This document shows, one piece after another, positions 1-64,000 of a stretch of DNA of 64,000 nt. The stretch lies in NCBI GenBank assembly GCA_049799515.1, contig JBARIA010000143.1, positions 7,708 through 71,707 of the forward strand. Reading direction: 5' to 3'. Below the pieces are notes generated by a model that searched no databases, was not told the origin of the DNA, and saw only the letters and a list, made by a program, of their open reading frames with translations. The position numbers and the translations under genes were made by a program. Each line of letters opens with the position of its first letter. Positions within the stretch are counted from its first letter, which is position 1. The stretch is from Candidatus Dormiibacterota bacterium. GTDB lineage: Bacteria > Chloroflexota > Dormibacteria > Aeolococcales > Bog-877.

Positions 1-441
1 TTTAGCGAAAAGCAGGTGCGGCCGATGGGTCGGGACACTCAGGGGGTCACGGCCGTCCGCCTCCGCGGCAACGATCTGGTGGCGGGGGCAGACATCGTGC
101 GCCCCGAGGGCCATGTGCTGGTGGTGACTCAGAACGGCTTTGGCAAGCTGACTCCGGTCTCTGACTACCCGGTCAAGAGCCGGGCGATCCAGGGCGTCTA
201 CACCCTCGACCAGCATGCCATTTCCAAGGTCGGTGAGATCGTGGGGATGACGATCGTCGAGGACCTTTCCGATGAGCTGATGCTGATCAGCACCCGAGGT
301 CAGATCATCCGCATTCCCCTGGAGGGGGTGAGGATCTCCAGCCGCCAGACTCGCGGGGTGATCCTGATGCGCCTGGACGATGGGGACCTGGTCGGCTCGA
401 TCGCCGGTGTGGCTCCTCCCGGCGACCTCGAGGAGGAGTAG
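1..441 (+). CDS. gyrA: DNA gyrase subunit A, C-terminal fragment (gene starts upstream of window)
   Basis: In-frame from position 1. The translation (...RPMGRDTQGVTAVRLRGNDLV...LISTRGQIIRIPLEGVRISSRQTRGVILMRL...) matches the GyrA C-terminal beta-pinwheel blade repeats and acidic tail. Confidence 0.8.
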   Translation, partial: FSEKQVRPMGRDTQGVTAVRLRGNDLVAGADIVRPEGHVLVVTQNGFGKLTPVSDYPVKSRAIQGVYTLDQHAISKVGEIVGMTIVEDLSDELMLISTRGQIIRIPLEGVRISSRQTRGVILMRLDDGDLVGSIAGVAPPGDLEEE

Positions 442-524
442 CGGTCTCACCGGCTGGCGGCCCCGGCGTGCTCGGTTAGGCCAACCTGAGCCACATCCTC
501 TTCGAGCTGACCCACCTGCCAGCG

Positions 525-1109
525 GTGGGCATCTACGGCTTCCTCCTGTTTTGGCTGGCCGCCGAATCGGTGGGGGTCCCGCTGCCGGACGAGGCGGTTT
601 TGCTCACCGTGGGCTTCCTGGCCCATGAGGGCACGGTCCAGTTGGCTCCGGCGATGGCCTGCGCGGCCACCGGAGCGGTGATCGGGTCGACCATCTCCTA
701 CAACCTGGGGCTGCGTCTGGGGCGGCCGGTTGTGGCCAGGATCGTGGCCCGGGTCGGGATCCAAGGAGAGCGGCTGGAGAGCGCCGAGCACTGGATGCGG
801 CGCCGAGGAGGGGTCGGCGTCTTCCTCACCCGAGTTCTCCCGATCGCCCGTAACGTCGCCTCCTACGCGGCCGGCATCGCGGCGATTCCCCCCCGGGTCT
901 TCTACCCAGCCATGGTTGGTGGCTCGGTGCTCTGGTGCGTCACCGTCCTCTCGGTCGGGGACCTGGTCGGCGCCCATTACAAGGACATCCTTCGGGTGGG
1001 CGGCGTGGCCTTTCTGGGCGTGCTGGCGGCGGCGATCGTCGGAGTTATCGCCTGGCTGACCTGGGCCTGGATCAGGCGGCGCCGCACCGGGGCGCGCGGG
1101 TCGACATGA
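525..1109 (+). CDS. DedA/VTT-family membrane protein
   Basis: 194 aa, multi-TM, with the SNARE-associated/DedA core (LPDEAVLLTVGFLA...RVLPIARNVASYAAGIAAIP). A DedA gene downstream of gyrA is common in actinobacteria. Confidence 0.7.
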   Translation: MGIYGFLLFWLAAESVGVPLPDEAVLLTVGFLAHEGTVQLAPAMACAATGAVIGSTISYNLGLRLGRPVVARIVARVGIQGERLESAEHWMRRRGGVGVFLTRVLPIARNVASYAAGIAAIPPRVFYPAMVGGSVLWCVTVLSVGDLVGAHYKDILRVGGVAFLGVLAAAIVGVIAWLTWAWIRRRRTGARGST

Positions 1110-1178
1110 CCGCCCAAGGAAGCAGCCCTCTGGCAAGTGAGCCCTCCCCACCGATCTCGGGCTCGAAGCCGGTTCAGA

Positions 1179-1700
1179 TCAGGAGATCTCGGTCCTCAGC
1201 GGAGGCAGGTCCTCGGGCAGAGCCGCCCGAATCAGGACCAGTCGGCAGTGGGCATGGTTCAGCAGTTCGGTGCCGGTTCTTCCCAGGCTGAACTCGCCGA
1301 ACCTAGCCTTGGTTCCCAGCCCGACGACCATCAGGTCGGCTTCCCATCGCCGGGCCTCGTCGATGATCGCGGGCCCGGCCTCACGGGCCTGGAGCACGGT
1401 GGTCTGGACCTTAGATTCCAGGCTAGTGGCGACCTCCTCCATGCCCACCAGCACCTCCTCGGCCCGACCGAGCTCGCCACCCAGGCTGGCCGAAAGCGGC
1501 AGATTGCGAGCGACCTCGAGGACGGTGATCACCAGGATGTCGGCCTTGGCTGGTCGGGCCAGTCGGCAGGCGGCCTTGAGGGCGTCCGTGTCGGCCGGCT
1601 CGCCGCGGACCGGAACCACAATTCGGCGGGGCCAGAGAATGCCCGAGCGCTCGCCGGTGGGCGCGCCCGTGGGTCGGGAGCGAAAGATCCTCGAGGTCAT
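1179..1700 (-). CDS. Universal stress protein (UspA family)
   Basis: 173 aa with the UspA fold signature (RIVVPVRG...ILVITVLE...ADLMVVGLGTK..GSV..LNHAHCRLVLI). Confidence 0.75.
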   Translation of the reverse strand: MTSRIFRSRPTGAPTGERSGILWPRRIVVPVRGEPADTDALKAACRLARPAKADILVITVLEVARNLPLSASLGGELGRAEEVLVGMEEVATSLESKVQTTVLQAREAGPAIIDEARRWEADLMVVGLGTKARFGEFSLGRTGTELLNHAHCRLVLIRAALPEDLPPLRTEIS

Positions 1701-1907
1701 CTAGAGCCATTGTCGCCGCTCTGAGCGACGCTGGTCTGCTCTCCCGCGAACTCTCCCGGCGTCCGAGCCCGGAGTCTTCCCGCAACCTAGCGGTCTTCAG
1801 CCACCGGTGCCCATTCTTGAACTGTCTAGGCCCGCCGACTCAGGTTGTGATCCGGGATTACTCAGGGAGGCCTCAAACCGCCTCTGCGATCGGGGATATA
1901 CTCGCGG

Positions 1908-2371
1908 CCGTGAAGGTGGTGATCGTAGGGTGTGGCCGGGTGGGCTCCACCCTGGCCCGAGACCTGGCCCACGATGGCCACGATGTCAGCATCGTCGACA
2001 TCTCCCGGCGGGCCTTCGACCGGCTCGGTGCGGACTTCCCTGGGCAGGCGGTCCTGGGCAGTGGCATCGATCAGGAGATCCTGGAGCAGGCCGGTGCCGA
2101 GAAGGCGGACTGCTTCATCTCCGTCACCAACGGGGACAACCGCAACATCATGTCGGCCCAGGTCGCCAGGGAGATCTTCAAGATTCCCCGCGTCATGACC
2201 AGGATCTACGACCCGATCCGGGAACGGGTCTACCGGGAGATGGGGCTTTACACGTTCTGCCCCACGGTGGTGGGTGCGGCGATCGCCCGCACCTTCTTCG
2301 AGGGCGGACCGGACGAGGCGGATCGGGCCCGCCACGCGGTGGCCGCGTCGGGGGCGTCCGGAGGTGCCTGA
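1908..2371 (+). CDS. TrkA-N (RCK N-terminal) NAD-binding K+ transport regulatory protein
   Basis: Rossmann motif VKVVIVGCGRVGSTLARDL with acidic D35-like residue. GTG at 1908 is the likely start; the track ORF begins earlier at 1817. Its stop overlaps the start of the next TrkA gene. Confidence 0.7.
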
Positions 2372-3047
2372 CCGGCCCGGCTACATCATCGTGATCGGAG
2401 CTGGCAAGGTCGGCTTCTATTTGACCCGCCACCTCCTCGAGGGTGGGTATGAGGTGGCTCTAATCGAGAAGGACCCGGGTCGAGCGGCCATGGTGGCCGC
2501 CCAGTTGGGCAGCTGCGCCAGCCTGGTCGGCGACGGGGATGAGATGGCCTTTCTGGCCACCAGCGGCATCGAGCGAGCCGACGTGGTGGCGGCGGTCACC
2601 GGGGACGACGAGGACAATCTGGTCGCCTGCCAGCTGGCCAAGCGCCAGTTCAAAGTGCCCCGGACCATCGCCCGGGTGAACAACCCCAGGAACGTACAGC
2701 TCTTCCATCAGCTTGGGGTGGATGTCGCTGTATCGGCGACCGAGCTAATCCTGGGCGTGATCGAGAGCGGGCTCGCCACTCACGGAGACGTGCTCCAGAT
2801 TCCGATGGGCGGCAGCAAGGCATCGCTGGTCCGGGTGACCGTGCCGGTGGGCGCGGCAGTGGGCCGGCAGGCGAGCGAAATCACCGACCTGGCTGCCGAG
2901 CGGCTCCTCCTGATTGTGCGCAACGGCCGGGAGATTCCCTCCGAAACGCCGCTCGAAGCCGGGGATCAGATCGTGCTCTTTACTCAGCGCCCAGCTTCGG
3001 ACTTCATGCTGGAGGTGCCGGAGCTGGCTTCTCCGGTGACCCGCTGA
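2364..3047 (+). CDS. TrkA-N + TrkA-C (RCK) domain protein
   Basis: IIVIGAGKVGFYLTRHL Rossmann motif plus a C-terminal TrkA_C-like segment (VRVTVPVGAAVGRQASEI...ERLLLIVRNGREIPS..PLEAGDQIVLFT). GTG start at 2364 overlaps the upstream stop (GTGCCTGA). Confidence 0.75.
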   Translation: MPDRPGYIIVIGAGKVGFYLTRHLLEGGYEVALIEKDPGRAAMVAAQLGSCASLVGDGDEMAFLATSGIERADVVAAVTGDDEDNLVACQLAKRQFKVPRTIARVNNPRNVQLFHQLGVDVAVSATELILGVIESGLATHGDVLQIPMGGSKASLVRVTVPVGAAVGRQASEITDLAAERLLLIVRNGREIPSETPLEAGDQIVLFTQRPASDFMLEVPELASPVTR

Positions 3048-4431
3048 GACCCGCTTTCCCCAGCTCGCCATAGCGCTCCCACAGCCTCCCCACCGCCTGC
3101 ATCCCTCGGAAGAGCTGGTTCAGGACCACCCGCTCGTTGGGAGCGTGGATTCGATCCCCGGGAAGCCCCACCCCCAGGAGCACACAGGGAATGCCTAGCT
3201 CCTCGGAGATCGACGCCACCGGGGGGATGCTGCCGCCTTCCCGGATGTAGCGCGTCTCCTGTCCCCAGATCTCCTCCAGGACCTCGGCGGCGACTCTCAC
3301 CGCAGGGTGGTTCGAGGGAGTAAGCACCCAGCTGCCGGTTGAGATTGTCTGGAACTCGATTCGGACTCCCGGGGGGGCGATCTGACGCAGATACGCCTCG
3401 ACCAACACAGTCACCCGGTCGGTCTTCTGGTTGGGCACCAGCCGGGAGGAAAGCTTGGCGGCGGCCCGGGCCGGGATCACTGTCTTGGAGCCCTCCCCCT
3501 GATACCCGCCCCAGATTCCGCAGAGCTCCATGGTCGGGCGGACAGTCCGACGCTCGGCGGTGCTGAACCCGGCCTCGCCGCCGAGCACCACAGCGGGCTC
3601 AGCGGCGAACTCCCGCTCATCGAAGGGAATTGCCGCGATCTCCGCTCGCTCCGGATCGCTCAGCTCCACGACATCGTCGTAGAAGCCGGGCACCGCCACC
3701 CGGCCGTCCGCATCGTGAAGCCTGGCCACCATCTCCGCGAGCACCGTGATCGGATTGAGGACTGCCCCGCCGAAGACTCCCGAGTGGAGGTCGGTCGAGG
3801 CGGCCTCCACATGTAGCTCCCAGTAGGCGAGGCCCCGGAGGCCCACCGTCAGGGCTGGGACGGTCTCAGCCGGCATTCCGGTGTCGGAGATCACTGCGAC
3901 ATCCGCCTGCAGTCGGTCGCGATGCTCGACCAGCAGCTCCGCGAAGTGTTCCGACCCGTTCTCCTCCTCTCCCTCGGCGATCAGCTTGAGGTTGATCGGG
4001 AGCTTCCCCCGGGCATTGAGGTAGCCGCGGAGCGCCTCCAGGTGCATGGCCAGGTGACCCTTGTCATCGGCCGTACCACGCCCCAGCAGCTGTCCGTCTC
4101 GCTCGAGTGCCTCGAAGGGCGGCTTGTCCCACTCAGCGACCGGATCGACCGGCTGGACGTCGTGGTGGCCGTAAACCAGGATGGTGGGGAGGAGCGGGTC
4201 CTCGATTCGCTCGGCGAACACCGCCGGATGCCCGGCGGTATCCCAGACCTCAGCGACTGGGAAGCCGGAGTCGAGAGCCGCCTGACGCAGGAACGCCGCT
4301 GAGCGACGCACCTCCGGGGCCCGCTCGGGATCGGCGCTGACCGATGGGATGGCCACCCAGCGGGTGAGCGTGCCGACCAAATCTCGCTCTCGGCCCTGAA
4401 TGGCCGCGGCGAGATCGTCTACCGGCCTCAC
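3004..4431 (-). CDS. M20-family dipeptidase (ArgE/DapE/PepV-like)
   Basis: 475 aa with HHDVQP, GRGTADDKG and EGEEENGS metal-binding and catalytic motifs typical of peptidase M20. Confidence 0.8.
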   Translation of the reverse strand: MRPVDDLAAAIQGRERDLVGTLTRWVAIPSVSADPERAPEVRRSAAFLRQAALDSGFPVAEVWDTAGHPAVFAERIEDPLLPTILVYGHHDVQPVDPVAEWDKPPFEALERDGQLLGRGTADDKGHLAMHLEALRGYLNARGKLPINLKLIAEGEEENGSEHFAELLVEHRDRLQADVAVISDTGMPAETVPALTVGLRGLAYWELHVEAASTDLHSGVFGGAVLNPITVLAEMVARLHDADGRVAVPGFYDDVVELSDPERAEIAAIPFDEREFAAEPAVVLGGEAGFSTAERRTVRPTMELCGIWGGYQGEGSKTVIPARAAAKLSSRLVPNQKTDRVTVLVEAYLRQIAPPGVRIEFQTISTGSWVLTPSNHPAVRVAAEVLEEIWGQETRYIREGGSIPPVASISEELGIPCVLLGVGLPGDRIHAPNERVVLNQLFRGMQAVGRLWERYGELGKAGLSGSPEKPAPAPPA

Positions 4432-4480
4432 CAGCCCCGGGTCCTCGCCGCAGCGAGGCCCGGGCCGAGTGAGAAGGCCC

Positions 4481-4630
4481 TCAGGCCGCCTTCCCGATCT
4501 TGAAGATCTTGGTTCCGCAGACGGGGCAGGTACCGGTTGTTGCCGGCTTGCCGTTCTTCAGTTGCGTTGGCTGGGGGTTGGAAATCTCCCGCGCCGTCTT
4601 GCACTTCATGCAAAAGCCGGTAACGGCCAT
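4481..4630 (-). CDS. Small zinc-ribbon protein (DUF5679-like)
   Basis: 49 aa, MAVTGFCMKCKTAREISNPQ...TCPVCGTKIFKIGKAA, with a CxxC...CxxC pair. ATG at 4630 is preceded by a GGAGGGG Shine-Dalgarno. The track ORF is longer, but its N-terminal part is low-complexity. Confidence 0.55.
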   Translation of the reverse strand: MAVTGFCMKCKTAREISNPQPTQLKNGKPATTGTCPVCGTKIFKIGKAA

Positions 4631-4787
4631 CTTGGTACCCCTCCGCTGGAAGTAGAGCCCGAACTCGGAAGCAGGGCGATCAGCCGCATTGTATTCACCA
4701 ACTCGACTTCCCGCAACCTCAAACACATATTGGCCTTCAGACGGAAGCCCGCGCCCCGGTCCTTTTGGGGTGCTGCTGGAAGCCAAT

Positions 4788-5612
4788 TCAGGCCTCTTCC
4801 GCCTGAGATCGCCTTTGCCGCTCAAGCCATCCGAAAAGACCGGCGGCGTTGGAGCTTATGCCGTTGAGCGTGTCCGCCGCCGGTTGCCGGCCTGGTTCCC
4901 CGCCTCCCTGCGGGCCCAGGCGCTCCCGAAGTGCCTTTTCGATGTGATCTAGTTCGGGGCGCTCTCGGTAGGCGTCCTGGGCGATCGTGGCCCAGCTGCG
5001 CAGCTTCTCCTCCGCCTCGTGCAGCACCTCCTCCGGTTCTCCGGCGGAGCCGTAGTGGGTCAGGATCAACTGGCTCGGGCGAAGCTCGAGGAATCTGTGC
5101 AGGGAGCCGATCGCCAACTCCAGATCGAAGTCGTCCGGTGGTGTCGCCGGTCGCAGAGGACCCGCCCCGGGCACCTTCACTCCCACCGCGTCGCCGACCA
5201 TAAGCACCCCCGAATCCGACTCCAACACTCCGATGTGGTGCTTGGCGTGCCCAGGGGAGTGGACCAGCCTCAGCTGCCTGCCCCGGCCCAACTCGATCAC
5301 CCCTCCGTCCTCGGCGGCCACCAGGCGGTCGGGGTCGACCGCGGTCATCCTGCCGTAGAGAGAATCGAGCCGGGTGCCGTACACATGAGCCGCGGCGTTG
5401 ATCAGGCGCGCGGGGTCAGCCAGGTGGCGCAACCCACGGGGATGACACACCACCTTTGCCTTGGGAAACCGCAGGGCAATCTGCCCCACCGCACCGGCGT
5501 GGTCGAGGTGGATGTGGGTCAGCACCACCCAGGCGAGGTCGTCAGCGGCGAGTCCGTGCCGGGCGAGGCCAGCTAGAACCTGATCGACGTCGCGCTGAGG
5601 ACCGGTCTCCAC
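4788..5612 (-). CDS. MBL-fold metallo-hydrolase
   Basis: HxHxDH motif (THIHLDHAG), downstream HSPGH, and a C-terminal helical extension. The N-terminus probably extends upstream of the annotated ATG (see findings). Confidence 0.75.
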   Translation of the reverse strand: METGPQRDVDQVLAGLARHGLAADDLAWVVLTHIHLDHAGAVGQIALRFPKAKVVCHPRGLRHLADPARLINAAAHVYGTRLDSLYGRMTAVDPDRLVAAEDGGVIELGRGRQLRLVHSPGHAKHHIGVLESDSGVLMVGDAVGVKVPGAGPLRPATPPDDFDLELAIGSLHRFLELRPSQLILTHYGSAGEPEEVLHEAEEKLRSWATIAQDAYRERPELDHIEKALRERLGPQGGGEPGRQPAADTLNGISSNAAGLFGWLERQRRSQAEEA

Positions 5613-5837
5613 CAGGCAGGGCTCTTCGGCCGAGATCAGGAAGACCGAGTTGACCTCCTCCCAGCCACCGAGCAGAGTGTCGATCTGCCACAGCCCCGGC
5701 GCTAATTGCTTGTCCAGATTCTCACCTCACCACCTCACGACATCCCAGCTTTCGCGCGGCCACCGTAGTGCCCCCAGGGGGTCCTGGCGGGCCGCCTCAG
5801 CTAACTCACAGCTCATCCCGATGACACTCACAGGCGG

Positions 5838-7361
5838 GTGGGCTCTACTTGCGTCTCCGGCAAGTTAGCTGGACATTCTGTCTCAGGAGCTTCTTTGTAC
5901 TTCCGATACCTAGCGCGAGAACTCCGCCGTCGCGCCCGTTCGGCCTCTGTGGTGGCGATTGGCTTAGCCCTCGGCGTGGGCCTGGTGATTACGGTCACCG
6001 CAGCGGCCGCCGGGGTGAAGGCCGCTCAGGGCCAGGTGCTGCACTCGCTCTACGGCGTCGGCACGGACATCACGGTCACCGAGACGGCCACGCCGGGCAG
6101 CGGAGGGGCGTTCCACTTTGGTGGCCTGCCCGTAAAGGGCTCGGCTGGGACGGCCATCAACGAGGATCATCTGAGTTCGCTTCCGGGGCAGACCACGATC
6201 AAAGACTCGGTGGTCTCTTCGATCTCCAAGCAGAAGGGGGTCGCCGGAGCTACAGGCACCCTCAACCTGAACTCGGTGCACATCACGGGTACGGCCGGCG
6301 GCTCCAGCTCGAGCGCGGGCCCAACTCCGTTCAACATCTCGACCTTCACCGTGGCGGGGATCAACGCAGACGACCCCGGGCTGGGTCCCTTGAGCGCTTC
6401 CAACATCACCTCCGGCACCAAGGTCGTCGGTGACTGGTTCAAGCGGGTGCAGCAGCCCGCCGCCAGCGACCGCCTGTACGCACTGGTAAGCACCAGTTAC
6501 GCGAAGCAGGAATCGCTCAAGGCCGGGTCGACGGTCGCCATCTCCGGCACCAAGTTCACCGTCCTCGGCTTGGTGGGAGTCTCGTCGACAGCATCCACCG
6601 ACGACGTCTACATCCCGCTGAGCGAGGCGCAGTCACTCTCCGGTGATACCGGCAAGGTGAACACGATCTATGTGACCGCCGACAACTCCTCGGATATCTC
6701 GGCGGTCCAGAAGGAGATCGAGCACCTGGCGCCTAAGGCGACGGTAACGACCGCCGCCGATCTCGCCAGCGAGGTGACCGGATCGCTCGGCACCGCGGCC
6801 ACCCTGGCCGACTCCCTGGGCTTCTGGCTGGCGGTGCTGGTCCTGTTGGCGGCCTTCGTGTTGGCCGCGCTGCTCACCACCTCCTCCGTGACCCGCCGGG
6901 TGCGCGAGTTCGGCACCCTCAAGGCGATGGGGTGGCGCAGCCGCCGGATCGTGGGACAGGTGCTGGGCGAATCGGTGGTTCAGGGACTGGTGGGCGGCGC
7001 TGCGGGCATTGGGCTTGGCGTGCTGGGCGCCTTTATGGTCACCAGGTTCTTCCCGACTCTGAGCGCCAAAGTTCCCACTCCCGGGACGGCGACCGGTGCA
7101 AGCCCCTTCACGTCCCACGGTGGGTTCGGCGGCGGGTTCGGCGGCAGGGGAGCCAGCGGGACGACGCCGCACAAGTCCTTCACCCACACCTTCGCTCCCG
7201 CCAGCCATTCCATCCCCGTGCACATGACAGCCCCGCTCAGCTGGGAGATCTTCGGTCTGGCCGTTCTGCTCGCGGTGGCCGGCGGACTTATCGCTGGCCT
7301 CCTCGGTGGATGGCGAGCCGCCCGCCTGCAGCCGGCCGAAGCGCTTCGCCGGGTCGAGTGA
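5838..7361 (+). CDS. ABC transporter permease, FtsX/MacB-type with periplasmic core domain
   Basis: N-terminal TM, a roughly 250 aa extracytoplasmic domain, then a C-terminal FtsX-like three-TM bundle (FWLAVLVLLAAFVLAALL...REFGTLKAMGWRSRRI...). Start position is uncertain. Confidence 0.75.
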   Translation: MGSTCVSGKLAGHSVSGASLYFRYLARELRRRARSASVVAIGLALGVGLVITVTAAAAGVKAAQGQVLHSLYGVGTDITVTETATPGSGGAFHFGGLPVKGSAGTAINEDHLSSLPGQTTIKDSVVSSISKQKGVAGATGTLNLNSVHITGTAGGSSSSAGPTPFNISTFTVAGINADDPGLGPLSASNITSGTKVVGDWFKRVQQPAASDRLYALVSTSYAKQESLKAGSTVAISGTKFTVLGLVGVSSTASTDDVYIPLSEAQSLSGDTGKVNTIYVTADNSSDISAVQKEIEHLAPKATVTTAADLASEVTGSLGTAATLADSLGFWLAVLVLLAAFVLAALLTTSSVTRRVREFGTLKAMGWRSRRIVGQVLGESVVQGLVGGAAGIGLGVLGAFMVTRFFPTLSAKVPTPGTATGASPFTSHGGFGGGFGGRGASGTTPHKSFTHTFAPASHSIPVHMTAPLSWEIFGLAVLLAVAGGLIAGLLGGWRAARLQPAEALRRVE

Positions 7362-7426
7362 GCAGTCCGACTTGAATATGAGTCAGTCAGCCCCACCGCG
7401 GCGCGCGCTGCTTCCGGAGACCACCC

Positions 7427-8161
7427 ATGTATGAACTGAAGAAGCTCTCCAGGATCTATCCCAAGGGCCGGGGCAAGGTGACGGCCCTCAAGGAGGTGAG
7501 CCTGGTGATCCAGGACGGCGAGTTCCTGACCGTCCAGGGACCCACCGGCCATGGCAAGACCACGCTGCTCCTGCTGCTTGGGGGGCTGGACCGGCCGACC
7601 TCGGGGAGTGTCGTCTTCGACGGTCGGGATCTGGGCACCTTGCGCGAGTCCCAACTGGTGGACGTCCGCGCCCAGAACTTCGGGTTCATCTTTCAGAGCT
7701 ACAACCTGATGCCGACGCTGACCGCCGCCGAGAACGTGGAGGCCGCCCTGGTGCCGCTCCGAATCCCAACCGCCACCCGGCGCTCCCGCTCGTTGGCGGC
7801 CTTGGACGAGGTGGGACTGGCCGACCGAGCCGCTCACTTCCCGACGGAGCTCTCCGGCGGGGAGCAGCAACGGGTCGCGATCGCCCGGGCCCTGGTCAAG
7901 GAGCCGAAGGTGATCCTTGCCGACGAGCCGACCGGCAACCTCGACGAGGTCACCAGGGGGGAGATCGTGGCCCTGATGGAGCGACTCTGGAGGGAGCGCG
8001 GGATGACCCTGGTGGTGGTCACCCACGACACTCAGGTGGCCAAGCGGGCGCCCCGAACCGCGCTTATCACCAACGGCTCCCTCACCTTGCGGATGAACCA
8101 GAAGAGGGTCGTTCCGGGCAAGGCGGAGCCAGAGGCTTCCGCCGAGCCGGTGGAGATCTAG
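7427..8161 (+). CDS. ABC transporter ATP-binding protein (MacB/LolD-like)
   Basis: Walker [10 protein letters not shown], signature [15 protein letters not shown], Walker [12 protein letters not shown]. Confidence 0.85.
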
Positions 8162-8191
8162 GCCCTCGAAGGCCCGACCTATACTCGACCG

Positions 8192-8716
8192 GTGGACCGA
8201 CCTGACGAGTTGCCGACTCCACCTCCCGCCGAAGAGGAACCGGTCGGGGGGCAGCTCTCCGCCCCGGACACCGAACCCGCCGATGGTGGCCCGCCGCCGG
8301 AGTTTCTCAACCCGGAATCTCCTCGCTACCAGCCGTGGGCCGAGAAGCAGATCACCAATGCGGTCAAGGAGAAGCGCCCCCTTCAGGAATTCATGGTCGA
8401 GTTCGACGCCCGGGTGGTCGCCTACGGGGAGATAGGCAGCGGGAACTGGGATCCCCAGCACCAGGAGAAACTGCTGGCGAAATTCAGCTCGGCCCGGCCG
8501 AACTCCGCCCCCAGCCGCCGTCGCCGTCGCCGCCGACCCGCCGGAGCGCCGGCAGCCCAGCAACCCCAATCCCGTGTCCAGGGTCGCCATCCGGGTGCCG
8601 GACCGTCCGCACCACCTGCGACGGCCGAGGCTGGCCCCGGAGCCGAACGCCGCCGCCGCCGCCGTCGCCGACCACGAGGGGGCCGTCGCCCACCCGAGGC
8701 CGGATCCGGAGGGTGA
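8192..8716 (+). CDS. Hypothetical protein with Arg-rich low-complexity C-terminal half
   Basis: GTG start at 8192; 174 aa. The N-terminal 100 aa look globular (PRYQPWAEKQITNAVKEKRPLQEFMVEFDARVVAYGEIGSGNWDP). The C-terminus carries RRRRRRR and RRRRRRRPRGGRR tracts. The stop overlaps the next GTG start (GTGA). Confidence 0.4.
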   Translation: MDRPDELPTPPPAEEEPVGGQLSAPDTEPADGGPPPEFLNPESPRYQPWAEKQITNAVKEKRPLQEFMVEFDARVVAYGEIGSGNWDPQHQEKLLAKFSSARPNSAPSRRRRRRRPAGAPAAQQPQSRVQGRHPGAGPSAPPATAEAGPGAERRRRRRRRPRGGRRPPEAGSGG

Positions 8717-9441
8717 CCCCGGCGGATCGCCCGACCGGCATCTGTTTCGATTACGGGCGCACTCTGGTCGACTTCGCCCGGCCGGACGCGGCCCTGTCGG
8801 CGGCTGGTGCCAGCCTGGCGGGTCAGCTGGCACTCACCGACAGCAGCTGGAAGGGGACGGCCGGGGAGTTCGCCCTGGCCCTCGACCAGCTGGTGGATCA
8901 TCTGATCGACCAGGGCCAGCGAGCCGACCGGTGGCGGGAGGTCGATTTCGAGCTGGTCCACCGGAATGCCATGCACCAATTGCTGGGCATCTGGCCTAGT
9001 CAGGAGATCAGCGCCCGGGTGGGGGCGACGCTGCAGCGAGCCTGGTCCGAGGGGGTGGCGCCGATCGAGCCGGCCCGCGCCGTCCTGGGCAAGCTGAAGG
9101 AGCGAGGGATGCGCCTCGCACTCTGTTCCAACGCTCCCTTCCCGCCCCAGCTGATGTACGAGCAGCTGGAGCGGCTCCAGCTCGGCTTGTACTTCGACGC
9201 GGTTCTCTTCTCCAGCGAGATTGGCTGGCGCAAGCCCGATCAGAGAGTCTTCGCCGAGATGCTGAGACGGCTCTCGCTGCCGGCCCCGTCGGTTTGGTAT
9301 CTGGGCGACGAGTGGGAGGCCGACATCCAGGGTGCCACTGCCGCTGGGATGAGGGCGATCCTGGTTCCCGGCGCGAAGGCGCCTCCGGAGGGCGCGGAGC
9401 AGCTGTTCCGGTGGGGGGACTTGCTGACCCTGCTCGGCTAG
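8713..9441 (+). CDS. HAD-superfamily hydrolase (subfamily IA-like)
   Basis: Motif I-like ICFDYGRTLVDF, a cap region, LALCSNAP (motif II-like S/T) and a C-terminal YLGDEWEADIQGA (motif IV-like). The start is assigned to the in-frame GTG at 8713; the track ORF extends upstream through low-complexity sequence. Confidence 0.6.
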   Translation: MTPADRPTGICFDYGRTLVDFARPDAALSAAGASLAGQLALTDSSWKGTAGEFALALDQLVDHLIDQGQRADRWREVDFELVHRNAMHQLLGIWPSQEISARVGATLQRAWSEGVAPIEPARAVLGKLKERGMRLALCSNAPFPPQLMYEQLERLQLGLYFDAVLFSSEIGWRKPDQRVFAEMLRRLSLPAPSVWYLGDEWEADIQGATAAGMRAILVPGAKAPPEGAEQLFRWGDLLTLLG

Positions 9442-9499
9442 CCTAGTCCCAGTTGCCGGTCCTCTCGGAGGCGACTGAGGCCCTTCGTACACTTGAGCG

Positions 9500-11296
9500 A
9501 TGCGAGTTAGCGCCCTATTCGGTGCCACCCGGCGGAGCGCCCCCGCTGAGGAGCTGATCTCCCATCAGCTGCTGCTGCGGGCGGGCTTCGTCCAACAGTT
9601 GGCGACCGGGATCTACAGCTACCTGCCGATGGGCTGGCGCACCGAGCAGAAGATTCGGCAAATCCTCCGGGAGGAGATGAACGCCCTGGGCGGCCAGGAG
9701 CTCTCTATGCCGGTGGTCCAACCGGCCGAGCTCTGGCAGCGGAGCGGGCGCTGGGACCACATCGACCAGGTGCTGCTGCGGTTCCAGGACCGGCGGGGCC
9801 GGGACATGGCCCTGGCACTCTCCCACGAGGAGGTCGTGGCCGACCTGACCGCCTCCAACGTGAACTCCTACCGGGACCTTCCCCGGATCGTCTATCACAT
9901 TCAGACCAAGTTCCGAGACGAACCTCGGGCCCGGGGCGGGCTGCTGCGCACCCGGGAGTTCACAATGAAGGACTCGTACTCCCTGGACCGAGACCAGGCA
10001 GGACTGGATCGCGCCTACATCGCGCACTTCCGGGCCTACTTCAAGATCGCCGTCCGGGCGGGGGTCCCGGTGGTGGCGGTGCTCAGCGACGTCGGCGTCC
10101 ACGGCGGCAACCTGGCCCACGAGTTCATATACCTGACCGAGGTCGGAGAGGACACCCTGGTGTTCTGCGACAGCTGCGGATATGCCGCCAACCAGGAGGT
10201 GGCGGAGACCGCGCTCCCAGAACCAGAGACCGAGCCGGAAGCGGAGCTCGAGGAGGTGGAGACACCTGGAGCGGCGACGGTCACCGAGCTCTCGGCGTTC
10301 CTCAAGTTGGATCCCTCCCGGGTGGCCAAGTCAGTCGCCTTCATGGCGGAGCTCCAGAGGGGCCAGCCGTCTCGGCTGGTGCTGGCCCTGGTCCCGGGCC
10401 CAGCTGAGGTCAATCTGGCCCAGCTGCGCAACGCCACGGGCGCGGTTGACCTCCGTCCCGCCACTCCGGAGGAGGTGGAGCTGGCGGGAGGGGTGCCCGG
10501 CTACATGTCGCCCCGGGGCCTCACCAAGGACGCCGCGATCGTGGTGGTCGATGAAGTGATCGCTCGCCGGCGCAATCTGGTGACCGGCGCCAATCGCCAG
10601 GGGTGGCACCTGCGCAACTTCAACCTGGCCCGCGACTGCCGGGTGGATTCGGTGACCCGACTGGCCGCGGCCTCAACCGGGGACCCCTGCACCAACTGCG
10701 GGGAGCCACTGCGGATCCGGCGAGGCATCGAGTACGGAAATATCTTCCAACTCGGCACCCGGTACAGCGTGACCCTGGGAGCCCTCTACAACGATGAGGC
10801 CGGCCAGCAGTTGCCGGTGGTGATGGGCTCATACGGGATCGGGATTGGCCGGTTGCTGGCCTGCGTCGCCGAGGAGCACCACGACGACCGCGGGCTGGCC
10901 CTGCCGATCGGGGTGGCGCCGTACGAGGTGGCGCTGGTCTCGGTCGGACACGACGAGCCGGTGACCCAGCTGGCCGAGGCCACCTACCGGGAGCTGCTGG
11001 AGAGTGGGGTCGAGGTTCTCTACGACGATCGGGAGGCCAGCCCCGGGGTCAAGTTCGCCGATGCCGATCTGCGGGGGATTCCCCTTCGGGTCACCATCTC
11101 GCCGCGGAGCCTCCAGGCGGAGGGAGCCGAGTTCAAGCGGCGCATCGGCGAGCCGCGGACAGTCGCCCGCGCCGCCATCGTCCAGCAGGTGTTGGCTGAG
11201 CTGTCGGCACTTCGGAGCGAGCAGCAGGACTGGGTCCGAGCACAGCTGGAGCTGGTCGAGGCACTGGTCGCTCAGACCTTTTCCAGAGAGGGCTGA
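9500..11296 (+). CDS. proS: Proline--tRNA ligase, bacterial type
   Basis: 598 aa. Class II aaRS motifs (FRDEPRARGGLLRTREFTMKDSYS), an insertion/editing region, and a C-terminal anticodon-binding domain (GSYGIGIGRLLA). Confidence 0.9.
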   Translation: MRVSALFGATRRSAPAEELISHQLLLRAGFVQQLATGIYSYLPMGWRTEQKIRQILREEMNALGGQELSMPVVQPAELWQRSGRWDHIDQVLLRFQDRRGRDMALALSHEEVVADLTASNVNSYRDLPRIVYHIQTKFRDEPRARGGLLRTREFTMKDSYSLDRDQAGLDRAYIAHFRAYFKIAVRAGVPVVAVLSDVGVHGGNLAHEFIYLTEVGEDTLVFCDSCGYAANQEVAETALPEPETEPEAELEEVETPGAATVTELSAFLKLDPSRVAKSVAFMAELQRGQPSRLVLALVPGPAEVNLAQLRNATGAVDLRPATPEEVELAGGVPGYMSPRGLTKDAAIVVVDEVIARRRNLVTGANRQGWHLRNFNLARDCRVDSVTRLAAASTGDPCTNCGEPLRIRRGIEYGNIFQLGTRYSVTLGALYNDEAGQQLPVVMGSYGIGIGRLLACVAEEHHDDRGLALPIGVAPYEVALVSVGHDEPVTQLAEATYRELLESGVEVLYDDREASPGVKFADADLRGIPLRVTISPRSLQAEGAEFKRRIGEPRTVARAAIVQQVLAELSALRSEQQDWVRAQLELVEALVAQTFSREG

Positions 11297-11314
11297 CCCC
11301 GGGGGCCTGAGCGG

Positions 11315-12550
11315 ATGGCCAGGACGCGAACGATCCTGCACGTGGACCTGGACGCCTTCTTCGTCTCCTGCGAGCTGCTCCGCCGGCCGGAGTTGGCCGG
11401 AAAGCCGGTGGTGGTGGGCGGCGGCCACGAATCGCACCCGGGGGAGCAGAGAGACCCGGGTCGGGGGGTGGTTGCGGCGGCCTCCTACGAGGCTCGGAGC
11501 TTCGGGGTTCACTCGGCTCTGCCGCTGGCCCGGGCACTCGGCCTCTGCCCCGCTCTGATCGTTCTGCCGGTCGACATCGACGAGTACGCCCGGATCTCCC
11601 AGCAGGTCTTCGCCATCTTTTCGGAATTCACCCCGCTGGTCGAACCGGGCTCGCTGGACGAGGCGTTTCTCGACCTCACCGGCACGGAGTCCCTGAGCGG
11701 GAGCGGAGAGGAGGCGGCCCAGGAGATCAGCGCTCGATTGGACGCCGAGCTGGGGCTGCCCTGCTCGGTGGGGGTGGCCACCACCAAGGTCGTGGCCAAG
11801 GTAGCCTCCGAGCTGCGCAAGCCCAGAGGAAGGGTGGTCGTGCCGCAGGGAGACGAGGCCGACTTCCTGGCCCCGCTGGCGGTGGAGCGGCTCCCGGGGG
11901 CTGGTCCCAAGACGACCGCCAAGCTGCACCTGCTGGGAATCGACACCCTGGGCAAGCTGGCGGCGGCCCCGATCTCCCTGCTGCAGGAGGCGCTGGGGCC
12001 GAACGCCGGGGCGCTCCAGCTCCGGGCACGTGGAGTAGATCCCAGCGAGGTCACCTTGCCCGGAGTCCCCAAGTCGGTCAGTCGCGAAGAGACGTATGCC
12101 GAGGACCTGAAGTCGCGCGAGGAGCTGGAGGCCCGAATTGCTGCACTCTCAGCCGGGGTGGGCAGGCGCCTTCGGGCGTCGTCACTGATCGCCCGGGCGG
12201 TTGCCATAAAGATGCGCTTCGCGAACTTCGAAACGGTCACCAGACGCCGCCACCTGGCTGAGCCGACCTATGCCGACCACGAACTGCAGGCGGGTGCCCT
12301 GGAGCTCTTCGCTGAGAACTGGAGCGACGGCCGGCCGGTGCGCTTGCTGGGGGTGGGCGCCGAGGGTTTGAGCGAGGCTCGGCAGATGAGCCTGTTCGAG
12401 CGAGGCAGCGACCGCGGTGAGCGTTTGGACCTGGCCCTGGATGGACTCCGCGGCCGCTTCGGACGCAAGGCGATCTCGAGAGGCACCGGGTCACTTGAAG
12501 ATCCCCTGGACTGGAACCGAGACCATCTGCGCCGTCTGACCGACCCTTAG
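11315..12550 (+). CDS. dinB: DNA polymerase IV (Y-family)
   Basis: ILHVDLDAFFVSCE...SLDEAFLDLTG catalytic motifs and a little-finger domain. Confidence 0.9.
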   Translation: MARTRTILHVDLDAFFVSCELLRRPELAGKPVVVGGGHESHPGEQRDPGRGVVAAASYEARSFGVHSALPLARALGLCPALIVLPVDIDEYARISQQVFAIFSEFTPLVEPGSLDEAFLDLTGTESLSGSGEEAAQEISARLDAELGLPCSVGVATTKVVAKVASELRKPRGRVVVPQGDEADFLAPLAVERLPGAGPKTTAKLHLLGIDTLGKLAAAPISLLQEALGPNAGALQLRARGVDPSEVTLPGVPKSVSREETYAEDLKSREELEARIAALSAGVGRRLRASSLIARAVAIKMRFANFETVTRRRHLAEPTYADHELQAGALELFAENWSDGRPVRLLGVGAEGLSEARQMSLFERGSDRGERLDLALDGLRGRFGRKAISRGTGSLEDPLDWNRDHLRRLTDP

Positions 12551-12693
12551 CCGCTTCGGACCTCGGCAGCTAGCCACGTATCATCTGATGGCCTCAGAAG
12601 CGGCATCAGCCGCTCCACGCACTCAGGCGAGGGGCCACCGGCGGAACCTGGTCGGCAGGAGGTAGCAGCGATGACCGGGCGTGGGCGGAACCG

Positions 12694-13203
12694 ATGAAGA
12701 CCGAGTTCCGCTTCTGTCCGAGCTGCGGCTCGCCGCTCAGTCCTCGGCAGATCGAAGGCCACGACCTGCCAGCCTGTCCCAACTGTGAATTCGTGGCCTG
12801 GAAGGACCCCAAGGTGGCGACCGCGCTGCTGGCCAGCGACTCCGATGGCCGGCTCCTGGTGATCCGCCGAGGGATCTCGCCCGGCCGCGGCGGATGGGCG
12901 TTTCCCGGCGGTTACGTCGACGACGAGGAGGATCCGGCCTTCGGGGCGGCCCGCGAATGCCGCGAGGAGACTGGCTGCGAAGCCCAGGTCGACGAGCTGG
13001 CCGGCGTCTTCCACGTGGTGACCGAAGAGGGAGGACTGGTGGTCCTGGCCTACCGCGGCCGGCTGACCTCCGGAGATCCAACCCCCACTCCCGAGGCGCC
13101 CGAGCTGGGCTGCTTCGACCCCCAGCAGCTCCCCACCCTGGTGTTCTCCTCCCATCGGCAGGCCTTCGCCGCCTGGCAGGCGACCATGGGCCAGGTCACC
13201 TGA
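12694..13203 (+). CDS. NUDIX hydrolase with N-terminal zinc ribbon
   Basis: CPSCGSPL...CPNC zinc ribbon followed by a Nudix box (GGWAFPGGYVDDEEDPAFGAARECREETG). Confidence 0.8.
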   Translation: MKTEFRFCPSCGSPLSPRQIEGHDLPACPNCEFVAWKDPKVATALLASDSDGRLLVIRRGISPGRGGWAFPGGYVDDEEDPAFGAARECREETGCEAQVDELAGVFHVVTEEGGLVVLAYRGRLTSGDPTPTPEAPELGCFDPQQLPTLVFSSHRQAFAAWQATMGQVT

Positions 13204-13204
13204 A

Positions 13205-13834
13205 GTGCTGGGGATGATCCGGCGCAGCTGCACCATGAACTGCCTGGGGTGCCTGATCCCGGTGGTGGTGGTCGTGGGCCTGCTGCTTTATGCCGTCCAT
13301 CTCTGGATCACCCCGCCTAACTATCCCCCGGTGACGGCGGCACCAGCCTCGTCCCTGCAGCTGACCGCGGCCCAGGCGGTCGCCTCGGCGCTCTCGGACG
13401 GTCAGCCGGTGGCGCTGGTCCACCTGACCGACGCTGAGGCGACCGGACTGCTGGCAGACAGTCTGAGCAGCTACGACGGACTCTCCCAGCTCCAGGTTCA
13501 CGTGCTCCAGGGTGAGGTGGTGGTGACTGGGCAGACCACCATCCTCAACCGCCCCTTGGTGATCGGCGGTCCGGTTCACTTCGGGGGTCTGGGCACCTCG
13601 ACGATCAATCTCAAGTTCTCGGGTCTCTCGATTGGCCAGATGACCCTTCCCTCGCTGATTCCCCAGGCCCTGGCCCGGGGGTTCCACCCCTCCCTCTCGC
13701 TGGGGCTGATCGACGTCGGCAGGACCCTCACCTTCTCCTGCGAGGCAGCGCGTCCCAACGATCTGATCGTGGGGGTGAGCTTCGGCGGGGGGACCGTGGC
13801 CAAGGGAGTCAACGCCTGCGCGGCGAGCTCATGA
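13205..13834 (+). CDS. Hypothetical membrane-anchored protein
   Basis: N-terminal TM ([15 protein letters not shown]) then a roughly 170 aa Gly/Leu-rich domain. Translationally coupled to moaC (ATGA overlap at 13831). No recognisable family. Confidence 0.45.
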
Positions 13835-14352
13835 CCGACGAGAGCGGATCCGGGCTCAGTCACCTGGACACCCGGGGCAAGGCGCGGATGGTCGACGTCG
13901 GCGACCGGCCCAGCACCGACCGCGAGGCGACGGCGGAGGGTGAGGTTCGGCTCAACCGGTCTGCCTGGGCGGCCATCTCCGAAGGGGCCGTCACTAAGGG
14001 TGACGTCCTGGAGGTGGCCCGGTTGGCGGGGATCATGGGTGCCAAGCGCACCGCTGAACTGATCCCGCTCTGCCACCCGCTCACCTTGACCCACGTGGCT
14101 GTCGAGGCAGAGTTGGCCAGCGGGCCCGATCGGGTTCAGCTGCGGGCGACCGTCCGCTGCCACGGCACCACTGGTGTTGAGATGGAGGCGCTGACCGCGG
14201 TAAGCGTCGCCGCCCTGACCGTGATTGACATGGTCAAGAGCCTCGATCCGTGGGCGGAGATCGGCCCGATCGCGTTGCTGGCAAAGCGCGGCGGGCGCTC
14301 CGGTGAAGTCCACCGACCCGGTTCCGGCGCCGAGTCAGGGGGGGCCGGCTGA
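13831..14352 (+). CDS. moaC: Cyclic pyranopterin monophosphate synthase accessory protein MoaC
   Basis: [19 protein letters not shown] and [20 protein letters not shown] are canonical MoaC motifs. Confidence 0.9.
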
Positions 14353-14353
14353 G

Positions 14354-16150
14354 GTGGTCGCTGTGGCCCGGTCGGGAGCTGCGCGCGAACGAGAGCTCAG
14401 AGAGCTTCTCTACCTGCAGAAGCTGGCGGTGGAGGCGGCCTCGACCATGGAGCGCGACGAGCTCTTCTCACTGGTGCTCAGGGAGACTACCGGCGTCCTG
14501 GAGGCTGATGTCTGCTCGCTCTATCTGTACGACCAGGCTCGCGAGGGCTTGGTCTTGACCGCCACCAACGGGCTCAACCAGGCGGCCGTGGGCAAGGTGG
14601 TGCTCGCTCCCGGCAAGGGGATCACCGGAGCGGTGGCGGCCTCCCGTGAGCCGCTCTCGGTCGCCGACGTGGCCACCGATCCGCGCTTCGAGTGGATCGA
14701 GGGCCTCGATGAGGAGCGGTTCACCTCGATGCTGTCGGTCCCGATCCTGGCCGGTCCGCGCATGGTCGGGGTCCTCGACGTCCAGACGGTCGATCGCCGC
14801 GAGTTCCGTCCCGACGAGCTGGCCGTCCTCTCGGCGATTGCGGGCGCTCTGGCAGGGGTGCTGGAGCGAAGCGAGTTACAGCACCGGTTGGAGCAGCAAC
14901 TGGTCGAGATCCAGCTCTCCCAAACCGTGCATGAGCGCTTCACCGAGCTGGCGCTTTCCGGAGCCGGTCTGCCCAAGATCCTCGACGCCATCGCGGGCCT
15001 GGCCGGCGGCGAGGTCGGACTCTACGATCCGCTGGGATTCCACCTGGAGCATGGCGCCGGTCGGGGCCTCGCGGCTCGCCGACTAGCGATCCCCACCTCG
15101 CTCACCGGACCAGCCTCCGCCGGCTTGGTCGGAATCAGCCTGACCCGCCCTCGACTTGACCTCATCCTGACCCCGGTGCGCGCCGGCGAGGAGCTGGTGG
15201 CGGTGTTGGCGGTCGAGGGCACGGTGGCCACCGCCGGCTCGGGCAAGCGTCGGGCTATGGAACACGGCGCCACCGTGGTAGCGCTGGAGCTGCTCAAGGA
15301 GAGGGCGGCTGCCGAGGTGGAGCGCCGCCTACGCGGAGACCTCCTGGAAGGGCTGCTCACCCCCGGGCAGAGCCCCGATGACATCGCCCGCTTGGCGGTG
15401 CGGGCAGAGCGGCTTGGTTACCGGATTCCCGACCAGGCCTGGGTGCTCGTGCTGGAGCCAGACGACGAACGAACCCTGGGAAAATTTCAGACCCAACCGC
15501 TCCAGGAGCGGCTGCAGCGCGATCTCAACGAGCTGACCCAGCGCCGGTTCCCCGGTTCCTTGGTGGTGGCCCGAGCCACCTATTCAGTGCTCCTGATCCC
15601 GGCCCGGGCCGCCGCTCCCAAGAACGGCGCGGCCGAGCCTTCGCCTTCGGGCCTGGAGGAGTTCTCGAGAACCGTTTTGGCGCTGACCCAGGGGTTGGGA
15701 AGGCGGCTCGGCTTCTCGGTCGGCATGGGCAATCTGGCAGCCTCGGCCTTGGAGCTCTCCAGGGCCCATGAGGAAGCCCGGCAGGCATTGCGGCTTTCCC
15801 GCCGCGCCGGAGGTGCCGGGCAGGTCACCTCCTATCGCTCCCTGGGAGCCCTCCGGCTGCTCTTGGAGGTCCGCGACACCGACGTCCTGCGTCGGTTCGT
15901 CGACGAGACCCTGGGGCCCATCCTTGCCTACGCCCAGCGCCATCGAACCCCGCTGCTCTCCACTCTGGAGGCGCTGGTGGCCCAGCGCTGGAATCAGCGT
16001 GCGGCCGGCCGCCAACTGCACGTGCACATCAACACCCTGGCCTATCGGCTGCAGCGAATCGAGGACCTCCTCGGTGCCTCGCTGGACGATGCGGAGACCA
16101 GGGTGGTGCTGAGCGTCGCCCTGCAGGCCAGGCAGCTACTCGCCGGCTGA
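14354..16150 (+). CDS. GAF-domain / PucR(CdaR)-family transcriptional regulator
   Basis: N-terminal GAF (CSLYLYD...GITGAV...DP.F.....ERF.SMLSVPI) and a C-terminal PucR-type HTH (QLHVHINTLAYRLQRIEDLLG). GTG start immediately after the moaC stop. Confidence 0.75.
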   Translation: MVAVARSGAARERELRELLYLQKLAVEAASTMERDELFSLVLRETTGVLEADVCSLYLYDQAREGLVLTATNGLNQAAVGKVVLAPGKGITGAVAASREPLSVADVATDPRFEWIEGLDEERFTSMLSVPILAGPRMVGVLDVQTVDRREFRPDELAVLSAIAGALAGVLERSELQHRLEQQLVEIQLSQTVHERFTELALSGAGLPKILDAIAGLAGGEVGLYDPLGFHLEHGAGRGLAARRLAIPTSLTGPASAGLVGISLTRPRLDLILTPVRAGEELVAVLAVEGTVATAGSGKRRAMEHGATVVALELLKERAAAEVERRLRGDLLEGLLTPGQSPDDIARLAVRAERLGYRIPDQAWVLVLEPDDERTLGKFQTQPLQERLQRDLNELTQRRFPGSLVVARATYSVLLIPARAAAPKNGAAEPSPSGLEEFSRTVLALTQGLGRRLGFSVGMGNLAASALELSRAHEEARQALRLSRRAGGAGQVTSYRSLGALRLLLEVRDTDVLRRFVDETLGPILAYAQRHRTPLLSTLEALVAQRWNQRAAGRQLHVHINTLAYRLQRIEDLLGASLDDAETRVVLSVALQARQLLAG

Positions 16151-16202
16151 GTCGAGCCCGCGTGGTAGCGTCCACCGGTGGGTCAATCTAGACAAGGAGG
16201 CA

Positions 16203-16658
16203 GTGATGTTGCAGCCCGGTAACCAAGTACCCGACTTCACGCTTCAGGCGGGCAACGGCCAGACCGCCGATACCACCGAACTGCGCGGCCAGCGCTGGGT
16301 TATCTACTTCTACCCCAAGGACAACACGCCCGGCTGCACCATCGAGACGGGAGAGTTTGGCCGCTCCTTGCCGGACTTTTTCAAGCAGGGGGTGCAGGTC
16401 TTCGGCTGCTCGGTCGGCGATGTCGAGGCAAAGACCAAGTTCGCCGAGGCCTGCGGCGCTCCCGACCTGCCGTTGCTCGCCGATCCGGACCATCACGTCG
16501 CCGAGCTCTTCGGGGTCTGGAAGTCCAGTCCGGATGGTCCTTCGGGGGGAGTGGCTCGGGCCACCTTCCTGGTGGATGGGGACGGCAGGATCGAGCGGGC
16601 CTGGGAGTCAGTCAAACCGGCGGGTCACGCCGCCGAGGTGCTGGCGGCAGTCAGCTAG
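16203..16658 (+). CDS. bcp: Thiol peroxidase / peroxiredoxin Bcp
   Basis: 151 aa. VPDFTL...YFYPKDNTPGCTIE peroxidatic Cys motif and resolving Cys (FGCSVGD). Confidence 0.85.
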   Translation: MMLQPGNQVPDFTLQAGNGQTADTTELRGQRWVIYFYPKDNTPGCTIETGEFGRSLPDFFKQGVQVFGCSVGDVEAKTKFAEACGAPDLPLLADPDHHVAELFGVWKSSPDGPSGGVARATFLVDGDGRIERAWESVKPAGHAAEVLAAVS

Positions 16659-16975
16659 TACAGCGGTCCGCAAATAGCTTGGCGATTACGCGGCGGGAGG
16701 ACGATGGCTACATGGCCAATCGTGCTGCTCGCGCCCTCCTTCTCGACGACGACAGCCGGACGGCCCTGACCGCCTGACAGGGAGTCGGAACCTGCCGCAC
16801 CGCCAGGTTCGGCGCGCCCAGATAGTGCTCCAGGCCGCAGAGGGCATCCCCAACTCGACGATCGCCGAGCAGCGCCACTGTTCCGTTGCCACAGTGCTGC
16901 TCTGGCGCCAGCGTTTCCAGGACACCGCGATGTCCGGCTCGGAAGAGAACGCCCCGGAAGTTGACCGGAATTTGG
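16659..16975 (+). mobile_element. IS630-family element, 5' fragment (about 0.3 kb; transposase N-terminal HTH remnant)
   Basis: About 90% nucleotide identity to 20308-20625. Both copies begin CTAGTACAG(C/T)GG and encode MANRAARALLLDDDSRT.LTA(stop), then in the -1 frame ...HRQV.RAQI.LQAAE.I.N.TIAEQ..CS..TVLLWRQ.FQDT... The similarity decays after about 16975. Confidence 0.6.
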
Positions 16976-17040
16976 CGAACTCGACCTCCAGGTCTTCTCC
17001 CCGACGCCGGGGCGGAGCGGGGCCGCACCTATCATGACCT

Positions 17041-17580
17041 ATGACACCACTATCGCTTGACAAGACACCACTATGGTGGCATCATGGTGCCATGGAGCTC
17101 GGACAGTACGTCAGCGACCTGCAGCGCCAGTTAGTGGATGCCGCGGCGATCGGCGTGGAGAGCACTCGTGCCGCCGCCGAGCGACTCGCCGGCGGACTGG
17201 ATGCCGCGACGCGGCTCGTGTTATTCGACGCCCTGTCGGCTGCGGTCGGCGAAATCACCCGCGACCTCGCGCCTGGCTCGGTTGACATGCGGCTGCGCGG
17301 ACGCGAGATCGAGTTCGTGGTTACCCAGCCGAACACGGAGCCTGACGCCGACGAGCGGCGCGCTGCAACCGTCGACCTCGACGACGCGAGCACCTCGCGC
17401 ACGACGCTCCGCCTGCCGGACGCCATCAAGGCGCGGGTGGACGAGGCGGCAGCGGCTGACGGCCTGTCCATCAACGCATGGCTGGTCCGTGCGATTGCGG
17501 ACGCTCTCCAACCCAAGCAACGGCGATCTGCACAGCGCACGCTGCGCACCGGCGATAACTTCGCGGGCTGGGTGCGCTAA
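17041..17580 (+). CDS. Hypothetical protein with C-terminal ribbon-helix-helix (CopG/HicB-antitoxin-like) tail
   Basis: 179 aa. The C-terminus (TTLRLPDAIKARVDEAAAADGLSINAWLVRAIADAL) resembles RHH DNA-binding motifs. Lies upstream of a DUF4097 gene. Confidence 0.5.
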   Translation: MTPLSLDKTPLWWHHGAMELGQYVSDLQRQLVDAAAIGVESTRAAAERLAGGLDAATRLVLFDALSAAVGEITRDLAPGSVDMRLRGREIEFVVTQPNTEPDADERRAATVDLDDASTSRTTLRLPDAIKARVDEAAAADGLSINAWLVRAIADALQPKQRRSAQRTLRTGDNFAGWVR

Positions 17581-17660
17581 CCCGCTCAGCCCACCACATC
17601 CACCAGCCACGCGGACCCGCGGGGTCGGACAAAGACGCCCACAGAAGGGAAAGCCTCAGC

Positions 17661-18506
17661 ATGCCCACCTACAACACCCCCACCCCAATCGACCTCGCCA
17701 TCAACTTGCAAGTCGGCGGGATCGAGGTCTTCGCTGGTGACCGCGCCGACACGGTCGTGACCGTGTCGGCCAGTAACCCGGTGAAGGCGACTGACCGCCG
17801 AGGCGCGGAGGAGACCAAGGTCGACTTCGACGGCCAGCGGCTCACCATTGCGGGCCCGCGGCCTCGCATCAGCTGGCTCGGCCCAACCGAGTCGGTCGAC
17901 GTGAAGGTTGAGCTGCCAACGGGGTCGCGGCTCACCGCCGAGATTGCGCTCGGCAGCCTGCGCACCGTCGGACGCCTTGGCGCCACCCGCGTCAAGAGCT
18001 CGTTTGGTCCCGTGGATGTCGACACCACCGGCGACCTGTGGCTGCGCGCCTCGTACGGCAACGCGACTCTGGGTACCGCCGAGGGCGGGATCGAGGTCAC
18101 GGCCGACTTCGGTCAGATCCGGGTCGGCACGGTCACCGGCGACGCGATCCTCAAGGCGTCGTATGGCAGCATCCTGGTCGGGGAGTCTGGCGGCGACCTC
18201 GACGCCAAGCTCTCCTTCGGCGGCCTCGAGATCACCAAGGCGCTCGCCTCCGTTGCGGCGAAGATCGCGTACGGCGGCATCCAGCTGCGAGAGGTCTCGA
18301 GCGGTTCCATCCAGGTCGAGACCGGCGCCGGCCAGGTGACGATCGGGGTACGGCCCGGGGTCCCCGCCTGGCTCGACCTGTCCTCGAAGAAGGGGCATGT
18401 GCGCAACCAGCTCGCCGGCGACCGTGCTCCCGACGCGTCCGAGCAGACCATCGCCGTACGGGCGCGCACTGACTACGGGGACATCGACATCCAGCGCGCC
18501 CAATGA
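17661..18506 (+). CDS. DUF4097-family beta-strand-repeat protein (putative adhesin/LiaF-C-like)
   Basis: 281 aa of degenerate G-x-I-x-V repeats (GGIEVFAGD...GQIRVGTVTGDAILKASYGSILVGESGGDLDAKLSFGGLEIT...GSIQVETGAGQVTIGV) ending ...DYGDIDIQRA. Confidence 0.7.
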   Translation: MPTYNTPTPIDLAINLQVGGIEVFAGDRADTVVTVSASNPVKATDRRGAEETKVDFDGQRLTIAGPRPRISWLGPTESVDVKVELPTGSRLTAEIALGSLRTVGRLGATRVKSSFGPVDVDTTGDLWLRASYGNATLGTAEGGIEVTADFGQIRVGTVTGDAILKASYGSILVGESGGDLDAKLSFGGLEITKALASVAAKIAYGGIQLREVSSGSIQVETGAGQVTIGVRPGVPAWLDLSSKKGHVRNQLAGDRAPDASEQTIAVRARTDYGDIDIQRAQ

Positions 18507-18698
18507 GTTCAGGTAACCAACAGAAGGGAACAACACCCATGACCACCACAGCGATCGAAGCCCACTGGCCGCGGAAGTCCTACAGCGGAAAGATCGTGCT
18601 CGACGCAAGGTGCATCAGCACTACCCGCAGGGTCAGGGGCTCAGCCGGGATCGGGAAAGGCTGACCAACGCCATCGATCGCGTCGCCGGCAACGAACA

Positions 18699-19553
18699 GT
18701 GACCAAGGAGAGAACGGATATGCAGATGACGGCCGACCAGATCCAGGGGCCCGCGATCCAAGTGCAGGGGCTGGAGAAGTCGTACAAGAAGCTGGAGGTA
18801 CTGCGTGGCGTGGACTTCGACGTGGCGCGGGGCAGCATTTTCGCCCTGCTCGGCTCGAACGGGGCGGGCAAGACCACGGTCGTGAACATCCTGTCCACGC
18901 TGCTCAAGGCCAACGCGGGGACTGCCAGCGTCAACACCTTCGATGTCGCCACGCAGGCTGCGGAGGTTCGGGAGTCCATCAGCCTCACCGGACAGTTTGC
19001 AGCCGTGGACGAAATCCTCAGCGGGCGGGAGAACCTCATCCTGGTCGCCCGGTTGCGACACCTCAAGCACCCGGGCAGGGTCGCGGATGACTTGCTCAGT
19101 CGATTCTTGCTGACCGACGCGGCCGCTCGGAGGGTGGCGACGTATTCGGGTGGCATGCGCCGACGCCTCGACATCGCGATGAGCCTCATCGGGAGTCCGC
19201 CGGTCATCTTCCTCGACGAGCCGACAACGGGTCTCGACCCACAGGCGCGAATCGAGGTATGGCAGGCTGTCAAGGAACTCGCCGAGCATGGCACGACGGT
19301 GCTGCTGTCGACGCAGTATCTGGACGAGGCCGAGCAACTCGCCGACCGGATCGCGATCCTCCACGGGGGTCGGATCATCGTGAACGGCACCCTCACCGAG
19401 CTCAAGCGGCTGCTCCCGCCTGCCAAGGTCGAATACGTCGAGAAGCAGCCGACCCTCGAGGACGTCTTCCTCGCCATCGTCGGTGCCGACGGCAAGGACG
19501 GCGGCGGTGGCAACAACCACAGCGTCGTCACAGAGGCGAAGGAACAACGATGA
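18699..19553 (+). CDS. ABC-2-type transporter ATP-binding protein (DrrA-like)
   Basis: Walker A LGSNGAGKTT, signature YSGGMRRRLDIAMSL, Walker B IFLDEPTTGLD. The start may instead be the ATG at 18720. Confidence 0.85.
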   Translation: MTKERTDMQMTADQIQGPAIQVQGLEKSYKKLEVLRGVDFDVARGSIFALLGSNGAGKTTVVNILSTLLKANAGTASVNTFDVATQAAEVRESISLTGQFAAVDEILSGRENLILVARLRHLKHPGRVADDLLSRFLLTDAAARRVATYSGGMRRRLDIAMSLIGSPPVIFLDEPTTGLDPQARIEVWQAVKELAEHGTTVLLSTQYLDEAEQLADRIAILHGGRIIVNGTLTELKRLLPPAKVEYVEKQPTLEDVFLAIVGADGKDGGGGNNHSVVTEAKEQR

Positions 19554-20311
19554 CCCAGCATTTCTTCGGCGACACCACCGTCTTGCTGGGCCGGTCCATG
19601 CGTCACATCACGCGCAGTCTGGACACCATCATCACGGTCGCGATCATGCCGATCGCCCTCATGGTGCTGTTCGTCTACGTGTTCGGCGGCGCGATCAAAT
19701 CAGGTTCGCAGCCGTATGTGAACTACCTGCTGCCCGGAATCCTGCTCATCGCGATCGCGATGGGCATCTCCTACACCGCACTCCGGCTCTTCACGGATAT
19801 GCAAAGTGGAATCTTCGAGCGATTCCAGTCCATGCCGATTGCACGCTCGAGCGCGCTGTGGGCGCACGTGCTGACCTCAGTAGTCTCCGTCCTGATCTCG
19901 CTCGTGATCGTCGTGCTCGTTGCCCTCCTCATGGGTTTCCGCTCAGGCGCGGGAGTGCTGGCATGGCTTGCCGTCGCCGGCATCCTGATCGTGCTCACCC
20001 TGGCATTGACGTGGATCGCCGTCACCGCCGGCCTGTCGGCGAAGACCGCGGACGGAGCCGGCGCCTTCTCCTACCCGATCGTCTTCCTGCCATTCATAAG
20101 CTCGGCATTCGTTCCCACTCACACCATGCCCGGCCCGGTGCGCGCCTTCGCCGACAACCAACCCGTGACATCCATCGTCGACACGATCCGCGACTTGTTC
20201 ACACAGCGGCCGGTCGGCACCGAAGTCTGGGTCGCCCTTGCCTGGTGTGTCGGCATCCTCGTCGTCGCGTACAGCGTCGCCATGGTCATTTACCACCGCA
20301 GGATCTCCTAG
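19550..20311 (+). CDS. ABC-2-type transporter permease
   Basis: 253 aa, six predicted TM helices. ATGA overlap with the upstream ATPase stop. Confidence 0.8.
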   Translation: MTQHFFGDTTVLLGRSMRHITRSLDTIITVAIMPIALMVLFVYVFGGAIKSGSQPYVNYLLPGILLIAIAMGISYTALRLFTDMQSGIFERFQSMPIARSSALWAHVLTSVVSVLISLVIVVLVALLMGFRSGAGVLAWLAVAGILIVLTLALTWIAVTAGLSAKTADGAGAFSYPIVFLPFISSAFVPTHTMPGPVRAFADNQPVTSIVDTIRDLFTQRPVGTEVWVALAWCVGILVVAYSVAMVIYHRRIS

Positions 20312-21206
20312 TACAGTGGCCCACAAATAGCTTGACGACTAGGGGGCGGGAGGACGATGGCTACATGGCCAATCGTGCTGCTCGCGCCCTCCTTCTCGAC
20401 GACGACAGCCGGACGGACCTGACCGCCTGACACGGAGTCGGACCCTGCCGCACCGCCAGGTGCAGCGCGCCCAGATAATGCTCCAGGCCGCAGAGAGCAT
20501 CGCCAACGCAACGATCGCCGAGCAGCTCCACTGTTCCATTCCCACAGTGCTGCTCTGGCGCCAGCATTTCCAGGACACCGGGGTGTCCGACTTGGAAGAG
20601 GACGCCCCGGGATGTGGCTGGCCTCGGACCCACTATGAGCGGGTGGTCGGGAAGGGCATCAGCGCCACCCTGGGTTGTCCCCCAAGGGCGAGACCCATTG
20701 GTCGAGCCGGGAAGTCGCAGAGCGGGTCGGGGTCAGTAAGTCCACAGTGCTCCGGGTCTGGGGGGATCACGATCTCCAATCCCATCGAATCCGCGGCTTC
20801 AAGTACAGTACGGATCCTGAGCTGGAGCAGAAGCCCACCGATGTCGTCGGCCTCGACCTGTACCCCCCCAAGAAGGCGATGGTGCTCTGTGTCGATGATA
20901 AGTCACAGATCCAGGCCCTCGAAGGCACTCAGCCGCTGCTGCCGATGCGCCCCGGCCAGGTGGAGCGGCGCACCCACGACTACGTCCGTCACCGAACCGC
21001 CACCCTCTTCGCCGCCCTCGACTTCGCCACCGGAGAGGTGACCGGGGGACCTATGCCCGCCACCGCCACCAGGAGTTCCTCAAGTTCCTCCAACTCGTCG
21101 CCGGGCGCTATCCGCGGGGCCAGCTCCACCTCGTGCTCGACAACTACCGGATCCACAAGCACCCCTTCGTCTTGGTGAAGACCGCTGACCAGGTTCTACG
21201 CCGCTA
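20308..21206 (+). pseudogene. IS630-family transposase, degenerate (at least three frameshifts, 3'-truncated before the DDE domain completes)
   Basis: Pieces in three frames spell an IS630 transposase: HTH (AQIMLQAAESIANATIAEQLHCSIPTVLLWRQHFQDTG...), then ...[22 protein letters not shown]..., ...[53 protein letters not shown]..., then ...[36 protein letters not shown]... It ends at TAG 21206 with no 3' inverted repeat. Confidence 0.7.
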
Positions 21207-21279
21207 GAACCAGAGGCTTATTTCTGGACCGGTGCACTAGGCCCCACTCCGCGCAGCAGCACCGGGTCTCATCCCGAGA

Positions 21280-22746
21280 TCAGTCTTCACCCTGCGCCTT
21301 GGTGAACCCGCGCTCCCCATTGAACACCGGCAGCCGCTCGATATGCACCCAGCGGTGCTCCGGGGAGACCCGCTCCAGCAGGGCAATCACGTCGGTGTCC
21401 TGCAGGTCCCCCTTCAGGTCGCGAATCAGAAAGCGACAGGGCCAGTGGTCGATGCAGTCTGTGGTTGCCCCGCCGGTCGCCGGATATACCTGAGTGCCGC
21501 GGTTGCTGATGGTTTCCAGCTGCAGCGCGGTGCCCTTGGTGGCGGCTTCCAAGCTTTGCCCGAGGGCCTCCGGCGTGAGCTCCGATTCGATGAACAGGTC
21601 GATCCCGATGTCGTGCCGTTCCTCTGGATGTACCAAGGCGTATTCGGACGAGACCTGGGGAAGTTTCAGCGGATGATGCTCTCGACCCGACCAGTTGGGG
21701 GTGCGCTCCCCGAGGTGCGAGATGATCGCTTCGGTGTATTCGGTGGTGGAGGCAGCCGGTGCGCTACCGGCGATGTCCTGGGTCTTGACTCCCGACTCCA
21801 GGGTGAGCAGGATTGCGTGCTCGACCTTCTCAGCTGCCTCCACCTCATTCAGGTAGCGCAGCATCATGACCCCGGTGAGGATCAGAGCGGTGGGGTTGAT
21901 GACGTTCTTGCCGGCGTACTTGGGGGCGGAGCCATGCACCGCCTCGAAGATCGCCACGTCGTTGCCGATGTTTGCCGACGGTGCAAACCCCAGGCCACCC
22001 ACCAAAGCCGAGCTGAGGTCGCTGATGATATCCCCGTTCATGTTGGTGGTGACGATGACGTCGAATTGCTCCGGTCGCTTGACCAACTGGTGGGCGCAGT
22101 TGTCGATGATGATGTGATACGACTCGATGTCCGGATACTCGGGAGCGATCTCCTCAAAGGTGCGCTTCAGCAGTCCTTCGCTGAATTTCATGATGTTGGA
22201 CTTGGTCGCGCAGTGGACGGTGTGGCGGCTCTCTGAGCGGGCGAATTCGAAGCCCATGCGCACAATCTTTTCGCAGCCCTTACGGGAAATTAGCTTGAGA
22301 GATTCAGCTACCCCCGGGGTCTGCATGTACTCGATTCCCGCGTATAGGTCCTCGACGTTTTCGCGCACCACCACTAGGTCGATTCCCCGTCCGCTGTAAG
22401 GAGTGATGACTCCGGGGAGCTCACGCACGGGGCGGATGTTGGCATAGGTTTCAAAGAGTTTTCGCAGCGTCACGTTGGCACTCTTCTCGCCGAAGCCCAC
22501 TGGGGTTTCCAGTGGCCCCTTGAGCACGACGCCAGTGCGTCTCGCCGATTCGACAGTTTCGTGGGGTACGCCCGAGGGCAATCCCTGACGGAAGATGCTG
22601 GCCCCGGCTGGGTGCTCCTCCCAGTCGATAGGGGCCCCGGATGCCTCGATGACCGCCTTGGTGGCGTTGACCACCTCCGGGCCGATCCCATCCCCTGGGA
22701 TAAGCGTGACTAGCTTGCGATGAGAACCGGCTTGAGCCACAGGCAT
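21280..22746 (-). CDS. icd: Isocitrate dehydrogenase (488 aa, isocitrate/isopropylmalate DH family with C-terminal extension)
   Basis: LIPGDGIGPEV N-terminus and the substrate/metal motifs of beta-decarboxylating dehydrogenases (NMNGDIISD, GSAPKYAGK). Confidence 0.8.
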   Translation of the reverse strand: MPVAQAGSHRKLVTLIPGDGIGPEVVNATKAVIEASGAPIDWEEHPAGASIFRQGLPSGVPHETVESARRTGVVLKGPLETPVGFGEKSANVTLRKLFETYANIRPVRELPGVITPYSGRGIDLVVVRENVEDLYAGIEYMQTPGVAESLKLISRKGCEKIVRMGFEFARSESRHTVHCATKSNIMKFSEGLLKRTFEEIAPEYPDIESYHIIIDNCAHQLVKRPEQFDVIVTTNMNGDIISDLSSALVGGLGFAPSANIGNDVAIFEAVHGSAPKYAGKNVINPTALILTGVMMLRYLNEVEAAEKVEHAILLTLESGVKTQDIAGSAPAASTTEYTEAIISHLGERTPNWSGREHHPLKLPQVSSEYALVHPEERHDIGIDLFIESELTPEALGQSLEAATKGTALQLETISNRGTQVYPATGGATTDCIDHWPCRFLIRDLKGDLQDTDVIALLERVSPEHRWVHIERLPVFNGERGFTKAQGED

Positions 22747-22819
22747 CTCTCCCCGCGCTTGCGCATTGGCCTAGCCCCCCGAGCGAGCATAGCGACCACG
22801 AGGGAGCGGCCACTTCGGG

Positions 22820-23518
22820 TCAGCCGTCGAGGAGCTCCCAGATCTGGCTCAGGCTGCTGATCTCCTGGCCACCCCAGGCTGGGTCCGGGTCGTATTGGAG
22901 CGGAACCTCGTCATCTGCTCGCGGCAGGCGAACCCGCACCGCCCGCATCCCGGCCTCCTCGGCTCCGCTCAGCTCATGGCTGCCCCCGTCGCCGAGGTAG
23001 AGGCAGTCCTGGGGCGCCAGGTCCAGGAGTTGAGCCGCCCGCCGAAAGAGCCTGAGGTCCGGCTTGCGCATTCTCTCCGTCCAGGAGAACAGGGTGGCCT
23101 CGATCGGCCGGGCCCACTGCAGCTCTGGCCAAACCAGGGGGGTCTCCGCGGAGCAGTCGCTGATCAGGCCCAGGCGGATCCCCTGCTTGCGCAGTTCCAC
23201 CAGCAGCTGGGGAACGCCGGCTGAGGGGGTGGACAAAATCTCCCGAAACTGCTCCACACGAAGCCGCGCGCCGCGATCCAGGGCAGCCGCCGAGGGCTTG
23301 GTCCCACTTCGGGCGCATAGCCTCTGCAGCGTTTCCCGGGGCAGGCCCAGCGACCCATTGGCGCGCTCCGTATAGGAGGAGTCCATCACCGCCACGAACT
23401 CCCCCGGGTCAACTTCCAGGACCGCCGCCAGCTCCTCCATCCGGAGCTTGGCAGTACCCTCGCCCCAGCCTCCTACCAGGGTGCCGAAGAGGTCGAAGAC
23501 GACACCCTTCGCCCGCAC
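22820..23518 (-). CDS. HAD-IA hydrolase, probable phosphoglycolate phosphatase (CbbZ/Gph-like), distal gene of the cbb operon
   Basis: VVFDLFGTLV motif I, GLISDCS motif II, a Lys, and YLGDGGSHELSGAEEAG motif IV. The position after cbbX supports a Gph role (inference). Confidence 0.65.
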   Translation of the reverse strand: MRAKGVVFDLFGTLVGGWGEGTAKLRMEELAAVLEVDPGEFVAVMDSSYTERANGSLGLPRETLQRLCARSGTKPSAAALDRGARLRVEQFREILSTPSAGVPQLLVELRKQGIRLGLISDCSAETPLVWPELQWARPIEATLFSWTERMRKPDLRLFRRAAQLLDLAPQDCLYLGDGGSHELSGAEEAGMRAVRVRLPRADDEVPLQYDPDPAWGGQEISSLSQIWELLDG

Positions 23519-23667
23519 CTCTCCATTTTACTGTTGAGGGTCCGAGTCCCCAGCTACTTGGGCCTCAGTGCGCTCCCGCTCAGAACTGACACGTCAGCGG
23601 TGCAGCCCCCCGGACCCCGGTTGGCAGCGAGAGGCACTGGGTCCGAGCGCGATTGGTTGGAGCCGGA

Positions 23668-24573
23668 TCAGGCCGTGTCCGGGGCCTGCTCGTCGTCTTC
23701 TAAAAAGACCCGGCTCTGCAGGATGTCCTCAGGCTCGATGGTGCGCAGCTCCGCCTCCGTCAGCGGCCGTCCCAGTCGCACCAACCGGTTGGCCTGACGC
23801 AGCCGGATACGGTCCAGGGCGTTGCGCACGCTGCGAGCGTTGGCGAATTGGGGGCGCGCCATCCTCTTGGCCAGGTAGGCGGCGAAGACTTCACTCGCTG
23901 ATGAGCTGAACTGGTACATCAAGCTGCTCAGCATCAGCTCGGTGATCAATCGCAGTTGCTCCAGGTCGAAGTCGGGGAAGTCCAGGTGGTGGGCTATTCG
24001 CGACTTCATCCCGGGGTTGCTGCCGAAAAAGGTATCCATCCGGTCCCGGTAGCCAGCCAGGATCACCACCAGGTCGTCCCGACTGTTCTCCATCACCTGA
24101 AGCAGAATCTCGATCGCCTCTTGGCCGTAGTCTCGCTCGTTCTCAGGCCGGTGCAGGTAATAGGCCTCGTCGATGAATAGCACCCCGCCCATGGCCCGCT
24201 TGAGCGCCTCCTTGGTCTTGGGTGCGGTGTGGCCGATGTACTGGCCCACCAGGTCGTCGCGGGTGACCGTCACCAGCTGTCCTTTGCGGCAGTATCCGAG
24301 GCGGTTGAGGATGGTGGCCATCCGGGCGGCCACCGTGGTCTTGCCGGTGCCTGGGCTGCCGGTGAAGCACATGTGCAAAGAGGGAGTTTCGGCGAGCAAT
24401 CCGCGTTCCCGCCGGAGTCGATCGATCACCAGCAGCGAGGCGATCTCGCGCACCCTGGTCTTGACCGGCTCCAGCCCCACCAACTCGGTGTTGAGCTGGT
24501 CGACCACCTCGAAGACGGCGGGGTCGACCGGGACCGCTTGGGCCGAGCTACTGTTCGGAGTGGCGGTGGTCAT
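23668..24573 (-). CDS. cbbX: CbbX, red-type RuBisCO activase (AAA+ ATPase)
   Basis: GLEPVK..., Walker [14 protein letters not shown], Walker B VLFIDEAY, and a pore/sensor region typical of CbbX. Confidence 0.9.
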
Positions 24574-24964
24574 TGGCGCTTACGGGATGGAGCGAGTACC
24601 GCAGTTGGCGATCCTGGGAGTCGAGGCGCTCCAGACGCAGCGACGGCTCGGGCTGGGGGCGCTGCACCAGAAAGCTCAGGGCAGTCGTCTGCCTGCCCTT
24701 GCTCCGGTCCAGGGCAGAGACTTTGATGTAGTCGTCGGGGAACTGCGTCCGACACTGGTTCACCTCCCGCAGCACCGGCTCCGGCTTCTGTTCGTCGAAG
24801 ATCGGCAGCCGCCAGAGTTCCCAGTAAATGTTGCGGGGATGGGGGTCGTCGGTGTGCTCGATGGAAATCGCCCAGCCGTGCTCCAGGCAATAGCTCACCT
24901 GAAGGGCAATCTGCTCGTCGGTGAGCTCAGGTAGGTAGGAGAACGTCCCCTGGGTCGAATGCAT
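24548..24964 (-). CDS. cbbS: RuBisCO small subunit, red-type (with C-terminal beta-hairpin extension)
   Basis: 138 aa: [47 protein letters not shown]. Confidence 0.9.
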
Positions 24965-24975
24965 GATGATTCCTC

Positions 24976-26466
<1,491 letters not shown>

Positions 26467-27462
26467 TCACAGGTGGTGGTGCTCCCCCGCCAACTCCTCG
26501 TGTTCGGGTGCAGTCATCCGCACCAAAATCGACTTACGGGCGCTGAGGATTCGGTGCGCCAGGATCAGCTGGGTAAGCGCCAGTGGGTCGCTGTGACGGC
26601 GCTCCCGCATCGCGGCGTCGTAGGTTCCGAGCATGTTCGGCCGCACCCGGTGTACCGGTCCGTGGAGACCATCCATGTGATCTTCGACATTAGCTTCCAG
26701 CAGCCGGGCCTCCGTCGATGAGATCCGGCCATCGATCTCGATCAGGTCCGAGCGCTGTCCGTCTTCGTCTTCGACGTCCAGCTCGAGCTTGACCCATTCG
26801 GATCCGTGCAACTCCTGGTCGAACGCCAGTCGAGGCAGGGTGTGGCGCTGGGTGATCCGCACGTTGAGGTGGCTCATCTCGGACGCTGGCTGGCCCCGGT
26901 AAAAGTGCACCACCAGATCGGCGTACTGGCGTTGAGGAGCGATGTGGGCGGCAGCGTCCGGTTCACGGGCTTGCATCTCGGCCAGCACCTGCTCCTCGGT
27001 GTAGCCACGTCTGGCGATATCGCGCTGCACCTTCCACTGGCGGCGCAAATCCGGCGCTGGGTCGAGCCAGACCTTGAGGTCGAAGGCGTGGCGGATACCC
27101 GGCACCAGAAAGGGGTGGAGACCCTGAGCGATGACGATTGCCCGCGGGGTGAGGGGGTCTGGACCCTTGATGGTTCCGTCGCTGTGGTCGTAGCTGGGCT
27201 TGATCACGGTTTCGCCCCGCTTGAGCGCCCAGACATGCTCCTCCATCAGGCCGAAGTTGTTGGCCCTAGGGTTGAGGGCGGTGAGGCCGACCAGCCGTCG
27301 CTCGCGGCGGTCGAGAGAGTGGTAGTCGTCAAGGCAGATGGAGCTGATCCAACGTCGTTCCACCAGCCGGTAGAAGGCTGCGGTCAGAGTGGTCTTGCCG
27401 GAGCCGCTGTCACCGCCTACCCCGACCAGCACAGGGTGCTCGGGATGGGAAAGGTCAGCCAT
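26467..27462 (-). CDS. prk: Phosphoribulokinase
   Basis: P-loop GVGGDSGSGKTT and the PRK/uridine-kinase family fold. First gene of the cbb operon. Confidence 0.9.
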   Translation of the reverse strand: MADLSHPEHPVLVGVGGDSGSGKTTLTAAFYRLVERRWISSICLDDYHSLDRRERRLVGLTALNPRANNFGLMEEHVWALKRGETVIKPSYDHSDGTIKGPDPLTPRAIVIAQGLHPFLVPGIRHAFDLKVWLDPAPDLRRQWKVQRDIARRGYTEEQVLAEMQAREPDAAAHIAPQRQYADLVVHFYRGQPASEMSHLNVRITQRHTLPRLAFDQELHGSEWVKLELDVEDEDGQRSDLIEIDGRISSTEARLLEANVEDHMDGLHGPVHRVRPNMLGTYDAAMRERRHSDPLALTQLILAHRILSARKSILVRMTAPEHEELAGEHHHL

Positions 27463-27569
27463 AGGCGGCCACCGAGGCGCGAAATATGGCGCTCATCGAG
27501 TCAGCGTATGAGATCTGGATCATGCCGTCCACTGCAAATCTTTCATGCCAAGATGTATAAAGCTGCATG
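27463..27569. promoter_or_regulatory. Divergent cbbR / cbb-operon control region
   Basis: 107 bp AT-richer intergenic region between divergently transcribed cbbR and prk. Contains ATGC-N16-GCAT dyad-like elements (atgccaagatgtataaagctgcat). This is the classical LysR autoregulatory arrangement. Confidence 0.4.
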
Positions 27570-28510
27570 TGAGTGGTCCCCTTGAGCGGAGACTGACCCT
27601 CCACCAGCTACGGGTGTTCAGGACCGTGGTCGACGAGGGTGGGGTGACCAGGGGGGCCGAGGCGCTGGCCCTGACCCAGTCGGCGGTTACCCACCAGCTC
27701 CAGACGCTGGCCCGCGGTGTCGGCCAACCGCTGCTCCAGCCGTCCCGTCGGAGGCTGGCCCTGACTCCAGCCGGCGAGCTGATCTACGAGTGCGCCGGCC
27801 GGGCCCTGGCGGTCGTCTACGAGACCGGGGAGATGCTCCAGGAGCTGGCTGGCCTGACCAGGGGAACGGTCCGGGTGGTGGGGGACTCCACCATTGGTAT
27901 CTACGTGCTCCCAGACGCACTGGCGGCGTTCCACCGACTCCATCCTGAGATCCGCCTGACCCTCGAGGTGGTCAATCGGAGCCAGGTACGGGAGTCACTG
28001 CTGGTGGGGAGCGCCGACATCGGGGTGGCGGGCAAGCTCTGGGACGACGACCTGCTGATCAATGAGCCCTTCCTGGAGAACGAGCTGGTCTGTGTGAGCT
28101 CCCCGGACCATCCGCTGGTTGCCCGGGAGCCGGTGCGGCTGGCGGACTTGCTCCAGGGGCCACTGCTGCTGCGGGAGCCCGGCTCGGGTACCAGGGAGAC
28201 TGCGGAGTCGATCCTGCGTCAGGCTGGCCTGGAACCCGCCCCGGCAATGCAATTGGCCAGCAACGGTGCCCTCAAGCGGATGGTCGCGGGAGGTCTGGGA
28301 GTGAGCATCCTCTCCACTTACGCGGTGCGGTTGGAGCTGGAGAGCGGGCATCTCCACCAGCTTCAGGTGGAGGGGTTCCCGGTCAAGCGAGTGTGGCACA
28401 TGATCTGGTCCCGCGACCGGGCCCTCAGCCCGGCTGTCCACGCGTTCCGTGAGCACCTGCGTGGCCAGGACTGGAGGGGCGCTCTGGGAGTGCCGCTGGG
28501 AGCCGAGTAG
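27570..28510 (+). CDS. cbbR: LysR-family transcriptional regulator CbbR
   Basis: LTLHQLRVFRTVVDEGGVTRGAEALALTQSAVTHQLQTL HTH plus a LysR substrate-binding domain. Divergent from prk-cbbLSX. GTG at 27570 is the likely start. Confidence 0.8.
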
Positions 28511-28700
28511 GGGGCGGAAATCGGTGGGAAGGGAGGGGAGAACCATCACGCCGTGAATGCGGTCCGCGAACTCTCTTGCCGCAACCGGCAGCCACCGCCA
28601 GGGCGTGATGATCAGCCTGGAGGGGGCCCGCTCCAAGAGGCTCATCGATATCTGCCACTTCTTGGAGAGGGCTGTCAGGTACGCCACCAGCCGCCGACGC

Positions 28701-29261
28701 TCAGCTAGGAGACGTGCTGCCGGTGTGGGCGGTGGCGCTGCTAGCCTGCGGCAGGCCAGCAATCATCTCCAGGGCGTGCGGCAGGGCTGCCCAGACCGCC
28801 TCCAGGCTCTCCCTGGTGGCCTTGAGCGCACCGGGCAGGGCTAGGACTAAAGTGCGGCCGCTGACCACTGCCACCTGGCGCGAGAGCATGGCGTGCGGGG
28901 TCTGGGTGAGACCCGCCGCACGCATCGCCTCGGCAAAGCCGGGCGCCTCGTAGTCCCCGACTGCTCTGACCGCCTCCGGAGTGCGATCGCGGGGATGGAG
29001 GCCGGTGCCACCGGTGCAGACGATCAGGGCTGGGTGCAGTTCCTTGATCGCCCGACGCAGCCAGTCCGCCACCTGGTCCGGCTCATCCGGCAGGAGAGCA
29101 CGGGAGATCAGCTCCCCGGGAAGCTCGAGCAGACGGCCGGCGAGCCAATCGCCACTGGTGTCCTGGCGTCTTCCGGCAGAGCCCTCGTCGCTGACCGTGA
29201 GCAGCGCCACCGGCCACCGACCGGCCACCTCGGGGGGCTCGCAGCGTTCATCCTGGCTCAC
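28701..29261 (-). CDS. MogA/MoaB-family molybdopterin biosynthesis protein
   Basis: LTVSD..., the central GGTG motif in LIVCTGGTGLHPRDRTPEA, and DYEAPGF. Confidence 0.75.
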   Translation of the reverse strand: MSQDERCEPPEVAGRWPVALLTVSDEGSAGRRQDTSGDWLAGRLLELPGELISRALLPDEPDQVADWLRRAIKELHPALIVCTGGTGLHPRDRTPEAVRAVGDYEAPGFAEAMRAAGLTQTPHAMLSRQVAVVSGRTLVLALPGALKATRESLEAVWAALPHALEMIAGLPQASSATAHTGSTSPS

Positions 29262-29812
29262 GTCTCGGTCCCCACCCTCTCCTCGGCCAAGAGGCGGGCT
29301 AGTCGATGATCTGGGATCCGGGCCTGGCTGAAGTCCTGAAAGCGGGACCGCAGCGCCGCGTACTGGGCGGCCAGGGCGGCATCGTCGTCTCCGGGTGGCA
29401 CCTGCCAGTCCTCCAGGTAGTGGACGGCCGAGATTCCCGCCTGGAGCGACTCTTTGAGACAGCCGAAGCAGGGTCGCATGGTCGAGTAGAGGGTCGCTCC
29501 CAGGGTGGACTGGCCAAATCGGGCGGCTGCCAGGACCGCGTTCTGCTCGGCGTGGACACAGATGCAGAGGTCGTACCCGCGGCCAGCCGGATAGGCCTCG
29601 GTGTCCCGATTGGCGCAGCGGTGGCAGCCATCCTCAGAACAGTTGGGCATTCCGATCGGGGTGCCGTTGTAGCCGGTGCTGATCACCCGATCGTCCCGCA
29701 CCACCACCGCTCCCACCCTGCGGCCCAGACAGTCGGCCCGGGTGCGCGCCGCCAGGGCCAGCAGTAGGAAGTACTCCCGCTTGGAGGGCCGATCCACGGG
29801 CTGATTGGTCAC
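29258..29812 (-). CDS. Cytidine/deoxycytidylate (dCMP) deaminase-family protein
   Basis: Zinc motifs HAEQNA and PCFGC. Four-nt overlap with the downstream MogA-like gene. Confidence 0.75.
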   Translation of the reverse strand: MTNQPVDRPSKREYFLLLALAARTRADCLGRRVGAVVVRDDRVISTGYNGTPIGMPNCSEDGCHRCANRDTEAYPAGRGYDLCICVHAEQNAVLAAARFGQSTLGATLYSTMRPCFGCLKESLQAGISAVHYLEDWQVPPGDDDAALAAQYAALRSRFQDFSQARIPDHRLARLLAEERVGTET

Positions 29813-30252
29813 CGGGAGTGATCACCGCAAGAGAAACTCACCCGGTGAGTTTGCCATCCCGGGGCGGAACCCTCACGGCTTGCAACGGCGGTCGGTGCCG
29901 ACTGGAGATCGCCGTCGCGGCCTTGGTCACCTGGCGAAGCCGGTCTGTCGGCACCACCGCTAAGAACCTCGGCCATTGGCCGGGTGACCGCAGCTCCGCG
30001 GATTCGGGACGGTCGTGGTCGGCACTCAACCGGTAGCCCCTGCCGGACCCCCGTCGGTGCATCCCCAAGGCGGTACGCTCCGCTCATGCGCCACCGCAGG
30101 TCGATCTCGCCAGCCGGGGCAGCCGGATACCCCCGATCTCTTGCCGGTTCTGCGAGTCGGGCCGATAGGGTCGGCGGCTGTGACCCGTTCCTGGAGGATC
30201 AGATTGCCCGAGTCACGGCAGCTGGGCAGCTCAGCCCGCTCCGGATCAACTG

Positions 30253-31092
30253 ATGGCCACCGCTGGGGACTTGGCTGGACAGATTGCTCTGGTGACCGGA
30301 GCCAGCAGGGGCCTTGGGCGGGGGGTGGCCACTGTCCTGGGGAGCGCCGGGGCGACTGTCTACGTCACCGGTCGGAGTACCCGGGAACGGCCGGCGGTAG
30401 CTGAGTTTCCCCACTCCGTGGAGGAGACCGCGAACGAGGTCACGGCGGCTGGAGGTCGCGGGATTGCGGTTGTCTGTGATCACACCGATGACGAGCAGGT
30501 CCGTGCTCTCTTCGCCCAGGTCCAGCGAGAGCAGGGTCGACTTGATCTTTTGGTGGCCAACGCGTGGGGTGGTTATCTGCCGTACGCCGAGCACATGGAC
30601 TGGTTCACAAAGCCGTTTTGGGAGCAGTCGATGGATCGTTGGGACGGGATGTTCAACGCGGGGTTGCGATCCCACCTTGCCACCAGTCTGTACGGAGTTC
30701 CACTGCTCCGCGAAACTGGCCGGGGGTTGTTGGTGTTGACCACGTTTACCAGGGGCAAACGCTATCTCGGCAACATATTCTACGATCTCGCCAAGAACGC
30801 GGTTCCGCGCTTCGTCACCTTGATGGCCGACGAGCTGATCGAGAGCCAGGTGTCGGTCGTCGGCCTGTCGCCGGGCTGGGTCGCGGTGGAGCGGATGACT
30901 GGTTTGGACACCAACCAGCAGGCGGAGATGGAGTCGCCGAGCTACACCGGACGGGCGGTCCTGGCGTTGAAGCTGGACCCGGCGGTCGGGCGACGCTCTG
31001 GCCAGACTCTGGCTGTCGATGATGTGGCTCGCGCCTACGGGTTCACCGATCTTGATGGGCGGCAGCCGACCCCCTACCTCATTGAGCCCTAG
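30253..31092 (+). CDS. SDR-family oxidoreductase
   Basis: ALVTGASRGLGRGVA cofactor motif, LVANAWGG, and catalytic Y in IFYDLAKNAV. Confidence 0.8.
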   Translation: MATAGDLAGQIALVTGASRGLGRGVATVLGSAGATVYVTGRSTRERPAVAEFPHSVEETANEVTAAGGRGIAVVCDHTDDEQVRALFAQVQREQGRLDLLVANAWGGYLPYAEHMDWFTKPFWEQSMDRWDGMFNAGLRSHLATSLYGVPLLRETGRGLLVLTTFTRGKRYLGNIFYDLAKNAVPRFVTLMADELIESQVSVVGLSPGWVAVERMTGLDTNQQAEMESPSYTGRAVLALKLDPAVGRRSGQTLAVDDVARAYGFTDLDGRQPTPYLIEP

Positions 31093-31376
31093 TCCCTCTC
31101 GCCCTTAGAACCGTTCCGGCTGCCCCGGCAGTCTGGCGCGGTCCAGCTAACGTTGCACTTGGGCAAACCGCGGACCTCGCCAAGTCAGAACTTCGCTGGC
31201 GCCCTGGTCGTTGGTCTGGTAGCGACGATGTTCCACGAAGGCCCAGGTGATGAGGAGCGATAGGGATCTGGCCAAAGAACTCTGCGCCTATTCTCCCGGG
31301 CGCCGTTCCGAAGCTCTCTACCAGTAAGCACGCGTTGCTGCGATCTCCCGACGACTCTCGTCGCAGAAACGCGGCG

Positions 31377-31775
31377 CTAGGAGTCGCGGGCCTCGGGTCG
31401 CGTGGGCTGGAACAACTCGACGGGATTGCCCGAAGGATCGTCGACCAGGATCTGCCTGCCGCCCACCCCGTCGACGATGTCGTTGCGGATGTGGACTCCG
31501 GCTTGGCGCAACTTCGCGACCGTCTCCTCGAGGTCCGAGACCTGGAGTGAGATGCGGTTCCAGCCCCCGGGTTCGGGCTTGGTCCCGTCGGACATCACCT
31601 GCCCGCCGCCAGCCTGGGTGCTCGGCGCGCTGAGCAAAAGACGCAGTCCATCTCTACCCAAAATGGCGAAGGTCGGTGCCGGGTGTATCTGCTCCTGGAA
31701 GCCCAAATGGCCGCAGTAGAAGCTGATGGCTGCGTCCACGTCGTGGACGATGTAACGCACGCTGACCGTGGCCAT
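31377..31775 (-). CDS. VOC/glyoxalase-family protein
   Basis: 132 aa with two beta-alpha-beta-beta-beta modules (VRYIVHDVDAAISFY...NPVELFQ). Confidence 0.7.
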   Translation of the reverse strand: MATVSVRYIVHDVDAAISFYCGHLGFQEQIHPAPTFAILGRDGLRLLLSAPSTQAGGGQVMSDGTKPEPGGWNRISLQVSDLEETVAKLRQAGVHIRNDIVDGVGGRQILVDDPSGNPVELFQPTRPEARDS

Positions 31776-31939
31776 TGGCTGTCACTCCTTGGTTGGTGGC
31801 CGCCATACAGGCGAATGGTGACCGGTCCGGTGGGCGCCCAGGACGGAAAGGGTTTGACTCAGAACCGTAGCCTGCACCCTGGGCGTCTCTCCGGCGGGTA
31901 CTTCGACGCGACGGTTGGCCATCTTTTCGGGCTCTTTCG

Positions 31940-32497
31940 TCATGATTGGGTCAGCTGGGCGGTGGTCACCACGGTGGCGAACTCGTGGTGAAGGCTGGCC
32001 GCAGTGGCGCGGCAGATCTCATCGGCGGACACCGTTTGGCCGTCCGGTCCCTGACGGTCGAACGCGCAGGTGGCGTCCAGGGCGAAGAAGGTCTGGTAGC
32101 CGAGGTCGCCGGCCATCCGAGCGGTAGTTTCACAGCAGTGGTCGGTGGCGATTCCGCAGATCACCACCGCCGCCACCTCCTTCTCCTGCAGCCACTCGTC
32201 GAGGTCGGGCCGCCCATAGAAGGCGGAGTGGACTCGCTTTGTGATCAGGAGGTCGGGCTCACCGCTCACGACCGGCTTGAAGTCGTTCCCCGGCTGGCCC
32301 GGAGCGAGGGGAGAGTCCGGCCCCTCGTCCGAGTCGTGGCGGACGAAGACGACCGGCTGGCCGCGCTCCCGCCAGCTCCGCAGCAGCGCCTCCACGTTGG
32401 CCTCGCAGCCGGGATTGTTGCGCTGACCCCAGACCGGGTCGTCGAAGCCCGCCTGGACGTCGATCACCACCAGAGCACAGGGCTCTGGCACGACCAT
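31940..32497 (-). CDS. Isochorismatase-family cysteine hydrolase
   Basis: ALVVIDVQ..., K in LLITKRVHSAF, and catalytic Cys in VVICGIATDHCC. Confidence 0.8.
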   Translation of the reverse strand: MVVPEPCALVVIDVQAGFDDPVWGQRNNPGCEANVEALLRSWRERGQPVVFVRHDSDEGPDSPLAPGQPGNDFKPVVSGEPDLLITKRVHSAFYGRPDLDEWLQEKEVAAVVICGIATDHCCETTARMAGDLGYQTFFALDATCAFDRQGPDGQTVSADEICRATAASLHHEFATVVTTAQLTQS

Positions 32498-34053
32498 CAG
32501 CCGGAGACGGCCTTCAGGATCTCGGGGTCCAGCCCGGGGTACTTAGCCAGGTATTCGGTCCGCTCCTGGCGCAGCCGTTCCACGATCGCCTGGTGTTCAT
32601 CGATGCGGCCCTGGCGCTGGTAGAGGCGGCGTGGCTGGAGCAGCTCGAGGTCGTCGATACCCGGTACCGAGCTCGCCACCTCGTAGCTGAAGTCGGGATC
32701 CCTCTCCCAGCTGATGGTCCCCTCGGCGATCGCCTTGACCACGGCCGAGGAGTGGGGGATGCGGATCTTCTTGGCCCGGGGGTCGCCTTCACCGCCGCCG
32801 ACCCAGCCGGTGTTGAGCAGGAAGACCTCGAAGTTGCCGTTGGCGTGCAGCTCCCGAAAGCGATTCCCCTGCTGGGCGTGCAGCAGGGGGAAGAAGGGGT
32901 TGGTGCCGGGCACCCGCAGCGACTTCCCGGCCTCGGCGGCCCCTCCGGCCGCCGTGCCCTGGGTCTCTCCCAGCATGAAGTAGGCGGCCGCCTGCTCGAC
33001 CGAGAGCCGGGCCACCGCCGGAATCAGCCCGTCATTGCGGTTGAGGATCAGCAAGGACGAGACCGGCGCGATGTCCCGGGCGTCCCGTGACCAGCCCAAC
33101 GCCTCCATCGGGAAGACCGCCCGTCCGTTCTGGGTGTAGCTCTCGTCGAAGAAATCGACCGGTCCGCCGACCTCCTTCTGAGAGACGTTCTCCAGGAATG
33201 CGACCCGTGAGGTCACTGCCCCATGGATGGTCGGCTCGTCCTCGGCGCTGAGGGCGTAGGTCTTGGCGAAGCAGCCGTTCTCCGAGCCGTAGACGATGCC
33301 TCCCGGCATCAAGGCCACGAAGTCGTCCTGGACCGGCTTGCTTTCGTTCTGCCTGGTGAAGGTGGTGGTGGTCTTTCCAGTGCCTGACAGTCCGACTATC
33401 AGCAGGGTGCGCTCACCCTGGTCGGTGGGGATCACCTTGCAACCGGCGTGCAGGGGTAGTCCGCCCCGCTGGTAGACCAGCTTGTTCCACATCCGCAGGA
33501 GCCCCTTCTTGGACTCGCCGAAGTAGTCGGAGTTGAACACCCGGGTGAGCCCGTTCTCCAGGTCGACGGTGATCAGTCGGTCCTCGGGATAGCCGGGCAT
33601 GGTCAGTCTGGGGGTGTAGATCAGGGTGAATTCGGGGCGAAAGTCCTCGCCGATCCCCTCGTCCTTGAACAGCAGGTGGTCCTGCATCCCGGCGATGTTG
33701 GCCCCAGCTTCCTCGATCACCAATCGGACTGGGGAGCGGAACTCAGGGTCGTTGTTGACGTAGCCGTCGATCACGATGACGTCCTGGCCCTGCAGGTACT
33801 CCTCCTGGATTCGGGCCACCCGCCGCCCCTCCTCGGTCGATACGGTCTGACCGGAGGTGATCTCGGGAGCGTCGGTGACGATGAAGGTGGATCCGGTACT
33901 CCGGGCCAGCGCCACGGTCTGCACGTTGTAGTTGTCGTAGGCGGTCAGGCGAGCGGTCGGCATTGCCGCGGTGAGTTGGCGAAGCTCTTCCTGCGAGGGG
34001 TTGACCCGGGTGTGCCGGGCGGAAGGCGAATAGGGGTCGGCGACCTTGCTCAT
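32497..34053 (-). CDS. pckA: Phosphoenolpyruvate carboxykinase (ATP)
   Basis: Start at MSKVADPY (ATG 34053, SD GAGAGG upstream). Kinase-1a loop GLSGTGKTT plus PCK signature regions. Confidence 0.9.
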   Translation of the reverse strand: MSKVADPYSPSARHTRVNPSQEELRQLTAAMPTARLTAYDNYNVQTVALARSTGSTFIVTDAPEITSGQTVSTEEGRRVARIQEEYLQGQDVIVIDGYVNNDPEFRSPVRLVIEEAGANIAGMQDHLLFKDEGIGEDFRPEFTLIYTPRLTMPGYPEDRLITVDLENGLTRVFNSDYFGESKKGLLRMWNKLVYQRGGLPLHAGCKVIPTDQGERTLLIVGLSGTGKTTTTFTRQNESKPVQDDFVALMPGGIVYGSENGCFAKTYALSAEDEPTIHGAVTSRVAFLENVSQKEVGGPVDFFDESYTQNGRAVFPMEALGWSRDARDIAPVSSLLILNRNDGLIPAVARLSVEQAAAYFMLGETQGTAAGGAAEAGKSLRVPGTNPFFPLLHAQQGNRFRELHANGNFEVFLLNTGWVGGGEGDPRAKKIRIPHSSAVVKAIAEGTISWERDPDFSYEVASSVPGIDDLELLQPRRLYQRQGRIDEHQAIVERLRQERTEYLAKYPGLDPEILKAVSG

Positions 34054-34223
34054 AAGGACCTCTCTACTCCACTCTGAATGGTGCTTGCGGCACATTAGCA
34101 AACGGGTGGCCGGCCAGTTGGGGAGCCCCCTCCTCTTCCCAGTCCGACCGCCCAGAGTTAAGCTGCGCGACCACGGGCACCTGGCACCCTCCAGCCCCAA
34201 TTCTGACCCAAGGAGACCCTCGG

Positions 34224-34730
34224 ATGACCACACCGAACGAGTTCCGCCCGTCGGGCGGAGCCACCGTGGCTGCGGTGATGACCCGGGCAGTGATCACGAT
34301 CGGTCCCGAGGCCCTGGTGACCGAGGTGGCGGAGATGCTCGGCCAGCACCACATCACCGGCATGCCTGTGCTGGATGACCACCACCGGGTGGTGGGGGTG
34401 GTCAGTGAGATGGACGTGGTCCTCAAGCCAGGGACGACCGTGGCCGACATCATGTCGCCCGAGCCCAGGACCATCGAGGAGGAGGTCCCGCTCAGTGAGG
34501 CGGCCGAGATCCTGATGGCACAACGGATCCGGAGGCTGCCGGTGGTTCGCCACGGCAAGCTGGTCGGTCTGATCTCCCGCACCGACCTGGTCACCTTCTT
34601 CGCCCGCCACCAGTGGGTCTGCGCCAAGTGCGGGGGCACCCAGCGCGGACTGGAGCCGCCGGAGAGCTGCATCGTCTGCGGAGCGGAGGGCGCGGGCTTC
34701 CGGCTGGAGGACGCTCCCGGGGGGATGTGA
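34224..34730 (+). CDS. CBS-pair protein with C-terminal zinc ribbon
   Basis: Two CBS motifs (VMTRAVITI..., IMSPEPRTI...) then CAKCGG...CIVCG. Confidence 0.7.
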   Translation: MTTPNEFRPSGGATVAAVMTRAVITIGPEALVTEVAEMLGQHHITGMPVLDDHHRVVGVVSEMDVVLKPGTTVADIMSPEPRTIEEEVPLSEAAEILMAQRIRRLPVVRHGKLVGLISRTDLVTFFARHQWVCAKCGGTQRGLEPPESCIVCGAEGAGFRLEDAPGGM

Positions 34731-34739
34731 CCGGGGAAG

Positions 34740-35783
34740 TCAGTCGGCGATCACCTGGGAGAGCTCGTTGCGCAGTTTCAGTTGGGCAAGGTTGTGGACG
34801 GCATCGATCCAGCGCACCGTCCCGCTGTAAGAGCGCATCACCACCGAGTGGGTCTCGACCATGCCGTCGCCGAACCTCACCCCGCCCAGCATCTCTCCGT
34901 CGGTGATACCGGTGGCGGCGAAGAAGATGTTCTCCCCGCCGCAGAGGTCCTCCGCCAGGAAGATCTGGTCCTCCGAGAAGCCCTCCTTCCGGATCAGCTC
35001 GCGTTCCTCATCGTCGCGGGGCCAGAGCCGGCACTGCATGTCGCCGTGGATGCAGCGCACCGCGCAGGCGGTCAGGACCGCCTCGGTGGCTCCGCCGATC
35101 CCCAGCAGGACGTCCAGGCCGGTGCGCTCGGGCAGGGCCGCCATCACCCCGGCGGCGACATCCCCATCGGTGATCAGCTTGACCCGGGCCCCGGTGGCGC
35201 GGATCTCTCGGAGCAGCTCCTCGTGGCGCGGTCGATCGAGGACCACCACAGTCAGGTCGTGGACCGGGCGGTTCTCGGCAGCGGCGATCCGCTGCAGGTT
35301 CTCGGTATGGGAGACGCGTAGGTCGAACACCCCCCGGCCCGGGGGGCCGACCACCAGCTTCTCCATGTAGGCGCAGTGGGTCTGGAGCAGAGTGTCGCGC
35401 TCGGAGAGGGCGACGGTGGCGATGCCCCCCGGGAGGCCCCGGGCCACCAGCCTGGTGCCGTCGATCGGGTCAACCGCGACGTCCACCAGGGGGGGGTTAC
35501 CGTTGCCGATCTGCTCTCCGATGTAGAGCATCGGGGCCTTGTCCTTCTCCCCTTCGCCGATCTTGACTATCCCGGCCATGTCCACGTGGGAGAGGCTCCG
35601 GCGCATCGATTCGACCGCCGCCCGGTCGGCGGCGATCTTGTCGTCCCGGCCCATCCAGCGGGCGGCCGACATCGCCGCCCCCTCGGTGACCCGGACCAGC
35701 TCAAGGGCCAGATTGCGGTCGATCGGAGTGCCGGGGTCGGCGCCAATCTCGTCCATCTCGAACAGCTCTTCGGCCTTGCTCAT
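34740..35783 (-). CDS. glpX: Fructose-1,6-bisphosphatase class II (GlpX; FBPase/SBPase)
   Basis: Start at MSKAEELFEMD (ATG 35783). The long upstream in-frame extension in the track is non-coding. GlpX motifs VAVDPIDGT and ITDGDVAAG. Confidence 0.9.
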   Translation of the reverse strand: MSKAEELFEMDEIGADPGTPIDRNLALELVRVTEGAAMSAARWMGRDDKIAADRAAVESMRRSLSHVDMAGIVKIGEGEKDKAPMLYIGEQIGNGNPPLVDVAVDPIDGTRLVARGLPGGIATVALSERDTLLQTHCAYMEKLVVGPPGRGVFDLRVSHTENLQRIAAAENRPVHDLTVVVLDRPRHEELLREIRATGARVKLITDGDVAAGVMAALPERTGLDVLLGIGGATEAVLTACAVRCIHGDMQCRLWPRDDEERELIRKEGFSEDQIFLAEDLCGGENIFFAATGITDGEMLGGVRFGDGMVETHSVVMRSYSGTVRWIDAVHNLAQLKLRNELSQVIAD

Positions 35784-35888
35784 GGTGCGCCAGCATACGG
35801 TCTGGGCTCGGGCTTCGAGCCAGGGTGCAGTCGGCGGGAAGGCAGCCGGCCCACGCCGCCTGGCTAGGCAGCAGCCACAATTGGTGAA

Positions 35889-36236
35889 GTGACCGACAGC
35901 CCCTCCCCTTCCCCCTCGATCGATAGCACCACTCCCCGCCGGTTCGGCTACGACGAGGCGGCCCGGGCCTTGCTGGTGGAATGGATGGACGGGACGGGCC
36001 AGGCGATCCCATTCGCCAGACTGAGGCGCTCTTGCCCCTGCGCCCTCTGCAGCGGGGAGCTCGGCCGGCCGGGTCGGTTCCAGCTCGATCCGGAGCTCCA
36101 TCCCGGCGAGGACGAACTCGCCGACATTCAACTGGTCGGCAACTACGGCCTCAAGGCGATCTGGGGCGACGGACATGACACCGGGATCTATCGATTCGAG
36201 TTGCTTCGGCAACTGGGCGCGACCGACCAGGTGTAG
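35889..36236 (+). CDS. DUF971-family protein
   Basis: 115 aa with CPCALC and the conserved C-terminal GNYGL.I.W.DGH.TGIY. Confidence 0.6.
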   Translation: MTDSPSPSPSIDSTTPRRFGYDEAARALLVEWMDGTGQAIPFARLRRSCPCALCSGELGRPGRFQLDPELHPGEDELADIQLVGNYGLKAIWGDGHDTGIYRFELLRQLGATDQV

Positions 36237-36302
36237 CAGCGCCTGGCAGGCCGGTCGCGCTGGGCAGATTCGGAGCCAGCCCCGGACCAGATCGCCCGGG
36301 AA

Positions 36303-36686
36303 TTAGCTCTCCCGGCCCAAAAGTCGCCGAATGGTGGCTGCCACCACGGTCGGCTTGAAGGGCTTGGCGATCGTCTCCCGGGCCCCGGCGGCCAGTGCCC
36401 GCTCACGACCCTCGGGGTCCCGCTGCTCGGGCATCAGGACGATCCCAGAAGGCGGCTCGAAACCCTCTTTAATGAGCCGGCGGCAGAGCTCCCGGCCATC
36501 CTCCTCAAGGGTGACATCGCACAACAGAAGATCCACTCCGCCCCTACGGACCAGGGCCTCAGCCTCCCCGGCGCTCCGCACCCAGAGGAGGGTGTGACCC
36601 TCCATCTTGAGTTTGAATTCCAGGATCCGGCCGATCATCGGCTCGTCTTCCGCGAGCACCAGGGTCGCCGGCGCTTGGGGATCCAC
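36303..36686 (-). CDS. Single-domain response regulator (receiver only)
   Basis: LVLAEDEP...DLLLCDV...K in ETIAKP. No output domain. Confidence 0.7.
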   Translation of the reverse strand: MDPQAPATLVLAEDEPMIGRILEFKLKMEGHTLLWVRSAGEAEALVRRGGVDLLLCDVTLEEDGRELCRRLIKEGFEPPSGIVLMPEQRDPEGRERALAAGARETIAKPFKPTVVAATIRRLLGRES

Positions 36687-36724
36687 AGGATCGAGTCTAG
36701 AGGTCAGGTGATCCTCCGCCTTCA

Positions 36725-36745
36725 GTTCCGGTTACGGTCCGGAAC
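36725..36745. promoter_or_regulatory. Perfect 7-bp inverted repeat GTTCCGG-N7-CCGGAAC upstream of the glucosaminidase gene
   Basis: Read directly from sequence. Lies 13 nt upstream of the ATG at 36758, in the 71-bp gap between divergent genes. Confidence 0.35.
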
Positions 36746-36757
36746 CGGGGCTGCGAC

Positions 36758-37933
36758 ATGGAGATCGGATCTCCCGGTCCGATCGAAGAATTGCTCCTCG
36801 TGGACGGGACCAAGAAGTGGGGGCAATCCGCGGTCGCCGCGATCATCGCCAGCGTGGGCGCGCTGGCTTTGATCGGCGGCACCGGCGCGCCCTTGGTCAG
36901 GGCCAACTCCAGCTCAACTCCCCCTTCCCCGACCACTCTGTCGGCTCTGGTCACCAAGGCCAAGGCGGAGCTGGTCAACCTCGGCGCCGAGGTGCAGACG
37001 GCGCGCGAGGCTATCGCCAGCGACAAGACCCAGATCGCCCAGGAGCGCAAACAACTGGCAAGTCTGCTGTCCGAGGAGTACACCGGTGCCCCCAACGGAC
37101 TGCTCTCCATCCTGGCCAGCCCCGACTTCAACGCTGCGCTGGACACCCAGATCGAACTCTCCCAGCTAACCCAGTCCCAGCAGCAACTACTGCTGAAGTT
37201 GACCCAGGCTGTGCGCGCAGAGCAGGCCAGCGAGGCCGCCCTCCAGCAGGAGCAGAAGCAGGAGGCGGCCACGGCGGCCCGGCTGCAGGCTGAAGAGATC
37301 GTGGCTGAGTTCCAGGCGACCGCAGCGGCCACCACCCAGGCGCAGGCCAAAGATGGCCCCGCCTCGACTACCTCACCCGGCGCTACGTCGACCCCCACCC
37401 CGACGCCTGTGACCACCCCCCCTCCTAGTGCACCAACTCCGACTCCGACCTCAACTTCGCCACCTCCGAGTGGGACTGGCGGACCGTTCACGATCACCAC
37501 CAACCTGACCCTCCCCAGTGGCATCTCCTTGGGGCAGATTCAGGAGTTCCTCCAAGGCTCCCCACTGGAGGCGGATGCCAGCTACTTCCTCCAGGCTGAG
37601 CAGACCAATCACGTCAGCGCCATCTACCTGGTCTCCGATGCCGTGCTGGAGACCGGTTTTGGTACTTCCCAGATCTATCTGCAGGACCATAACCTCTTCG
37701 GGTTTGAGGCGTACACATCGGACCCCGGCGACGCGATGCAGTTCGCCAATGACCAGGCATGCATCGCCTACGTGTCGGCCTTCGTTGCGGTCAACTATCT
37801 GAGCTCGAGCGGCGAGTTCTACACGAGTTACGGGCCGACTCCCCAAGGGATGAATGTCCACTACGCGACCGACCCGAATTGGGCTAGCAAAATCGCTGAG
37901 CTAGGAGCCGACCTCCAGCTCGAACCCACCTGA
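36758..37933 (+). CDS. Secreted coiled-coil protein with C-terminal N-acetylglucosaminidase (LytD/FlgJ-type) domain
   Basis: N-terminal hydrophobic anchor, about 170 aa of Q/A/L-rich heptads, a Pro/Thr linker, then a glucosaminidase domain (...LVSDAVLETGFGTSQ...YATDPNWASKI). Confidence 0.65.
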   Translation: MEIGSPGPIEELLLVDGTKKWGQSAVAAIIASVGALALIGGTGAPLVRANSSSTPPSPTTLSALVTKAKAELVNLGAEVQTAREAIASDKTQIAQERKQLASLLSEEYTGAPNGLLSILASPDFNAALDTQIELSQLTQSQQQLLLKLTQAVRAEQASEAALQQEQKQEAATAARLQAEEIVAEFQATAAATTQAQAKDGPASTTSPGATSTPTPTPVTTPPPSAPTPTPTSTSPPPSGTGGPFTITTNLTLPSGISLGQIQEFLQGSPLEADASYFLQAEQTNHVSAIYLVSDAVLETGFGTSQIYLQDHNLFGFEAYTSDPGDAMQFANDQACIAYVSAFVAVNYLSSSGEFYTSYGPTPQGMNVHYATDPNWASKIAELGADLQLEPT

Positions 37934-37949
37934 CCAACCCGGGAAGGGG

Positions 37950-39839
37950 TTGATTAGCCTTAGTGAGGTGAAGGCGGGTGCGGAGAAGGAGCCCCAGAGA
38001 GCGTCGAGCGGTCCCGACCGGCCGATCAGGGATTACTTCTGCCTCGCCGACGGGCGGACGGCGGCGCTGATCAACCCGGACGGTGGCTGTGACTTCTGGT
38101 GCTGGCCGAGATTCGACAGCCCCTTTTCTCTAGCGGCTCTCCTCGACCCCGGACGAGGTGGTTCGGTCGGGGTGACGTCTGCTCGCGGTACCGCTAGCTC
38201 GGCCAGCTGGCTCGGGAGGTCGCGGGTCATCCGGTTCGCTTTCCCCGGTGGCCTGGAGATCCAGTGCGGACTCGTGGACGACGGCACCGGCCAAAGTGCC
38301 TTGGTCTGGCTGGTAGACGGACCCGCGGGCGAACTTATTCAGATCTACCTGGCCGACCCTAGCGCCGGAGGCGGCGCTGGCTGGACTACCAACCCCTACG
38401 GGGCGCTGCTGGGCAGCGGAGCCCTTCCGGACGGCCCGGGCGGCCCGCTGATCCTGACCGTGAGTAGTCAGACACAGGCTGGTCGGCGCGGTCTAGTCGC
38501 CCAGCTTCCAGAAGAGGGGCTGATGGTGTGGCTGGGAGCTGCCAGCGAAGGCGGGTTGCGTCCGGCTCTCCCGGCTCTAGTTGCGGATCGGCCTGAGGAG
38601 GCGGTTTCCCGGGCCCGGGAGCTACTGGCAAGGTCGGTCGCCAGCGATCGCAGATGGCTTCTGCGGCTCGAGGAAGACGGTGGTCCACTGGGCGAACTGC
38701 TGCGGCGGGCTCCTATCTGGGCGATCACGGCGGTCGACCGCTCCTTGCTGACTCTGCTAGGACTGCAGCACAGGAACACTGGGCTTCTGGTCGCCTCTCC
38801 TGTCACCTCGGTCCCGCAGTGGCCCTCCAGTGAAAGGTCCTGGGATTACCGATATGCCTGGCTCCGGGACTGCGCCGACGCCGGGATCGCCCTCTGCCAC
38901 GCGGGAGCCTTCCCAGAAGCGGAGTCGGTGGCACGGGGATTGGCGGGGCTGCTGGCCGAGCACCCCGACCTGGCGGCTCCAGTGCGCCGGCTTTCGGGAG
39001 AGGAGCTTCCCCCTGAGCACTTTGTGAGCCAGCTGCGGGGCTACTCGGGTTCCCCTGTCCGCATCGGAAACGACGCCGCCGGGCAGGTTCAGCTTGACAC
39101 GCTGGGGGAGGTTGCCCGGCTCGCCCTGGAGCTTGACCGCCACCAGCGGTGCCCTGATGAACTCCTGCGGCAGGTACCGCCCCTGGCCGACGCGGCGGTG
39201 CGGCGGTGGCGGCTTCCTGATCACGGAATCTGGGAAGTTCGCGGAACTCCCAAAGACTATGTCCACAGCAAGGTAATGGCGTGGTCAGCGCTCCAGGCGG
39301 CTTGCGCAATCGCTGAGCGGGGCCGGATCAGGGGACCAGTTGCCGCCTGGCAGGAGGAGTCGGCAGCGATCGAGACCGAGGTCCAGCGGCGGGGCCGAGG
39401 GCAGGCCGGGGAGCTGGTGATGTCGTTCCAAAACTCCGGCGCCGACTCCGCGCTCCTGGCCGCGTACCTGGTTTCGTTCATCCGCCCGGACCTACCTGAG
39501 GCAGACGCTACCCTGCGCCGGGTCACTCGAGACCTAGGAAGGGGCCCCCTGATGGCCCGGCATACGCCCGAGCGGGATGGCATCGACGCACCCTGTTTCC
39601 CATTCATCTTCCCGGGTCTCTGGGCGGCGATCGCCGAGGTCCTCCTGGTGCGAAGCGAAGCCGCCGAGGCGCGGCTCTTGGCCATCTGCCAGCTGGCCGG
39701 CCCGGCTGGCCAGCTGTCTGAGGCGGCCGATCCAAAGACCGGCCAGCTGTGGGGCAACTATCCGCAGGTGCAGAGCCATGCGGCACTGCTGGACGCCGCA
39801 CTCGCCATCTGGGCGCCTCCGCTCCGGAGATTCGATTGA
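37950..39839 (+). CDS. Glycoside hydrolase family 15 (glucoamylase/trehalase-like)
   Basis: 629 aa. N-terminal beta-sandwich plus an (alpha/alpha)6 barrel with the GH15 catalytic region (GIWEVRG...DYVHSKVMAWSAL...). Confidence 0.7.
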   Translation: MISLSEVKAGAEKEPQRASSGPDRPIRDYFCLADGRTAALINPDGGCDFWCWPRFDSPFSLAALLDPGRGGSVGVTSARGTASSASWLGRSRVIRFAFPGGLEIQCGLVDDGTGQSALVWLVDGPAGELIQIYLADPSAGGGAGWTTNPYGALLGSGALPDGPGGPLILTVSSQTQAGRRGLVAQLPEEGLMVWLGAASEGGLRPALPALVADRPEEAVSRARELLARSVASDRRWLLRLEEDGGPLGELLRRAPIWAITAVDRSLLTLLGLQHRNTGLLVASPVTSVPQWPSSERSWDYRYAWLRDCADAGIALCHAGAFPEAESVARGLAGLLAEHPDLAAPVRRLSGEELPPEHFVSQLRGYSGSPVRIGNDAAGQVQLDTLGEVARLALELDRHQRCPDELLRQVPPLADAAVRRWRLPDHGIWEVRGTPKDYVHSKVMAWSALQAACAIAERGRIRGPVAAWQEESAAIETEVQRRGRGQAGELVMSFQNSGADSALLAAYLVSFIRPDLPEADATLRRVTRDLGRGPLMARHTPERDGIDAPCFPFIFPGLWAAIAEVLLVRSEAAEARLLAICQLAGPAGQLSEAADPKTGQLWGNYPQVQSHAALLDAALAIWAPPLRRFD

Positions 39840-39890
39840 CCCACCCATATACTGAACGGCGGAGGAGCCGGGACTGCCTTGGGCACTCTC

Positions 39891-39967
39891 GCCCCGTTCG
39901 TCTAGTGGCCAAGGACACCGCCCTCTCAAGGCGGAGATCAGCGGTTCGAATCCGCTACGGGGTACCA
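39891..39967 (+). tRNA. tRNA-Glu (anticodon CUC)
   Basis: Cloverleaf: acceptor GCCCCGT/ACGGGGT, anticodon stem CCGCC/GGCGG with loop CUCUCAA, T-arm GGTTCGAATCC, encoded CCA. Resembles bacterial tRNA-Glu. Confidence 0.85.
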
Positions 39968-40002
39968 CACTTGCCGCCACCAGCGGCCATCAAAGGGAAG
40001 CC

Positions 40003-40566
40003 GTGAGCAACACACCAGATCAGCCGACGAGCCCCCAGCGTCCACTGACGAGCCTCCCAGTAGCCCCTCACGGACACCAGATCCAGGCGGCTCACCAGAC
40101 GGTGCTCCCTGCCGAGAACCCGCGGGCCGTCTCCTCCCTGGAGGAGATCCTTGGCCCGTCGGGCAATGCCCCCGGCGCGGATCGGATGGCCCCTCTTGGC
40201 CAGCTGTGCGGCCAGTTCCCCACGTTCCTCGATGGCTGGGCTCGGCTTGCGGAGGCCGCCTACTCCAGTGGGGACCCGGTCGCCAGCTATGCCTTCGCCA
40301 GGGTGGGGTATCACCGGGGCCTCGATCGGTTGCGCAAGAACGGCTGGGGAGGTACTGGCCAGGTGCACTGGTCCGAGCCCACCAATCGGGGTTTCCTGCG
40401 CAGCCTCTACCTGCTCATGCTGGCCGCGGCCGCCATCGGCGAGGAGGACGAGGCGTCCCGTTGCCACCAATTTCTGCTCGACCTGGACCCCGATGACGGT
40501 ATCGGAGCTAGCGGGCTGACCAGGCTGCCTCCCGGTGAACTGGTGGAGGCGACCGAGCTTCCCTAG
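40003..40566 (+). CDS. DUF3151-family protein
   Basis: 187 aa with the conserved YAFARVGYHRGLD.LR..GW core. Confidence 0.55.
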   Translation: MSNTPDQPTSPQRPLTSLPVAPHGHQIQAAHQTVLPAENPRAVSSLEEILGPSGNAPGADRMAPLGQLCGQFPTFLDGWARLAEAAYSSGDPVASYAFARVGYHRGLDRLRKNGWGGTGQVHWSEPTNRGFLRSLYLLMLAAAAIGEEDEASRCHQFLLDLDPDDGIGASGLTRLPPGELVEATELP

Positions 40567-41462
40567 GAAGGCGTCGGCGAGTCGTCCTCCGGAGGTGGAG
40601 CCAGCTTGCCGTCCTTGGGCACAGGTCCCTTGAATCCGGCCGCGGTCCGGTGGCCGCCGCCGCCGTAGCGGGCAGCGATCAGGCTGACGTCGACCCCGCC
40701 CGGGGTAGAGCGCAGAGACCAACGGGCCATGTCACCGCTGCCCTGCCACCACACGCCCGCGAAGGGATGGCCCGCGGCCAGTACGTCACCCAGCTCGCTC
40801 TGCAGGACCGCGCTGTTCACGGTTGGTACCACGGTTCCGAGGATCTCCACCATTGATGCGTGGGCGGCCACCCGCTCGACCATGCGACGCTGGTAGCGGA
40901 GCAGGGCACGACCCTCGACGCGCAGCTGCTCGACATCAATGGAATCCCATGTTTTGAAATCGAAGTCGTGCGCGCGAAGGGCGGCCGACACCTCCTCGCT
41001 TTCGGGCAGGTCGTGGCGCCAGAGATCCCGGTCCTGCACGTAGCGGAGCAGCGGCGGAACTGGTGACTCATGAAGATACTGCCAGGCCATCACCGCTCCG
41101 CTGCGATTCATGTCGAACACGCAGTAGGGGAGGTCGGCCAGCTCGCTGGCGGCGGATCGGTGATGGTCAAGGACGACCAGGCTGGCCGAGGACTCGGCTA
41201 GTTCCTCGGTGGTCCCCCGGTCGTAGGCGAAGTCCGCCATCAGCACGTGCCGCCCCTTGGTCTTGGGGGGCGGGTCGCCATGGTTGACGGGCACGTAGTC
41301 GGCACCGTCTCCATAGCGTTTCCAGGCGGCGAATGCGGCTCCAAACCCGTCGGGACAGTCGCCGTGATACACGACCAGCGGACGAGACTCCGAGCCGGTA
41401 GTAGCGTCGGTGCGCTCGGGTGCAGCCATAACCATTAAGGTACCCCTCTCTTCAGCAGTCAT
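40563..41462 (-). CDS. DHH-DHHA1 phosphoesterase (NrnA/CnpB-like nanoRNase / cyclic-dinucleotide phosphodiesterase family)
   Basis: DHH motifs (YHGDCPDG, LVVLDHH) and the DHHA1 GGGH motif (YGGGGHRTAAG). Four-nt gap to the upstream CHAP gene. Confidence 0.7.
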   Translation of the reverse strand: MTAEERGTLMVMAAPERTDATTGSESRPLVVYHGDCPDGFGAAFAAWKRYGDGADYVPVNHGDPPPKTKGRHVLMADFAYDRGTTEELAESSASLVVLDHHRSAASELADLPYCVFDMNRSGAVMAWQYLHESPVPPLLRYVQDRDLWRHDLPESEEVSAALRAHDFDFKTWDSIDVEQLRVEGRALLRYQRRMVERVAAHASMVEILGTVVPTVNSAVLQSELGDVLAAGHPFAGVWWQGSGDMARWSLRSTPGGVDVSLIAARYGGGGHRTAAGFKGPVPKDGKLAPPPEDDSPTPS

Positions 41463-41465
41463 CGG

Positions 41466-42614
41466 CTAGGGGTAGATGAACCCCAAGATTCCCTGCGTAT
41501 TGGGAACGGAACGCAGGTCCTCGTGGCCGGGGACGTAGTTCGCCTCTTCCACGTAAAACCCCTGGCCTGCCGGCCCAGTGCCAGTCTGGACGACCCACGC
41601 CACATGGCCGAGGTCGCTGTATGCGCCGCCGGGGCGAAATACCACCATGGAACCCACTTCCGGGGTCATCCCCTCGGGGTAAGGGTCGAGCATGCTCGCA
41701 TTACCAGAGATCCAGCCGTCGGCGTTCGCCGACCAGCCGACATACGCCTCCGAAGCCACGAACCAGGTGCACTGTCCTGGTGGGTAGTTGTCCGGTGCCG
41801 AGCCAAAGTTCGGGTAATCGGGATCCGAATAGACTTGGAGGATCGTTCCGCCTGCCCCGAGGGATCCGCCCCCTTCGGAGACCGCCTCCTCCTCCTGCAA
41901 GTTCTGGATCTGGCTCGACAAGCTCTGGATTTGCGCCGAGATCTGGGCTGCCTGTCCGCTGAGGCTGCTCTGCTCGGAGCTGTAAGTGTCCTCCGCTGAC
42001 TGCAGCTGATTGCTCTGGCTCTGCAGTCCGCTGACCAAGACCGCAACCGCTTGCTCCTGAGCCTGCTGCTGGGCTTGTAGCTTCTTCAGAGTGTTCGCGT
42101 CACTGATCAACTGCTTGGTGAGTGAGTCAAACTGCTGCCGCACCGTCTGAAGGTCTACCGTGTCGTCCACCAACTTGGAGATATTGGAGCTATTGGCGAT
42201 CGCCGCAGCTAGAGAGTTGCTGGAATCCCTCTGGTAGAGGGTCGTGACCAACGCGGCCAGCTCGGTTCGATCACGGGCCATCTGTGCTTCGGTGGTTGTC
42301 AATTGATTGGTTGTCGCGGTGAGTTGAGCGTTCGCAACGCTCAGGGCGATTTGCTCCTGAGAAAGCTTCTGCTGGATCGCGGTTATCTGGATCTCCGTGG
42401 TGGCGGCCTGCTGCCCAGCTGATGCAGCCTGGCCCTCGAGGGTTTGGAGTTGGCTGATCAAAGCGTTCTGCTCTGCTTGAAGCGCTGAGATCTCGGACCC
42501 ATAGCTGGCAGCCGCCGGACCAGTTGTTAAAAGCGATGCCGCCATGGCGGCAATTCCGAACACACCCAACTGGGCGGCGGCGCGTAGTACTCGCTTAGTT
42601 CGGAATTGAGACAT
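41466..42614 (-). CDS. Secreted coiled-coil protein with C-terminal CHAP amidase/peptidase domain (PcsB/RipC-like architecture)
   Basis: Signal/anchor, about 230 aa Q-rich coiled coil, and a CHAP domain with Cys (PGQCTWFV) and His (GHVAWV). Confidence 0.7.
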   Translation of the reverse strand: MSQFRTKRVLRAAAQLGVFGIAAMAASLLTTGPAAASYGSEISALQAEQNALISQLQTLEGQAASAGQQAATTEIQITAIQQKLSQEQIALSVANAQLTATTNQLTTTEAQMARDRTELAALVTTLYQRDSSNSLAAAIANSSNISKLVDDTVDLQTVRQQFDSLTKQLISDANTLKKLQAQQQAQEQAVAVLVSGLQSQSNQLQSAEDTYSSEQSSLSGQAAQISAQIQSLSSQIQNLQEEEAVSEGGGSLGAGGTILQVYSDPDYPNFGSAPDNYPPGQCTWFVASEAYVGWSANADGWISGNASMLDPYPEGMTPEVGSMVVFRPGGAYSDLGHVAWVVQTGTGPAGQGFYVEEANYVPGHEDLRSVPNTQGILGFIYP

Positions 42615-42853
42615 AGGCTGGAACGTGAGATGTGATTGTCTCGGCCTCTGACTCTAACAGCGATCACGGTGGCCTGCAAGTTCAGTGACAAGTTCGTACT
42701 GCGGTCAGGGCCAGTACCGCCGCCTCCCGCAGGGTCAGGCCGTCGGGTGGCCGGATCGATCGCTCGGCTTTAGGCCGCGATCCCGAAGACGACGGCTCCC
42801 AGCCCGACGAGCTAGCGCGCGAAGATAAGTCGGGGCCGGGGAAGTGCGCTACT

Positions 42854-43381
42854 TCATGCCTCGCGGTCGGTGGTCATCGCAGCTGACCGCCCCACCAGCT
42901 TGGGGAAGTAGCCGCGCAGGATCAGGACCCCACTGCGGCTGACCACCTCCACCAGGGCCATCACGATCAAGCAGGGCGCCCAAGCACCGATGGTCAGGTG
43001 GTGAGAGGCGCTGAACTGGGCGATGCCGGGCCCTCCGCCGTTCTGGGCATAGAGGGCGAAGGCCAGCCGGGCGCTGACCCCCAGGACCCAGAAGATGACC
43101 GCCAGCCAGGTGGCCTTGACGAAGGGCACCCCACCGGGGCCCGGGTAGACCCTGGTGAAGACGGCGCACAGGGTCCCCAGCGCCAGGCCCACAACCGCTC
43201 CCAGCACAACCAGGATCAGGTCATTTCCGCTGGTAGGGATGCCGTGGAGGTAGCTGACCGCGGCCACCGCGACCAGTAGCAGCGGGAGGTAGAGGGTGAG
43301 CCCGGCCAGGCGACGTCCCCGGATCTGCTGGAAGACGAGCAGGATGAGTACCGCACTGAGCAGGTAGTCGGTAATGGACAT
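42854..43381 (-). CDS. Small polytopic membrane protein (DUF1453/CcdC-like)
   Basis: 175 aa with four or five TM helices. Family assignment is tentative. Confidence 0.45.
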   Translation of the reverse strand: MSITDYLLSAVLILLVFQQIRGRRLAGLTLYLPLLLVAVAAVSYLHGIPTSGNDLILVVLGAVVGLALGTLCAVFTRVYPGPGGVPFVKATWLAVIFWVLGVSARLAFALYAQNGGGPGIAQFSASHHLTIGAWAPCLIVMALVEVVSRSGVLILRGYFPKLVGRSAAMTTDREA

Positions 43382-43428
43382 GGCTTAACTTTGCCGGAAC
43401 GGGTGGGTGGAGGTCGACCATCCAGCGA

Positions 43429-45150
43429 TTGAGTTCCGGGTCGACTCTTCTCCACCCCGCCAGATCGTCGGATCAGGGGCAAAACACCGCGGCCGATCGA
43501 GACGAGCCTGTGGCAGTTCCGTTCACCAGAAATGAATTGCTGGAAGCAGAATCGGACTACCAGGTGAATACGAGACGGAATTCCGCTGCCGCCGCTCTGT
43601 CGGGACTTGGTTCCGCAGTGGAGAGCGTCCGCGCCCCGGTTCTGCTCTCTGGCGATAGGGTTCGCCTGCTCCGGCGGTCGCTTCCATTCATGGCACTGGC
43701 GGTGATCGCGGACCTCAGTGCCGCGCTCCCTTCGGGACCCAAGCAACCGTTCCCGTTCATCATCGGCACAATCCTGCTTGGCGTGGTCTGCGCCGCCAAC
43801 TTCCTCGAATGGCGAAGCTATCCCCGATGGGCCGCGATTCTCCCGGCCCTCCTCTACGTCGTCTCGGCGATGCTGATCATCGTCTCGGTCGGCACCATGC
43901 AGACCGGGATGGTGCCGGTCTTCCTGGTGCCGGTGCTCTGGACCGCGCTCTACCAGCGCAAGTGGCAGTCCGTCGTGGTCGTCACCGCGTGCATCCTGGC
44001 CATAGTCGGACTCTCCCTGGGGGAGCACGAGCAGTTCATGACCATGGTTCGGCGCGCGGCCTTCTGGGGGGCCGCCAGCATCGTCCTGACCGTGGCAACC
44101 CATGGGCTGCGCGACCGTCTTCACCGGGCACTCGCCGAGCGTGAGGAGTCGCTGCGCCAAGCGGACGGCCTGAGCCAGGCGGCCCAACACCTCACCTCCT
44201 TGCTCCAGCCCGACGCGGTGCTTTCCGAGGCCTGTTTGCTTGCAGCAGTGATGGTCTCGCCGCCCGGCGTACTGGCCCGACGGGCCAAGTACTTCCGAAT
44301 CGACAGGGACACCGCGACGGGGGAGTGGGAATTCGACGAGACCGAGAATCGCTCCTCATCAACCTATCCACTTGCCGAACACCCCTACCTCACCAAGGTG
44401 GCGCGGACCCTGGAGCCAGCCTGCGGCGCCTATGACCTGGACGCGGTTGGCCCCACCCTGCGAGCGAATCTGCTCAGCACCGGCACCACCCACGGCGCCT
44501 GGATTCCCATTGCTCCCAACGGCGTGTTGCACGGGGTGCTGACGGTCTCAGCCAGAGGCATGGCCATCTCCGATGAACTCTTCTCCCGAGCCATCTCTCT
44601 AGGCCACATCGTGGAGCTGGCGCTGTCCAATGCCCTGGCCCTGCAGCTGAGCAGGCGGGAGGCGGCGACCGACCCCCTGACCGGGCTTGCCAACCGCCGT
44701 GGCTTCGAGGTTGAGGTGGCCCAGGTAAGGGGTCGTCGCCCATTCGCTGTTCTGGCCCTAGATGTCGATGGGCTGAAGTCGGTCAACGACAGCTTTGGCC
44801 ACGCCACCGGCGATTCCCTGCTGGTCTGCATCGCCCAGGCCGCGACCAGAGTCATGCGACAGGGCGACCTGGTGGCTCGCACCGGCGGTGACGAATTCGC
44901 CGCGTTTCTGTTGGATGCCAGCGAGGAGGGCGCCAGCCGTGCAGCGGAGCGGATCCTGGCAGCTCTGCAGCAGACCAAGGTCGATGGGGTGGTCCCGTCG
45001 GTGAGCATTGGAGTCGGCTGTGGCTCTCCGGATGCCGAGATCATGGATGTGCTGCGGGAAGCCGATGCCGCGATGTACGTGGCCAAGCGCCAGGGAGGCA
45101 ACTCCTACGTCCTCGCCGAGTCTGCCCTGGTGGAACAGCAGGCTGGGTGA
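43429..45150 (+). CDS. Diguanylate cyclase (GGDEF) with N-terminal multi-TM sensor region
   Basis: Six TM helices, then GGDEF (RREAATDPLTGLANRRGF...ARTGGDEFAAFL, A-site). Start is uncertain. Confidence 0.8.
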   Translation: MSSGSTLLHPARSSDQGQNTAADRDEPVAVPFTRNELLEAESDYQVNTRRNSAAAALSGLGSAVESVRAPVLLSGDRVRLLRRSLPFMALAVIADLSAALPSGPKQPFPFIIGTILLGVVCAANFLEWRSYPRWAAILPALLYVVSAMLIIVSVGTMQTGMVPVFLVPVLWTALYQRKWQSVVVVTACILAIVGLSLGEHEQFMTMVRRAAFWGAASIVLTVATHGLRDRLHRALAEREESLRQADGLSQAAQHLTSLLQPDAVLSEACLLAAVMVSPPGVLARRAKYFRIDRDTATGEWEFDETENRSSSTYPLAEHPYLTKVARTLEPACGAYDLDAVGPTLRANLLSTGTTHGAWIPIAPNGVLHGVLTVSARGMAISDELFSRAISLGHIVELALSNALALQLSRREAATDPLTGLANRRGFEVEVAQVRGRRPFAVLALDVDGLKSVNDSFGHATGDSLLVCIAQAATRVMRQGDLVARTGGDEFAAFLLDASEEGASRAAERILAALQQTKVDGVVPSVSIGVGCGSPDAEIMDVLREADAAMYVAKRQGGNSYVLAESALVEQQAG

Positions 45151-45174
45151 GCTCCCGGCCGACCGGCTGAATCC

Positions 45175-46404
45175 CTAGCCGCCCTTCTCGATGCCCTTCT
45201 TGGGGGCGCTGGTCGGCTTCTCGGGTAGTTCAGGAGAGGCTGGGGTGCGCTTGGCGGTGGCCCGATGAGCGCGGCGCTGCTGAGTTACCTGGAGCAGGTT
45301 CGCCAGTTCCTCCTTGGGGGCTCGGTGAGGCGGTCGCACCGGGACCAGTGAGGACTCCAGGCGGCCCTTGCGAGTCCCTGACCAGGGCCCGGGCGGGGCA
45401 TCGACGAGGGTGGCCAGGTGGTAAGCAGGGCTCTCATAGTTCACCCGCCAGCCCCGAAAGTGGGGCCAGGCCTCCTCGGCGGTACGCTCGGCCTCCCAGC
45501 CGACCTTCAACACCCGGTTCACTCCGTACTGGAACTCCTCGAAGGTGAGCTCAATCGGATCGTCGGGACGGGGATCCGCCTTGACAGTGAACCCGGTGAC
45601 CCGGGACAGGGAGCGCAGGCAGACCACTCCCATCCGGAGGAACGGTCGGGCCGAGGCAGGGGCGGTCAGTGGGTTGAGAGACAGGTGCATGGCCGCCGCG
45701 TCCATGCAGGCCAACAGCGCCAGAGTCCAGGAGGTCCTGGGCTCGGGGGAGCGGAAGTAGAGCAGGGTGGTGTAGCTGGTGTGGCTCTCGGCGATATCAG
45801 CGGCCCACTGCTCCCAGCTTCGGTAAAGCTCGGCCAAGTGGTCGAGGTTGTCGATCATGGCATGGCGGGCCAGGATCTCAGGGCCCCAGGGCGGCGAGCC
45901 GCTGCTGCTGTCGAGCATGGTCACCAGGGTTTCGCGTTTGTTGAAGGAGCTGTACAGAGTGGGGAGGTAGGAGATCTGGAGGGCGACCACGATCACTCCG
46001 GATGCCGTCTCGACGAAGGCGATCGCCGTATCAAGGCCGGTTTCCGCCCGGGCGATTCCCAGCGGCAGGATCGAGGAGGCGCTGAGCCGGATCGCCTCCG
46101 CGTAGTCGCCGACACCGCTTCCCCAGAACAGCAGGCTGAAGCCGGCCACCAGCAGACCGATCCAGACCACCAGCCGCAGGACCAAGAAGAGGGGAGCTCC
46201 CTGGGCCAGGATCCCGTCCCTTGCCATGTAGTCGGACCTGGTCCGAGCCACGAAGACGGCCGCCCCCTGCACTGCGGCAGCGACGACCGTGGAGAGCCGC
46301 GAGGAGACCGCTCGCGGCACGATGACTGTCCGAATCACGCTGCCCAGGGTCCCCAGCGTCAGGAAGAGCCCAACCAGAACGCTGAGGAGGCGGAGCACAA
46401 TCAT
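45175..46404 (-). CDS. Hypothetical membrane protein (N-terminal TM region, C-terminal soluble domain)
   Basis: 409 aa. The N-terminal 170 aa contain four TM helices including a re-entrant-looking segment (ARAETGLDTAIAFVETASGVIVVAL). No confident family. Confidence 0.45.
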   Translation of the reverse strand: MIVLRLLSVLVGLFLTLGTLGSVIRTVIVPRAVSSRLSTVVAAAVQGAAVFVARTRSDYMARDGILAQGAPLFLVLRLVVWIGLLVAGFSLLFWGSGVGDYAEAIRLSASSILPLGIARAETGLDTAIAFVETASGVIVVALQISYLPTLYSSFNKRETLVTMLDSSSGSPPWGPEILARHAMIDNLDHLAELYRSWEQWAADIAESHTSYTTLLYFRSPEPRTSWTLALLACMDAAAMHLSLNPLTAPASARPFLRMGVVCLRSLSRVTGFTVKADPRPDDPIELTFEEFQYGVNRVLKVGWEAERTAEEAWPHFRGWRVNYESPAYHLATLVDAPPGPWSGTRKGRLESSLVPVRPPHRAPKEELANLLQVTQQRRAHRATAKRTPASPELPEKPTSAPKKGIEKGG

Positions 46405-47063
46405 CGCCTCCCCTTCTAGCAGATCGCTCCGCTCGCCGGAGCCGGAGGTGGGGAGTGGCCCAGGTCCGCGCGGCAGGGGAATGAGCTAAGGGGCGATCCG
46501 TCCGGCGTTCGGACCCGGCACGGCCGTAGCGGCTACTTCTGCCGGCGCTCAGCTACAGATGAGGACGGTTGGGCGGCGCCGGCAACCGGGGCAGCTCTTT
46601 GGGAGCCTTCCTAGAGTTGGCCTCCAGGGCCGCGCCGGTGAGCCGCAGTACCGGCCCCAGCCAGCTGGCCCGCCGCCTCCCGGGTCGCCCGGCGGAGAGA
46701 GTCGCCGCCGCTGGCATCACCCAGCGGGTGCTGACCACCCGAACCCGCCAGCGTCCCAGGGTCCTCTTGACCATCTCAACCTCGGTGTGCTCGACGGCCG
46801 CCCTGGCTGGCTCGGACGGGGCGAAGGCGGTCACGGTCCGATGGCGACCCTGGCTCCACCACCACCAGCCGAGCCGAGCTGCCACCGGCGCTGCCGCCAG
46901 TAGGACGGTGGCCACACGGGCTCGAGTGACCGGGCGGTGGGTGGGGCTCACCAGCTCCGCGACCAGGGGACGGCCGGGTGCGTTCTTCAACCTGGTGAGA
47001 TGGTACCGATCGGGATGTGGCAGCGGACCCTGCAGTGAGCGTCCCCGGGGAAGCTGAGCGGGC

Positions 47064-47969
47064 TTAGCCGGGAGCTGGATCCGAGTCGGGCTGCGCCGTC
47101 ACCGGAGCCTCCATCTGCTCCAGGGCGGTGACCACCTCCCTGGTCAGACCTGTGGGGGTGGAGGCGCCGGCCGTCACCCCCACGCGATTGCAGCCGACGA
47201 ACCACTCCGACTTGAGGTCGGCGACGGTGTCCACCAGGTAGGCGGGCCGATGGGCCAGTTCGTGGACCACCTGCACCAGCCGCTGGCTGTTGCTGCTCCG
47301 GGAACTGCCGACAACGATCACCACGTCGCAGTCCTTGGCGGCCTCGACCGCCGCCTGCTGCCGGTCCTGAGTCGCGCTGCAGATCTCGTTGTGAACCTCG
47401 ATGTGTGGGAAGCGCTCCCGCAGTCGATCGATGATCGACTGGGTGTCCCACACCGATAGGGTGGTCTGGGTGGTGACCGCCAGCTTCGGAGCCGAGAGCT
47501 CCAGGGTGTCGACGTCCGCCAGGGACTGGACCAAGTGGATCTTGTCGGGAGCCTCGCCGAGCACCCCCTCAGGCTCCGGGTGGCCCGCTTTGCCGATGTA
47601 GATGACGGTGTATCCCTCGCCGGTCAGCCGCTGGACCAGGTCGTGAGTGCGAACCACGTCGCTGCAGGTGGCGTCGACCACGTTGAGCCCTTTGGCCCGG
47701 GCCCGATCCTTGACCTCGGGGGATACCCCGTGGGCGGTCAGCACCACCGTCCCCTCGGTCACCTCCTCCAGCGCCTCCAGACGGGAGGGGGCGTCGATCA
47801 GTCTCACACCCCGCTCGGCGAACTCCCGGGTCACGTGCTCGTTGTGGACCAGATAGCCGAGCATCGCTACCGACTCGCCCTGGTGCTCATCGGCAGCCTG
47901 TCGGAGAGCTCGGACCGCTTCGACCACCCCATGGCAGTACCCGCGGGGTCGGATCTTGACTACTTCCAC
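47064..47969 (-). CDS. ispH: 4-hydroxy-3-methylbut-2-enyl diphosphate reductase
   Basis: Three conserved Cys contexts (PRGYCHGV, VVDATCSDV, NEICSATQDRQ) and the HGVS.EV motif. Confidence 0.9.
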   Translation of the reverse strand: MEVVKIRPRGYCHGVVEAVRALRQAADEHQGESVAMLGYLVHNEHVTREFAERGVRLIDAPSRLEALEEVTEGTVVLTAHGVSPEVKDRARAKGLNVVDATCSDVVRTHDLVQRLTGEGYTVIYIGKAGHPEPEGVLGEAPDKIHLVQSLADVDTLELSAPKLAVTTQTTLSVWDTQSIIDRLRERFPHIEVHNEICSATQDRQQAAVEAAKDCDVVIVVGSSRSSNSQRLVQVVHELAHRPAYLVDTVADLKSEWFVGCNRVGVTAGASTPTGLTREVVTALEQMEAPVTAQPDSDPAPG

Positions 47970-48033
47970 GCCTCGATCGTAGCAGTCACTGCGGAGAAGC
48001 TCGATCTCAAACGGGCTCCCGGCACTCCCGCCG

Positions 48034-48414
48034 CTAGCGGTCTCGGAACGGCTCGGCGAGCCCGCGCTCAGACCGGACCAGCCTGGGCCAGCGGAGCCTG
48101 CGTTCCTCCTCGCCAGCCCGTTCCACCTCAGCTGGCGCCCTCCCGGCCGATCGTGACCGGGACCTTGAAGGGTGCGGCTCGTCCCCGGGCTCGGACCGGT
48201 TCAGGTTGCGGCGGACCGTGGTAGGTCTTCGGGACGCTTCGACCACCGTCTCCAGCCAGGCCCAAGCGCGATAGGCGGAATATCCCGCCAGCCCCAAGAG
48301 GGTGATCGAACCGACCCCGTTGAGGAGTCCGGCCAGCGGGGGGAGAACGATCGAGACTGCGGCGCAGGCCCCGACCAGCGCCAGCGCCGACTTGATCCGA
48401 CCCTTGCCCATCAC
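48034..48414 (-). CDS. Hypothetical small membrane protein
   Basis: Two TM helices then an Arg/Glu-rich tail. Weak. Confidence 0.3.
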   Translation of the reverse strand: MMGKGRIKSALALVGACAAVSIVLPPLAGLLNGVGSITLLGLAGYSAYRAWAWLETVVEASRRPTTVRRNLNRSEPGDEPHPSRSRSRSAGRAPAEVERAGEEERRLRWPRLVRSERGLAEPFRDR

Positions 48415-48467
48415 CTGATAGATGTCCGTCTCTTCGGCCTAAGTGGGCCGGGTACGATCCCGAGCAG

Positions 48468-49064
48468 ATGTCCACTAACCTGGTGACCGGCTCCGGCCAC
48501 GGCCCGCACGGACACAGGACCTGGCTCCACCTGCTCTCCGAGGATCCGGCGTTTGTCCCAGGACCGGAGCAGGTGGATGGCACTGCCCAACTGTTGGTGG
48601 AGTGCGGTCTGGCGACCCGGGGCTCCGACCCGGACATTCTCCTGCCCGGTCCCGCCTTCGCCCGACTGCTGCTGGCCCCAGGCAGGCTCCCGATGGCCGG
48701 GCCCGTTCGCGGCGAGGTTCGACTCGCGGTAGGAGTGCTCCGCTGTTATCCGGACCCCGGGCCCGATGGCTTCGACACCGAACCGCTCCAGAGCTACCTG
48801 GCCGACTGCCCCACCTGCGGGGTCCAACTGGAGTTCTTTCGGCTGCGCTTCCCTGACCCCGACCCCATGCGGGCCGCCTGCCCCAGCTGCGCCCGGGACT
48901 TTGACATCTCCACCCTTCTCTGGTCTCCCCGGCTGCCGGTGGCTCGGGCCGAGCTGACCTTCGGTGATCTGGAGGGTCGACCCTCCTTGCGGGGGACTGG
49001 CTTCTTCGGTCAGCTCGAGCAGCTCTGGGAAACTTCGCTCTTCGAGGTCTATGTCACTCTCTGA
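48468..49064 (+). CDS. Hypothetical protein with CxxC...CxxC zinc-ribbon
   Basis: 198 aa: CPTCGVQLEFF...CPSCARDFDI. Convergent with the VirB6-like gene. Confidence 0.4.
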   Translation: MSTNLVTGSGHGPHGHRTWLHLLSEDPAFVPGPEQVDGTAQLLVECGLATRGSDPDILLPGPAFARLLLAPGRLPMAGPVRGEVRLAVGVLRCYPDPGPDGFDTEPLQSYLADCPTCGVQLEFFRLRFPDPDPMRAACPSCARDFDISTLLWSPRLPVARAELTFGDLEGRPSLRGTGFFGQLEQLWETSLFEVYVTL

Positions 49065-49069
49065 GGCGC

Positions 49070-49972
49070 TCACAGCTCCGTCGCCGCCAGCCGCCGAGCC
49101 GCCCTGGTCCAGCGCCGCCCCGCCCCCTCGGCGCTGGACCCGTAGTGCGACGCAACATTCAAAGCGCCGGGAACCCGGAGCATCAGGTAGAGCGCGGCGA
49201 ACGCGTAGAGGATGCCGATCACTCCGTGACCATGCGTAAACGCCAACTCGATGGCGCTCCGCAAGACCAGCAGCTGCACGAACTGCATGAAGAGAGTGAT
49301 CACCAAAAGCCGCAGCCACTGCCGCGAAAACGCTCTGGTCTCGGGTAGGATCCAGGCGATCGCGGCCAGTGGTGCGGCGGCGCAGAGAACTGCCAACAAG
49401 GTATAGCGGACGACGTAGGCGAGCACAAGAATGACTACGGCGATGACCAGCGCTGCTGCAAACAACAGCAGGAAAATGTTGGTGGAAGCGGACTGCAGCG
49501 CGGAACCACTGAGCGGTGTATCCCAGGGCAGCTGGGCCAGACTGACACTGCCCCCACCCGCGACGACCGCACTCAGCGCGTTGTTGAGGTTGACGGCCTG
49601 CTGAAGCAACGGTAGAGATACCACCCCCAAGGCCAGCCCCACCAACACCCGAGGAAGAACCACTTGCAGGTGATGGCGAGCATCGCCCGCGCTGACCACT
49701 GTCCGCAGTGAGCTGTAGATGAAGACCGCCACCAGCAGAGCCCCGGCAGCACCTAGTAGGAGGTGATTCAGTTGGGCCACACCTGGCGTATCGGTGAAAG
49801 GTTGGTGTCGGAGTGGGGCCGCGGCGTCGTAGGTGCCCAAGAGGTAGGTCCGGAGCGCCGCATCGAGAGCCTTCCGCGAGGAACTCACGAACGAAGTCAG
49901 GGTGCCGCTGATCAGATGGTCGAGCAGGGAGAGTGGATGAAGGTCGAAACTCGGGAAGGTCAGTGCGGCCAA
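49070..49972 (-). CDS. Polytopic membrane protein, VirB6/TrbL-like candidate
   Basis: 300 aa with at least six TM helices and an Ala/Leu-rich N-terminal periplasmic stretch. Terminal gene of the array containing the VirB4-like ATPase. Family assignment is by architecture and context only. Confidence 0.45.
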   Translation of the reverse strand: MAALTFPSFDLHPLSLLDHLISGTLTSFVSSSRKALDAALRTYLLGTYDAAAPLRHQPFTDTPGVAQLNHLLLGAAGALLVAVFIYSSLRTVVSAGDARHHLQVVLPRVLVGLALGVVSLPLLQQAVNLNNALSAVVAGGGSVSLAQLPWDTPLSGSALQSASTNIFLLLFAAALVIAVVILVLAYVVRYTLLAVLCAAAPLAAIAWILPETRAFSRQWLRLLVITLFMQFVQLLVLRSAIELAFTHGHGVIGILYAFAALYLMLRVPGALNVASHYGSSAEGAGRRWTRAARRLAATEL

Positions 49973-49975
49973 GTC

Positions 49976-50215
49976 TTAGCCGAGGCTGTGGGGCACCGCC
50001 GCCAGCAGGACGTGGGTGAGCACCCCGGCCAGCTCCACTCCCAGAGTCCCGACGGCGATGCGCCCCAGCCAGCGCTGGGCCTCCATCGCGCTGTGTGGGT
50101 TGGGTGCGACCACCCGCCAGACAAAGGCGCTGACAAAGGCCAGCGTGCCCAGACTGCCGATGATTCCCTGTCCGATAAGGACCCAGGAATTGAGCAGCGA
50201 ATTGAGCTCACTCAC
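49976..50215 (-). CDS. Small two-TM protein (VirB2/VirB3/PrgI-like candidate)
   Basis: 79 aa with two hydrophobic helices separated by a short polar loop. Four-nt gap to the VirB6-like gene. Confidence 0.4.
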   Translation of the reverse strand: MSELNSLLNSWVLIGQGIIGSLGTLAFVSAFVWRVVAPNPHSAMEAQRWLGRIAVGTLGVELAGVLTHVLLAAVPHSLG

Positions 50216-50284
50216 GAGATGACTCCCCCCGAAGACCGAGATGCTCCCTCCCCTATGTCCGCCGGGAGCAGGAGCTGGTGCCAG

Positions 50285-50755
50285 TCAGCCGCAGTCGGCT
50301 GACCAGGGAGCTTCGGAGCTGGTGGCGACGATGGTCACCGGTCCGTCGTTTACCGAGTCGACGAGCATGTGGGCCCCGAACTGTCCCTGACTCACCCGCA
50401 CCACTCCCAGACGACGCAGCTCCTCGCCGAAAAGCTGGTACAGCTCGCGCCCGCGTTCCGGGCCCGCCACCGCGGTGAATGCTGGACGGTGACCCCGACG
50501 GGTGTCGGCGAAAAGGGTGAACTGGCTGACCACCAGCGCCTCGCCACCGACCTCCAGCAGAGAGCGGTTCATCTTGCCCTCGGCGTCGGGAAACATCCGG
50601 AGCCGGGCCAGCCGCTCGGCGAAGTGACGGGCTACCTCCGGCTCGTCGCTGGGTGCCACTCCCAGGTAGATCACCAAGCCGGTTTTTATCGCCGCGATCA
50701 GCTCGCCATCGACTGTGACCCTGGCCCGGGCGGCGCGCTGGACCACCGCCCGCAA
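50285..50755 (-). CDS. dtd: D-aminoacyl-tRNA deacylase
   Basis: SQFTL and NDGPVT motifs. TTG start at 50755 (LRAVVQRA...). The track ORF carries a spurious N-terminal extension. Confidence 0.85.
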   Translation of the reverse strand: MRAVVQRAARARVTVDGELIAAIKTGLVIYLGVAPSDEPEVARHFAERLARLRMFPDAEGKMNRSLLEVGGEALVVSQFTLFADTRRGHRPAFTAVAGPERGRELYQLFGEELRRLGVVRVSQGQFGAHMLVDSVNDGPVTIVATSSEAPWSADCG

Positions 50756-50759
50756 TGAA

Positions 50760-51356
50760 TCAGCCGATGGCCCGCAGGCTGCGGTAGATGCGCATCGCCT
50801 CGGCCTCGGCCTCCAGGAAGCCCGGAGCCCGGTCCTGCATGCCATGGATGGCAAAGCTCCACCAGCCGGGAGAGCTGGCCGGACCGGGCAGGGTCACCCC
50901 CCGGTAGCGGGGTGGGTAGAAGGTGATGGTGCCCCCCGGGAGCCGCTTGAAGATCGGCCCCGAGACCATGACCTCGTCAATGCTGCGGGGACCGCTCAAC
51001 TGACCCTCGACCACGGCCAACTGGCGTTGCTTGCGAATGGGGTTGTCTGGATCGGCGACCACCGCCCTGCCTCCCAGCGTCTCGGTCAGCCGAAGCAGGC
51101 CGAAGCAGATGGCCAGAGCGTCTGTCTCGTCGCCAGCCAGCCGGACGAAGCCGGCACCGAAGATCGGCTCGCGGCTCTCCAGGCGGAGGTGGCGCAGGTA
51201 CTCCATCTCAAAGAGCGAGTGGGAGTCGTCGGTGGCCAGCCATGGAGGCTCGGAGTGCCAGCTCCTGGTGGAGGCGAAGTCCGCCACCGCCTCCATCCAC
51301 TCGACCCCGCCTGCCCGGCCGGGGTTGGTCAGCCGCACGAATAACACCCGGCCCAT
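50760..51356 (-). CDS. Hypothetical conserved protein
   Basis: Start assigned at MGRVLFVRLTNPG (ATG 51356). About 198 aa, soluble, no recognisable motif. Four-nt gap to dtd. Confidence 0.4.
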   Translation of the reverse strand: MGRVLFVRLTNPGRAGGVEWMEAVADFASTRSWHSEPPWLATDDSHSLFEMEYLRHLRLESREPIFGAGFVRLAGDETDALAICFGLLRLTETLGGRAVVADPDNPIRKQRQLAVVEGQLSGPRSIDEVMVSGPIFKRLPGGTITFYPPRYRGVTLPGPASSPGWWSFAIHGMQDRAPGFLEAEAEAMRIYRSLRAIG

Positions 51357-51420
51357 GGAGATTGATTCTAGCCGTGGTCCCCTGGGGGCCCACTTCACTG
51401 GACCAGAGCTACGCGTCAGT

Positions 51421-53415
51421 TCAGGAGGGCTCTTCGGTGCTGAGCAATCGGTGATACCAAGGCGGTGCCTCGATCTGGATCGGCGAGCGCCGCGGACCCA
51501 GGAGCAGGAGGAACTGTCCCCGGCTGGCTCTTTCCAACCACTGACGCTGGGCGTCATCCAGGAGGAACCCCTGCTGCAGCCGGACCGCAGCCGCCGGATG
51601 CTGGCTGCCCAGGAGCATGGTCGCCGAGTTGACCGCCATGACCTCGCCGGGGGCGCTGCCCAGGAGGTCTCCTGCTGACTGGGTCAGGAGCACCAGGGAT
51701 CCCTGGTACTTGCGAATACGCCGCGCCAACTGAGCCATCAGCCGTTGCAGCGGAGCATTGTCGGCCAGCAACCCAGCCTCATCCACGATCGCCTGCTTTC
51801 GGCCCCGGTGGGAGCGGATCCAGGACCAGAGCCAATGGGAGACCAGAAGGGTGGCGGCCGGGACCCAGGCAGCTGGCAGCTCGCGAAGCCCCACAGCAGC
51901 GGCAATCTCAACCGCCGGGCCCCGTCCGGGGGAGTTGAACAGTGCGCCGGGAGTCCCATCCAGCCAGGGGAGCAACCGATGAGCCACTGACTCGCCAGCT
52001 TCGCTCCGCCGGAGTCGGGGGAGGCAGTCCGAAAGCACCGCCGTGCCGGACCCCGCCTCCGACAGGGTCCACCGGACCGCGTCGGAGACCTGGCCGATCT
52101 CCGCCGGCGAGAGCTGACCGCAGAGCAGAGAGACCAGTTCTGCCACCGCGCTGGGGGCCTCCCCAGGCTCCGCCATCTCCAGCAGGTTGAACCCGCAGGG
52201 AGTCGACTCCCCCAGCGAGAGGTATTGGCCCCCGACCGCCTCGCACCAGCGACGGTGCTCGTTTTCAGGATCCAGGACCACCGTGCGAACCCCCAGACGC
52301 ACCGCCTCCAATCCCAAAAGTCCACCGAGGTAGGACTTGCCACTGCCAGACGCGGCGACGACCCCCAGGTTGGCGTTGGGAAGGGCCGTCACATCGTGGA
52401 GGTTCAGCCAGACAGGGGCTCCCGTGCGGAGGTGCCGACCGAGGTTTACGGCTCCCGCAGTTCTCCCGTCCCAGTCATCCAGCCAGGGCCAGAGGGACGC
52501 CAGCTCAGCGCTCTGGACCACCCGTCGCGGCCCTGGCGGTTGGGACGCGAGGAGCTCCGTGTGCAGCCGGGCCGGACCCTGGTTGCACCAGGCCGGGACC
52601 AGCGCCGCCCTCAGCGCGGTCATTCGAGACCGCAGCTGACCGGCCAGCTGGCGGGTTTCGATCCAGCTGTCGCCGGCCACGCTCACGGCGATCGCCAGGT
52701 CGAAAAGCTTCCCTTCGGATCTGGCCAGTACCTCCCGCAAACGAGCCGCCGAGTCCAACGCAGCCTGCAATCGGGGGTCCCCCTGGTAACCGCGCTCCCC
52801 CGCTGCTAGCTCTCTTGCCCGCAGCCCGAGGATCCGCCGCCGGAGGGTGCGGTCGACCTCTCCTTGAGCCCGTGGCCAGATGTCCAGGGCCAGGTCAAAC
52901 TCGCCCGGCATCCCGACCAGCGACCACAGCCAACCCGGAGCCACTCCCACACCCGGCAGCCGCTCCAGCCACAGCGAGGTCAGGTATCTTCCCCCGGCGC
53001 GCAGCATGGTCGGTCGCTCCCGCCACGGACCCTCCGCCAGCGGAGGCGGTCGCTCCTGGACCTTCAGCCGGATCGCGGAGGATGCTGGCAGCTCCGGATC
53101 GGTCGCATTCCCAGCCCGGGACACGAACACCTGCCGGCGAAAGACAGGTGTCTGCCGCTTCCCCTCGGCGAGGTGCTCTTCCAGAGCCAGCTGCAACTCG
53201 GCTGTCCGGCCGCTGGCCGCCGACCCCCCCGGGAGCGAGCCAGCCGGCTCACGCCTGGAACAGACCAGGAAGCGCACCGGCAGGCGAAGCTGCTCCAGCC
53301 AGGTCGCCAGTTCGCCGGTAAACTTCAGGCGCTCAGTGGCGACCAGATCGAGGATGTCCGGAGCCTCGGCTCGCCAGGTTATCTGGTGGCTGTCATCATC
53401 CCCGTCGGACCTCAC
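51421..53415 (-). CDS. VirB4/TrbE/TraC-like P-loop ATPase
   Basis: 664 aa. The N-terminal roughly 330 aa are non-ATPase. Walker A GVVAASGSGKSY, Walker B QAIVDEAGLL, and a downstream LVLLTQSAGDL sensor-like motif. Size and layout fit VirB4; FtsK/HerA-like is the alternative. Four-nt overlap with the upstream membrane protein gene. Confidence 0.65.
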   Translation of the reverse strand: MRSDGDDDSHQITWRAEAPDILDLVATERLKFTGELATWLEQLRLPVRFLVCSRREPAGSLPGGSAASGRTAELQLALEEHLAEGKRQTPVFRRQVFVSRAGNATDPELPASSAIRLKVQERPPPLAEGPWRERPTMLRAGGRYLTSLWLERLPGVGVAPGWLWSLVGMPGEFDLALDIWPRAQGEVDRTLRRRILGLRARELAAGERGYQGDPRLQAALDSAARLREVLARSEGKLFDLAIAVSVAGDSWIETRQLAGQLRSRMTALRAALVPAWCNQGPARLHTELLASQPPGPRRVVQSAELASLWPWLDDWDGRTAGAVNLGRHLRTGAPVWLNLHDVTALPNANLGVVAASGSGKSYLGGLLGLEAVRLGVRTVVLDPENEHRRWCEAVGGQYLSLGESTPCGFNLLEMAEPGEAPSAVAELVSLLCGQLSPAEIGQVSDAVRWTLSEAGSGTAVLSDCLPRLRRSEAGESVAHRLLPWLDGTPGALFNSPGRGPAVEIAAAVGLRELPAAWVPAATLLVSHWLWSWIRSHRGRKQAIVDEAGLLADNAPLQRLMAQLARRIRKYQGSLVLLTQSAGDLLGSAPGEVMAVNSATMLLGSQHPAAAVRLQQGFLLDDAQRQWLERASRGQFLLLLGPRRSPIQIEAPPWYHRLLSTEEPS

Positions 53416-54335
53416 CAGGATCTGGAGGCGGCCAGCACCTCCCGGGCTAGAGCTCTGACTCCAGCGGCCGAAGGCTGCTCCGGGCCCGCGGTCTTAGTGG
53501 CGTCCTGCTGGCCCAGACGCGGGTCCACGGGGATCGCGGCCGCCAGCCGGGCACCGGCTCCGCTGATCTGGTCGCGCAAACCTGAAGCCGATCCGGCCCG
53601 ATTGAGAGTAACCAGCAGCTCGACCCCCGGGAAGCTTCGCCGCAGGGCCGCCATCCCGCCCGCCAGCTCCCCCGGGAAAAGCTCAACCCCATCCCAGACC
53701 AGAACCACACCAGCCACCTGACTGCGCCGAGCTCGGTCCCGCCAAGCTGATCCCCAATCGAGGAGAACCAGAGCGGTCCGATCTCCGACTTGCCGGTCGG
53801 CAACGACCCAGAGCCCCCTGACCGGCCGGCCACGAGCTCCCTCTCCGATCTCCCGAACCTCGACGCGGAGTCGGGTCGCTACCGCCCGACACACGGCGGT
53901 GCAGCCGACCCCTGGCCCAAGTGAGAGGAAGGCGACCAGCGCCGGGCCCGGCTCCTGGCCGAAGGGACCCGGTCGGTCGCCGACTTCTGAATCTGCCTCG
54001 ACCCATTGCCGCTGCCCCTCCCCAAAAGCGGCAACTACTCGGCCCGCATAGGCCAGGGCCAGCCAGGCCCAGCGGGCCACCGAGACCCCCTGCACCCTTC
54101 CCCAGGCCAGGATCGCCGTGGTCAGCACCAGAAGGCCGGCGGCGCCCACGCGGAGCACAGCCGGCAGCGGCAGCTCAGCCACCGCCCAGGCGCTGGCGGC
54201 GCCCAGACCAGCCAGAACCAGCCGAGGCACGGGAAGTCCCAGAGCGACCACTGCCTCGCCGTCCAGGTTGTCCGCAAATCGAAGGTTTTCCATGGTTGGC
54301 TCCGGGACGTTCCCGCTCCACTGGAGTCCGCCCAC
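53412..54335 (-). CDS. Membrane protein with VirB3/PrgI-like N-terminus and C-terminal soluble domain
   Basis: N-terminal roughly 90 aa with two TM helices (LVLAGLGAASAWAVA..., GAAGLLVLTTAILAW), then a roughly 200 aa Arg/Val-rich domain. Sits immediately upstream of the VirB4-like ATPase, translationally coupled. Confidence 0.45.
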   Translation of the reverse strand: MGGLQWSGNVPEPTMENLRFADNLDGEAVVALGLPVPRLVLAGLGAASAWAVAELPLPAVLRVGAAGLLVLTTAILAWGRVQGVSVARWAWLALAYAGRVVAAFGEGQRQWVEADSEVGDRPGPFGQEPGPALVAFLSLGPGVGCTAVCRAVATRLRVEVREIGEGARGRPVRGLWVVADRQVGDRTALVLLDWGSAWRDRARRSQVAGVVLVWDGVELFPGELAGGMAALRRSFPGVELLVTLNRAGSASGLRDQISGAGARLAAAIPVDPRLGQQDATKTAGPEQPSAAGVRALAREVLAASRSW

Positions 54336-54355
54336 CGAGAGTGGCGGGGCCGCCG

Positions 54356-54745
54356 TCAGTGCGGTCGGGAGATCTCCACCGCGAAGCCCTTTACCTGGGC
54401 GGGGAGTCGGGGGGGCTTGCTGACCCGGAGGTGCACCCTCTTCACCTTGGGCAGCCGCAGCACCGCCTCGGCGATCTGGGACGCCATCGCCTCCAACAGG
54501 TGGAACTCGCCCTCTTCCACGATCCCCCGGACTATCTCGTACAGATCCACGTAGTTGACAGCGTCAGCCAGGTCGTCGGTGACCTGTGCGCGGCCAGTGT
54601 CTGCCTCAATCTCCAGATCGACTGTGAACTCTCCCCCGGCCCGCCGTTCGGCGGCGGAGACGCCGTGGTGGCCGAAGAAGCGCAGCCCGTCCAGCACCAT
54701 GAGATCTGGCCGGATCTGGCCGGGGTCGGTCCGGCTCGAGTTCAA
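54356..54745 (-). CDS. folB: Dihydroneopterin aldolase
   Basis: 129 aa: LRFFGHHGV..ER..G..F.VDL... VDLYEIV. HLLEA.A. Confidence 0.85.
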   Translation of the reverse strand: MNSSRTDPGQIRPDLMVLDGLRFFGHHGVSAAERRAGGEFTVDLEIEADTGRAQVTDDLADAVNYVDLYEIVRGIVEEGEFHLLEAMASQIAEAVLRLPKVKRVHLRVSKPPRLPAQVKGFAVEISRPH

Positions 54746-54769
54746 AGTGGGGACTGGCCAGGAGCGCCG

Positions 54770-55255
54770 TCAGCGGCCCTTGGGCTTCTTTTCGATGGCC
54801 TCGATGGAGTCGATGTGGACCACCTCGCGCCGGTTGTCCCGGGTGGGGAAAAGCACGACCAGGGTCTGGGAGAGGGCCGCGATCACCTGCCCAACGTCAC
54901 CAACTGAGATGCCCTCGATCACCTCCCCTGTGCTGTGGCGTACGACGTCGTTCACCTTCACCCAGCTGCCCGGGGGCCAGCGCATCTCCGGGGTCAGCTC
55001 CTCGGGACTGAGGTCCTCGATGGAGACGGCCCCGCGGTTCCCACCCCAGGGACGGGTTGGGGAGGGTCTGGGCGCCACTCGCGCGACTGGGGCTGTCGGC
55101 GCCTCAGCCACCAGCTCTGGTTCGGCTTCCTCGACGATCTCCAGCTCCTCCTCGTCATCCCCGTCCGCGACCACCACGGTCTCGGCCTGGTCCTGGTCGT
55201 CATGGCCAGGACCAGGCTCTTCCGAATTGGGCGTGCGCTTGGGACTCATGGGCAC
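54770..55255 (-). CDS. Hypothetical acidic protein
   Basis: N-terminal half is Asp/Glu/Pro-rich and likely disordered. C-terminal roughly 60 aa is compact (WVKVNDVVRHSTGEVIEGISVGDVGQVIAALSQTLVVLFPTR). Confidence 0.4.
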   Translation of the reverse strand: MPMSPKRTPNSEEPGPGHDDQDQAETVVVADGDDEEELEIVEEAEPELVAEAPTAPVARVAPRPSPTRPWGGNRGAVSIEDLSPEELTPEMRWPPGSWVKVNDVVRHSTGEVIEGISVGDVGQVIAALSQTLVVLFPTRDNRREVVHIDSIEAIEKKPKGR

Positions 55256-55355
55256 CAGATCACAGAATTGGGACCTGCCGCAGGGCGACAGCCAGGGGCT
55301 GACACTGCAACTCTCTCAGCCTACCATGAGCTCCGCCGGAACTCAGACCGAGGGA

Positions 55356-55763
55356 TCACTCCTCGATGATTGAGGTAACCCGCCACGGCTCGCGCTGGCC
55401 GTCCAGCACCATCCGCAGCTGCACCGGCTCGTTGGTGGTGCTGGGTGACGCGTCGGTGGTCAGAAAGCTGGTCCGATCGCGATACCGAAGCCGCACGGTG
55501 GCCTGAGTCTGGCCGGCGATCTCGGAGATCTCCAGGTTGAGCGACTCCCGGAACGGACTGACCTGGATTCCCGCGGCCTGGTATGCGGTGAAGCGAGCCT
55601 TGAGTTCCGGAAGAGCATCTCCGGCAAAGGCCTGACCGAGGCGGCTCAAGTTGCCGCTCACCGCGGCGTCGTCCAGCACCGCCAGGATCCGTCGCATCTC
55701 ACTCCGGACCCGCTCGATCAGCTGAGGATCAGGCGACTTGCGTCGCTTGGGCAAGTTAGGCAT
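55356..55763 (-). CDS. Hypothetical protein
   Basis: 135 aa, no family recognised. Four-nt overlap with the upstream gene. Confidence 0.4.
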   Translation of the reverse strand: MPNLPKRRKSPDPQLIERVRSEMRRILAVLDDAAVSGNLSRLGQAFAGDALPELKARFTAYQAAGIQVSPFRESLNLEISEIAGQTQATVRLRYRDRTSFLTTDASPSTTNEPVQLRMVLDGQREPWRVTSIIEE

Positions 55764-56471
55764 CTAGCCCGGCGCCCCACGCGGACGCAGCATCCGGAGC
55801 AGATCGGTGGGCAGGTACGCCGAGGCCGCTTGCAGCGGCCCGTCGGAGGCCTCCAGGACCACCGATCCTGGGTCATCGTCCTCGATCGCGCCGTCCAGAG
55901 AAACCGGGGCTGGGGGCACCTGGACCGTCGGTGCCTCGGCCCAGCCGAAATCATCCCGGGGCGGGGACTGCTGGGAACCCTTCGGCCTGCTGGCGTTCTG
56001 GGCCTGAGCTGCCTTGAGCCGGCTGACCGATTCCTCCGCCTCCAGCCCGGACCCGGTCGGGATCTCCTCGTATCCGGGGCGACGGACGCCCTGGACGGTC
56101 CGGCCGATGAGGGCCACCGGCAGGCTCTCCAAGTTCTGCAAAAGGGTCATGCCGGCAGCCTCCACCAGGCATTGCAAGGTGGGCAGCGGCCAGGGCGAAT
56201 CCCCCGGGTAGACGTAACAGCGGTTGGCCGGAAAGTGGCGCAGTTGGGAGAGGACGGTGAACCCGGGATTGCCACTGCAGAGGACGGCCGCCGGCGGCTG
56301 GCCGCGATCAAGCATGGCCCCGATTCGGGCCAGGCTGGTAGCGGGGTCGGCCAGCTCCAGGTCCTCGACCGCCCCCACCACGTTGAAGGAGGGCACCAGT
56401 TCGGCGGCGCGCTGAGCCAGACTGGCCTCCCCGACCACCACGAGCGTGCTCTGCTGGTTGGCGTCATCCAC
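55764..56471 (-). CDS. Hypothetical protein with receiver-like N-terminal fold
   Basis: 235 aa. TLVVVGEASLAQRAAELV...AAVLCSGNPGF resembles a pseudo-receiver (no phospho-Asp context). Pro/Gln-rich C-terminus. Confidence 0.4.
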   Translation of the reverse strand: MDDANQQSTLVVVGEASLAQRAAELVPSFNVVGAVEDLELADPATSLARIGAMLDRGQPPAAVLCSGNPGFTVLSQLRHFPANRCYVYPGDSPWPLPTLQCLVEAAGMTLLQNLESLPVALIGRTVQGVRRPGYEEIPTGSGLEAEESVSRLKAAQAQNASRPKGSQQSPPRDDFGWAEAPTVQVPPAPVSLDGAIEDDDPGSVVLEASDGPLQAASAYLPTDLLRMLRPRGAPG

Positions 56472-56532
56472 TTGCCGATCGATCGTACCCTAGGTCCCGG
56501 CGATCAGTTGCCCAGAGACGAGCTCACGGCGC

Positions 56533-57666
56533 TCACCTTGGGCTGAGCTCCTCAAGCTGGACGGTGGTCTCGTCCAGGCGCCTGTGGTCAAGCTCGATCC
56601 CTAGTCCGGGACCGGTGGGGACCGGCATGGTTCCGTCCTGGGCCAGCTGGAACGGCTGCTGGAGCAGGTCCTTTTCGAAGTAGCGATCACTGGCGGAGGT
56701 GTCCCCGGGGAGGGTGAAGCCCGGCAGCGAGGCCAGCGCCAGGTTGGCGGCCCGGCCGATCCCGGTCTCCAGCATCCCACCGCACCAGACCGGCCAGCCA
56801 GCCTTCCCGCAGGTGTCGTGGAGCTCGGCTGCGGGGAGCAGACCTCCGACCCTGCCGGATTTGATGTTGAGGATCCGCCCGGAGCCGAGCGAGATCGCGG
56901 CTCGGAGGTCGGCCAGTGACTCAACGCTCTCGTCCAGACAGATCGACGTCTCAATCTGGGCCTGGAGGGCGGCATGGTCGATGAGGTCGTCGTGGGCGAG
57001 TGGCTGCTCGATCATCATCAGGTCGAACGCGTCCAGCGCCCGCAGCTGGTCCAGATCCCGGAGCGAGTAGGCGCTGTTGGCGTCCAGCATCAGTGGGGTG
57101 CCCGGGAAGCGCTGGCGCACGGCCCGGGCCAACTCCACATCGTAGCCCGGCTTGCACTTCAACTTGATCCGCTGGTAACCCTCCGCCAGGTACTCCTCGA
57201 TCGCACTCAGCGTCGCCGCCAGCGACGGCTGGATGCCGATGCTGACCCCACACCTGATTCGAGGGCGGACTCCTCCCAGGATCTGAGATAGGCTCTGACC
57301 GCTGGCCCGGCCCGCCTGGTCCAGCAGGGCCATCTCCAGGGCCGCCTTGGCCATGTGATGGCCGCGCACCCAGGCCCAGCTTTCGGCGTGGCCGGCCACG
57401 TCGGCCGCCGCTCCGCCGAGGACCGAGGGCACGATGTGATCCCGGAGCGCCAGGAGCGCCCCGGCGCAGGTCTCCGACGAATACCCGGGTTCGATCCCAG
57501 CGGCGCACTCACCGACGCCGGCGACCCCGTCCCCCTCGACCTCGACCAGTAGCGCCCGGCGTACGGTCTGGGTGCCGAAGCTGGTGGTGAAGGGGGAGAC
57601 CAGCGGTAGCTCGACGACCCGCAGACGGGCCCGCTCCACCCGAAGTTGGGGCAACTTCCCGGTCAT
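56533..57666 (-). CDS. Enolase-superfamily enzyme (o-succinylbenzoate synthase / N-succinyl-amino-acid racemase / dipeptide epimerase subgroup)
   Basis: Start at MTGKLPQL. Metal ligands in MLDANSAYS, IEQP and CLDES, and K-x-K in IKLKCKPG. Confidence 0.8.
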   Translation of the reverse strand: MTGKLPQLRVERARLRVVELPLVSPFTTSFGTQTVRRALLVEVEGDGVAGVGECAAGIEPGYSSETCAGALLALRDHIVPSVLGGAAADVAGHAESWAWVRGHHMAKAALEMALLDQAGRASGQSLSQILGGVRPRIRCGVSIGIQPSLAATLSAIEEYLAEGYQRIKLKCKPGYDVELARAVRQRFPGTPLMLDANSAYSLRDLDQLRALDAFDLMMIEQPLAHDDLIDHAALQAQIETSICLDESVESLADLRAAISLGSGRILNIKSGRVGGLLPAAELHDTCGKAGWPVWCGGMLETGIGRAANLALASLPGFTLPGDTSASDRYFEKDLLQQPFQLAQDGTMPVPTGPGLGIELDHRRLDETTVQLEELSPR

Positions 57667-58838
57667 GCCAGCCGTCCCTCCCAGATCCTGGCCACCAACC
57701 CAGCCAGCAGCGCCGCCCGCTCGGGAATCGAGTCCAGCTCGGCCCACTCCCCCTCGGCGTGGGCGCTTCCGCCCACGATCCCCAGCCCGTCGAGGGTTGG
57801 CGTCCCCAGCGCCGCGGTGAAGTTTCCGTCGCTGGCTCCCCCCACCGAGGCCCCCTCGAGCTCCGGCCAACCCAGATCCGCCGCCACTCCCCGGGCCAGG
57901 GCGAACAGCCCGGACGAAGAGGTCGGCTCGAACGGCGGGCGATTGGCGCCGCCCTCCAGCTCCAGAGCCGAATCCGGGACGTTGACCCGGAGAGCTCGCA
58001 TTCCCTCCTCCACCCGCTCCGCCTCGGCTGCGGTGGCGAAGCGCACGTCGACCCCGAGGACTGCCTGGGCCGGAATGACGTTGCTCCGCGTGCCCGCCCG
58101 GAGGACGGTCGGAGAGACGGTGGTGCCCAGCTCCGGCCGAGCCAGCGCTACCACCTGGTTCACCAGGGGAGCGATCGCTACCAGCGAGTTCACCCCCCGT
58201 TCGGGGTCCAGTCCAGCGTGGGCGGCCCGGCCCCGCACGGTGAGGCGGTACTCCCCGGTTCCCTTGCGAGCGATCTTGACAGCCGGGCCGAGCGGTGGCT
58301 CCAGCACCAAAACCGCCGAGCTCCGTCGGGCTTCGACCTCGATCAGCCGGCGAGAGGCTGGACTGCCGACCTCCTCATCCCCGGTCAGCAGCACGGTCAG
58401 ACCACCCAGGGCGCCACCCGCCTGGCGGAGTCCGGCCAGCGCCGCCAGGGCGACTACCACCCCGCCCTTCATGTCGAAGACCCCGGGACCCACCGCCCGG
58501 CTCCCTGAAACCTGGAATAGGGGTTGGAAGGAGCCGCTGTCCCAGACCGTGTCAAGGTGGCATAACAGCAGCGGGGAGCTGTCCATAGGATCGCCCCAGC
58601 GCAGCACCAAAGATGGGACTCCGCCCTCCTCGACCATCTGAAGGTCGGTCATCCCGACCTCGGCCGCGAAGAGGCGGCCAACAATGCGGGCACAGTTCGC
58701 GATCGCCTGGCGATCCCCGCTGGGCGACTCACAGCGGACCAGCTCCTCCAGGGCTTCCAGCCAACGGGGTTGACCGGCTCCCAGCCACCGGGGCAGCGAT
58801 GGCAGATCGGCTGACCTGTCCAGTGGAGGCACCGGCAA
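57663..58838 (-). CDS. M20-family metallopeptidase (ArgE/DapE-like)
   Basis: HLDTV, DMKGG, GDEEVGS and the C-terminal dimerisation domain. Overlaps the enolase-superfamily gene start by 4 nt, suggesting a succinyl-amino-acid or dipeptide processing pair. Confidence 0.8.
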   Translation of the reverse strand: MPVPPLDRSADLPSLPRWLGAGQPRWLEALEELVRCESPSGDRQAIANCARIVGRLFAAEVGMTDLQMVEEGGVPSLVLRWGDPMDSSPLLLCHLDTVWDSGSFQPLFQVSGSRAVGPGVFDMKGGVVVALAALAGLRQAGGALGGLTVLLTGDEEVGSPASRRLIEVEARRSSAVLVLEPPLGPAVKIARKGTGEYRLTVRGRAAHAGLDPERGVNSLVAIAPLVNQVVALARPELGTTVSPTVLRAGTRSNVIPAQAVLGVDVRFATAAEAERVEEGMRALRVNVPDSALELEGGANRPPFEPTSSSGLFALARGVAADLGWPELEGASVGGASDGNFTAALGTPTLDGLGIVGGSAHAEGEWAELDSIPERAALLAGLVARIWEGRLA

Positions 58839-58932
58839 AGTCTAAGTGGGTATCTGACTGGTGGAGGTTGGCGAAAGACCCTGCCAGCGGGTCCCCCAAG
58901 CGCCAAGCTGGAACGGGGGTTACCCGCTCAGC

Positions 58933-59565
58933 CTACTTGCAGACCCATTCCCCGGACTCGCCGATGGAGAACATCTTGGCTGCGATATCAGACTGCTGGA
59001 CCGGGTCCCAAATGTCGGTGCCACCATGGGCATGGAAGGTCGCCGGCATGAACTGGAACAGTCCGCTGGCGCCCGACGACTTGTTGACGTCGGTGGGATT
59101 CAGTCCCGACTCACACTTGGCCACCCCGAGCAGCCAGGTGTAGGAGACGTCGTACTGCTGAGCTGCCGACCAGATGATCTGCATGATCGTGCCGATCGGC
59201 GGCTCCGGAACCGCCTGCCAGAAGGCTGAGCCGAAGGGCAGGCCTGCCGGGGCCACCGGTGGTGGCGGGGGGAGCACCTGGGCCTCCTGGAGCGGCAGGG
59301 TCACCTGGTAGTCGGTCACCGAGAGCACGCTGCGCGCCTGGCTGGCGACCTGGGCGATGGCAGCGGGGGCGGTTGAGGGTGGCCCAGAGGCGCCTCCGGT
59401 GGCCAGGGCACCCAGTACCGGGGTGCTGACCAAGAGGACGGTTGCGGCGATGATCCACCGCAGCCGGCTGGCCAGCAGGGGAATCCGACGGACCTTCGCC
59501 TTCTCTTGGTGGCGGAGGCTGAGGGCAACTCTGGGGGTGTAGGAGGGCCAGGTTAGCTGCGCCAA
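58933..59565 (-). CDS. Lytic transglycosylase (SLT domain) with N-terminal anchor
   Basis: Catalytic ...LGVAKCESGLNP... and ...SGASGLFQFMPATF. Confidence 0.7.
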   Translation of the reverse strand: MAQLTWPSYTPRVALSLRHQEKAKVRRIPLLASRLRWIIAATVLLVSTPVLGALATGGASGPPSTAPAAIAQVASQARSVLSVTDYQVTLPLQEAQVLPPPPPVAPAGLPFGSAFWQAVPEPPIGTIMQIIWSAAQQYDVSYTWLLGVAKCESGLNPTDVNKSSGASGLFQFMPATFHAHGGTDIWDPVQQSDIAAKMFSIGESGEWVCK

Positions 59566-59566
59566 G

Positions 59567-60577
59567 TCAGGAGCCTGCGGTGGGCGGGTAGATGAATCCG
59601 TCGAAACCCGAACCCGCGTCGGGGACCACCCGGTAGTCGACCTTGTCGAAACCTCCGCCGGAGCCGTAGTAGTTCATCTCGGAGACTTCGAAGTTGTTGG
59701 GATAGCCGGCTCCTGGCACTGAGACAGCGGTGACGTAGGCCACGTGGCCCGCGTCAGAGGCCCCGCCGGAGTCTGGCGGCCACACCACGATCGCCCCCAC
59801 CACCGGGGTGCTGCCCTCCGCATGGCCGGCGGCGGCGGCATTGGCCCACCACTGGTAGGCGTCGCCACCCCAGTTGACATCCCAGCCGTTGGCCCGCCAC
59901 TGGCCAGCTGCCCAGTAGGTGCAGGTGCCGAAGGCAAAGGCCCAGTCACCGGTGGTCACGCTGGCGCTGGGGTGAGTCAGCTCGGATAGCAGCTCGTTGG
60001 ACTGAACCCCCAGCTGACCTTCAATCGCCACGGCACTGTCCTCGTCGGCCAGCAACTGCTGATCTGCCTTGGTGATCGACTGCTGGTCATGCTGGATTGA
60101 GTTCACCAGCTGAGCCACCTGGGAGGCGATGGCGTCAGGCAGAGTGGAGTTGTCGAAGAACTGGGTCATGTCGGATGAGGCCAGGGCGGTGGCTACCTCA
60201 GCGGCACCGTTGCCGTCCACATAGGCGGTGCTGACCAGGCTGATCAGCGCCTTGCGATCTCCGGCCAGCTGAACTTCCAGCACCTGCTGGGTCGTTTGAT
60301 CGTTGCTTAGCTGCTGGTTCAGCGAGTTGAGCTGGTCCTGGTTCGTCTCGATCTTCGTCAGCAGGATCCTCACCGAACTTGCGTCAGCAACCTCCCCCTG
60401 CGCCTCCAGCTGATCTAGCAGCGAGGTCAGAGCTTGCTGATTAACAGGGTCAGTCGACTGCTGAGCTGTGGCCCCTAGGCCCGGTACGAAGATCGAGGAG
60501 ACCCATACCAATCCGGCCGCGCTGGCAGCAAGCCATGCGCGCCCGGCAAAGCGGGCTCCGCGCATACGTCCTCCCAC
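59567..60577 (-). CDS. Secreted coiled-coil protein with C-terminal CHAP domain (paralog of 41466-42614)
   Basis: Signal/anchor, about 180 aa Q-rich coiled coil, and CHAP Cys (GTCTYWAAGQW) and His (GHVAYV). The start is 1 nt after the SLT gene stop. Confidence 0.7.
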   Translation of the reverse strand: MGGRMRGARFAGRAWLAASAAGLVWVSSIFVPGLGATAQQSTDPVNQQALTSLLDQLEAQGEVADASSVRILLTKIETNQDQLNSLNQQLSNDQTTQQVLEVQLAGDRKALISLVSTAYVDGNGAAEVATALASSDMTQFFDNSTLPDAIASQVAQLVNSIQHDQQSITKADQQLLADEDSAVAIEGQLGVQSNELLSELTHPSASVTTGDWAFAFGTCTYWAAGQWRANGWDVNWGGDAYQWWANAAAAGHAEGSTPVVGAIVVWPPDSGGASDAGHVAYVTAVSVPGAGYPNNFEVSEMNYYGSGGGFDKVDYRVVPDAGSGFDGFIYPPTAGS

Positions 60578-60713
60578 ATATAGCGCGTACGGTGCGAGGC
60601 TGGAAGGTAACCCATGGGCCTCGCCACGGTCAACCTCGACTACCAGCCCTGGTCCATTCTCTCGAACTCACAGGCACCGGGCGGGGAATTTGCGGGGCAG
60701 GGTGAGGAGCTCC

Positions 60714-61817
60714 CTAGCCTGCCGGGGAACCACCCGCCGACGGTCCCCACTGATGGACCAGCTCCACCAGGCGACGAAGCTGTTCCGGGTCGGATTCCGG
60801 GAGCACTCCGTGCCCCAGGTTGAAGATGTGCCCGGGGCGGTGGTCCACTTCCGCCAGCACCTCCCGGGCACCCGCCTCCAGAATCGGCCAAGGGGCCAAG
60901 ACCAGCGCCGGGTCCAGGTTGCCCTGGATGAATCGCCCCGGGCCAAGCGTCGCCCAGACCCTGCCGAGGGGCAGGCGCCAGTCGACCGAGACCCCGTCTG
61001 GCCCGGTGGCGACCACTGCCTCCAGCAGGTGGCCCGAGCTGGTGGAGAAGTAGACGACCGGTAACATCGGTCGCAGCCGTCCGATGAGGGCCTGTAGGTG
61101 GGGGGCAACGTGACGGACGAAGGTGGCGCGATCGAGGACCCCAACCCAGCTATCGAACAGCTGCACCACATCGGCGCCCGCCTGAGCCTGGGCCAACAGA
61201 TAGCGAGCCAGGACCTCGGTGAGGGTGGCCATCAGTCGGTGCCAGAGCTCGGGATCAGAGTGGATCAGGGCCCGAACATGCGGGTAGTCCCGGGAGCCCT
61301 GCCCCTCCACCAAATAGCAGGCGAGGGTGAAGGGTGCCGCCCCGAATCCGACCAGAGCGGCCCGTCGCCCCAGCCGCTCGCGGGCGCCCCGGATGGCCGG
61401 AAAGAGGTACGGGGTCGCCTCATCTGCCTCCACCACCCGCAGCTGGCTCACCTGACGCTCGGTCCTGATCGGATGGGCGATCACCGGCCCCACCGCCTCT
61501 CGAATCTCAAAGTCGACCGCCATTCCCTGGAGGGGAAGCATGATGTCGGCGAAGACCACCGCAGCGTCTACCCCTAGTATTTCGACCGGCATGCAGGTGA
61601 TCTCAGAGCTGAGATCGGGGTTGGTCGCCAGCTCCAGGAAGCCGAAGCGCTCGCGAAGTGCTCGATACTGGGGCAGGCATCGGCCTGCCTGGCGCATGAA
61701 CCAGACCGGAGTAGCGTCGACCGGCTGGCGGCGGGTCGCCGCCAAAAAGCGTTCGGCGCCCTCCGTCACTGCGAGCGGGCCGGGCGTGCAGCGACCATGA
61801 CCCGGTGAGCATGCCAA
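60714..61817 (-). CDS. hemE: Uroporphyrinogen decarboxylase
   Basis: PVWFMRQAGRCLPQYR signature. The track start may be extended. Confidence 0.85.
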   Translation of the reverse strand: MACSPGHGRCTPGPLAVTEGAERFLAATRRQPVDATPVWFMRQAGRCLPQYRALRERFGFLELATNPDLSSEITCMPVEILGVDAAVVFADIMLPLQGMAVDFEIREAVGPVIAHPIRTERQVSQLRVVEADEATPYLFPAIRGARERLGRRAALVGFGAAPFTLACYLVEGQGSRDYPHVRALIHSDPELWHRLMATLTEVLARYLLAQAQAGADVVQLFDSWVGVLDRATFVRHVAPHLQALIGRLRPMLPVVYFSTSSGHLLEAVVATGPDGVSVDWRLPLGRVWATLGPGRFIQGNLDPALVLAPWPILEAGAREVLAEVDHRPGHIFNLGHGVLPESDPEQLRRLVELVHQWGPSAGGSPAG

Positions 61818-62695
61818 AGTCCAGTCCCGCGACGGGCTGGCGGGGTTACCTGCTTCTCCTTCATCCCGGGCCGTCCGCGGTCTGCACCACGGTGACCGCC
61901 CTCGCGGGGTGGAGCGCTTGGCGCCAGGCTGACCCTCTTCAGCGTCCAGTTGGGCACTGGCCCGCCAGGCTGGCCTGGGGAAGCGCCGCGATGGCCTTCG
62001 CCCAGGTCAGCACCGGGGTGCTCAACGACGCCTTTGACGCCCCCTGGGACCGGCTCTACCAGCAATACAAGCCGATCGCCAGCCGGGCCGTGCCCCGGAG
62101 TCACGCCTGGTTGATCGGGTTGGGCTGCGGAAGCGCCGCCTTGCTCTCCGCCCGAGCCGCCGGGGTCCGTCCTTTCCGGCTGATGCTGTTGGGGCTGGCG
62201 AGCGGGTGGAGCTACAGCCTGGGGCTCAGCCGAACTCCTCTGTCATTCCTGCCCTTCGCGACCGGACTGGCGACCGTGCCTCTCCTGGGGCCCGCCGCAG
62301 TGGGGGTCCGACTTCCCTCCCAGGGCCAGGTCGCAGTCCTCGCCGCCGGACTCGGCCTGGGCCTTCACCTCGCCAACGGCGGACCGGACATCGAGCAGGA
62401 TCGGTCCGCAGGCCGACGGAGTCTGCCGGTCCTCCTGGGGGAGGAGGGATCCCGACGAGCGAGCCACCTGCTCCTGGGAGCCGGCGCCCTGGCCGTCTCT
62501 CTGGGAAGTCCTGGCCGGGGCCGGCGCTGGGCTCTCGGTGGTGCCGGAGCCTGCGCAGCACTTGTCTTGGCGGACACGCTGGGGCCGCGGGCTGACCGAG
62601 CCCGGGGCGGCCACCCCTTCGTCATCCCTGCCTTGGCCGGGGGCGCCCTGGCCGTCGGCTGGCTGCTGGGCCGGGCCAGAGGAGCCGCATCGTGA
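61805..62695 (+). CDS. UbiA-family prenyltransferase
   Basis: Polytopic, with an NDxxDxxxD-type motif (VLNDAFDAPWD). Start is uncertain. Confidence 0.55.
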   Translation: MSMPKSSPATGWRGYLLLLHPGPSAVCTTVTALAGWSAWRQADPLQRPVGHWPARLAWGSAAMAFAQVSTGVLNDAFDAPWDRLYQQYKPIASRAVPRSHAWLIGLGCGSAALLSARAAGVRPFRLMLLGLASGWSYSLGLSRTPLSFLPFATGLATVPLLGPAAVGVRLPSQGQVAVLAAGLGLGLHLANGGPDIEQDRSAGRRSLPVLLGEEGSRRASHLLLGAGALAVSLGSPGRGRRWALGGAGACAALVLADTLGPRADRARGGHPFVIPALAGGALAVGWLLGRARGAAS

Positions 62696-62722
62696 AGGCC
62701 TGGCGGCCGGGTCCAATCGTCC

Positions 62723-63277
62723 ATGGCTGAGGCTGACCGTGGGTCGGGCGTGCGACCGGGCGAGGTCCGGATCCGAACCTCGATCGCCCACCGCCGGCGG
62801 GCCGCCATCGCCGCCGGATCTGCAGTTGGAGCGGTGCTGGTGCCGGTCGGGCTGGTGGTGGGAGTCCTCACCCACGCGTGGAGCGTGCTCCTCCTCTGCG
62901 TATTCGCCTCCGTGCTGGCGTCGGCGGCATCCTTTTTCGGCCAGGGGACGAACGAGGTGTTCGTCGGGCCGGAGGGGGTGCGCCGGGTCTACGGAGATTG
63001 CGATCTGGTGTTCACCTGGCCTTCGCTGCAGGCGCTTGAGGTCAAGGTTCCCGGAAATCGAATCGTGGTTTTCGCCCTAAGTTCCACCGGGGCATTGGTG
63101 GAGCCGACGCGAAGAGGTCGGTCACGCGCCGTCTCTGCGCTGGAGCGCCACCCTCCTGAAACTTTCGAATTTCGGCTTGATCGCGGGGCTACGGACGCGT
63201 TGGTGGCGGCGATTGCGGCCCGCCGCCCGGACATAGACGGCCTGGCCAACTGGGCCCGCGCGAGCCGACCCAGCTAG
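62723..63277 (+). CDS. Hypothetical membrane protein
   Basis: Two N-terminal TM helices then a soluble domain. No family recognised. Confidence 0.35.
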   Translation: MAEADRGSGVRPGEVRIRTSIAHRRRAAIAAGSAVGAVLVPVGLVVGVLTHAWSVLLLCVFASVLASAASFFGQGTNEVFVGPEGVRRVYGDCDLVFTWPSLQALEVKVPGNRIVVFALSSTGALVEPTRRGRSRAVSALERHPPETFEFRLDRGATDALVAAIAARRPDIDGLANWARASRPS

Positions 63278-63547
63278 CGATCGGTACCGCGGCCGGCCAG
63301 CAGCGCCGGCGTCTGGCTCGACTGCGTCCGGCGGCATCACCAAGCAGACGCAGTTGCGCACAACGGTGGCTGCTGATTGCACTGGTCCCGTGATGCTGAG
63401 CCCGGCGTCAGGCCATCATCGCAGGGAGAAACTCGCACGCCGCCGTCTTGTGCAGATGGCCGACCGCCTCATCCCTGACGCCAACAGTCGGAATCCCCGG
63501 GCAACCAGGAGGTATTTTGAGGCTCGAAGAGGTTAGAGGTCCGGGAC

Positions 63548-64000
63548 TCAGTGCTGGCGGGCGGGCGCGAGAGCGACCGAGCGGGCCAGGGCCTGGCTGG
63601 TGCCGCTCGGCGTCGGCTCGGCTGCTGAACAATTCGAAGCAACCGGGGTTAACGCGCTCATCCACTGAAAATATGCGTCCAAGACGTGAATACGCGGGTG
63701 CTTTCCTGCGGGGATGAGTAGCGTCGCCTGCCCCACGCTGTTGAGCACAATCTTGGCATAGTCAGTGCCCGTTGGGACCAGTGCTCGATACGCAGCGCTA
63801 TCACCGGCGGTTGCGGCGATGCCACATCCTCCCGCTGCGGGAGTGGCGGTATCTACCTCGTCAACGCCGGCAAACTCCAACGTTCCGCCCCTGACCGAGA
63901 TGCTCGTAACTGGGCTCGGATCGGTCCTGTATGCGAAGGCTTCAACCACGCTGTCGCCCGCGGCCTTGGCGATCGCCCGTTCTTGCCCGCGGTACGCGGT
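63548..64000 (-). CDS. Hypothetical protein, partial (5' end beyond window)
   Basis: Open minus-strand frame running to the window edge, Ala/Gly/Thr-rich. Weak. Confidence 0.3.
   Translation of the reverse strand, partial: TAYRGQERAIAKAAGDSVVEAFAYRTDPSPVTSISVRGGTLEFAGVDEVDTATPAAGGCGIAATAGDSAAYRALVPTGTDYAKIVLNSVGQATLLIPAGKHPRIHVLDAYFQWMSALTPVASNCSAAEPTPSGTSQALARSVALAPARQH

Follow-up and report, generated by a model that had tools for sequence, protein, structure and literature searches.

Positions 16658 to 21237 of the window, the whole 64-kb stretch of metagenome-assembled Dormibacterota sequence analysed here, probably constitute a single non-autonomous compound transposon of the IS630 family, 4.6 kb long and mobilised in trans. 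Its passenger DNA lies between two copies of one insertion sequence (IS), the outer ends form an inverted pair, a target duplication surrounds the whole unit, the site is intact in relatives, and the unit occurs at several locations. Beyond this assignment we lean, with confidence only a little above even, towards a still-mobile element, made of one full IS and a 318-bp stub, that is spread by a helper through uncultured Dormibacterota and ferries a toastrack/ABC efflux module derived from Actinomycetota.

Insertion site

The unit lies between bcp and icd (Table 1), the product of the latter being 78-91% identical in amino acids to Dormibacterota orthologues. The gene order HAD-icd><bcp-PucR is kept in all 15 Dormibacterota relatives compared (L001-L015, MAGs or metagenome contigs), in which the matches to icd and bcp are 32-343 bp apart and a search of this gap returned neither the cassette genes nor the IS. 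By this synteny comparison, which the first-pass annotation had proposed and which came out as it expected, the cassette is not native to the interval between bcp and icd.

The bcp orthologues in these relatives finish in GTCAGCTAG or GTCAGTTAG. The empty site reads ...GTCAGCTAG plus the spacer, and the window reads ...GTCAGC-TA-[G...C]-TA-G, where the unit in brackets has base-exact edges and the 39-nt spacer that follows can be aligned to that of L001. The block thus described sits within the single TA of the CTAG at the bcp stop codon, with TA in CTAG at both outer ends. The bcp stop, correctly placed at 16656-16658 from the outset, consists of the target TA and the first G of the IS. On the other side icd had been thought to abut the IS; instead, a TA and the native spacer of 39-40 nt (21238-21279) intervene.

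Table 1. Features of the unit and of its native flanks, in window coordinates
Feature	Start	End	Strand	Basis or remark
bcp (AhpC/TSA peroxiredoxin), native left flank	16206	16658	+	Pfam AhpC-TSA 2.3e-30
Left copy of duplicated target TA	16656	16657		within CTAG 16655-16658
Left IS630-family stub	16658	16975	+	nt 1 to about 318 of 1130-bp element
56-nt filler at stub-cassette junction	16976	17031	+	alignment, junction sequences
Promoter-like site	17043	17093	+	TTGACA at 17057, 17-nt spacer, TG-CATCAT to 17085
RHH protein (HicB/YlcI-like C-terminal ribbon-helix-helix), 162 aa	17092	17580	+	weak Pfam; 162-aa calls in relatives
DUF4097/toastrack beta-helix protein, 281 aa	17661	18506	+	PF13349 weak; homologues DUF4097
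Remnant of ABC ATPase gene 5' end (about 23 codons), 'Arthrobacter-type'	18539	18664	+	L083 identity
ABC ATPase, DrrA-like	18720	19553	+	ABC_tran 3.5e-27; alternative start GTG 18699
ABC-2 permease, 253 aa	19550	20311	+	ABC2_membrane 6e-19
Right IS630-family copy, 927 bp, both ends present	20311	21237	+	blastn to L082 IS
Right copy of duplicated target TA	21238	21239		within CTAG 21237-21240
Native bcp-icd spacer, 39 nt	21241	21279		L001 spacer equally long, alignable (by eye)
icd (isocitrate dehydrogenase, bacterial C-terminal domain), native right flank	21280	22746	-	Iso_dh 6e-110, PF18324 6.5e-27

Structure of the IS copies

The two direct repeats (16655-16954 and 20308-20607) are 91% identical without gaps, close to the 90% first estimated, and alignment extends the similarity to about 16975 and 20625. 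The 21-nt end motif GTACAGYGGYCCRCAAATAGC occurs at 16658 and 20311 and nowhere else in the 64 kb (chance expectation 0). Against the full 1130-bp element of the composite copy L082, blastn places the stub, whose left inverted repeat is 16658-16681, at nucleotides 1-311 (16658-16968, 87%). The right copy aligns to nucleotides 1-857 (20311-21165, 92%) and 1049-1130 (21156-21237, 95%) of the same element. It has a left (20311-20334) and a right (21214-21237) inverted repeat, and so departs from the initial description, in which neither copy had a 3' inverted repeat and the right one was 3'-truncated: its end is present and about 200 internal bp are missing instead. The deletion, at 21156-21165, fell between two copies of the 10-bp repeat CAAGCACCCC and takes away the end of the DDE domain. 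The last nucleotides of the right copy, ...GCTTATTTCTGGACCGGTGCAC (to 21237), match the left end in inverted orientation, and the outer ends of the unit pair up (GTACAGCGGTCCGCAAATAGC against the reverse complement GTGCACCGGTCCAGAAATAAGC). The full element is 1130 bp long in L082 and has a length of about 1.13 kb in L161; counted by eye, its two ends agree at about 21 of 24 terminal positions.

An IS630 N-terminus is encoded by both copies, as first proposed: the protein reconstructed from the right copy matches the IS630 family transposase model NF033545 (E=8e-47, 160 bits; cutoff 100), and the transposase reading frame of L082 contains HTH_23, HTH_32 and DDE_3. An HTH plus DDE_3 transposase, TA duplication, terminal inverted repeats and a length of ~1.0-1.4 kb are the features of the IS630 family, and all are found here. 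The right-copy transposase is dead, with a frameshift at W22, two further frameshifts and the internal deletion, and its pieces are recovered by tblastn in three frames. Relative to the intact P0130, one G is missing from codon W22 in all six IS copies that lie inside composites; because this deletion is common to all six, stub and full copy derive from a single IS that was already defective.

No intact IS copy was found in the 64-kb window. An intact relative, a 359-aa protein, is 94% identical to the transposase of the L082 composite copy, and an intact solo IS of about 1.13 kb lies in L161, with its TA within CTAG at the stop codon of a PIN gene. All named relatives of the transposase come from Dormibacteria MAGs (60-94% amino acid identity) and, on these matches, the IS lineage is Dormibacterota-specific. 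The first-pass annotation could not name the element; since the right inverted repeat and the TA/CTAG duplication frame the whole unit, a compound (composite) IS630-family transposon fits.

Copies at other sites

Copy L082 holds the whole unit at 92% identity, with CTAG on either side and unrelated surrounding DNA; both outer junctions of one copy are visible there and in the window only. Five left flanks are distinct (window, L082, L081, L150 and L167), as are three right flanks (window, L082 and L155). The stub breakpoint and the 56-nt filler are common to all stub-bearing copies, the filler being missing from the IS-less cassettes L088 and L154, and the ABC-gene remnant is common to all close copies. 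Every clean junction has a CTAG context, which matches the target preference of IS630 elements; the left outer junction is CTGG, not CTAG, in L081 and L150. Because the identical arrangement of stub, filler, cassette and IS stands at other sites on other contigs, the unit would have arrived at bcp-icd pre-assembled. Of the first-pass reading, the IS630 repeats and the foreign cassette delimited by IS sequence therefore stand, and the old local insertion, later 'split or reused', does not; the right inverted repeat and the TA/CTAG duplication had been missed.

It is very improbable that the cassette was resident in, or delivered to, the interval between bcp and icd and there received two independent IS630 insertions, the left of which lost its 3' part. 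Independent insertions would predict that both the outer and the inner left IS ends lie at CTAG stop codons, as they do at bcp and the permease gene (the permease stop, TAG at 20309-20311, likewise combines TA with the initial G of an IS). However, they would not account for the same stub breakpoint, filler and W22 frameshift at other loci, nor for the lack of the cassette at this site in 15 of 15 relatives, and the native spacer directly follows the TA of the right IS, which leaves no room for a separately delivered cassette.

Identity between copies is strongly mosaic: to L082 and L155 it varies from 85% (permease) to 99.6%, with DUF4097 at 99%, and dS along the unit runs from 0.06 to 0.3. 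Judging by this pattern, the copies are clearly being shaped by homologous recombination as well, and such recombination could have delivered the cassette. A solo IS630 would then have hit the bcp CTAG first, and a composite elsewhere would have served as the template from which stub, filler and cassette were copied in, through gene conversion or homologous recombination, crossovers falling within nucleotides 1-318 of the IS and within its remainder; the choice of site would be owed to the IS and the cassette to recombination, in place of whole-unit transposition. Identical end structure and TA/CTAG flanks would be expected, solo insertions of such an IS do occur at the CTAG of stop codons, and the 5' IS fragments show no clean clustering by left or right position. 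We nevertheless regard this course of events as unlikely, given that it requires a resident solo IS at no fewer than five sites and the same conversion each time, that a solo IS at bcp-icd is seen in 0 of 15 relatives, and that transposition by the outer ends takes one step.

In the preferred reading, transposition of the whole unit, the stub would give the left inverted repeat alone and the second, same-orientation copy the right one. Transposase from an intact relative elsewhere, in a helper assumed to be in the genome, would bind both outer ends, excise the 4.6-kb unit and paste it into the TA of the bcp stop CTAG, duplicating the TA. The unit would have been assembled once, elsewhere, in a Dormibacterota genome. 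In the order of steps that we infer, the permease gene of an acquired operon of actinobacterial type received an IS at its CTAG stop, and a stub of this defective IS ended up upstream of the operon.

Cargo operon

The cassette had been described as an RHH, a DUF4097 and ABC-2 exporter genes, and Pfam agrees, weakly for the first two and strongly for ABC_tran and ABC2_membrane. The RHH protein matches HicB (4.6e-4) and RHH_1 (1.2e-3), both just below cutoff, and NF041551 at 5.6e-7 (29.5 bits; cutoff 30); PDB sequences gave no match to it. An upstream ATG at 17041 would give a 179-aa alternative, and the gene calls in L081, L082 and L154 are of 162 aa. Two pairs of direct repeats overlap the promoter-like site (GACACCACTAT twice, 21 nt apart, and ATGGTGSCAT twice, 11 nt apart), and the region is conserved in L081, L082, L088 and L154. 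From this layout, the repeats are probably the operator of the RHH protein, which is itself probably the repressor of the operon.

The DUF4097 protein matches PF13349 at 3.3e-4 (20.5 bits, below the 22.9 cutoff), and its homologues carry precomputed PF13349 assignments and are named DUF4097. Its AF2 model is all-beta (pLDDT 81), with 4QRK as the best PDB fold match (E 1.2e-4), then 3PET, 4OPW and 3LJY, at TM-scores of just 0.2-0.47; 4QRK and 4OPW are toastrack fold examples cited in PMC11237479. No hydrophobic segment was seen when its sequence was read by eye. The ABC ATPase matches TIGR01188 (drrA) at 3.9e-82 (275.9 bits; equivalog cutoff 312), and the permease matches TIGR00025 (DrrB family) at 7.5e-22 and TIGR01247 (DrrB) with 38 bits (cutoff 223). 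With both proteins under the curated TIGR01188 and TIGR01247 cutoffs, we rejected a DrrAB equivalog and call the pair DrrAB-like. The 41-codon ORF reported earlier does exist, but it is not a gene of its own: 85% nucleotide identity to L083 extends through 18605, into the first about 70 nt of the L083 ABC gene (MTTTAIEAHWPRKSYSGKIVLD versus MNTPAIEVRGLRKSYGGKTVLD), which marks it as the remnant of such a gene.

The cargo evolves under purifying selection, with dN/dS of 0.2-0.4 overall (RHH 0.22-0.40, DUF4097 0.22-0.27, ABC ATPase 0.28-0.40, permease about 0.3), no stops and no frameshifts. As an operon it would be self-contained, promoter and operator included, and its products would be a repressor of the RHH type, a toastrack protein located in the cytoplasm and an ABC-2 exporter resembling DrrAB. 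Its most likely role, with substrate and regulation predicted from sequence, is inducible export of a lipophilic toxic compound or antibiotic.

Origin of the cargo

Among proteins 80-89% identical to the DUF4097 protein, the named members come from Arthrobacter, Dermatophilaceae and Homoserinimonas, and positions 17013-18605 are 85% identical in nucleotides to an Arthrobacter-type contig. Operons of the cargo type are found on Tsukamurella and Streptomyces replicons, and the order RHH, DUF4097, ABC ATPase and ABC-2 permease recurs in L083-L131 and in plasmid matches. A Dormibacterota MAG protein sits in the 90%-identity cluster of the closest homologues of the window DUF4097. IS-less versions of the cassette are 91.8% (L154) and 89.3% (L088) identical; L154 is a Dormibacterota contig, with a flanking PQQ protein 84-88% identical to Dormibacterota MAG proteins, and its sequence at the permease stop, ATCTCCTAGTAGACC, is plausibly the pre-insertion site. 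The best reading of these matches is that the cargo is a foreign, actinobacterial-type operon that was horizontally acquired, and the transfer would have run from such an operon into Dormibacterota.

A cargo of actinobacterial type, in an uncultured phylum whose retrieved relatives are MAGs or metagenome contigs, might also arise in assembly, if the repeated IS had made a chimeric join that put an actinobacterial cassette into a Dormibacterota contig. We give this almost no credence: both outer junctions are base-exact transposition junctions and restore the empty-site sequence, an outcome that a chimeric join would not give; a 9% difference between the two repeats would keep them from collapsing in assembly; independent assemblies carry the same unit; and the clustered Dormibacterota MAG protein and the Dormibacterota-like flanks of the IS-less L154 count against an artefact as well.

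Relation to known systems

With IS630/ISY100 elements of the IS630/Tc1/mariner superfamily the IS shares an HTH plus DDE_3 transposase, a length of about 1.1 kb, inverted repeats and TA duplication; unlike them, it has no functional copy in the window, and its sequence relatives all come from Dormibacteria MAGs. Compound transposons as such are well known from textbooks. In Tn5, Tn10 and Tn9, and in pseudo-compound units with one truncated IS, the target duplication frames the whole unit as it does here, and the passenger genes move because the two IS ends farthest out can be used as a pair. The window unit differs from Tn5, Tn10 and Tn9 in its transposase family, in IS copies that are direct and not inverted, and in having a stub as one arm, which may leave the inner ends unable to compete.

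Tn630-NC1 of Nitrosomonas communis was reported as the first IS630-family composite transposon (PMC11544213, Sci Rep 2024). Both of its IS copies are full-length, at 888 bp, and its description comes from one degenerate genomic copy; the authors state that no IS630-type compound transposon had previously been reported, and theirs is the only report found in our literature search for compound transposons of the IS630/Tc1/mariner group. Both units have an IS630-family element on either side of a few passenger genes, a TA-type duplication and inactivating indels in both IS components. However, one arm of the window unit is a 318-bp stub with a single inverted repeat rather than a full IS, five left and three right flanks and 15 empty sites stand against a single copy, and the cargo is an operon of efflux type, where Tn630-NC1 carries VapE, AntA-AntB and BrnTA genes. 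By analogy, the stub arm may fit the 'asymmetric ends' idea of PMC11544213.

Actinobacterial RHH-Toastrack-ABC ATPase-permease operons were described by comparative genomics (PMC11237479, mSystems 2024), and DUF4097 with DrrAB-like pairs (Lun25-27) occurs in Streptomyces depsipeptide gene clusters (PMC9866976). These operons, for none of which a function has been demonstrated, share the four-gene architecture and the DrrA/DrrB-like transporter with the window cargo. The toastrack protein of a related GntR-type operon is described as membrane-anchored (PMC11237479), whereas that of the window has no visible hydrophobic segment, and the window operon is a chimera with the stub of a second ABC gene, in another phylum and inside a transposon.

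The window unit would be the second IS630-type example and, beyond what was available for Tn630-NC1, it offers an empty site in relatives, a target duplication that encloses the complete unit, and insertions at several independent places. If this reading is true, it is the first compound transposon of IS630 type for which movement is evident from several sites, and the comparative evidence suggests that a short IS stub suffices as the second end of such an element. For annotation it is of practical use that a CTAG-seeking IS lands on TAG stops in high-GC genomes, so that genes seem to 'abut' IS ends and are undisrupted. The unit would also be one of the few vehicles documented for adaptive gene flow in the candidate phylum Dormibacterota, and may show how a metagenome-only phylum gains and redistributes an actinobacterial-type export/resistance operon.

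Results

A genome scan with the isocitrate dehydrogenase (icd) protein returned Candidatus Dormibacterota orthologues at 78-91% amino acid identity, so the window belongs to a Candidatus Dormibacterota genome. The gene order HAD-icd><bcp-PucR was found in all 15 Dormibacterota loci retrieved, with 32-85 bp between the icd and bcp matches (343 bp in one), and in none of these gaps was there a match to the cassette genes or the insertion sequence (IS). In the closest relative the bcp end reads ...GTCAGCTAG, and a 39-nt spacer comes next. In the window the corresponding sequence is ...GTCAGC-TA-[16658...21237]-TA-G; after it comes a spacer, also of 39 nt, that can be aligned to that of the relative. 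The reconstructed empty site is GTCAGCTAGGCCCC. Because the native spacer follows and the TA (CTAG) is repeated at the outer ends, the whole 4580-bp block appears to be a single insertion at the TA within the CTAG of the bcp stop codon, and bcp retains its TAG stop because the first base of the element is G. The icd stop, which the first-pass annotation placed directly against the IS, is separated from it by TA and a spacer of 39-40 nt.

Two features of the flanking genes are recorded here for completeness. In the icd product the Iso_dh core is followed by PF18324, the C-terminal domain of bacterial IDH, an architecture whose relatives were retrieved from many phyla at 66-71% identity. The PucR-type regulator upstream of bcp is syntenic in 15/15 Dormibacterota relatives.

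Coordinates and features of the unit, its flanks and related loci
Locus	Feature	Position (strand)	Description
Window	PucR-type regulator	14225-16150 (+)	GAF + GGDEF-like + PucR-HTH; directly upstream of bcp
Window	bcp		AhpC/TSA; left flank of unit
Window	Stub	16658-16975	Left IS630 piece
Window	Filler	16976-17031	56 nt
Window	First cassette gene		Weak RHH/HicB-like C-terminus
Window	Second cassette gene		DUF4097 protein, 281 aa
Window	Short ORF		41 codons
Window	ABC ATPase		DrrA-like, 277 aa (window-type)
Window	ABC-2 permease		253 aa (window-type)
Window	Right IS	20311-21237	IS630 family
Window	icd	21280-22746 (-)	488 aa; right flank, convergent with bcp
L082	Complete unit		92% nt identity; CTAG both sides; DNA unrelated to bcp/icd
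L082	Right IS ORF	3832-4920	362 aa; HTH_23 + HTH_32 + DDE_3
L081	Stub-bearing copy	Junction 3837-3840	Distinct left flank; CTGG
L150	Stub-bearing copy	Junction 75-78	Distinct left flank; CTGG
L167	Stub-bearing copy		Distinct left flank; CTAG
L155	Right IS present		Third distinct right flank
L155-L159	IS3-family element (HTH_Tnp_1 + rve)	L155 76-1232; L157 115-873; starts of L156, L158, L159	In place of stub except its last ~45 nt
L161	Solo intact IS	About 611-1743	~1.13 kb
L162, L163	Two IS630-family transposase genes	155-4080; 124-4049	357 aa (-) and 359 aa (+)

The two direct repeats described in the first pass are real: 16655-16954 and 20308-20607 align without gaps at 91% identity, and similarity extends to about 16975 and 20625 before it ends abruptly. 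A 21-nt terminal motif occurs at just two sites in the window, one per repeat, against a chance expectation of zero, and no additional copy of the IS was found within the 64 kb. As had been noted, the left copy is truncated, and it covers the IS from nt 1 to about nt 318. The right copy had been described as 3'-truncated and lacking a 3' inverted repeat; both of its ends are nevertheless present, and it closes with ...GCTTATTTCTGGACCGGTGCAC at 21237, whose reverse complement matches the left end, GTACAGYGGYCCRCAAATAGC. What is missing is internal. Relative to the full-length 1130-bp IS of the metagenome contig L082, the aligned segments are IS nt 1-857 and 1049-1130, and the ~200 bp between them are lost between two copies of the decamer CAAGCACCCC, whose presence at both edges indicates a slippage-type deletion. 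This loss takes away the end of the DDE domain, and three frameshifts additionally break the reading frame. The reconstructed transposase passes the NCBIfam IS630 model.

An intact solo relative on contig L161 is 94.5% identical to the right IS of the composite and codes for P0130, a transposase of 359 aa from a cluster with 97 member sequences. The solo element lies at the stop codon of a PIN-domain gene, with TA within CTAG as its flanks. Three genes thus carry this IS on a stop-codon CTAG (bcp, the ABC-2 permease and the PIN-domain gene), and in each the target TA together with the first G of the IS re-creates the TAG stop. In the window CTAG is about three-fold under-represented (69 observed, 196 expected from base composition), and TA occurs 806 times where 1754 are expected. 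Every named relative of the transposase (60-69% identity) belongs to a Dormibacteria MAG, so the IS is native to the phylum Dormibacterota.

One G is missing from codon W22 in all six composite-borne IS copies, relative to P0130 (MANRAAPALLLDDDSRTALTAWTRSRTLP...), so the stub and the full copy derive from one IS that was already defective. With such an ancestor, the unit would necessarily rely on a transposase supplied by a helper. Among the composites only L082 has a long transposase ORF, and this ORF exists because a second, upstream 1-nt deletion restores the frame lost at W22; its first 21 residues are scrambled (MMVPWPIVPLPPSS... instead of MANRAAPALLLDDD...). On contigs L162 and L163, two different IS630-family transposase genes lie in inverted orientation around one 340-aa ORF with no Pfam match, an arrangement that may be another IS630-bounded unit.

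Metagenome contigs with the unit were reached via close DUF4097 homologues (95-97% identity). The stub breakpoint and the filler are common to every stub-bearing copy, and the remnant of a second ABC gene to all close copies. These shared features point to an arrangement that was built once and then spread, and its single origin would lie elsewhere than bcp-icd. Assembly in situ, in which the composite would have been put together at bcp-icd itself, is contradicted by the breakpoints shared with other loci and by an empty site that is restored to the exact base, and the same two observations contradict an artefact of sequence assembly.

The CTGG left junction is found in both L081 and L150, two copies with unrelated flanks, and could reflect an A-to-G change that occurred in parallel, insertion at a non-canonical target, or a junction not formed by transposition. 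The IS3/stub junction is identical across its five contigs, which come from different samples. A metagenome scan with the stub/filler junction TTGGCGAACTCGACCTCCAGGTCT gave 0 matches in a collection that evidently lacks the samples holding L081 and L082, and a second scan, with the DUF4097 protein, yielded mostly IS-less actinobacterial-type operons and one composite, L150. Exact database look-ups returned no record for the bcp and DUF4097 proteins of the window, and no contig was located for P0123, an NCBI Dormibacterota MAG protein. Six IS 5' fragments were clustered to separate a single formation from concerted evolution, and the intermixed identities were uninformative. The DNA upstream of two IS-less cassettes (L088 and L154), compared as a candidate source of the filler, had no similarity to it, and an origin of the stub by tandem duplication is hypothetical.

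The cassette genes named in the first pass are present between the repeats. A very large set of soil-metagenome proteins matches the DUF4097 protein at 80-89% identity; its members with an organism name are from Arthrobacter, Dermatophilaceae, Homoserinimonas and 'Actinomycetota bacterium'. Positions 17013-18605 have 85% nucleotide identity to a contig of Arthrobacter type, on which the operon is RHH-DUF4097-ABC(314 aa)-permease(278 aa); the ABC genes of the two are only 66% identical. In metagenome relatives the RHH-DUF4097 pair is followed by either the Arthrobacter-type or the window-type (277 + 253 aa) transporter. The 41-codon ORF represents the first ~23 codons of an Arthrobacter-type ABC gene, a relic of an exchange of the transporter pair. 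In the plasmid database the four-gene operon is found on Tsukamurella and Streptomyces replicons, where its first gene is annotated as a HicB-family antitoxin, and the window-type transporter has 79% nucleotide identity in Streptomyces and Nonomuraea.

The chimeric cassette is found without any IS in L154 (91.8%) and L088 (89.3%). The PQQ protein flanking it in L154 is 84-88% identical to Dormibacterota MAG proteins, so L154 is a Dormibacterota contig; the sequence at its permease stop, ATCTCCTAGTAGACC, plausibly represents the site as it was before the right IS inserted. All four cargo genes are intact in the window, with dN/dS of 0.2-0.4 against six other copies. The suggested comparison of GC content provided no useful marker, as the unit (0.61-0.70) does not contrast with its flanks. 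We infer that the cargo was transferred from Actinomycetota to Dormibacterota, because the operon is widespread in the former and absent from the syntenic site in the latter, and because vertical descent between phyla would leave an identity far below the observed 85-89%.

Divergence from L082, L155 and L154 differs along the unit, from 97-99.6% identity (dS about 0.06) in DUF4097 (17655-18400) to 84-88% (dS about 0.3) in the permease (19400-20400). The window's unit appears to be a recombinant of differently diverged lineages.

Discussion

The outer ends of the unit match as a pair, the unit lies in a duplicated TA and occupies several sites, and it has an intact relative of helper type. We suggest that a transposase acting in trans would synapse the left repeat of the stub with the right repeat of the right IS, and that the whole 4.6-4.8 kb would then move by cut-and-paste, as for IS630/Tc1 elements. 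Since one of the inner ends is absent, there would be little competition for the outer pair. In the chief alternative, a solo IS arrived at bcp before the cassette, which was copied in later through homologous recombination with a composite at another locus. Such a history would leave the same final structure, and the copies are clearly recombining, with identity to L082/L155 ranging from 85% (permease) to 99.6% (DUF4097) and dS ranging from 0.06 to 0.3 along the unit. This route requires additional steps for every one of the five or more sites, and a solo IS at bcp-icd is present in no relative.

Transposition of the whole unit would make it a compound transposon, a classical kind of element, and we found no evidence for a new mechanism. 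The only report of an IS630-family compound transposon found in the literature concerns one degenerate element, 'Tn630-NC1' of Nitrosomonas communis, and says that there was no earlier report of such a transposon (PMC11544213, 2024). In contrast to Tn630-NC1, the Dormibacterota element has a 318-bp stub as one arm, multi-site evidence of movement together with an empty site in relatives, and an actinobacterial-type toastrack/ABC operon as cargo in a candidate phylum.

A defence-system reading of the cargo is unsupported, PADLOC having returned generic ABC-ATPase matches alone. The cassette has a promoter-like site of its own, overlapped by two direct-repeat pairs. AlphaFold predicts an all-beta repeat structure for the DUF4097 protein (pLDDT 81), with 4QRK, 3PET, 4OPW and 3LJY as best PDB matches at low TM-scores; 4QRK and 4OPW are examples of the toastrack fold in PMC11237479. 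PDB sequence searches with the RHH and DUF4097 proteins gave no match. An actinobacterial operon type consisting of an RHH regulator, toastrack protein, ABC ATPase and permease was already noted, and membrane-proximal sensing coupled to transport was proposed for it (PMC11237479). DUF4097 genes also adjoin DrrAB-like 'resistance' transporters in Streptomyces depsipeptide clusters. The cargo probably encodes an exporter of a toxic lipophilic compound under the control of a repressor, in which the toastrack protein would probably serve as a cytoplasmic adaptor or sensor.

Follow-up and report, generated by a model that had tools for sequence, protein, structure and literature searches.

A seven-gene array of Candidatus Dormibacterota probably encodes a chromosomally fixed, vertically inherited and minimal type IV secretion system (T4SS) core of the monoderm type, which is made up of VirB2-like, VirB3, VirB4 and VirB6 components and is not conjugative. 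The array lies in a window of 64 kb, by which we mean the whole stretch of DNA that was analysed, and this window is core chromosome of a MAG of a soil bacterium from this uncultured phylum. Four of the seven genes belong to T4SS families (pilin-like 79-aa, PrgI/VirB3-like, VirB4 and TrbL/VirB6-like) and are interleaved with folB, dtd and a gene for a 198-aa protein. The array, from its head, and two wall hydrolase genes further upstream are as follows.

54356-54745, minus strand: folB (dihydroneopterin aldolase), head of the array
53412-54293, minus strand: PrgI/VirB3-like two-TM N-terminus with a degenerate ParA/MinD-like domain
51421-53415, minus strand: VirB4-family ATPase, 664 aa
50760-51356, minus strand: conserved 198-aa soluble protein, no family assignment
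50285-50755, minus strand: dtd (D-aminoacyl-tRNA deacylase)
49976-50215, minus strand: 79-aa helical-hairpin membrane protein, candidate leaderless VirB2/T4SS_pilin-like protein
49070-49972, minus strand: TrbL/VirB6-like polytopic membrane protein, 300 aa
58933-59565, minus strand: SLT/Rpf-like transglycosylase
59567-60577, minus strand: coiled-coil and CHAP, PcsB-like hydrolase

An earlier note on this DNA had described a tightly packed run of genes, and all the genes it named were found on the minus strand where it had placed them, with folB immediately adjoining the PrgI-like gene. The junctions confirm the packing, the genes overlapping or lying a few bases apart: in GTGA the stop of the PrgI-like gene overlaps the start of VirB4, the stop of the 198-aa gene is 4 nt ahead of the dtd start and that of the 79-aa gene 3 nt ahead of the TrbL start. 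From this spacing and from synteny we infer that the array would be co-transcribed.

VirB4 is the sole ATPase of the module. Its catalytic motifs are intact: AASGSGKS (Walker A) occupies 52333-52356, IVDEAG (Walker B) 51772-51789 and LLTQSAGD 51667-51690, and 15 relatives all share K360 of Walker A and D545/E546 of Walker B. The protein exceeds the Pfam cut-offs for P-loop_TraG (40.2 bits, cut-off 25.8), AAA_10 (32.5 bits, cut-off 27.5) and DUF87 (28.4 bits, cut-off 23.2). The top NCBIfam matches are all VirB4/TraC families (CD1110-type VirB4, 9e-21; TraC, 7e-19; VirB4_CagE, 2e-16), each below its equivalog cut-off. In a PDB profile search the ATPase matched 4ag5, the C-terminal domain of Thermoanaerobacter VirB4, at 3e-60 and TrwK at 5e-22, so that the VirB4 identity previously proposed for 51421-53415 holds. 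Identity as a HerA/FtsK-type helicase was rejected, the HerA-type match in the same search reaching only 1e-3.

The 307-aa protein encoded next to VirB4 was also said to have a VirB3/PrgI-like two-TM N-terminus. This part, about residues 1-95, was recovered in an hhalign comparison of the Dormibacterota core with an alignment seeded from NCBI-annotated PrgI (probability 91.7%, P = 7.8e-7, 76 columns; controls, P at least 0.035). The conserved ATG at 54293 is a likelier start than the GTG at 54335. In relatives Pfam PrgI is found below threshold (L108, 1.4e-4; L157, 4.8e-4; L006, 3e-3; L101, 0.04). The ParA/MinD-like tail to which this N-terminus is fused is degenerate and partly deleted, with GPGVGCT in place of GKT and the NR motif kept. 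In the sister clade the orthologue L108:8775-9941 scores 40.2 bits for Pfam ParA (cut-off 27.1), and the tail is missing from L003, L005 and L009.

The 300-aa protein at the other end of the array is a member of Pfam TrbL_4 (1.6e-13, 51.1 bits, cut-off 27), in agreement with its earlier description as VirB6/TrbL-like, and a hydropathy scan gives about six hydrophobic/TM segments. Its homologues include a 753-aa protein of the conjugative T4SSs of Embleya and Streptomyces, encoded ahead of PrgI and VirB4 (about 1e-13), and, in Saccharibacteria, large VirB6-like ORFs that lie close to VirB4 (3e-12 to 1e-5). Among Dormibacterota it is 54-86% identical, with many invariant motifs.

Directly upstream of TrbL is the 79-aa gene, and in Embleya and Streptomyces this position is held by a PF18895 T4SS_pilin (72 bits). 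No match to Pfam was found for the 79-aa protein and a Foldseek search returned nothing significant. An AF2 model has two helices, 2-36 and 40-73 (pLDDT 88). Against an alignment of 70 T4SS_pilin sequences hhalign gave P = 4.9e-4 over 79 columns with a probability of 32% (controls, P at least 0.035). The match to the PF18895 family is thus weak and specific, and it suggests, weakly, that the protein may be a pilin. The protein was seen in Dormibacterota only, where its length is constant at 79 aa and its identity 71-96%; E61 and H68 (helix 2) and R34 and R52 (loop) are invariant and R48 nearly so. Such very high conservation is unusual for a surface pilin and counts against the pilin assignment.

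Of the interleaved genes, dtd and folB are housekeeping genes. The earlier description of a bona fide dtd is borne out by TIGR00256 (150 bits, cut-off 101.5) and Pfam Tyr_Deacylase (1.2e-49), with the correction that the start is likelier TTG 50755 than 50854. Its position is identical in all Dormibacterota loci, and folB (TIGR00525, 94.9 bits, cut-off 72.15; Pfam FolB, 1.2e-30) is kept next to the PrgI-like gene, on its upstream side, in all of them. The 198-aa protein accompanies dtd even where VirB4 does not adjoin, and is linked to dtd, not to VirB4 specifically. The SLT and CHAP hydrolases had likewise been placed further up the same strand, and we find them syntenic in all Dormibacterota loci (Pfam SLT, 3.6e-10, NCBIfam RpfC weak; Pfam CHAP, 1.4e-13, NCBIfam PcsB, 1e-19). 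Six genes lie between them and the PrgI-like gene (M20, menC-like, three unknowns and folB), and a second PcsB-like paralogue is present at 41469-42653. By their sequences the two hydrolases look like cell-division (Rpf-/PcsB-type) wall enzymes, and would be context genes and not a dedicated VirB1.

Our search of the 64-kb window turned up no relaxase, coupling ATPase or integrase. The Walker-A proteins there are only PEPCK, phosphoribulokinase, a CbbX-like AAA protein, an ABC ATPase and VirB4. A Pfam scan, which took in most ORFs of about 180 aa and up and few shorter ones, found the larger remaining ORFs to be mostly housekeeping, those of 409, 299, 281, 209 and 184 aa being without a family match. 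The inventory and the scan of larger ORFs together support the earlier statement that the window is without a relaxase, a VirD4/TcpA-type coupling ATPase or an integrase. Nor was a conventional ICE, with relaxase and coupling protein just outside, seen in ten related Dormibacterota loci with 10-kb flanks, none of which has homologues of actinobacterial T4CP or relaxase. A conventional conjugation system could also be split, with the channel here, the coupling protein, relaxase and oriT elsewhere in the chromosome, and DNA export continuing. In Patescibacteria most VirD4 homologues/T4CP are indeed far from virB4 (Quinonero-Coronel et al. 2025, PMC12102498), some Dormibacteria have a second, divergent VirB4 paralogue (P0204), and our inspection covered 64 kb, plus 10-kb flanks in relatives only. 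We nevertheless regard a split system as improbable: no T4CP or relaxase was found in the window or the ten loci, the same housekeeping neighbourhood occurs phylum-wide, unlike that of mobile elements, and there is no integrase or repeat boundary in a region of uniform GC content.

Every Dormibacterota locus examined has the seven genes in this order, as read from gene tables (L002, L003, L005, L100, L101 and L182) or from homologue positions (L007-L009), while VirB4 identity falls from 76% to about 40%. The flanking hemE, UbiA and ispH are syntenic too, and a synteny check of the kind the earlier note had called for showed the array in an unchanged housekeeping context in all ten related loci with their 10-kb flanks. 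In comparison with the most distant orthologue, L003, identity is 84% for the 79-aa protein, 67% for TrbL and 66% for the 198-aa protein, against 60% for hemE, 60% for dtd and 75% for ispH. The 79-aa protein and TrbL are therefore conserved to the level of hemE, dtd and ispH, which is housekeeping-level constraint. VirB4 (43% in the same comparison) and the PrgI-like protein evolve faster than these two. Phylum-wide synteny and housekeeping-level conservation support the earlier reading of the array as a domesticated machine and not a conjugative element. That the array is what is left of an ancient integrated conjugative element, in decay and without present function, might be suspected from the incomplete set (no T4CP or relaxase, and no VirB8-like protein identified) and from the ParA tail, which is degenerate, has lost a part in this genome and is gone from some lineages. 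This we consider very improbable, since all four ORFs of T4SS families remain intact in each short-read locus examined, the Walker A/B residues of VirB4 are invariant, start-stop coupling is preserved and the level of conservation of TrbL and the 79-aa protein has been held over deep divergence.

In a sister clade PrgI-ParA and VirB4 adjoin a gene for class II ribonucleotide reductase, and neither TrbL nor a pilin lies within 10 kb of them. This suggests that the PrgI-like/VirB4 half and the TrbL/79-aa half may not be obligately linked. It could even be that the array consists of unrelated neighbouring units, with PrgI-ParA/VirB4 serving, for example, in positioning or as a membrane-associated ATPase, TrbL and the 79-aa protein forming a separate membrane complex, and 198-aa/dtd as a third unit. 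Limnocylindria-like loci, which keep VirB4, the 198-aa gene and dtd without TrbL, and the different evolutionary rates of the two halves would fit such an arrangement, but we think it unlikely, as the four families are canonical partners in characterised T4SSs, occur together in actinobacterial conjugative loci and are separated by at most 3.5 kb in every Dormibacterota locus examined.

If the array is a minimal T4SS core, as we favour, the PrgI-like protein would hold a VirB4 hexamer at the membrane, with TrbL/VirB6 as the platform on which the hexamer works. The 79-aa protein might be a leaderless VirB2-like pilin, extracted from the membrane for polymerisation, or might stay with TrbL as a fixed subunit of the channel. 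Among characterised systems ComB and Ced/Ted likewise have VirB4 as their only ATPase, and therefore DNA import or exchange or the assembly of a contact pilus would be likelier than relaxase-driven export. By analogy, we tentatively suggest DNA import or exchange as a function; a role in pilus formation, adhesion or protein secretion is just as tentative a suggestion.

Patescibacteria (CPR) have chromosomal T4SSs that usually lack a relaxase (PMC12102498), and the T4SS is essential in Southlakia epibionticum according to Wang et al. 2023, as cited there. Like the Dormibacterota array these systems are of the monoderm type, with VirB3/PrgI, VirB4 and VirB6 and with VirB2-like pilins near virB4, and CPR VirB4 proteins are among the strongest matches of the Dormibacterota VirB4 profile. 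An NJ tree, however, joins Dormibacterota VirB4 and high-GC, Limnocylindria-like relatives (bootstrap 67) in a clade apart from CPR, which groups with Firmicutes (weak support). The Dormibacterota host is a free-living autotroph-type soil bacterium and not an ultrasmall epibiont, and its locus has one pilin candidate, the leaderless 79-aa protein, where Patescibacteria have arrays of pilins with signal peptides. It also has no separate TrsD, a ParA-like tail on PrgI, and T4SS genes interleaved with folB and dtd.

The archaeal Ced/Ted DNA import systems are domesticated, with VirB2-, VirB4- and VirB6-like parts, the leaderless pilin CedA1 and a ParA-like partner (Beltran et al. 2023, PMC9905601). 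Shared with the Dormibacterota array are chromosomal encoding of a T4SS derivative, a VirB4-like ATPase, a VirB6-like polytopic protein, small two-TM proteins and the lack of a relaxase; Ted loci also include a ParA/VirC1-like gene, where the Dormibacterota PrgI-like protein carries its ParA/MinD-like tail. The host here is bacterial, however, and a sequence relationship is undetectable beyond the superfamily (NCBIfam CedD, 0.05 only). CedA1 resembles CedA, whereas the 79-aa protein showed no similarity to the TrbL N-terminus, and Ced/Ted imports DNA, which for the Dormibacterota array is a tentative suggestion. ComB of Helicobacter pylori is a chromosomal DNA uptake system with VirB4 as its sole ATPase and no VirD4 or relaxase (reviewed in PMC12857230). 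The Dormibacterota locus is likewise chromosomal, with VirB4 as the sole ATPase of its module and no VirD4 or relaxase found nearby, and it may likewise serve uptake and not export. ComB is a diderm system of the MPF_T lineage with VirB7, VirB8, VirB9 and VirB10 homologues, while the Dormibacterota VirB4 resembles monoderm VirB4 much more closely (4ag5, 3e-60, against TrwK, 5e-22). As members of a monoderm clade (bioRxiv 10.1101/2021.05.31.446380), Dormibacterota would not be expected to have VirB7, VirB9 and VirB10.

The same component families are found in the actinobacterial conjugative T4SSs of Embleya sp. NBC_00896 (plasmid NZ_CP108778.1) and Streptomyces sp. BHT-5-2 (NZ_CP081497.1), whose VirB4 is 29-31% identical to that of Dormibacterota. 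There too the T4SS_pilin is directly upstream of the TrbL-like gene, and PrgI has a long C-terminal extension. Directly downstream of VirB4 these plasmids further encode a VirD4-type coupling protein, a member of the replication-relaxation family and an NlpC/P60 hydrolase; in place of these three the Dormibacterota array carries dtd, folB and the 198-aa gene.

The genes of the array are all present on the minus strand at the coordinates at which the earlier note had called them:

49070-49972, minus strand: TrbL-like protein (Pfam TrbL_4)
49976-50215, minus strand: 79-aa protein (gene call)
within 50285-50854, minus strand: dtd, probable start TTG at 50755 (TIGRFAM equivalog)
50760-51356, minus strand: 198-aa protein (gene call)
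51421-53415, minus strand: 664-aa VirB4-family ATPase (Pfam and profile search)
53412-54335, minus strand: 307-aa membrane protein with a PrgI-like N-terminus, conserved start more likely ATG at 54293
54356-54745, minus strand: folB (TIGRFAM equivalog)

The tight packing described for this run was borne out. The stop of the PrgI-like gene and the GTG start of the VirB4 gene overlap in GTGA, the two genes being translationally coupled; 3 nt separate the stop of the 79-aa gene from the TrbL start and 4 nt the stop of the 198-aa gene from the dtd start. The ribosome-binding site of the 79-aa gene is GGGGGGAG. The two housekeeping genes, dtd and folB, are what they had been taken to be, both scoring above TIGRFAM equivalog cut-offs. 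A promoter and terminator scan gave a number of sites no higher than expected by chance.

The 664-aa ATPase is above the Pfam cut-offs for P-loop_TraG, AAA_10 and DUF87. In NCBIfam it comes closest to CD1110-type VirB4, TraC and VirB4_CagE but stays well under the equivalog cut-off of each, so that it is a divergent member of the VirB4 family. It is identical (100%) to a protein annotated in a Candidatus Dormibacterota MAG, on a contig of 76.6 kb. The alternative that it is a HerA or FtsK protein was weighed with a profile built from 15 relatives. Against the PDB this profile matched 4ag5, the C-terminal domain of Thermoanaerobacter VirB4, at 3e-60 and TrwK at 5e-22, as against 1e-3 for a HerA-like helicase. 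The protein is a VirB4, the identity originally proposed, rather than a HerA or FtsK. The catalytic motifs are intact, with Walker A K360 and Walker B D545/E546 invariant among the 15 relatives.

In an exhaustive HMM search the VirB4 profile retrieved 2,958 proteins at E ≤ 1e-30, the top matches being of three kinds: high-GC proteins akin to those of Limnocylindria-like loci, the VirB4 of Patescibacteria, and high-GC proteins with 35-41% identity to CPR VirB4. In a neighbour-joining (NJ) tree of 53 sequences (543 columns, 100 bootstraps) the Dormibacterota VirB4 proteins group with high-GC Limnocylindria-like sequences (bootstrap 67), apart from a second, weakly supported group of Actinomycetota, Firmicutes and CPR sequences in which CPR VirB4 is monophyletic (bootstrap 94) and adjoins Firmicutes. 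A pattern-seeded genome scan had first pointed to a place for the Dormibacterota VirB4 beside the Patescibacteria clade, as its sister, or within it, which would imply a common vertical origin. The tree does not support this placement: the Dormibacterota proteins fall outside the Patescibacteria clade, in a topology whose deep nodes are weakly supported, so that the two may still be sisters.

Over its first ~95 residues the 307-aa protein is PrgI/VirB3-like, as had been claimed for its N-terminus. We compared an alignment of Dormibacterota cores with a PrgI-like alignment seeded with the NCBI-annotated PrgI of the Embleya plasmid (NZ_CP108778.1) and extended with ORFs that precede VirB4 in CPR loci. 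The two profiles match over 76 columns (probability 91.7%, P = 7.8e-7), against P of at least 0.035 over 1-17 columns in cross-family and reversed controls, and the gene is coupled to that of VirB4 through the GTGA overlap. With Pfam PrgI the window protein has no match, and its relatives stay below the threshold of 27 bits (14.8-22.7 bits; E 1.4e-4 to 0.04). The C-terminal part of the protein is a degenerate ParA/MinD-like domain, an assignment based on Pfam matches in L101, a locus from a deep Dormibacterota lineage, and L108, a sister-clade locus. The tail is better preserved in L101 (AAA_31 5.6e-4, CbiA 2e-3), and the L108 protein (8775-9941) reaches 40.2 bits for ParA (cut-off 27.1) and 36.6 for CbiA (cut-off 25.4). 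The ParA-like tail carries GPGVGCT in place of the Walker A GKT and retains the NR motif; it is partly deleted in the window lineage and missing from three related Dormibacterota loci (L003, L005 and L009). A phmmer search of the PDB with the tail from L100, another deep-lineage locus, returned nothing meaningful.

Metagenomes scanned for the sister clade gave 80 loci of 65-78% GC, and a PrgI-like ORF was detected upstream of VirB4 in about half of them. The PrgI-ParA fusion is present in all three of these loci that were checked with Pfam, where it is encoded directly upstream of VirB4 in high-GC soil and peat bacteria (L108:8775-12160, L157:8488-12025 and L127:3528-12112). In L108 and L157 a class II ribonucleotide reductase follows VirB4. 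In L127 a CpaF-like ATPase follows the fusion and a CpaB/RcpC protein precedes VirB4, an arrangement that hints at a link with Tad-type pili. TrbL, pilin, T4CP and relaxase were not detected within 10 kb in the sister-clade loci.

The 300-aa protein matches Pfam TrbL_4 with 51.1 bits (cut-off 27) and has about six hydrophobic segments in a hydropathy scan, in agreement with its earlier description as a polytopic VirB6/TrbL-like protein. It is homologous to actinobacterial and Saccharibacteria VirB6-like proteins. No VirB6 was matched when the PDB was searched with a profile from the TrbL alignment. The 79-aa protein encoded just upstream has no Pfam match at E ≤ 10 and no signal peptide. It was seen in Dormibacterota only, at a constant length of 79 aa and with 71-96% identity. 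In an AF2 model (pLDDT 88) it is a two-helix hairpin, with a basic loop (R34 and R52 invariant, R48 nearly so) and two further invariant residues in helix 2, the membrane-embedded E61 and H68. Its length and the position of the E61 carboxylate match those of E. coli ATP-synthase subunit c, to which no homology was detected; the resemblance might conceivably reflect binding of ions or lipids. In a Foldseek search with the model all matches had E > 1, the conjugative pilin TedC being at rank 23 (E = 4.2).

Among plasmid-borne relatives the closest are the conjugative T4SS of Embleya and of Streptomyces (NZ_CP081497.1). In these a T4SS_pilin (PF18895, 72 bits) is encoded immediately before the TrbL-like gene, so that the 79-aa gene stands where a pilin would be expected. 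An hhalign comparison with a T4SS_pilin alignment of 70 sequences from CPR and actinobacterial loci places all 79 residues in register, with P = 4.9e-4 and a probability of only 32%, where the controls described for PrgI give P of at least 0.035. We consider it probable, although unproven, that the 79-aa protein is a leaderless VirB2-like subunit. A CedA1/CedA-like kinship with the N-terminus of TrbL was also considered, and no similarity was found (P = 0.88).

The earlier note had seen no relaxase and no coupling ATPase in the window, and searches by homology agree with that reading. Three Embleya proteins served as queries, the coupling protein, the replication-relaxation protein and the NlpC/P60 hydrolase, and none of them had a match in the window or in the Dormibacterota and Limnocylindria-like loci. 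Each window protein with a Walker A motif can be assigned (PEPCK, phosphoribulokinase, a CbbX-like AAA protein, two ABC ATPases and VirB4). The larger remaining ORFs, most of them scanned with Pfam, are mainly housekeeping genes. Among those with an assignment are ProRS, DinB, isocitrate dehydrogenase, RuBisCO, CbbR, FBPase and a GGDEF protein, and ORFs of 409, 299, 281, 209 and 184 aa have no Pfam family match. GC content is 62-70% across the window without a compositional break at the locus. In the window and ten related loci there is no homologue of the Embleya T4CP or of its replication-relaxation protein, and no integrase was found in the window. The even GC content, and a neighbourhood that is identical across the phylum, also speak against a conjugative element with island boundaries and a sporadic distribution. 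A VirB8-like protein (PrgL/TcpC, NTF2-fold) had no Pfam or NCBIfam match among the neighbours of the array, and the 135-aa neighbour (55356-55763) is without a TM segment as read from its sequence.

The conservation of the array was followed across relatives, as the note had proposed, and the same order and neighbourhood recur in the Dormibacterota loci examined, down to ~40% VirB4 identity. The order is kept in L002 (76% VirB4 identity), L005 (54%) and L003 (43%), in L007-L009, which come from GTDB species genomes, and in the deeper lineage of L100, L101 and L182 (~40%). The wider neighbourhood is syntenic as well, with UbiA, hemE, CHAP, SLT, M20, a menC-like gene and three unknowns, and ispH further on. 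In comparison with the most distant orthologue, L003, identity is 84% for the 79-aa protein, 67% for TrbL and 66% for the 198-aa protein, while the housekeeping proteins show 60% (hemE), 60% (dtd) and 75% (ispH), and VirB4 and the PrgI-like core 43% and 41%. By these identities TrbL and the 79-aa protein are constrained at least as much as housekeeping enzymes. Such constraint on the membrane pair is a mark of vertical inheritance with purifying selection rather than of a mobile element. In the long contig L001 (ERZ25039507 contig_16369, 2.39 Mb) several genes, for M20, MR_MLE, folB and unknowns, are split into fragments. The same genes are intact in L002, a Logan assembly of the same organism, and the breaks look more like frameshifts from a long-read assembly than like pseudogenes.

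Several neighbours have their own associations. For the 198-aa protein there are more than 239 homologues, constant in length, and a confident structural model with no informative fold match. Elsewhere its neighbours are an alpha/beta hydrolase and dtd but not VirB4, which lies ~8 kb away in L010 and was not seen in the 8-kb flanks of L089. In L087 the protein stands alone. It is associated with dtd as much as with VirB4. A convergent protein, also of 198 aa and with weak zinc-ribbon matches (48468-49064, plus strand), lies immediately downstream of TrbL; its position is kept in six of seven Dormibacterota loci, and it was not detected in L009. Between the menC-like gene and folB (54770-56471, minus strand) are three proteins of 161, 135 and 235 aa with no family match and no predicted TM segment, which are syntenic in all Dormibacterota loci with 38-93% identity. 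A role of the MR_MLE and M20 proteins in peptidoglycan-peptide recycling was set aside, the MR_MLE protein being menC-like above the equivalog cut-off.

The SLT and CHAP hydrolases do lie upstream on the same strand, as the note had observed; the distance is 4.6 kb with six genes intervening, and the pair is syntenic. Their reading as dedicated VirB1 components is unsupported, since the best matches are PcsB and Rpf-like wall enzymes: the CHAP protein combines a coiled coil with CHAP as PcsB does (NCBIfam 1e-19), and the SLT protein weakly resembles Rpf-type transglycosylases. They might serve the machine. The window is unusually rich in wall hydrolases, with the SLT/CHAP pair (58933-60577), a second PcsB-like paralogue of coiled coil and CHAP (41469-42653, minus strand) and a glucosaminidase-domain protein (36758-37933, plus strand). 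It also holds a Calvin-cycle gene cluster (21280-36212, including isocitrate dehydrogenase), which fits the reported autotrophic potential of Dormibacterota:

23668-24573: CbbX-like AAA protein
24548-24964: probable RuBisCO small subunit
24976-26439: RuBisCO large subunit
26467-27462: phosphoribulokinase
27545-28510: LysR/CbbR-type regulator
32497-34233: PEPCK
34740-36212: GlpX FBPase

Of the parts of a monoderm (MPF_FATA-like) type IV secretion core, the array holds VirB4, VirB6/TrbL and VirB3/PrgI members, with the 79-aa protein as a candidate pilin. How the four components might work together can be pictured as follows. The PrgI-like protein would hold a VirB4 hexamer at the membrane, where the hexamer would work with a TrbL/VirB6 platform. 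The 79-aa hairpin would either be pulled out of the membrane by VirB4 and built into a polymer, as VirB2 is, or stay with TrbL as a permanent partner. The clade of Dormibacterota is monoderm (bioRxiv 10.1101/2021.05.31.446380), so VirB7, VirB9 and VirB10 are not expected. Relaxase-driven conjugation by the module is unlikely. Among possible functions we place DNA import or exchange first, tentatively, because VirB4 is the only ATPase both in ComB (PMC12857230) and in Ced/Ted (PMC9905601), which are DNA importers. Contact-pilus assembly or protein secretion comes second and is likewise a possibility to be held loosely. We further speculate, with considerable doubt, that Dormibacterota, and possibly related high-GC Chloroflexota-like lineages with PrgI-ParA and VirB4, have a vertically inherited VirB2-like/B3/B4/B6 system that is a bacterial counterpart of archaeal Ced/Ted. 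With the leaderless 79-aa protein as pilin, it would form a conjugative-type pilus or channel for import or exchange of chromosomal DNA in a free-living monoderm, with no relaxase or coupling protein.

Few chromosomal, relaxase-less derivatives of T4SS are known outside mobile elements, the cases being ComB, a system described in Patescibacteria (PMC12102498) and the domesticated Ced/Ted of archaea (PMC9905601). We found no description of a T4SS in Dormibacterota in the PMC open-access and bioRxiv literature. The module seen here is a VirB4-only four-part core in a free-living host; its PrgI is fused to a ParA-like domain, its 79-aa subunit is unique and invariant, and folB and dtd lie among its genes. 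The machine of Patescibacteria is essential for their epibiotic lifestyle. A related core is fixed in a free-living and abundant soil phylum, a close relative of Chloroflexota and CPR, and T4SS domestication is therefore not tied to epibiosis. The array offers a minimal system in which to ask what a VirB4-only monoderm machine does, and it draws attention to three uncharacterised families, the invariant 79-aa hairpin, the PrgI-ParA fusions and the dtd-linked 198-aa protein. With Ced/Ted the array has in common a leaderless pilin, here the probable one of 79 aa, and a ParA-like partner, which adds to the case for DNA import, but its proteins are not members of the CedA/CedB or TedA/TedB/TedC families and the NCBIfam match to CedD is marginal (E = 0.05), so that the array resembles Ced/Ted in composition and logic rather than in sequence family.
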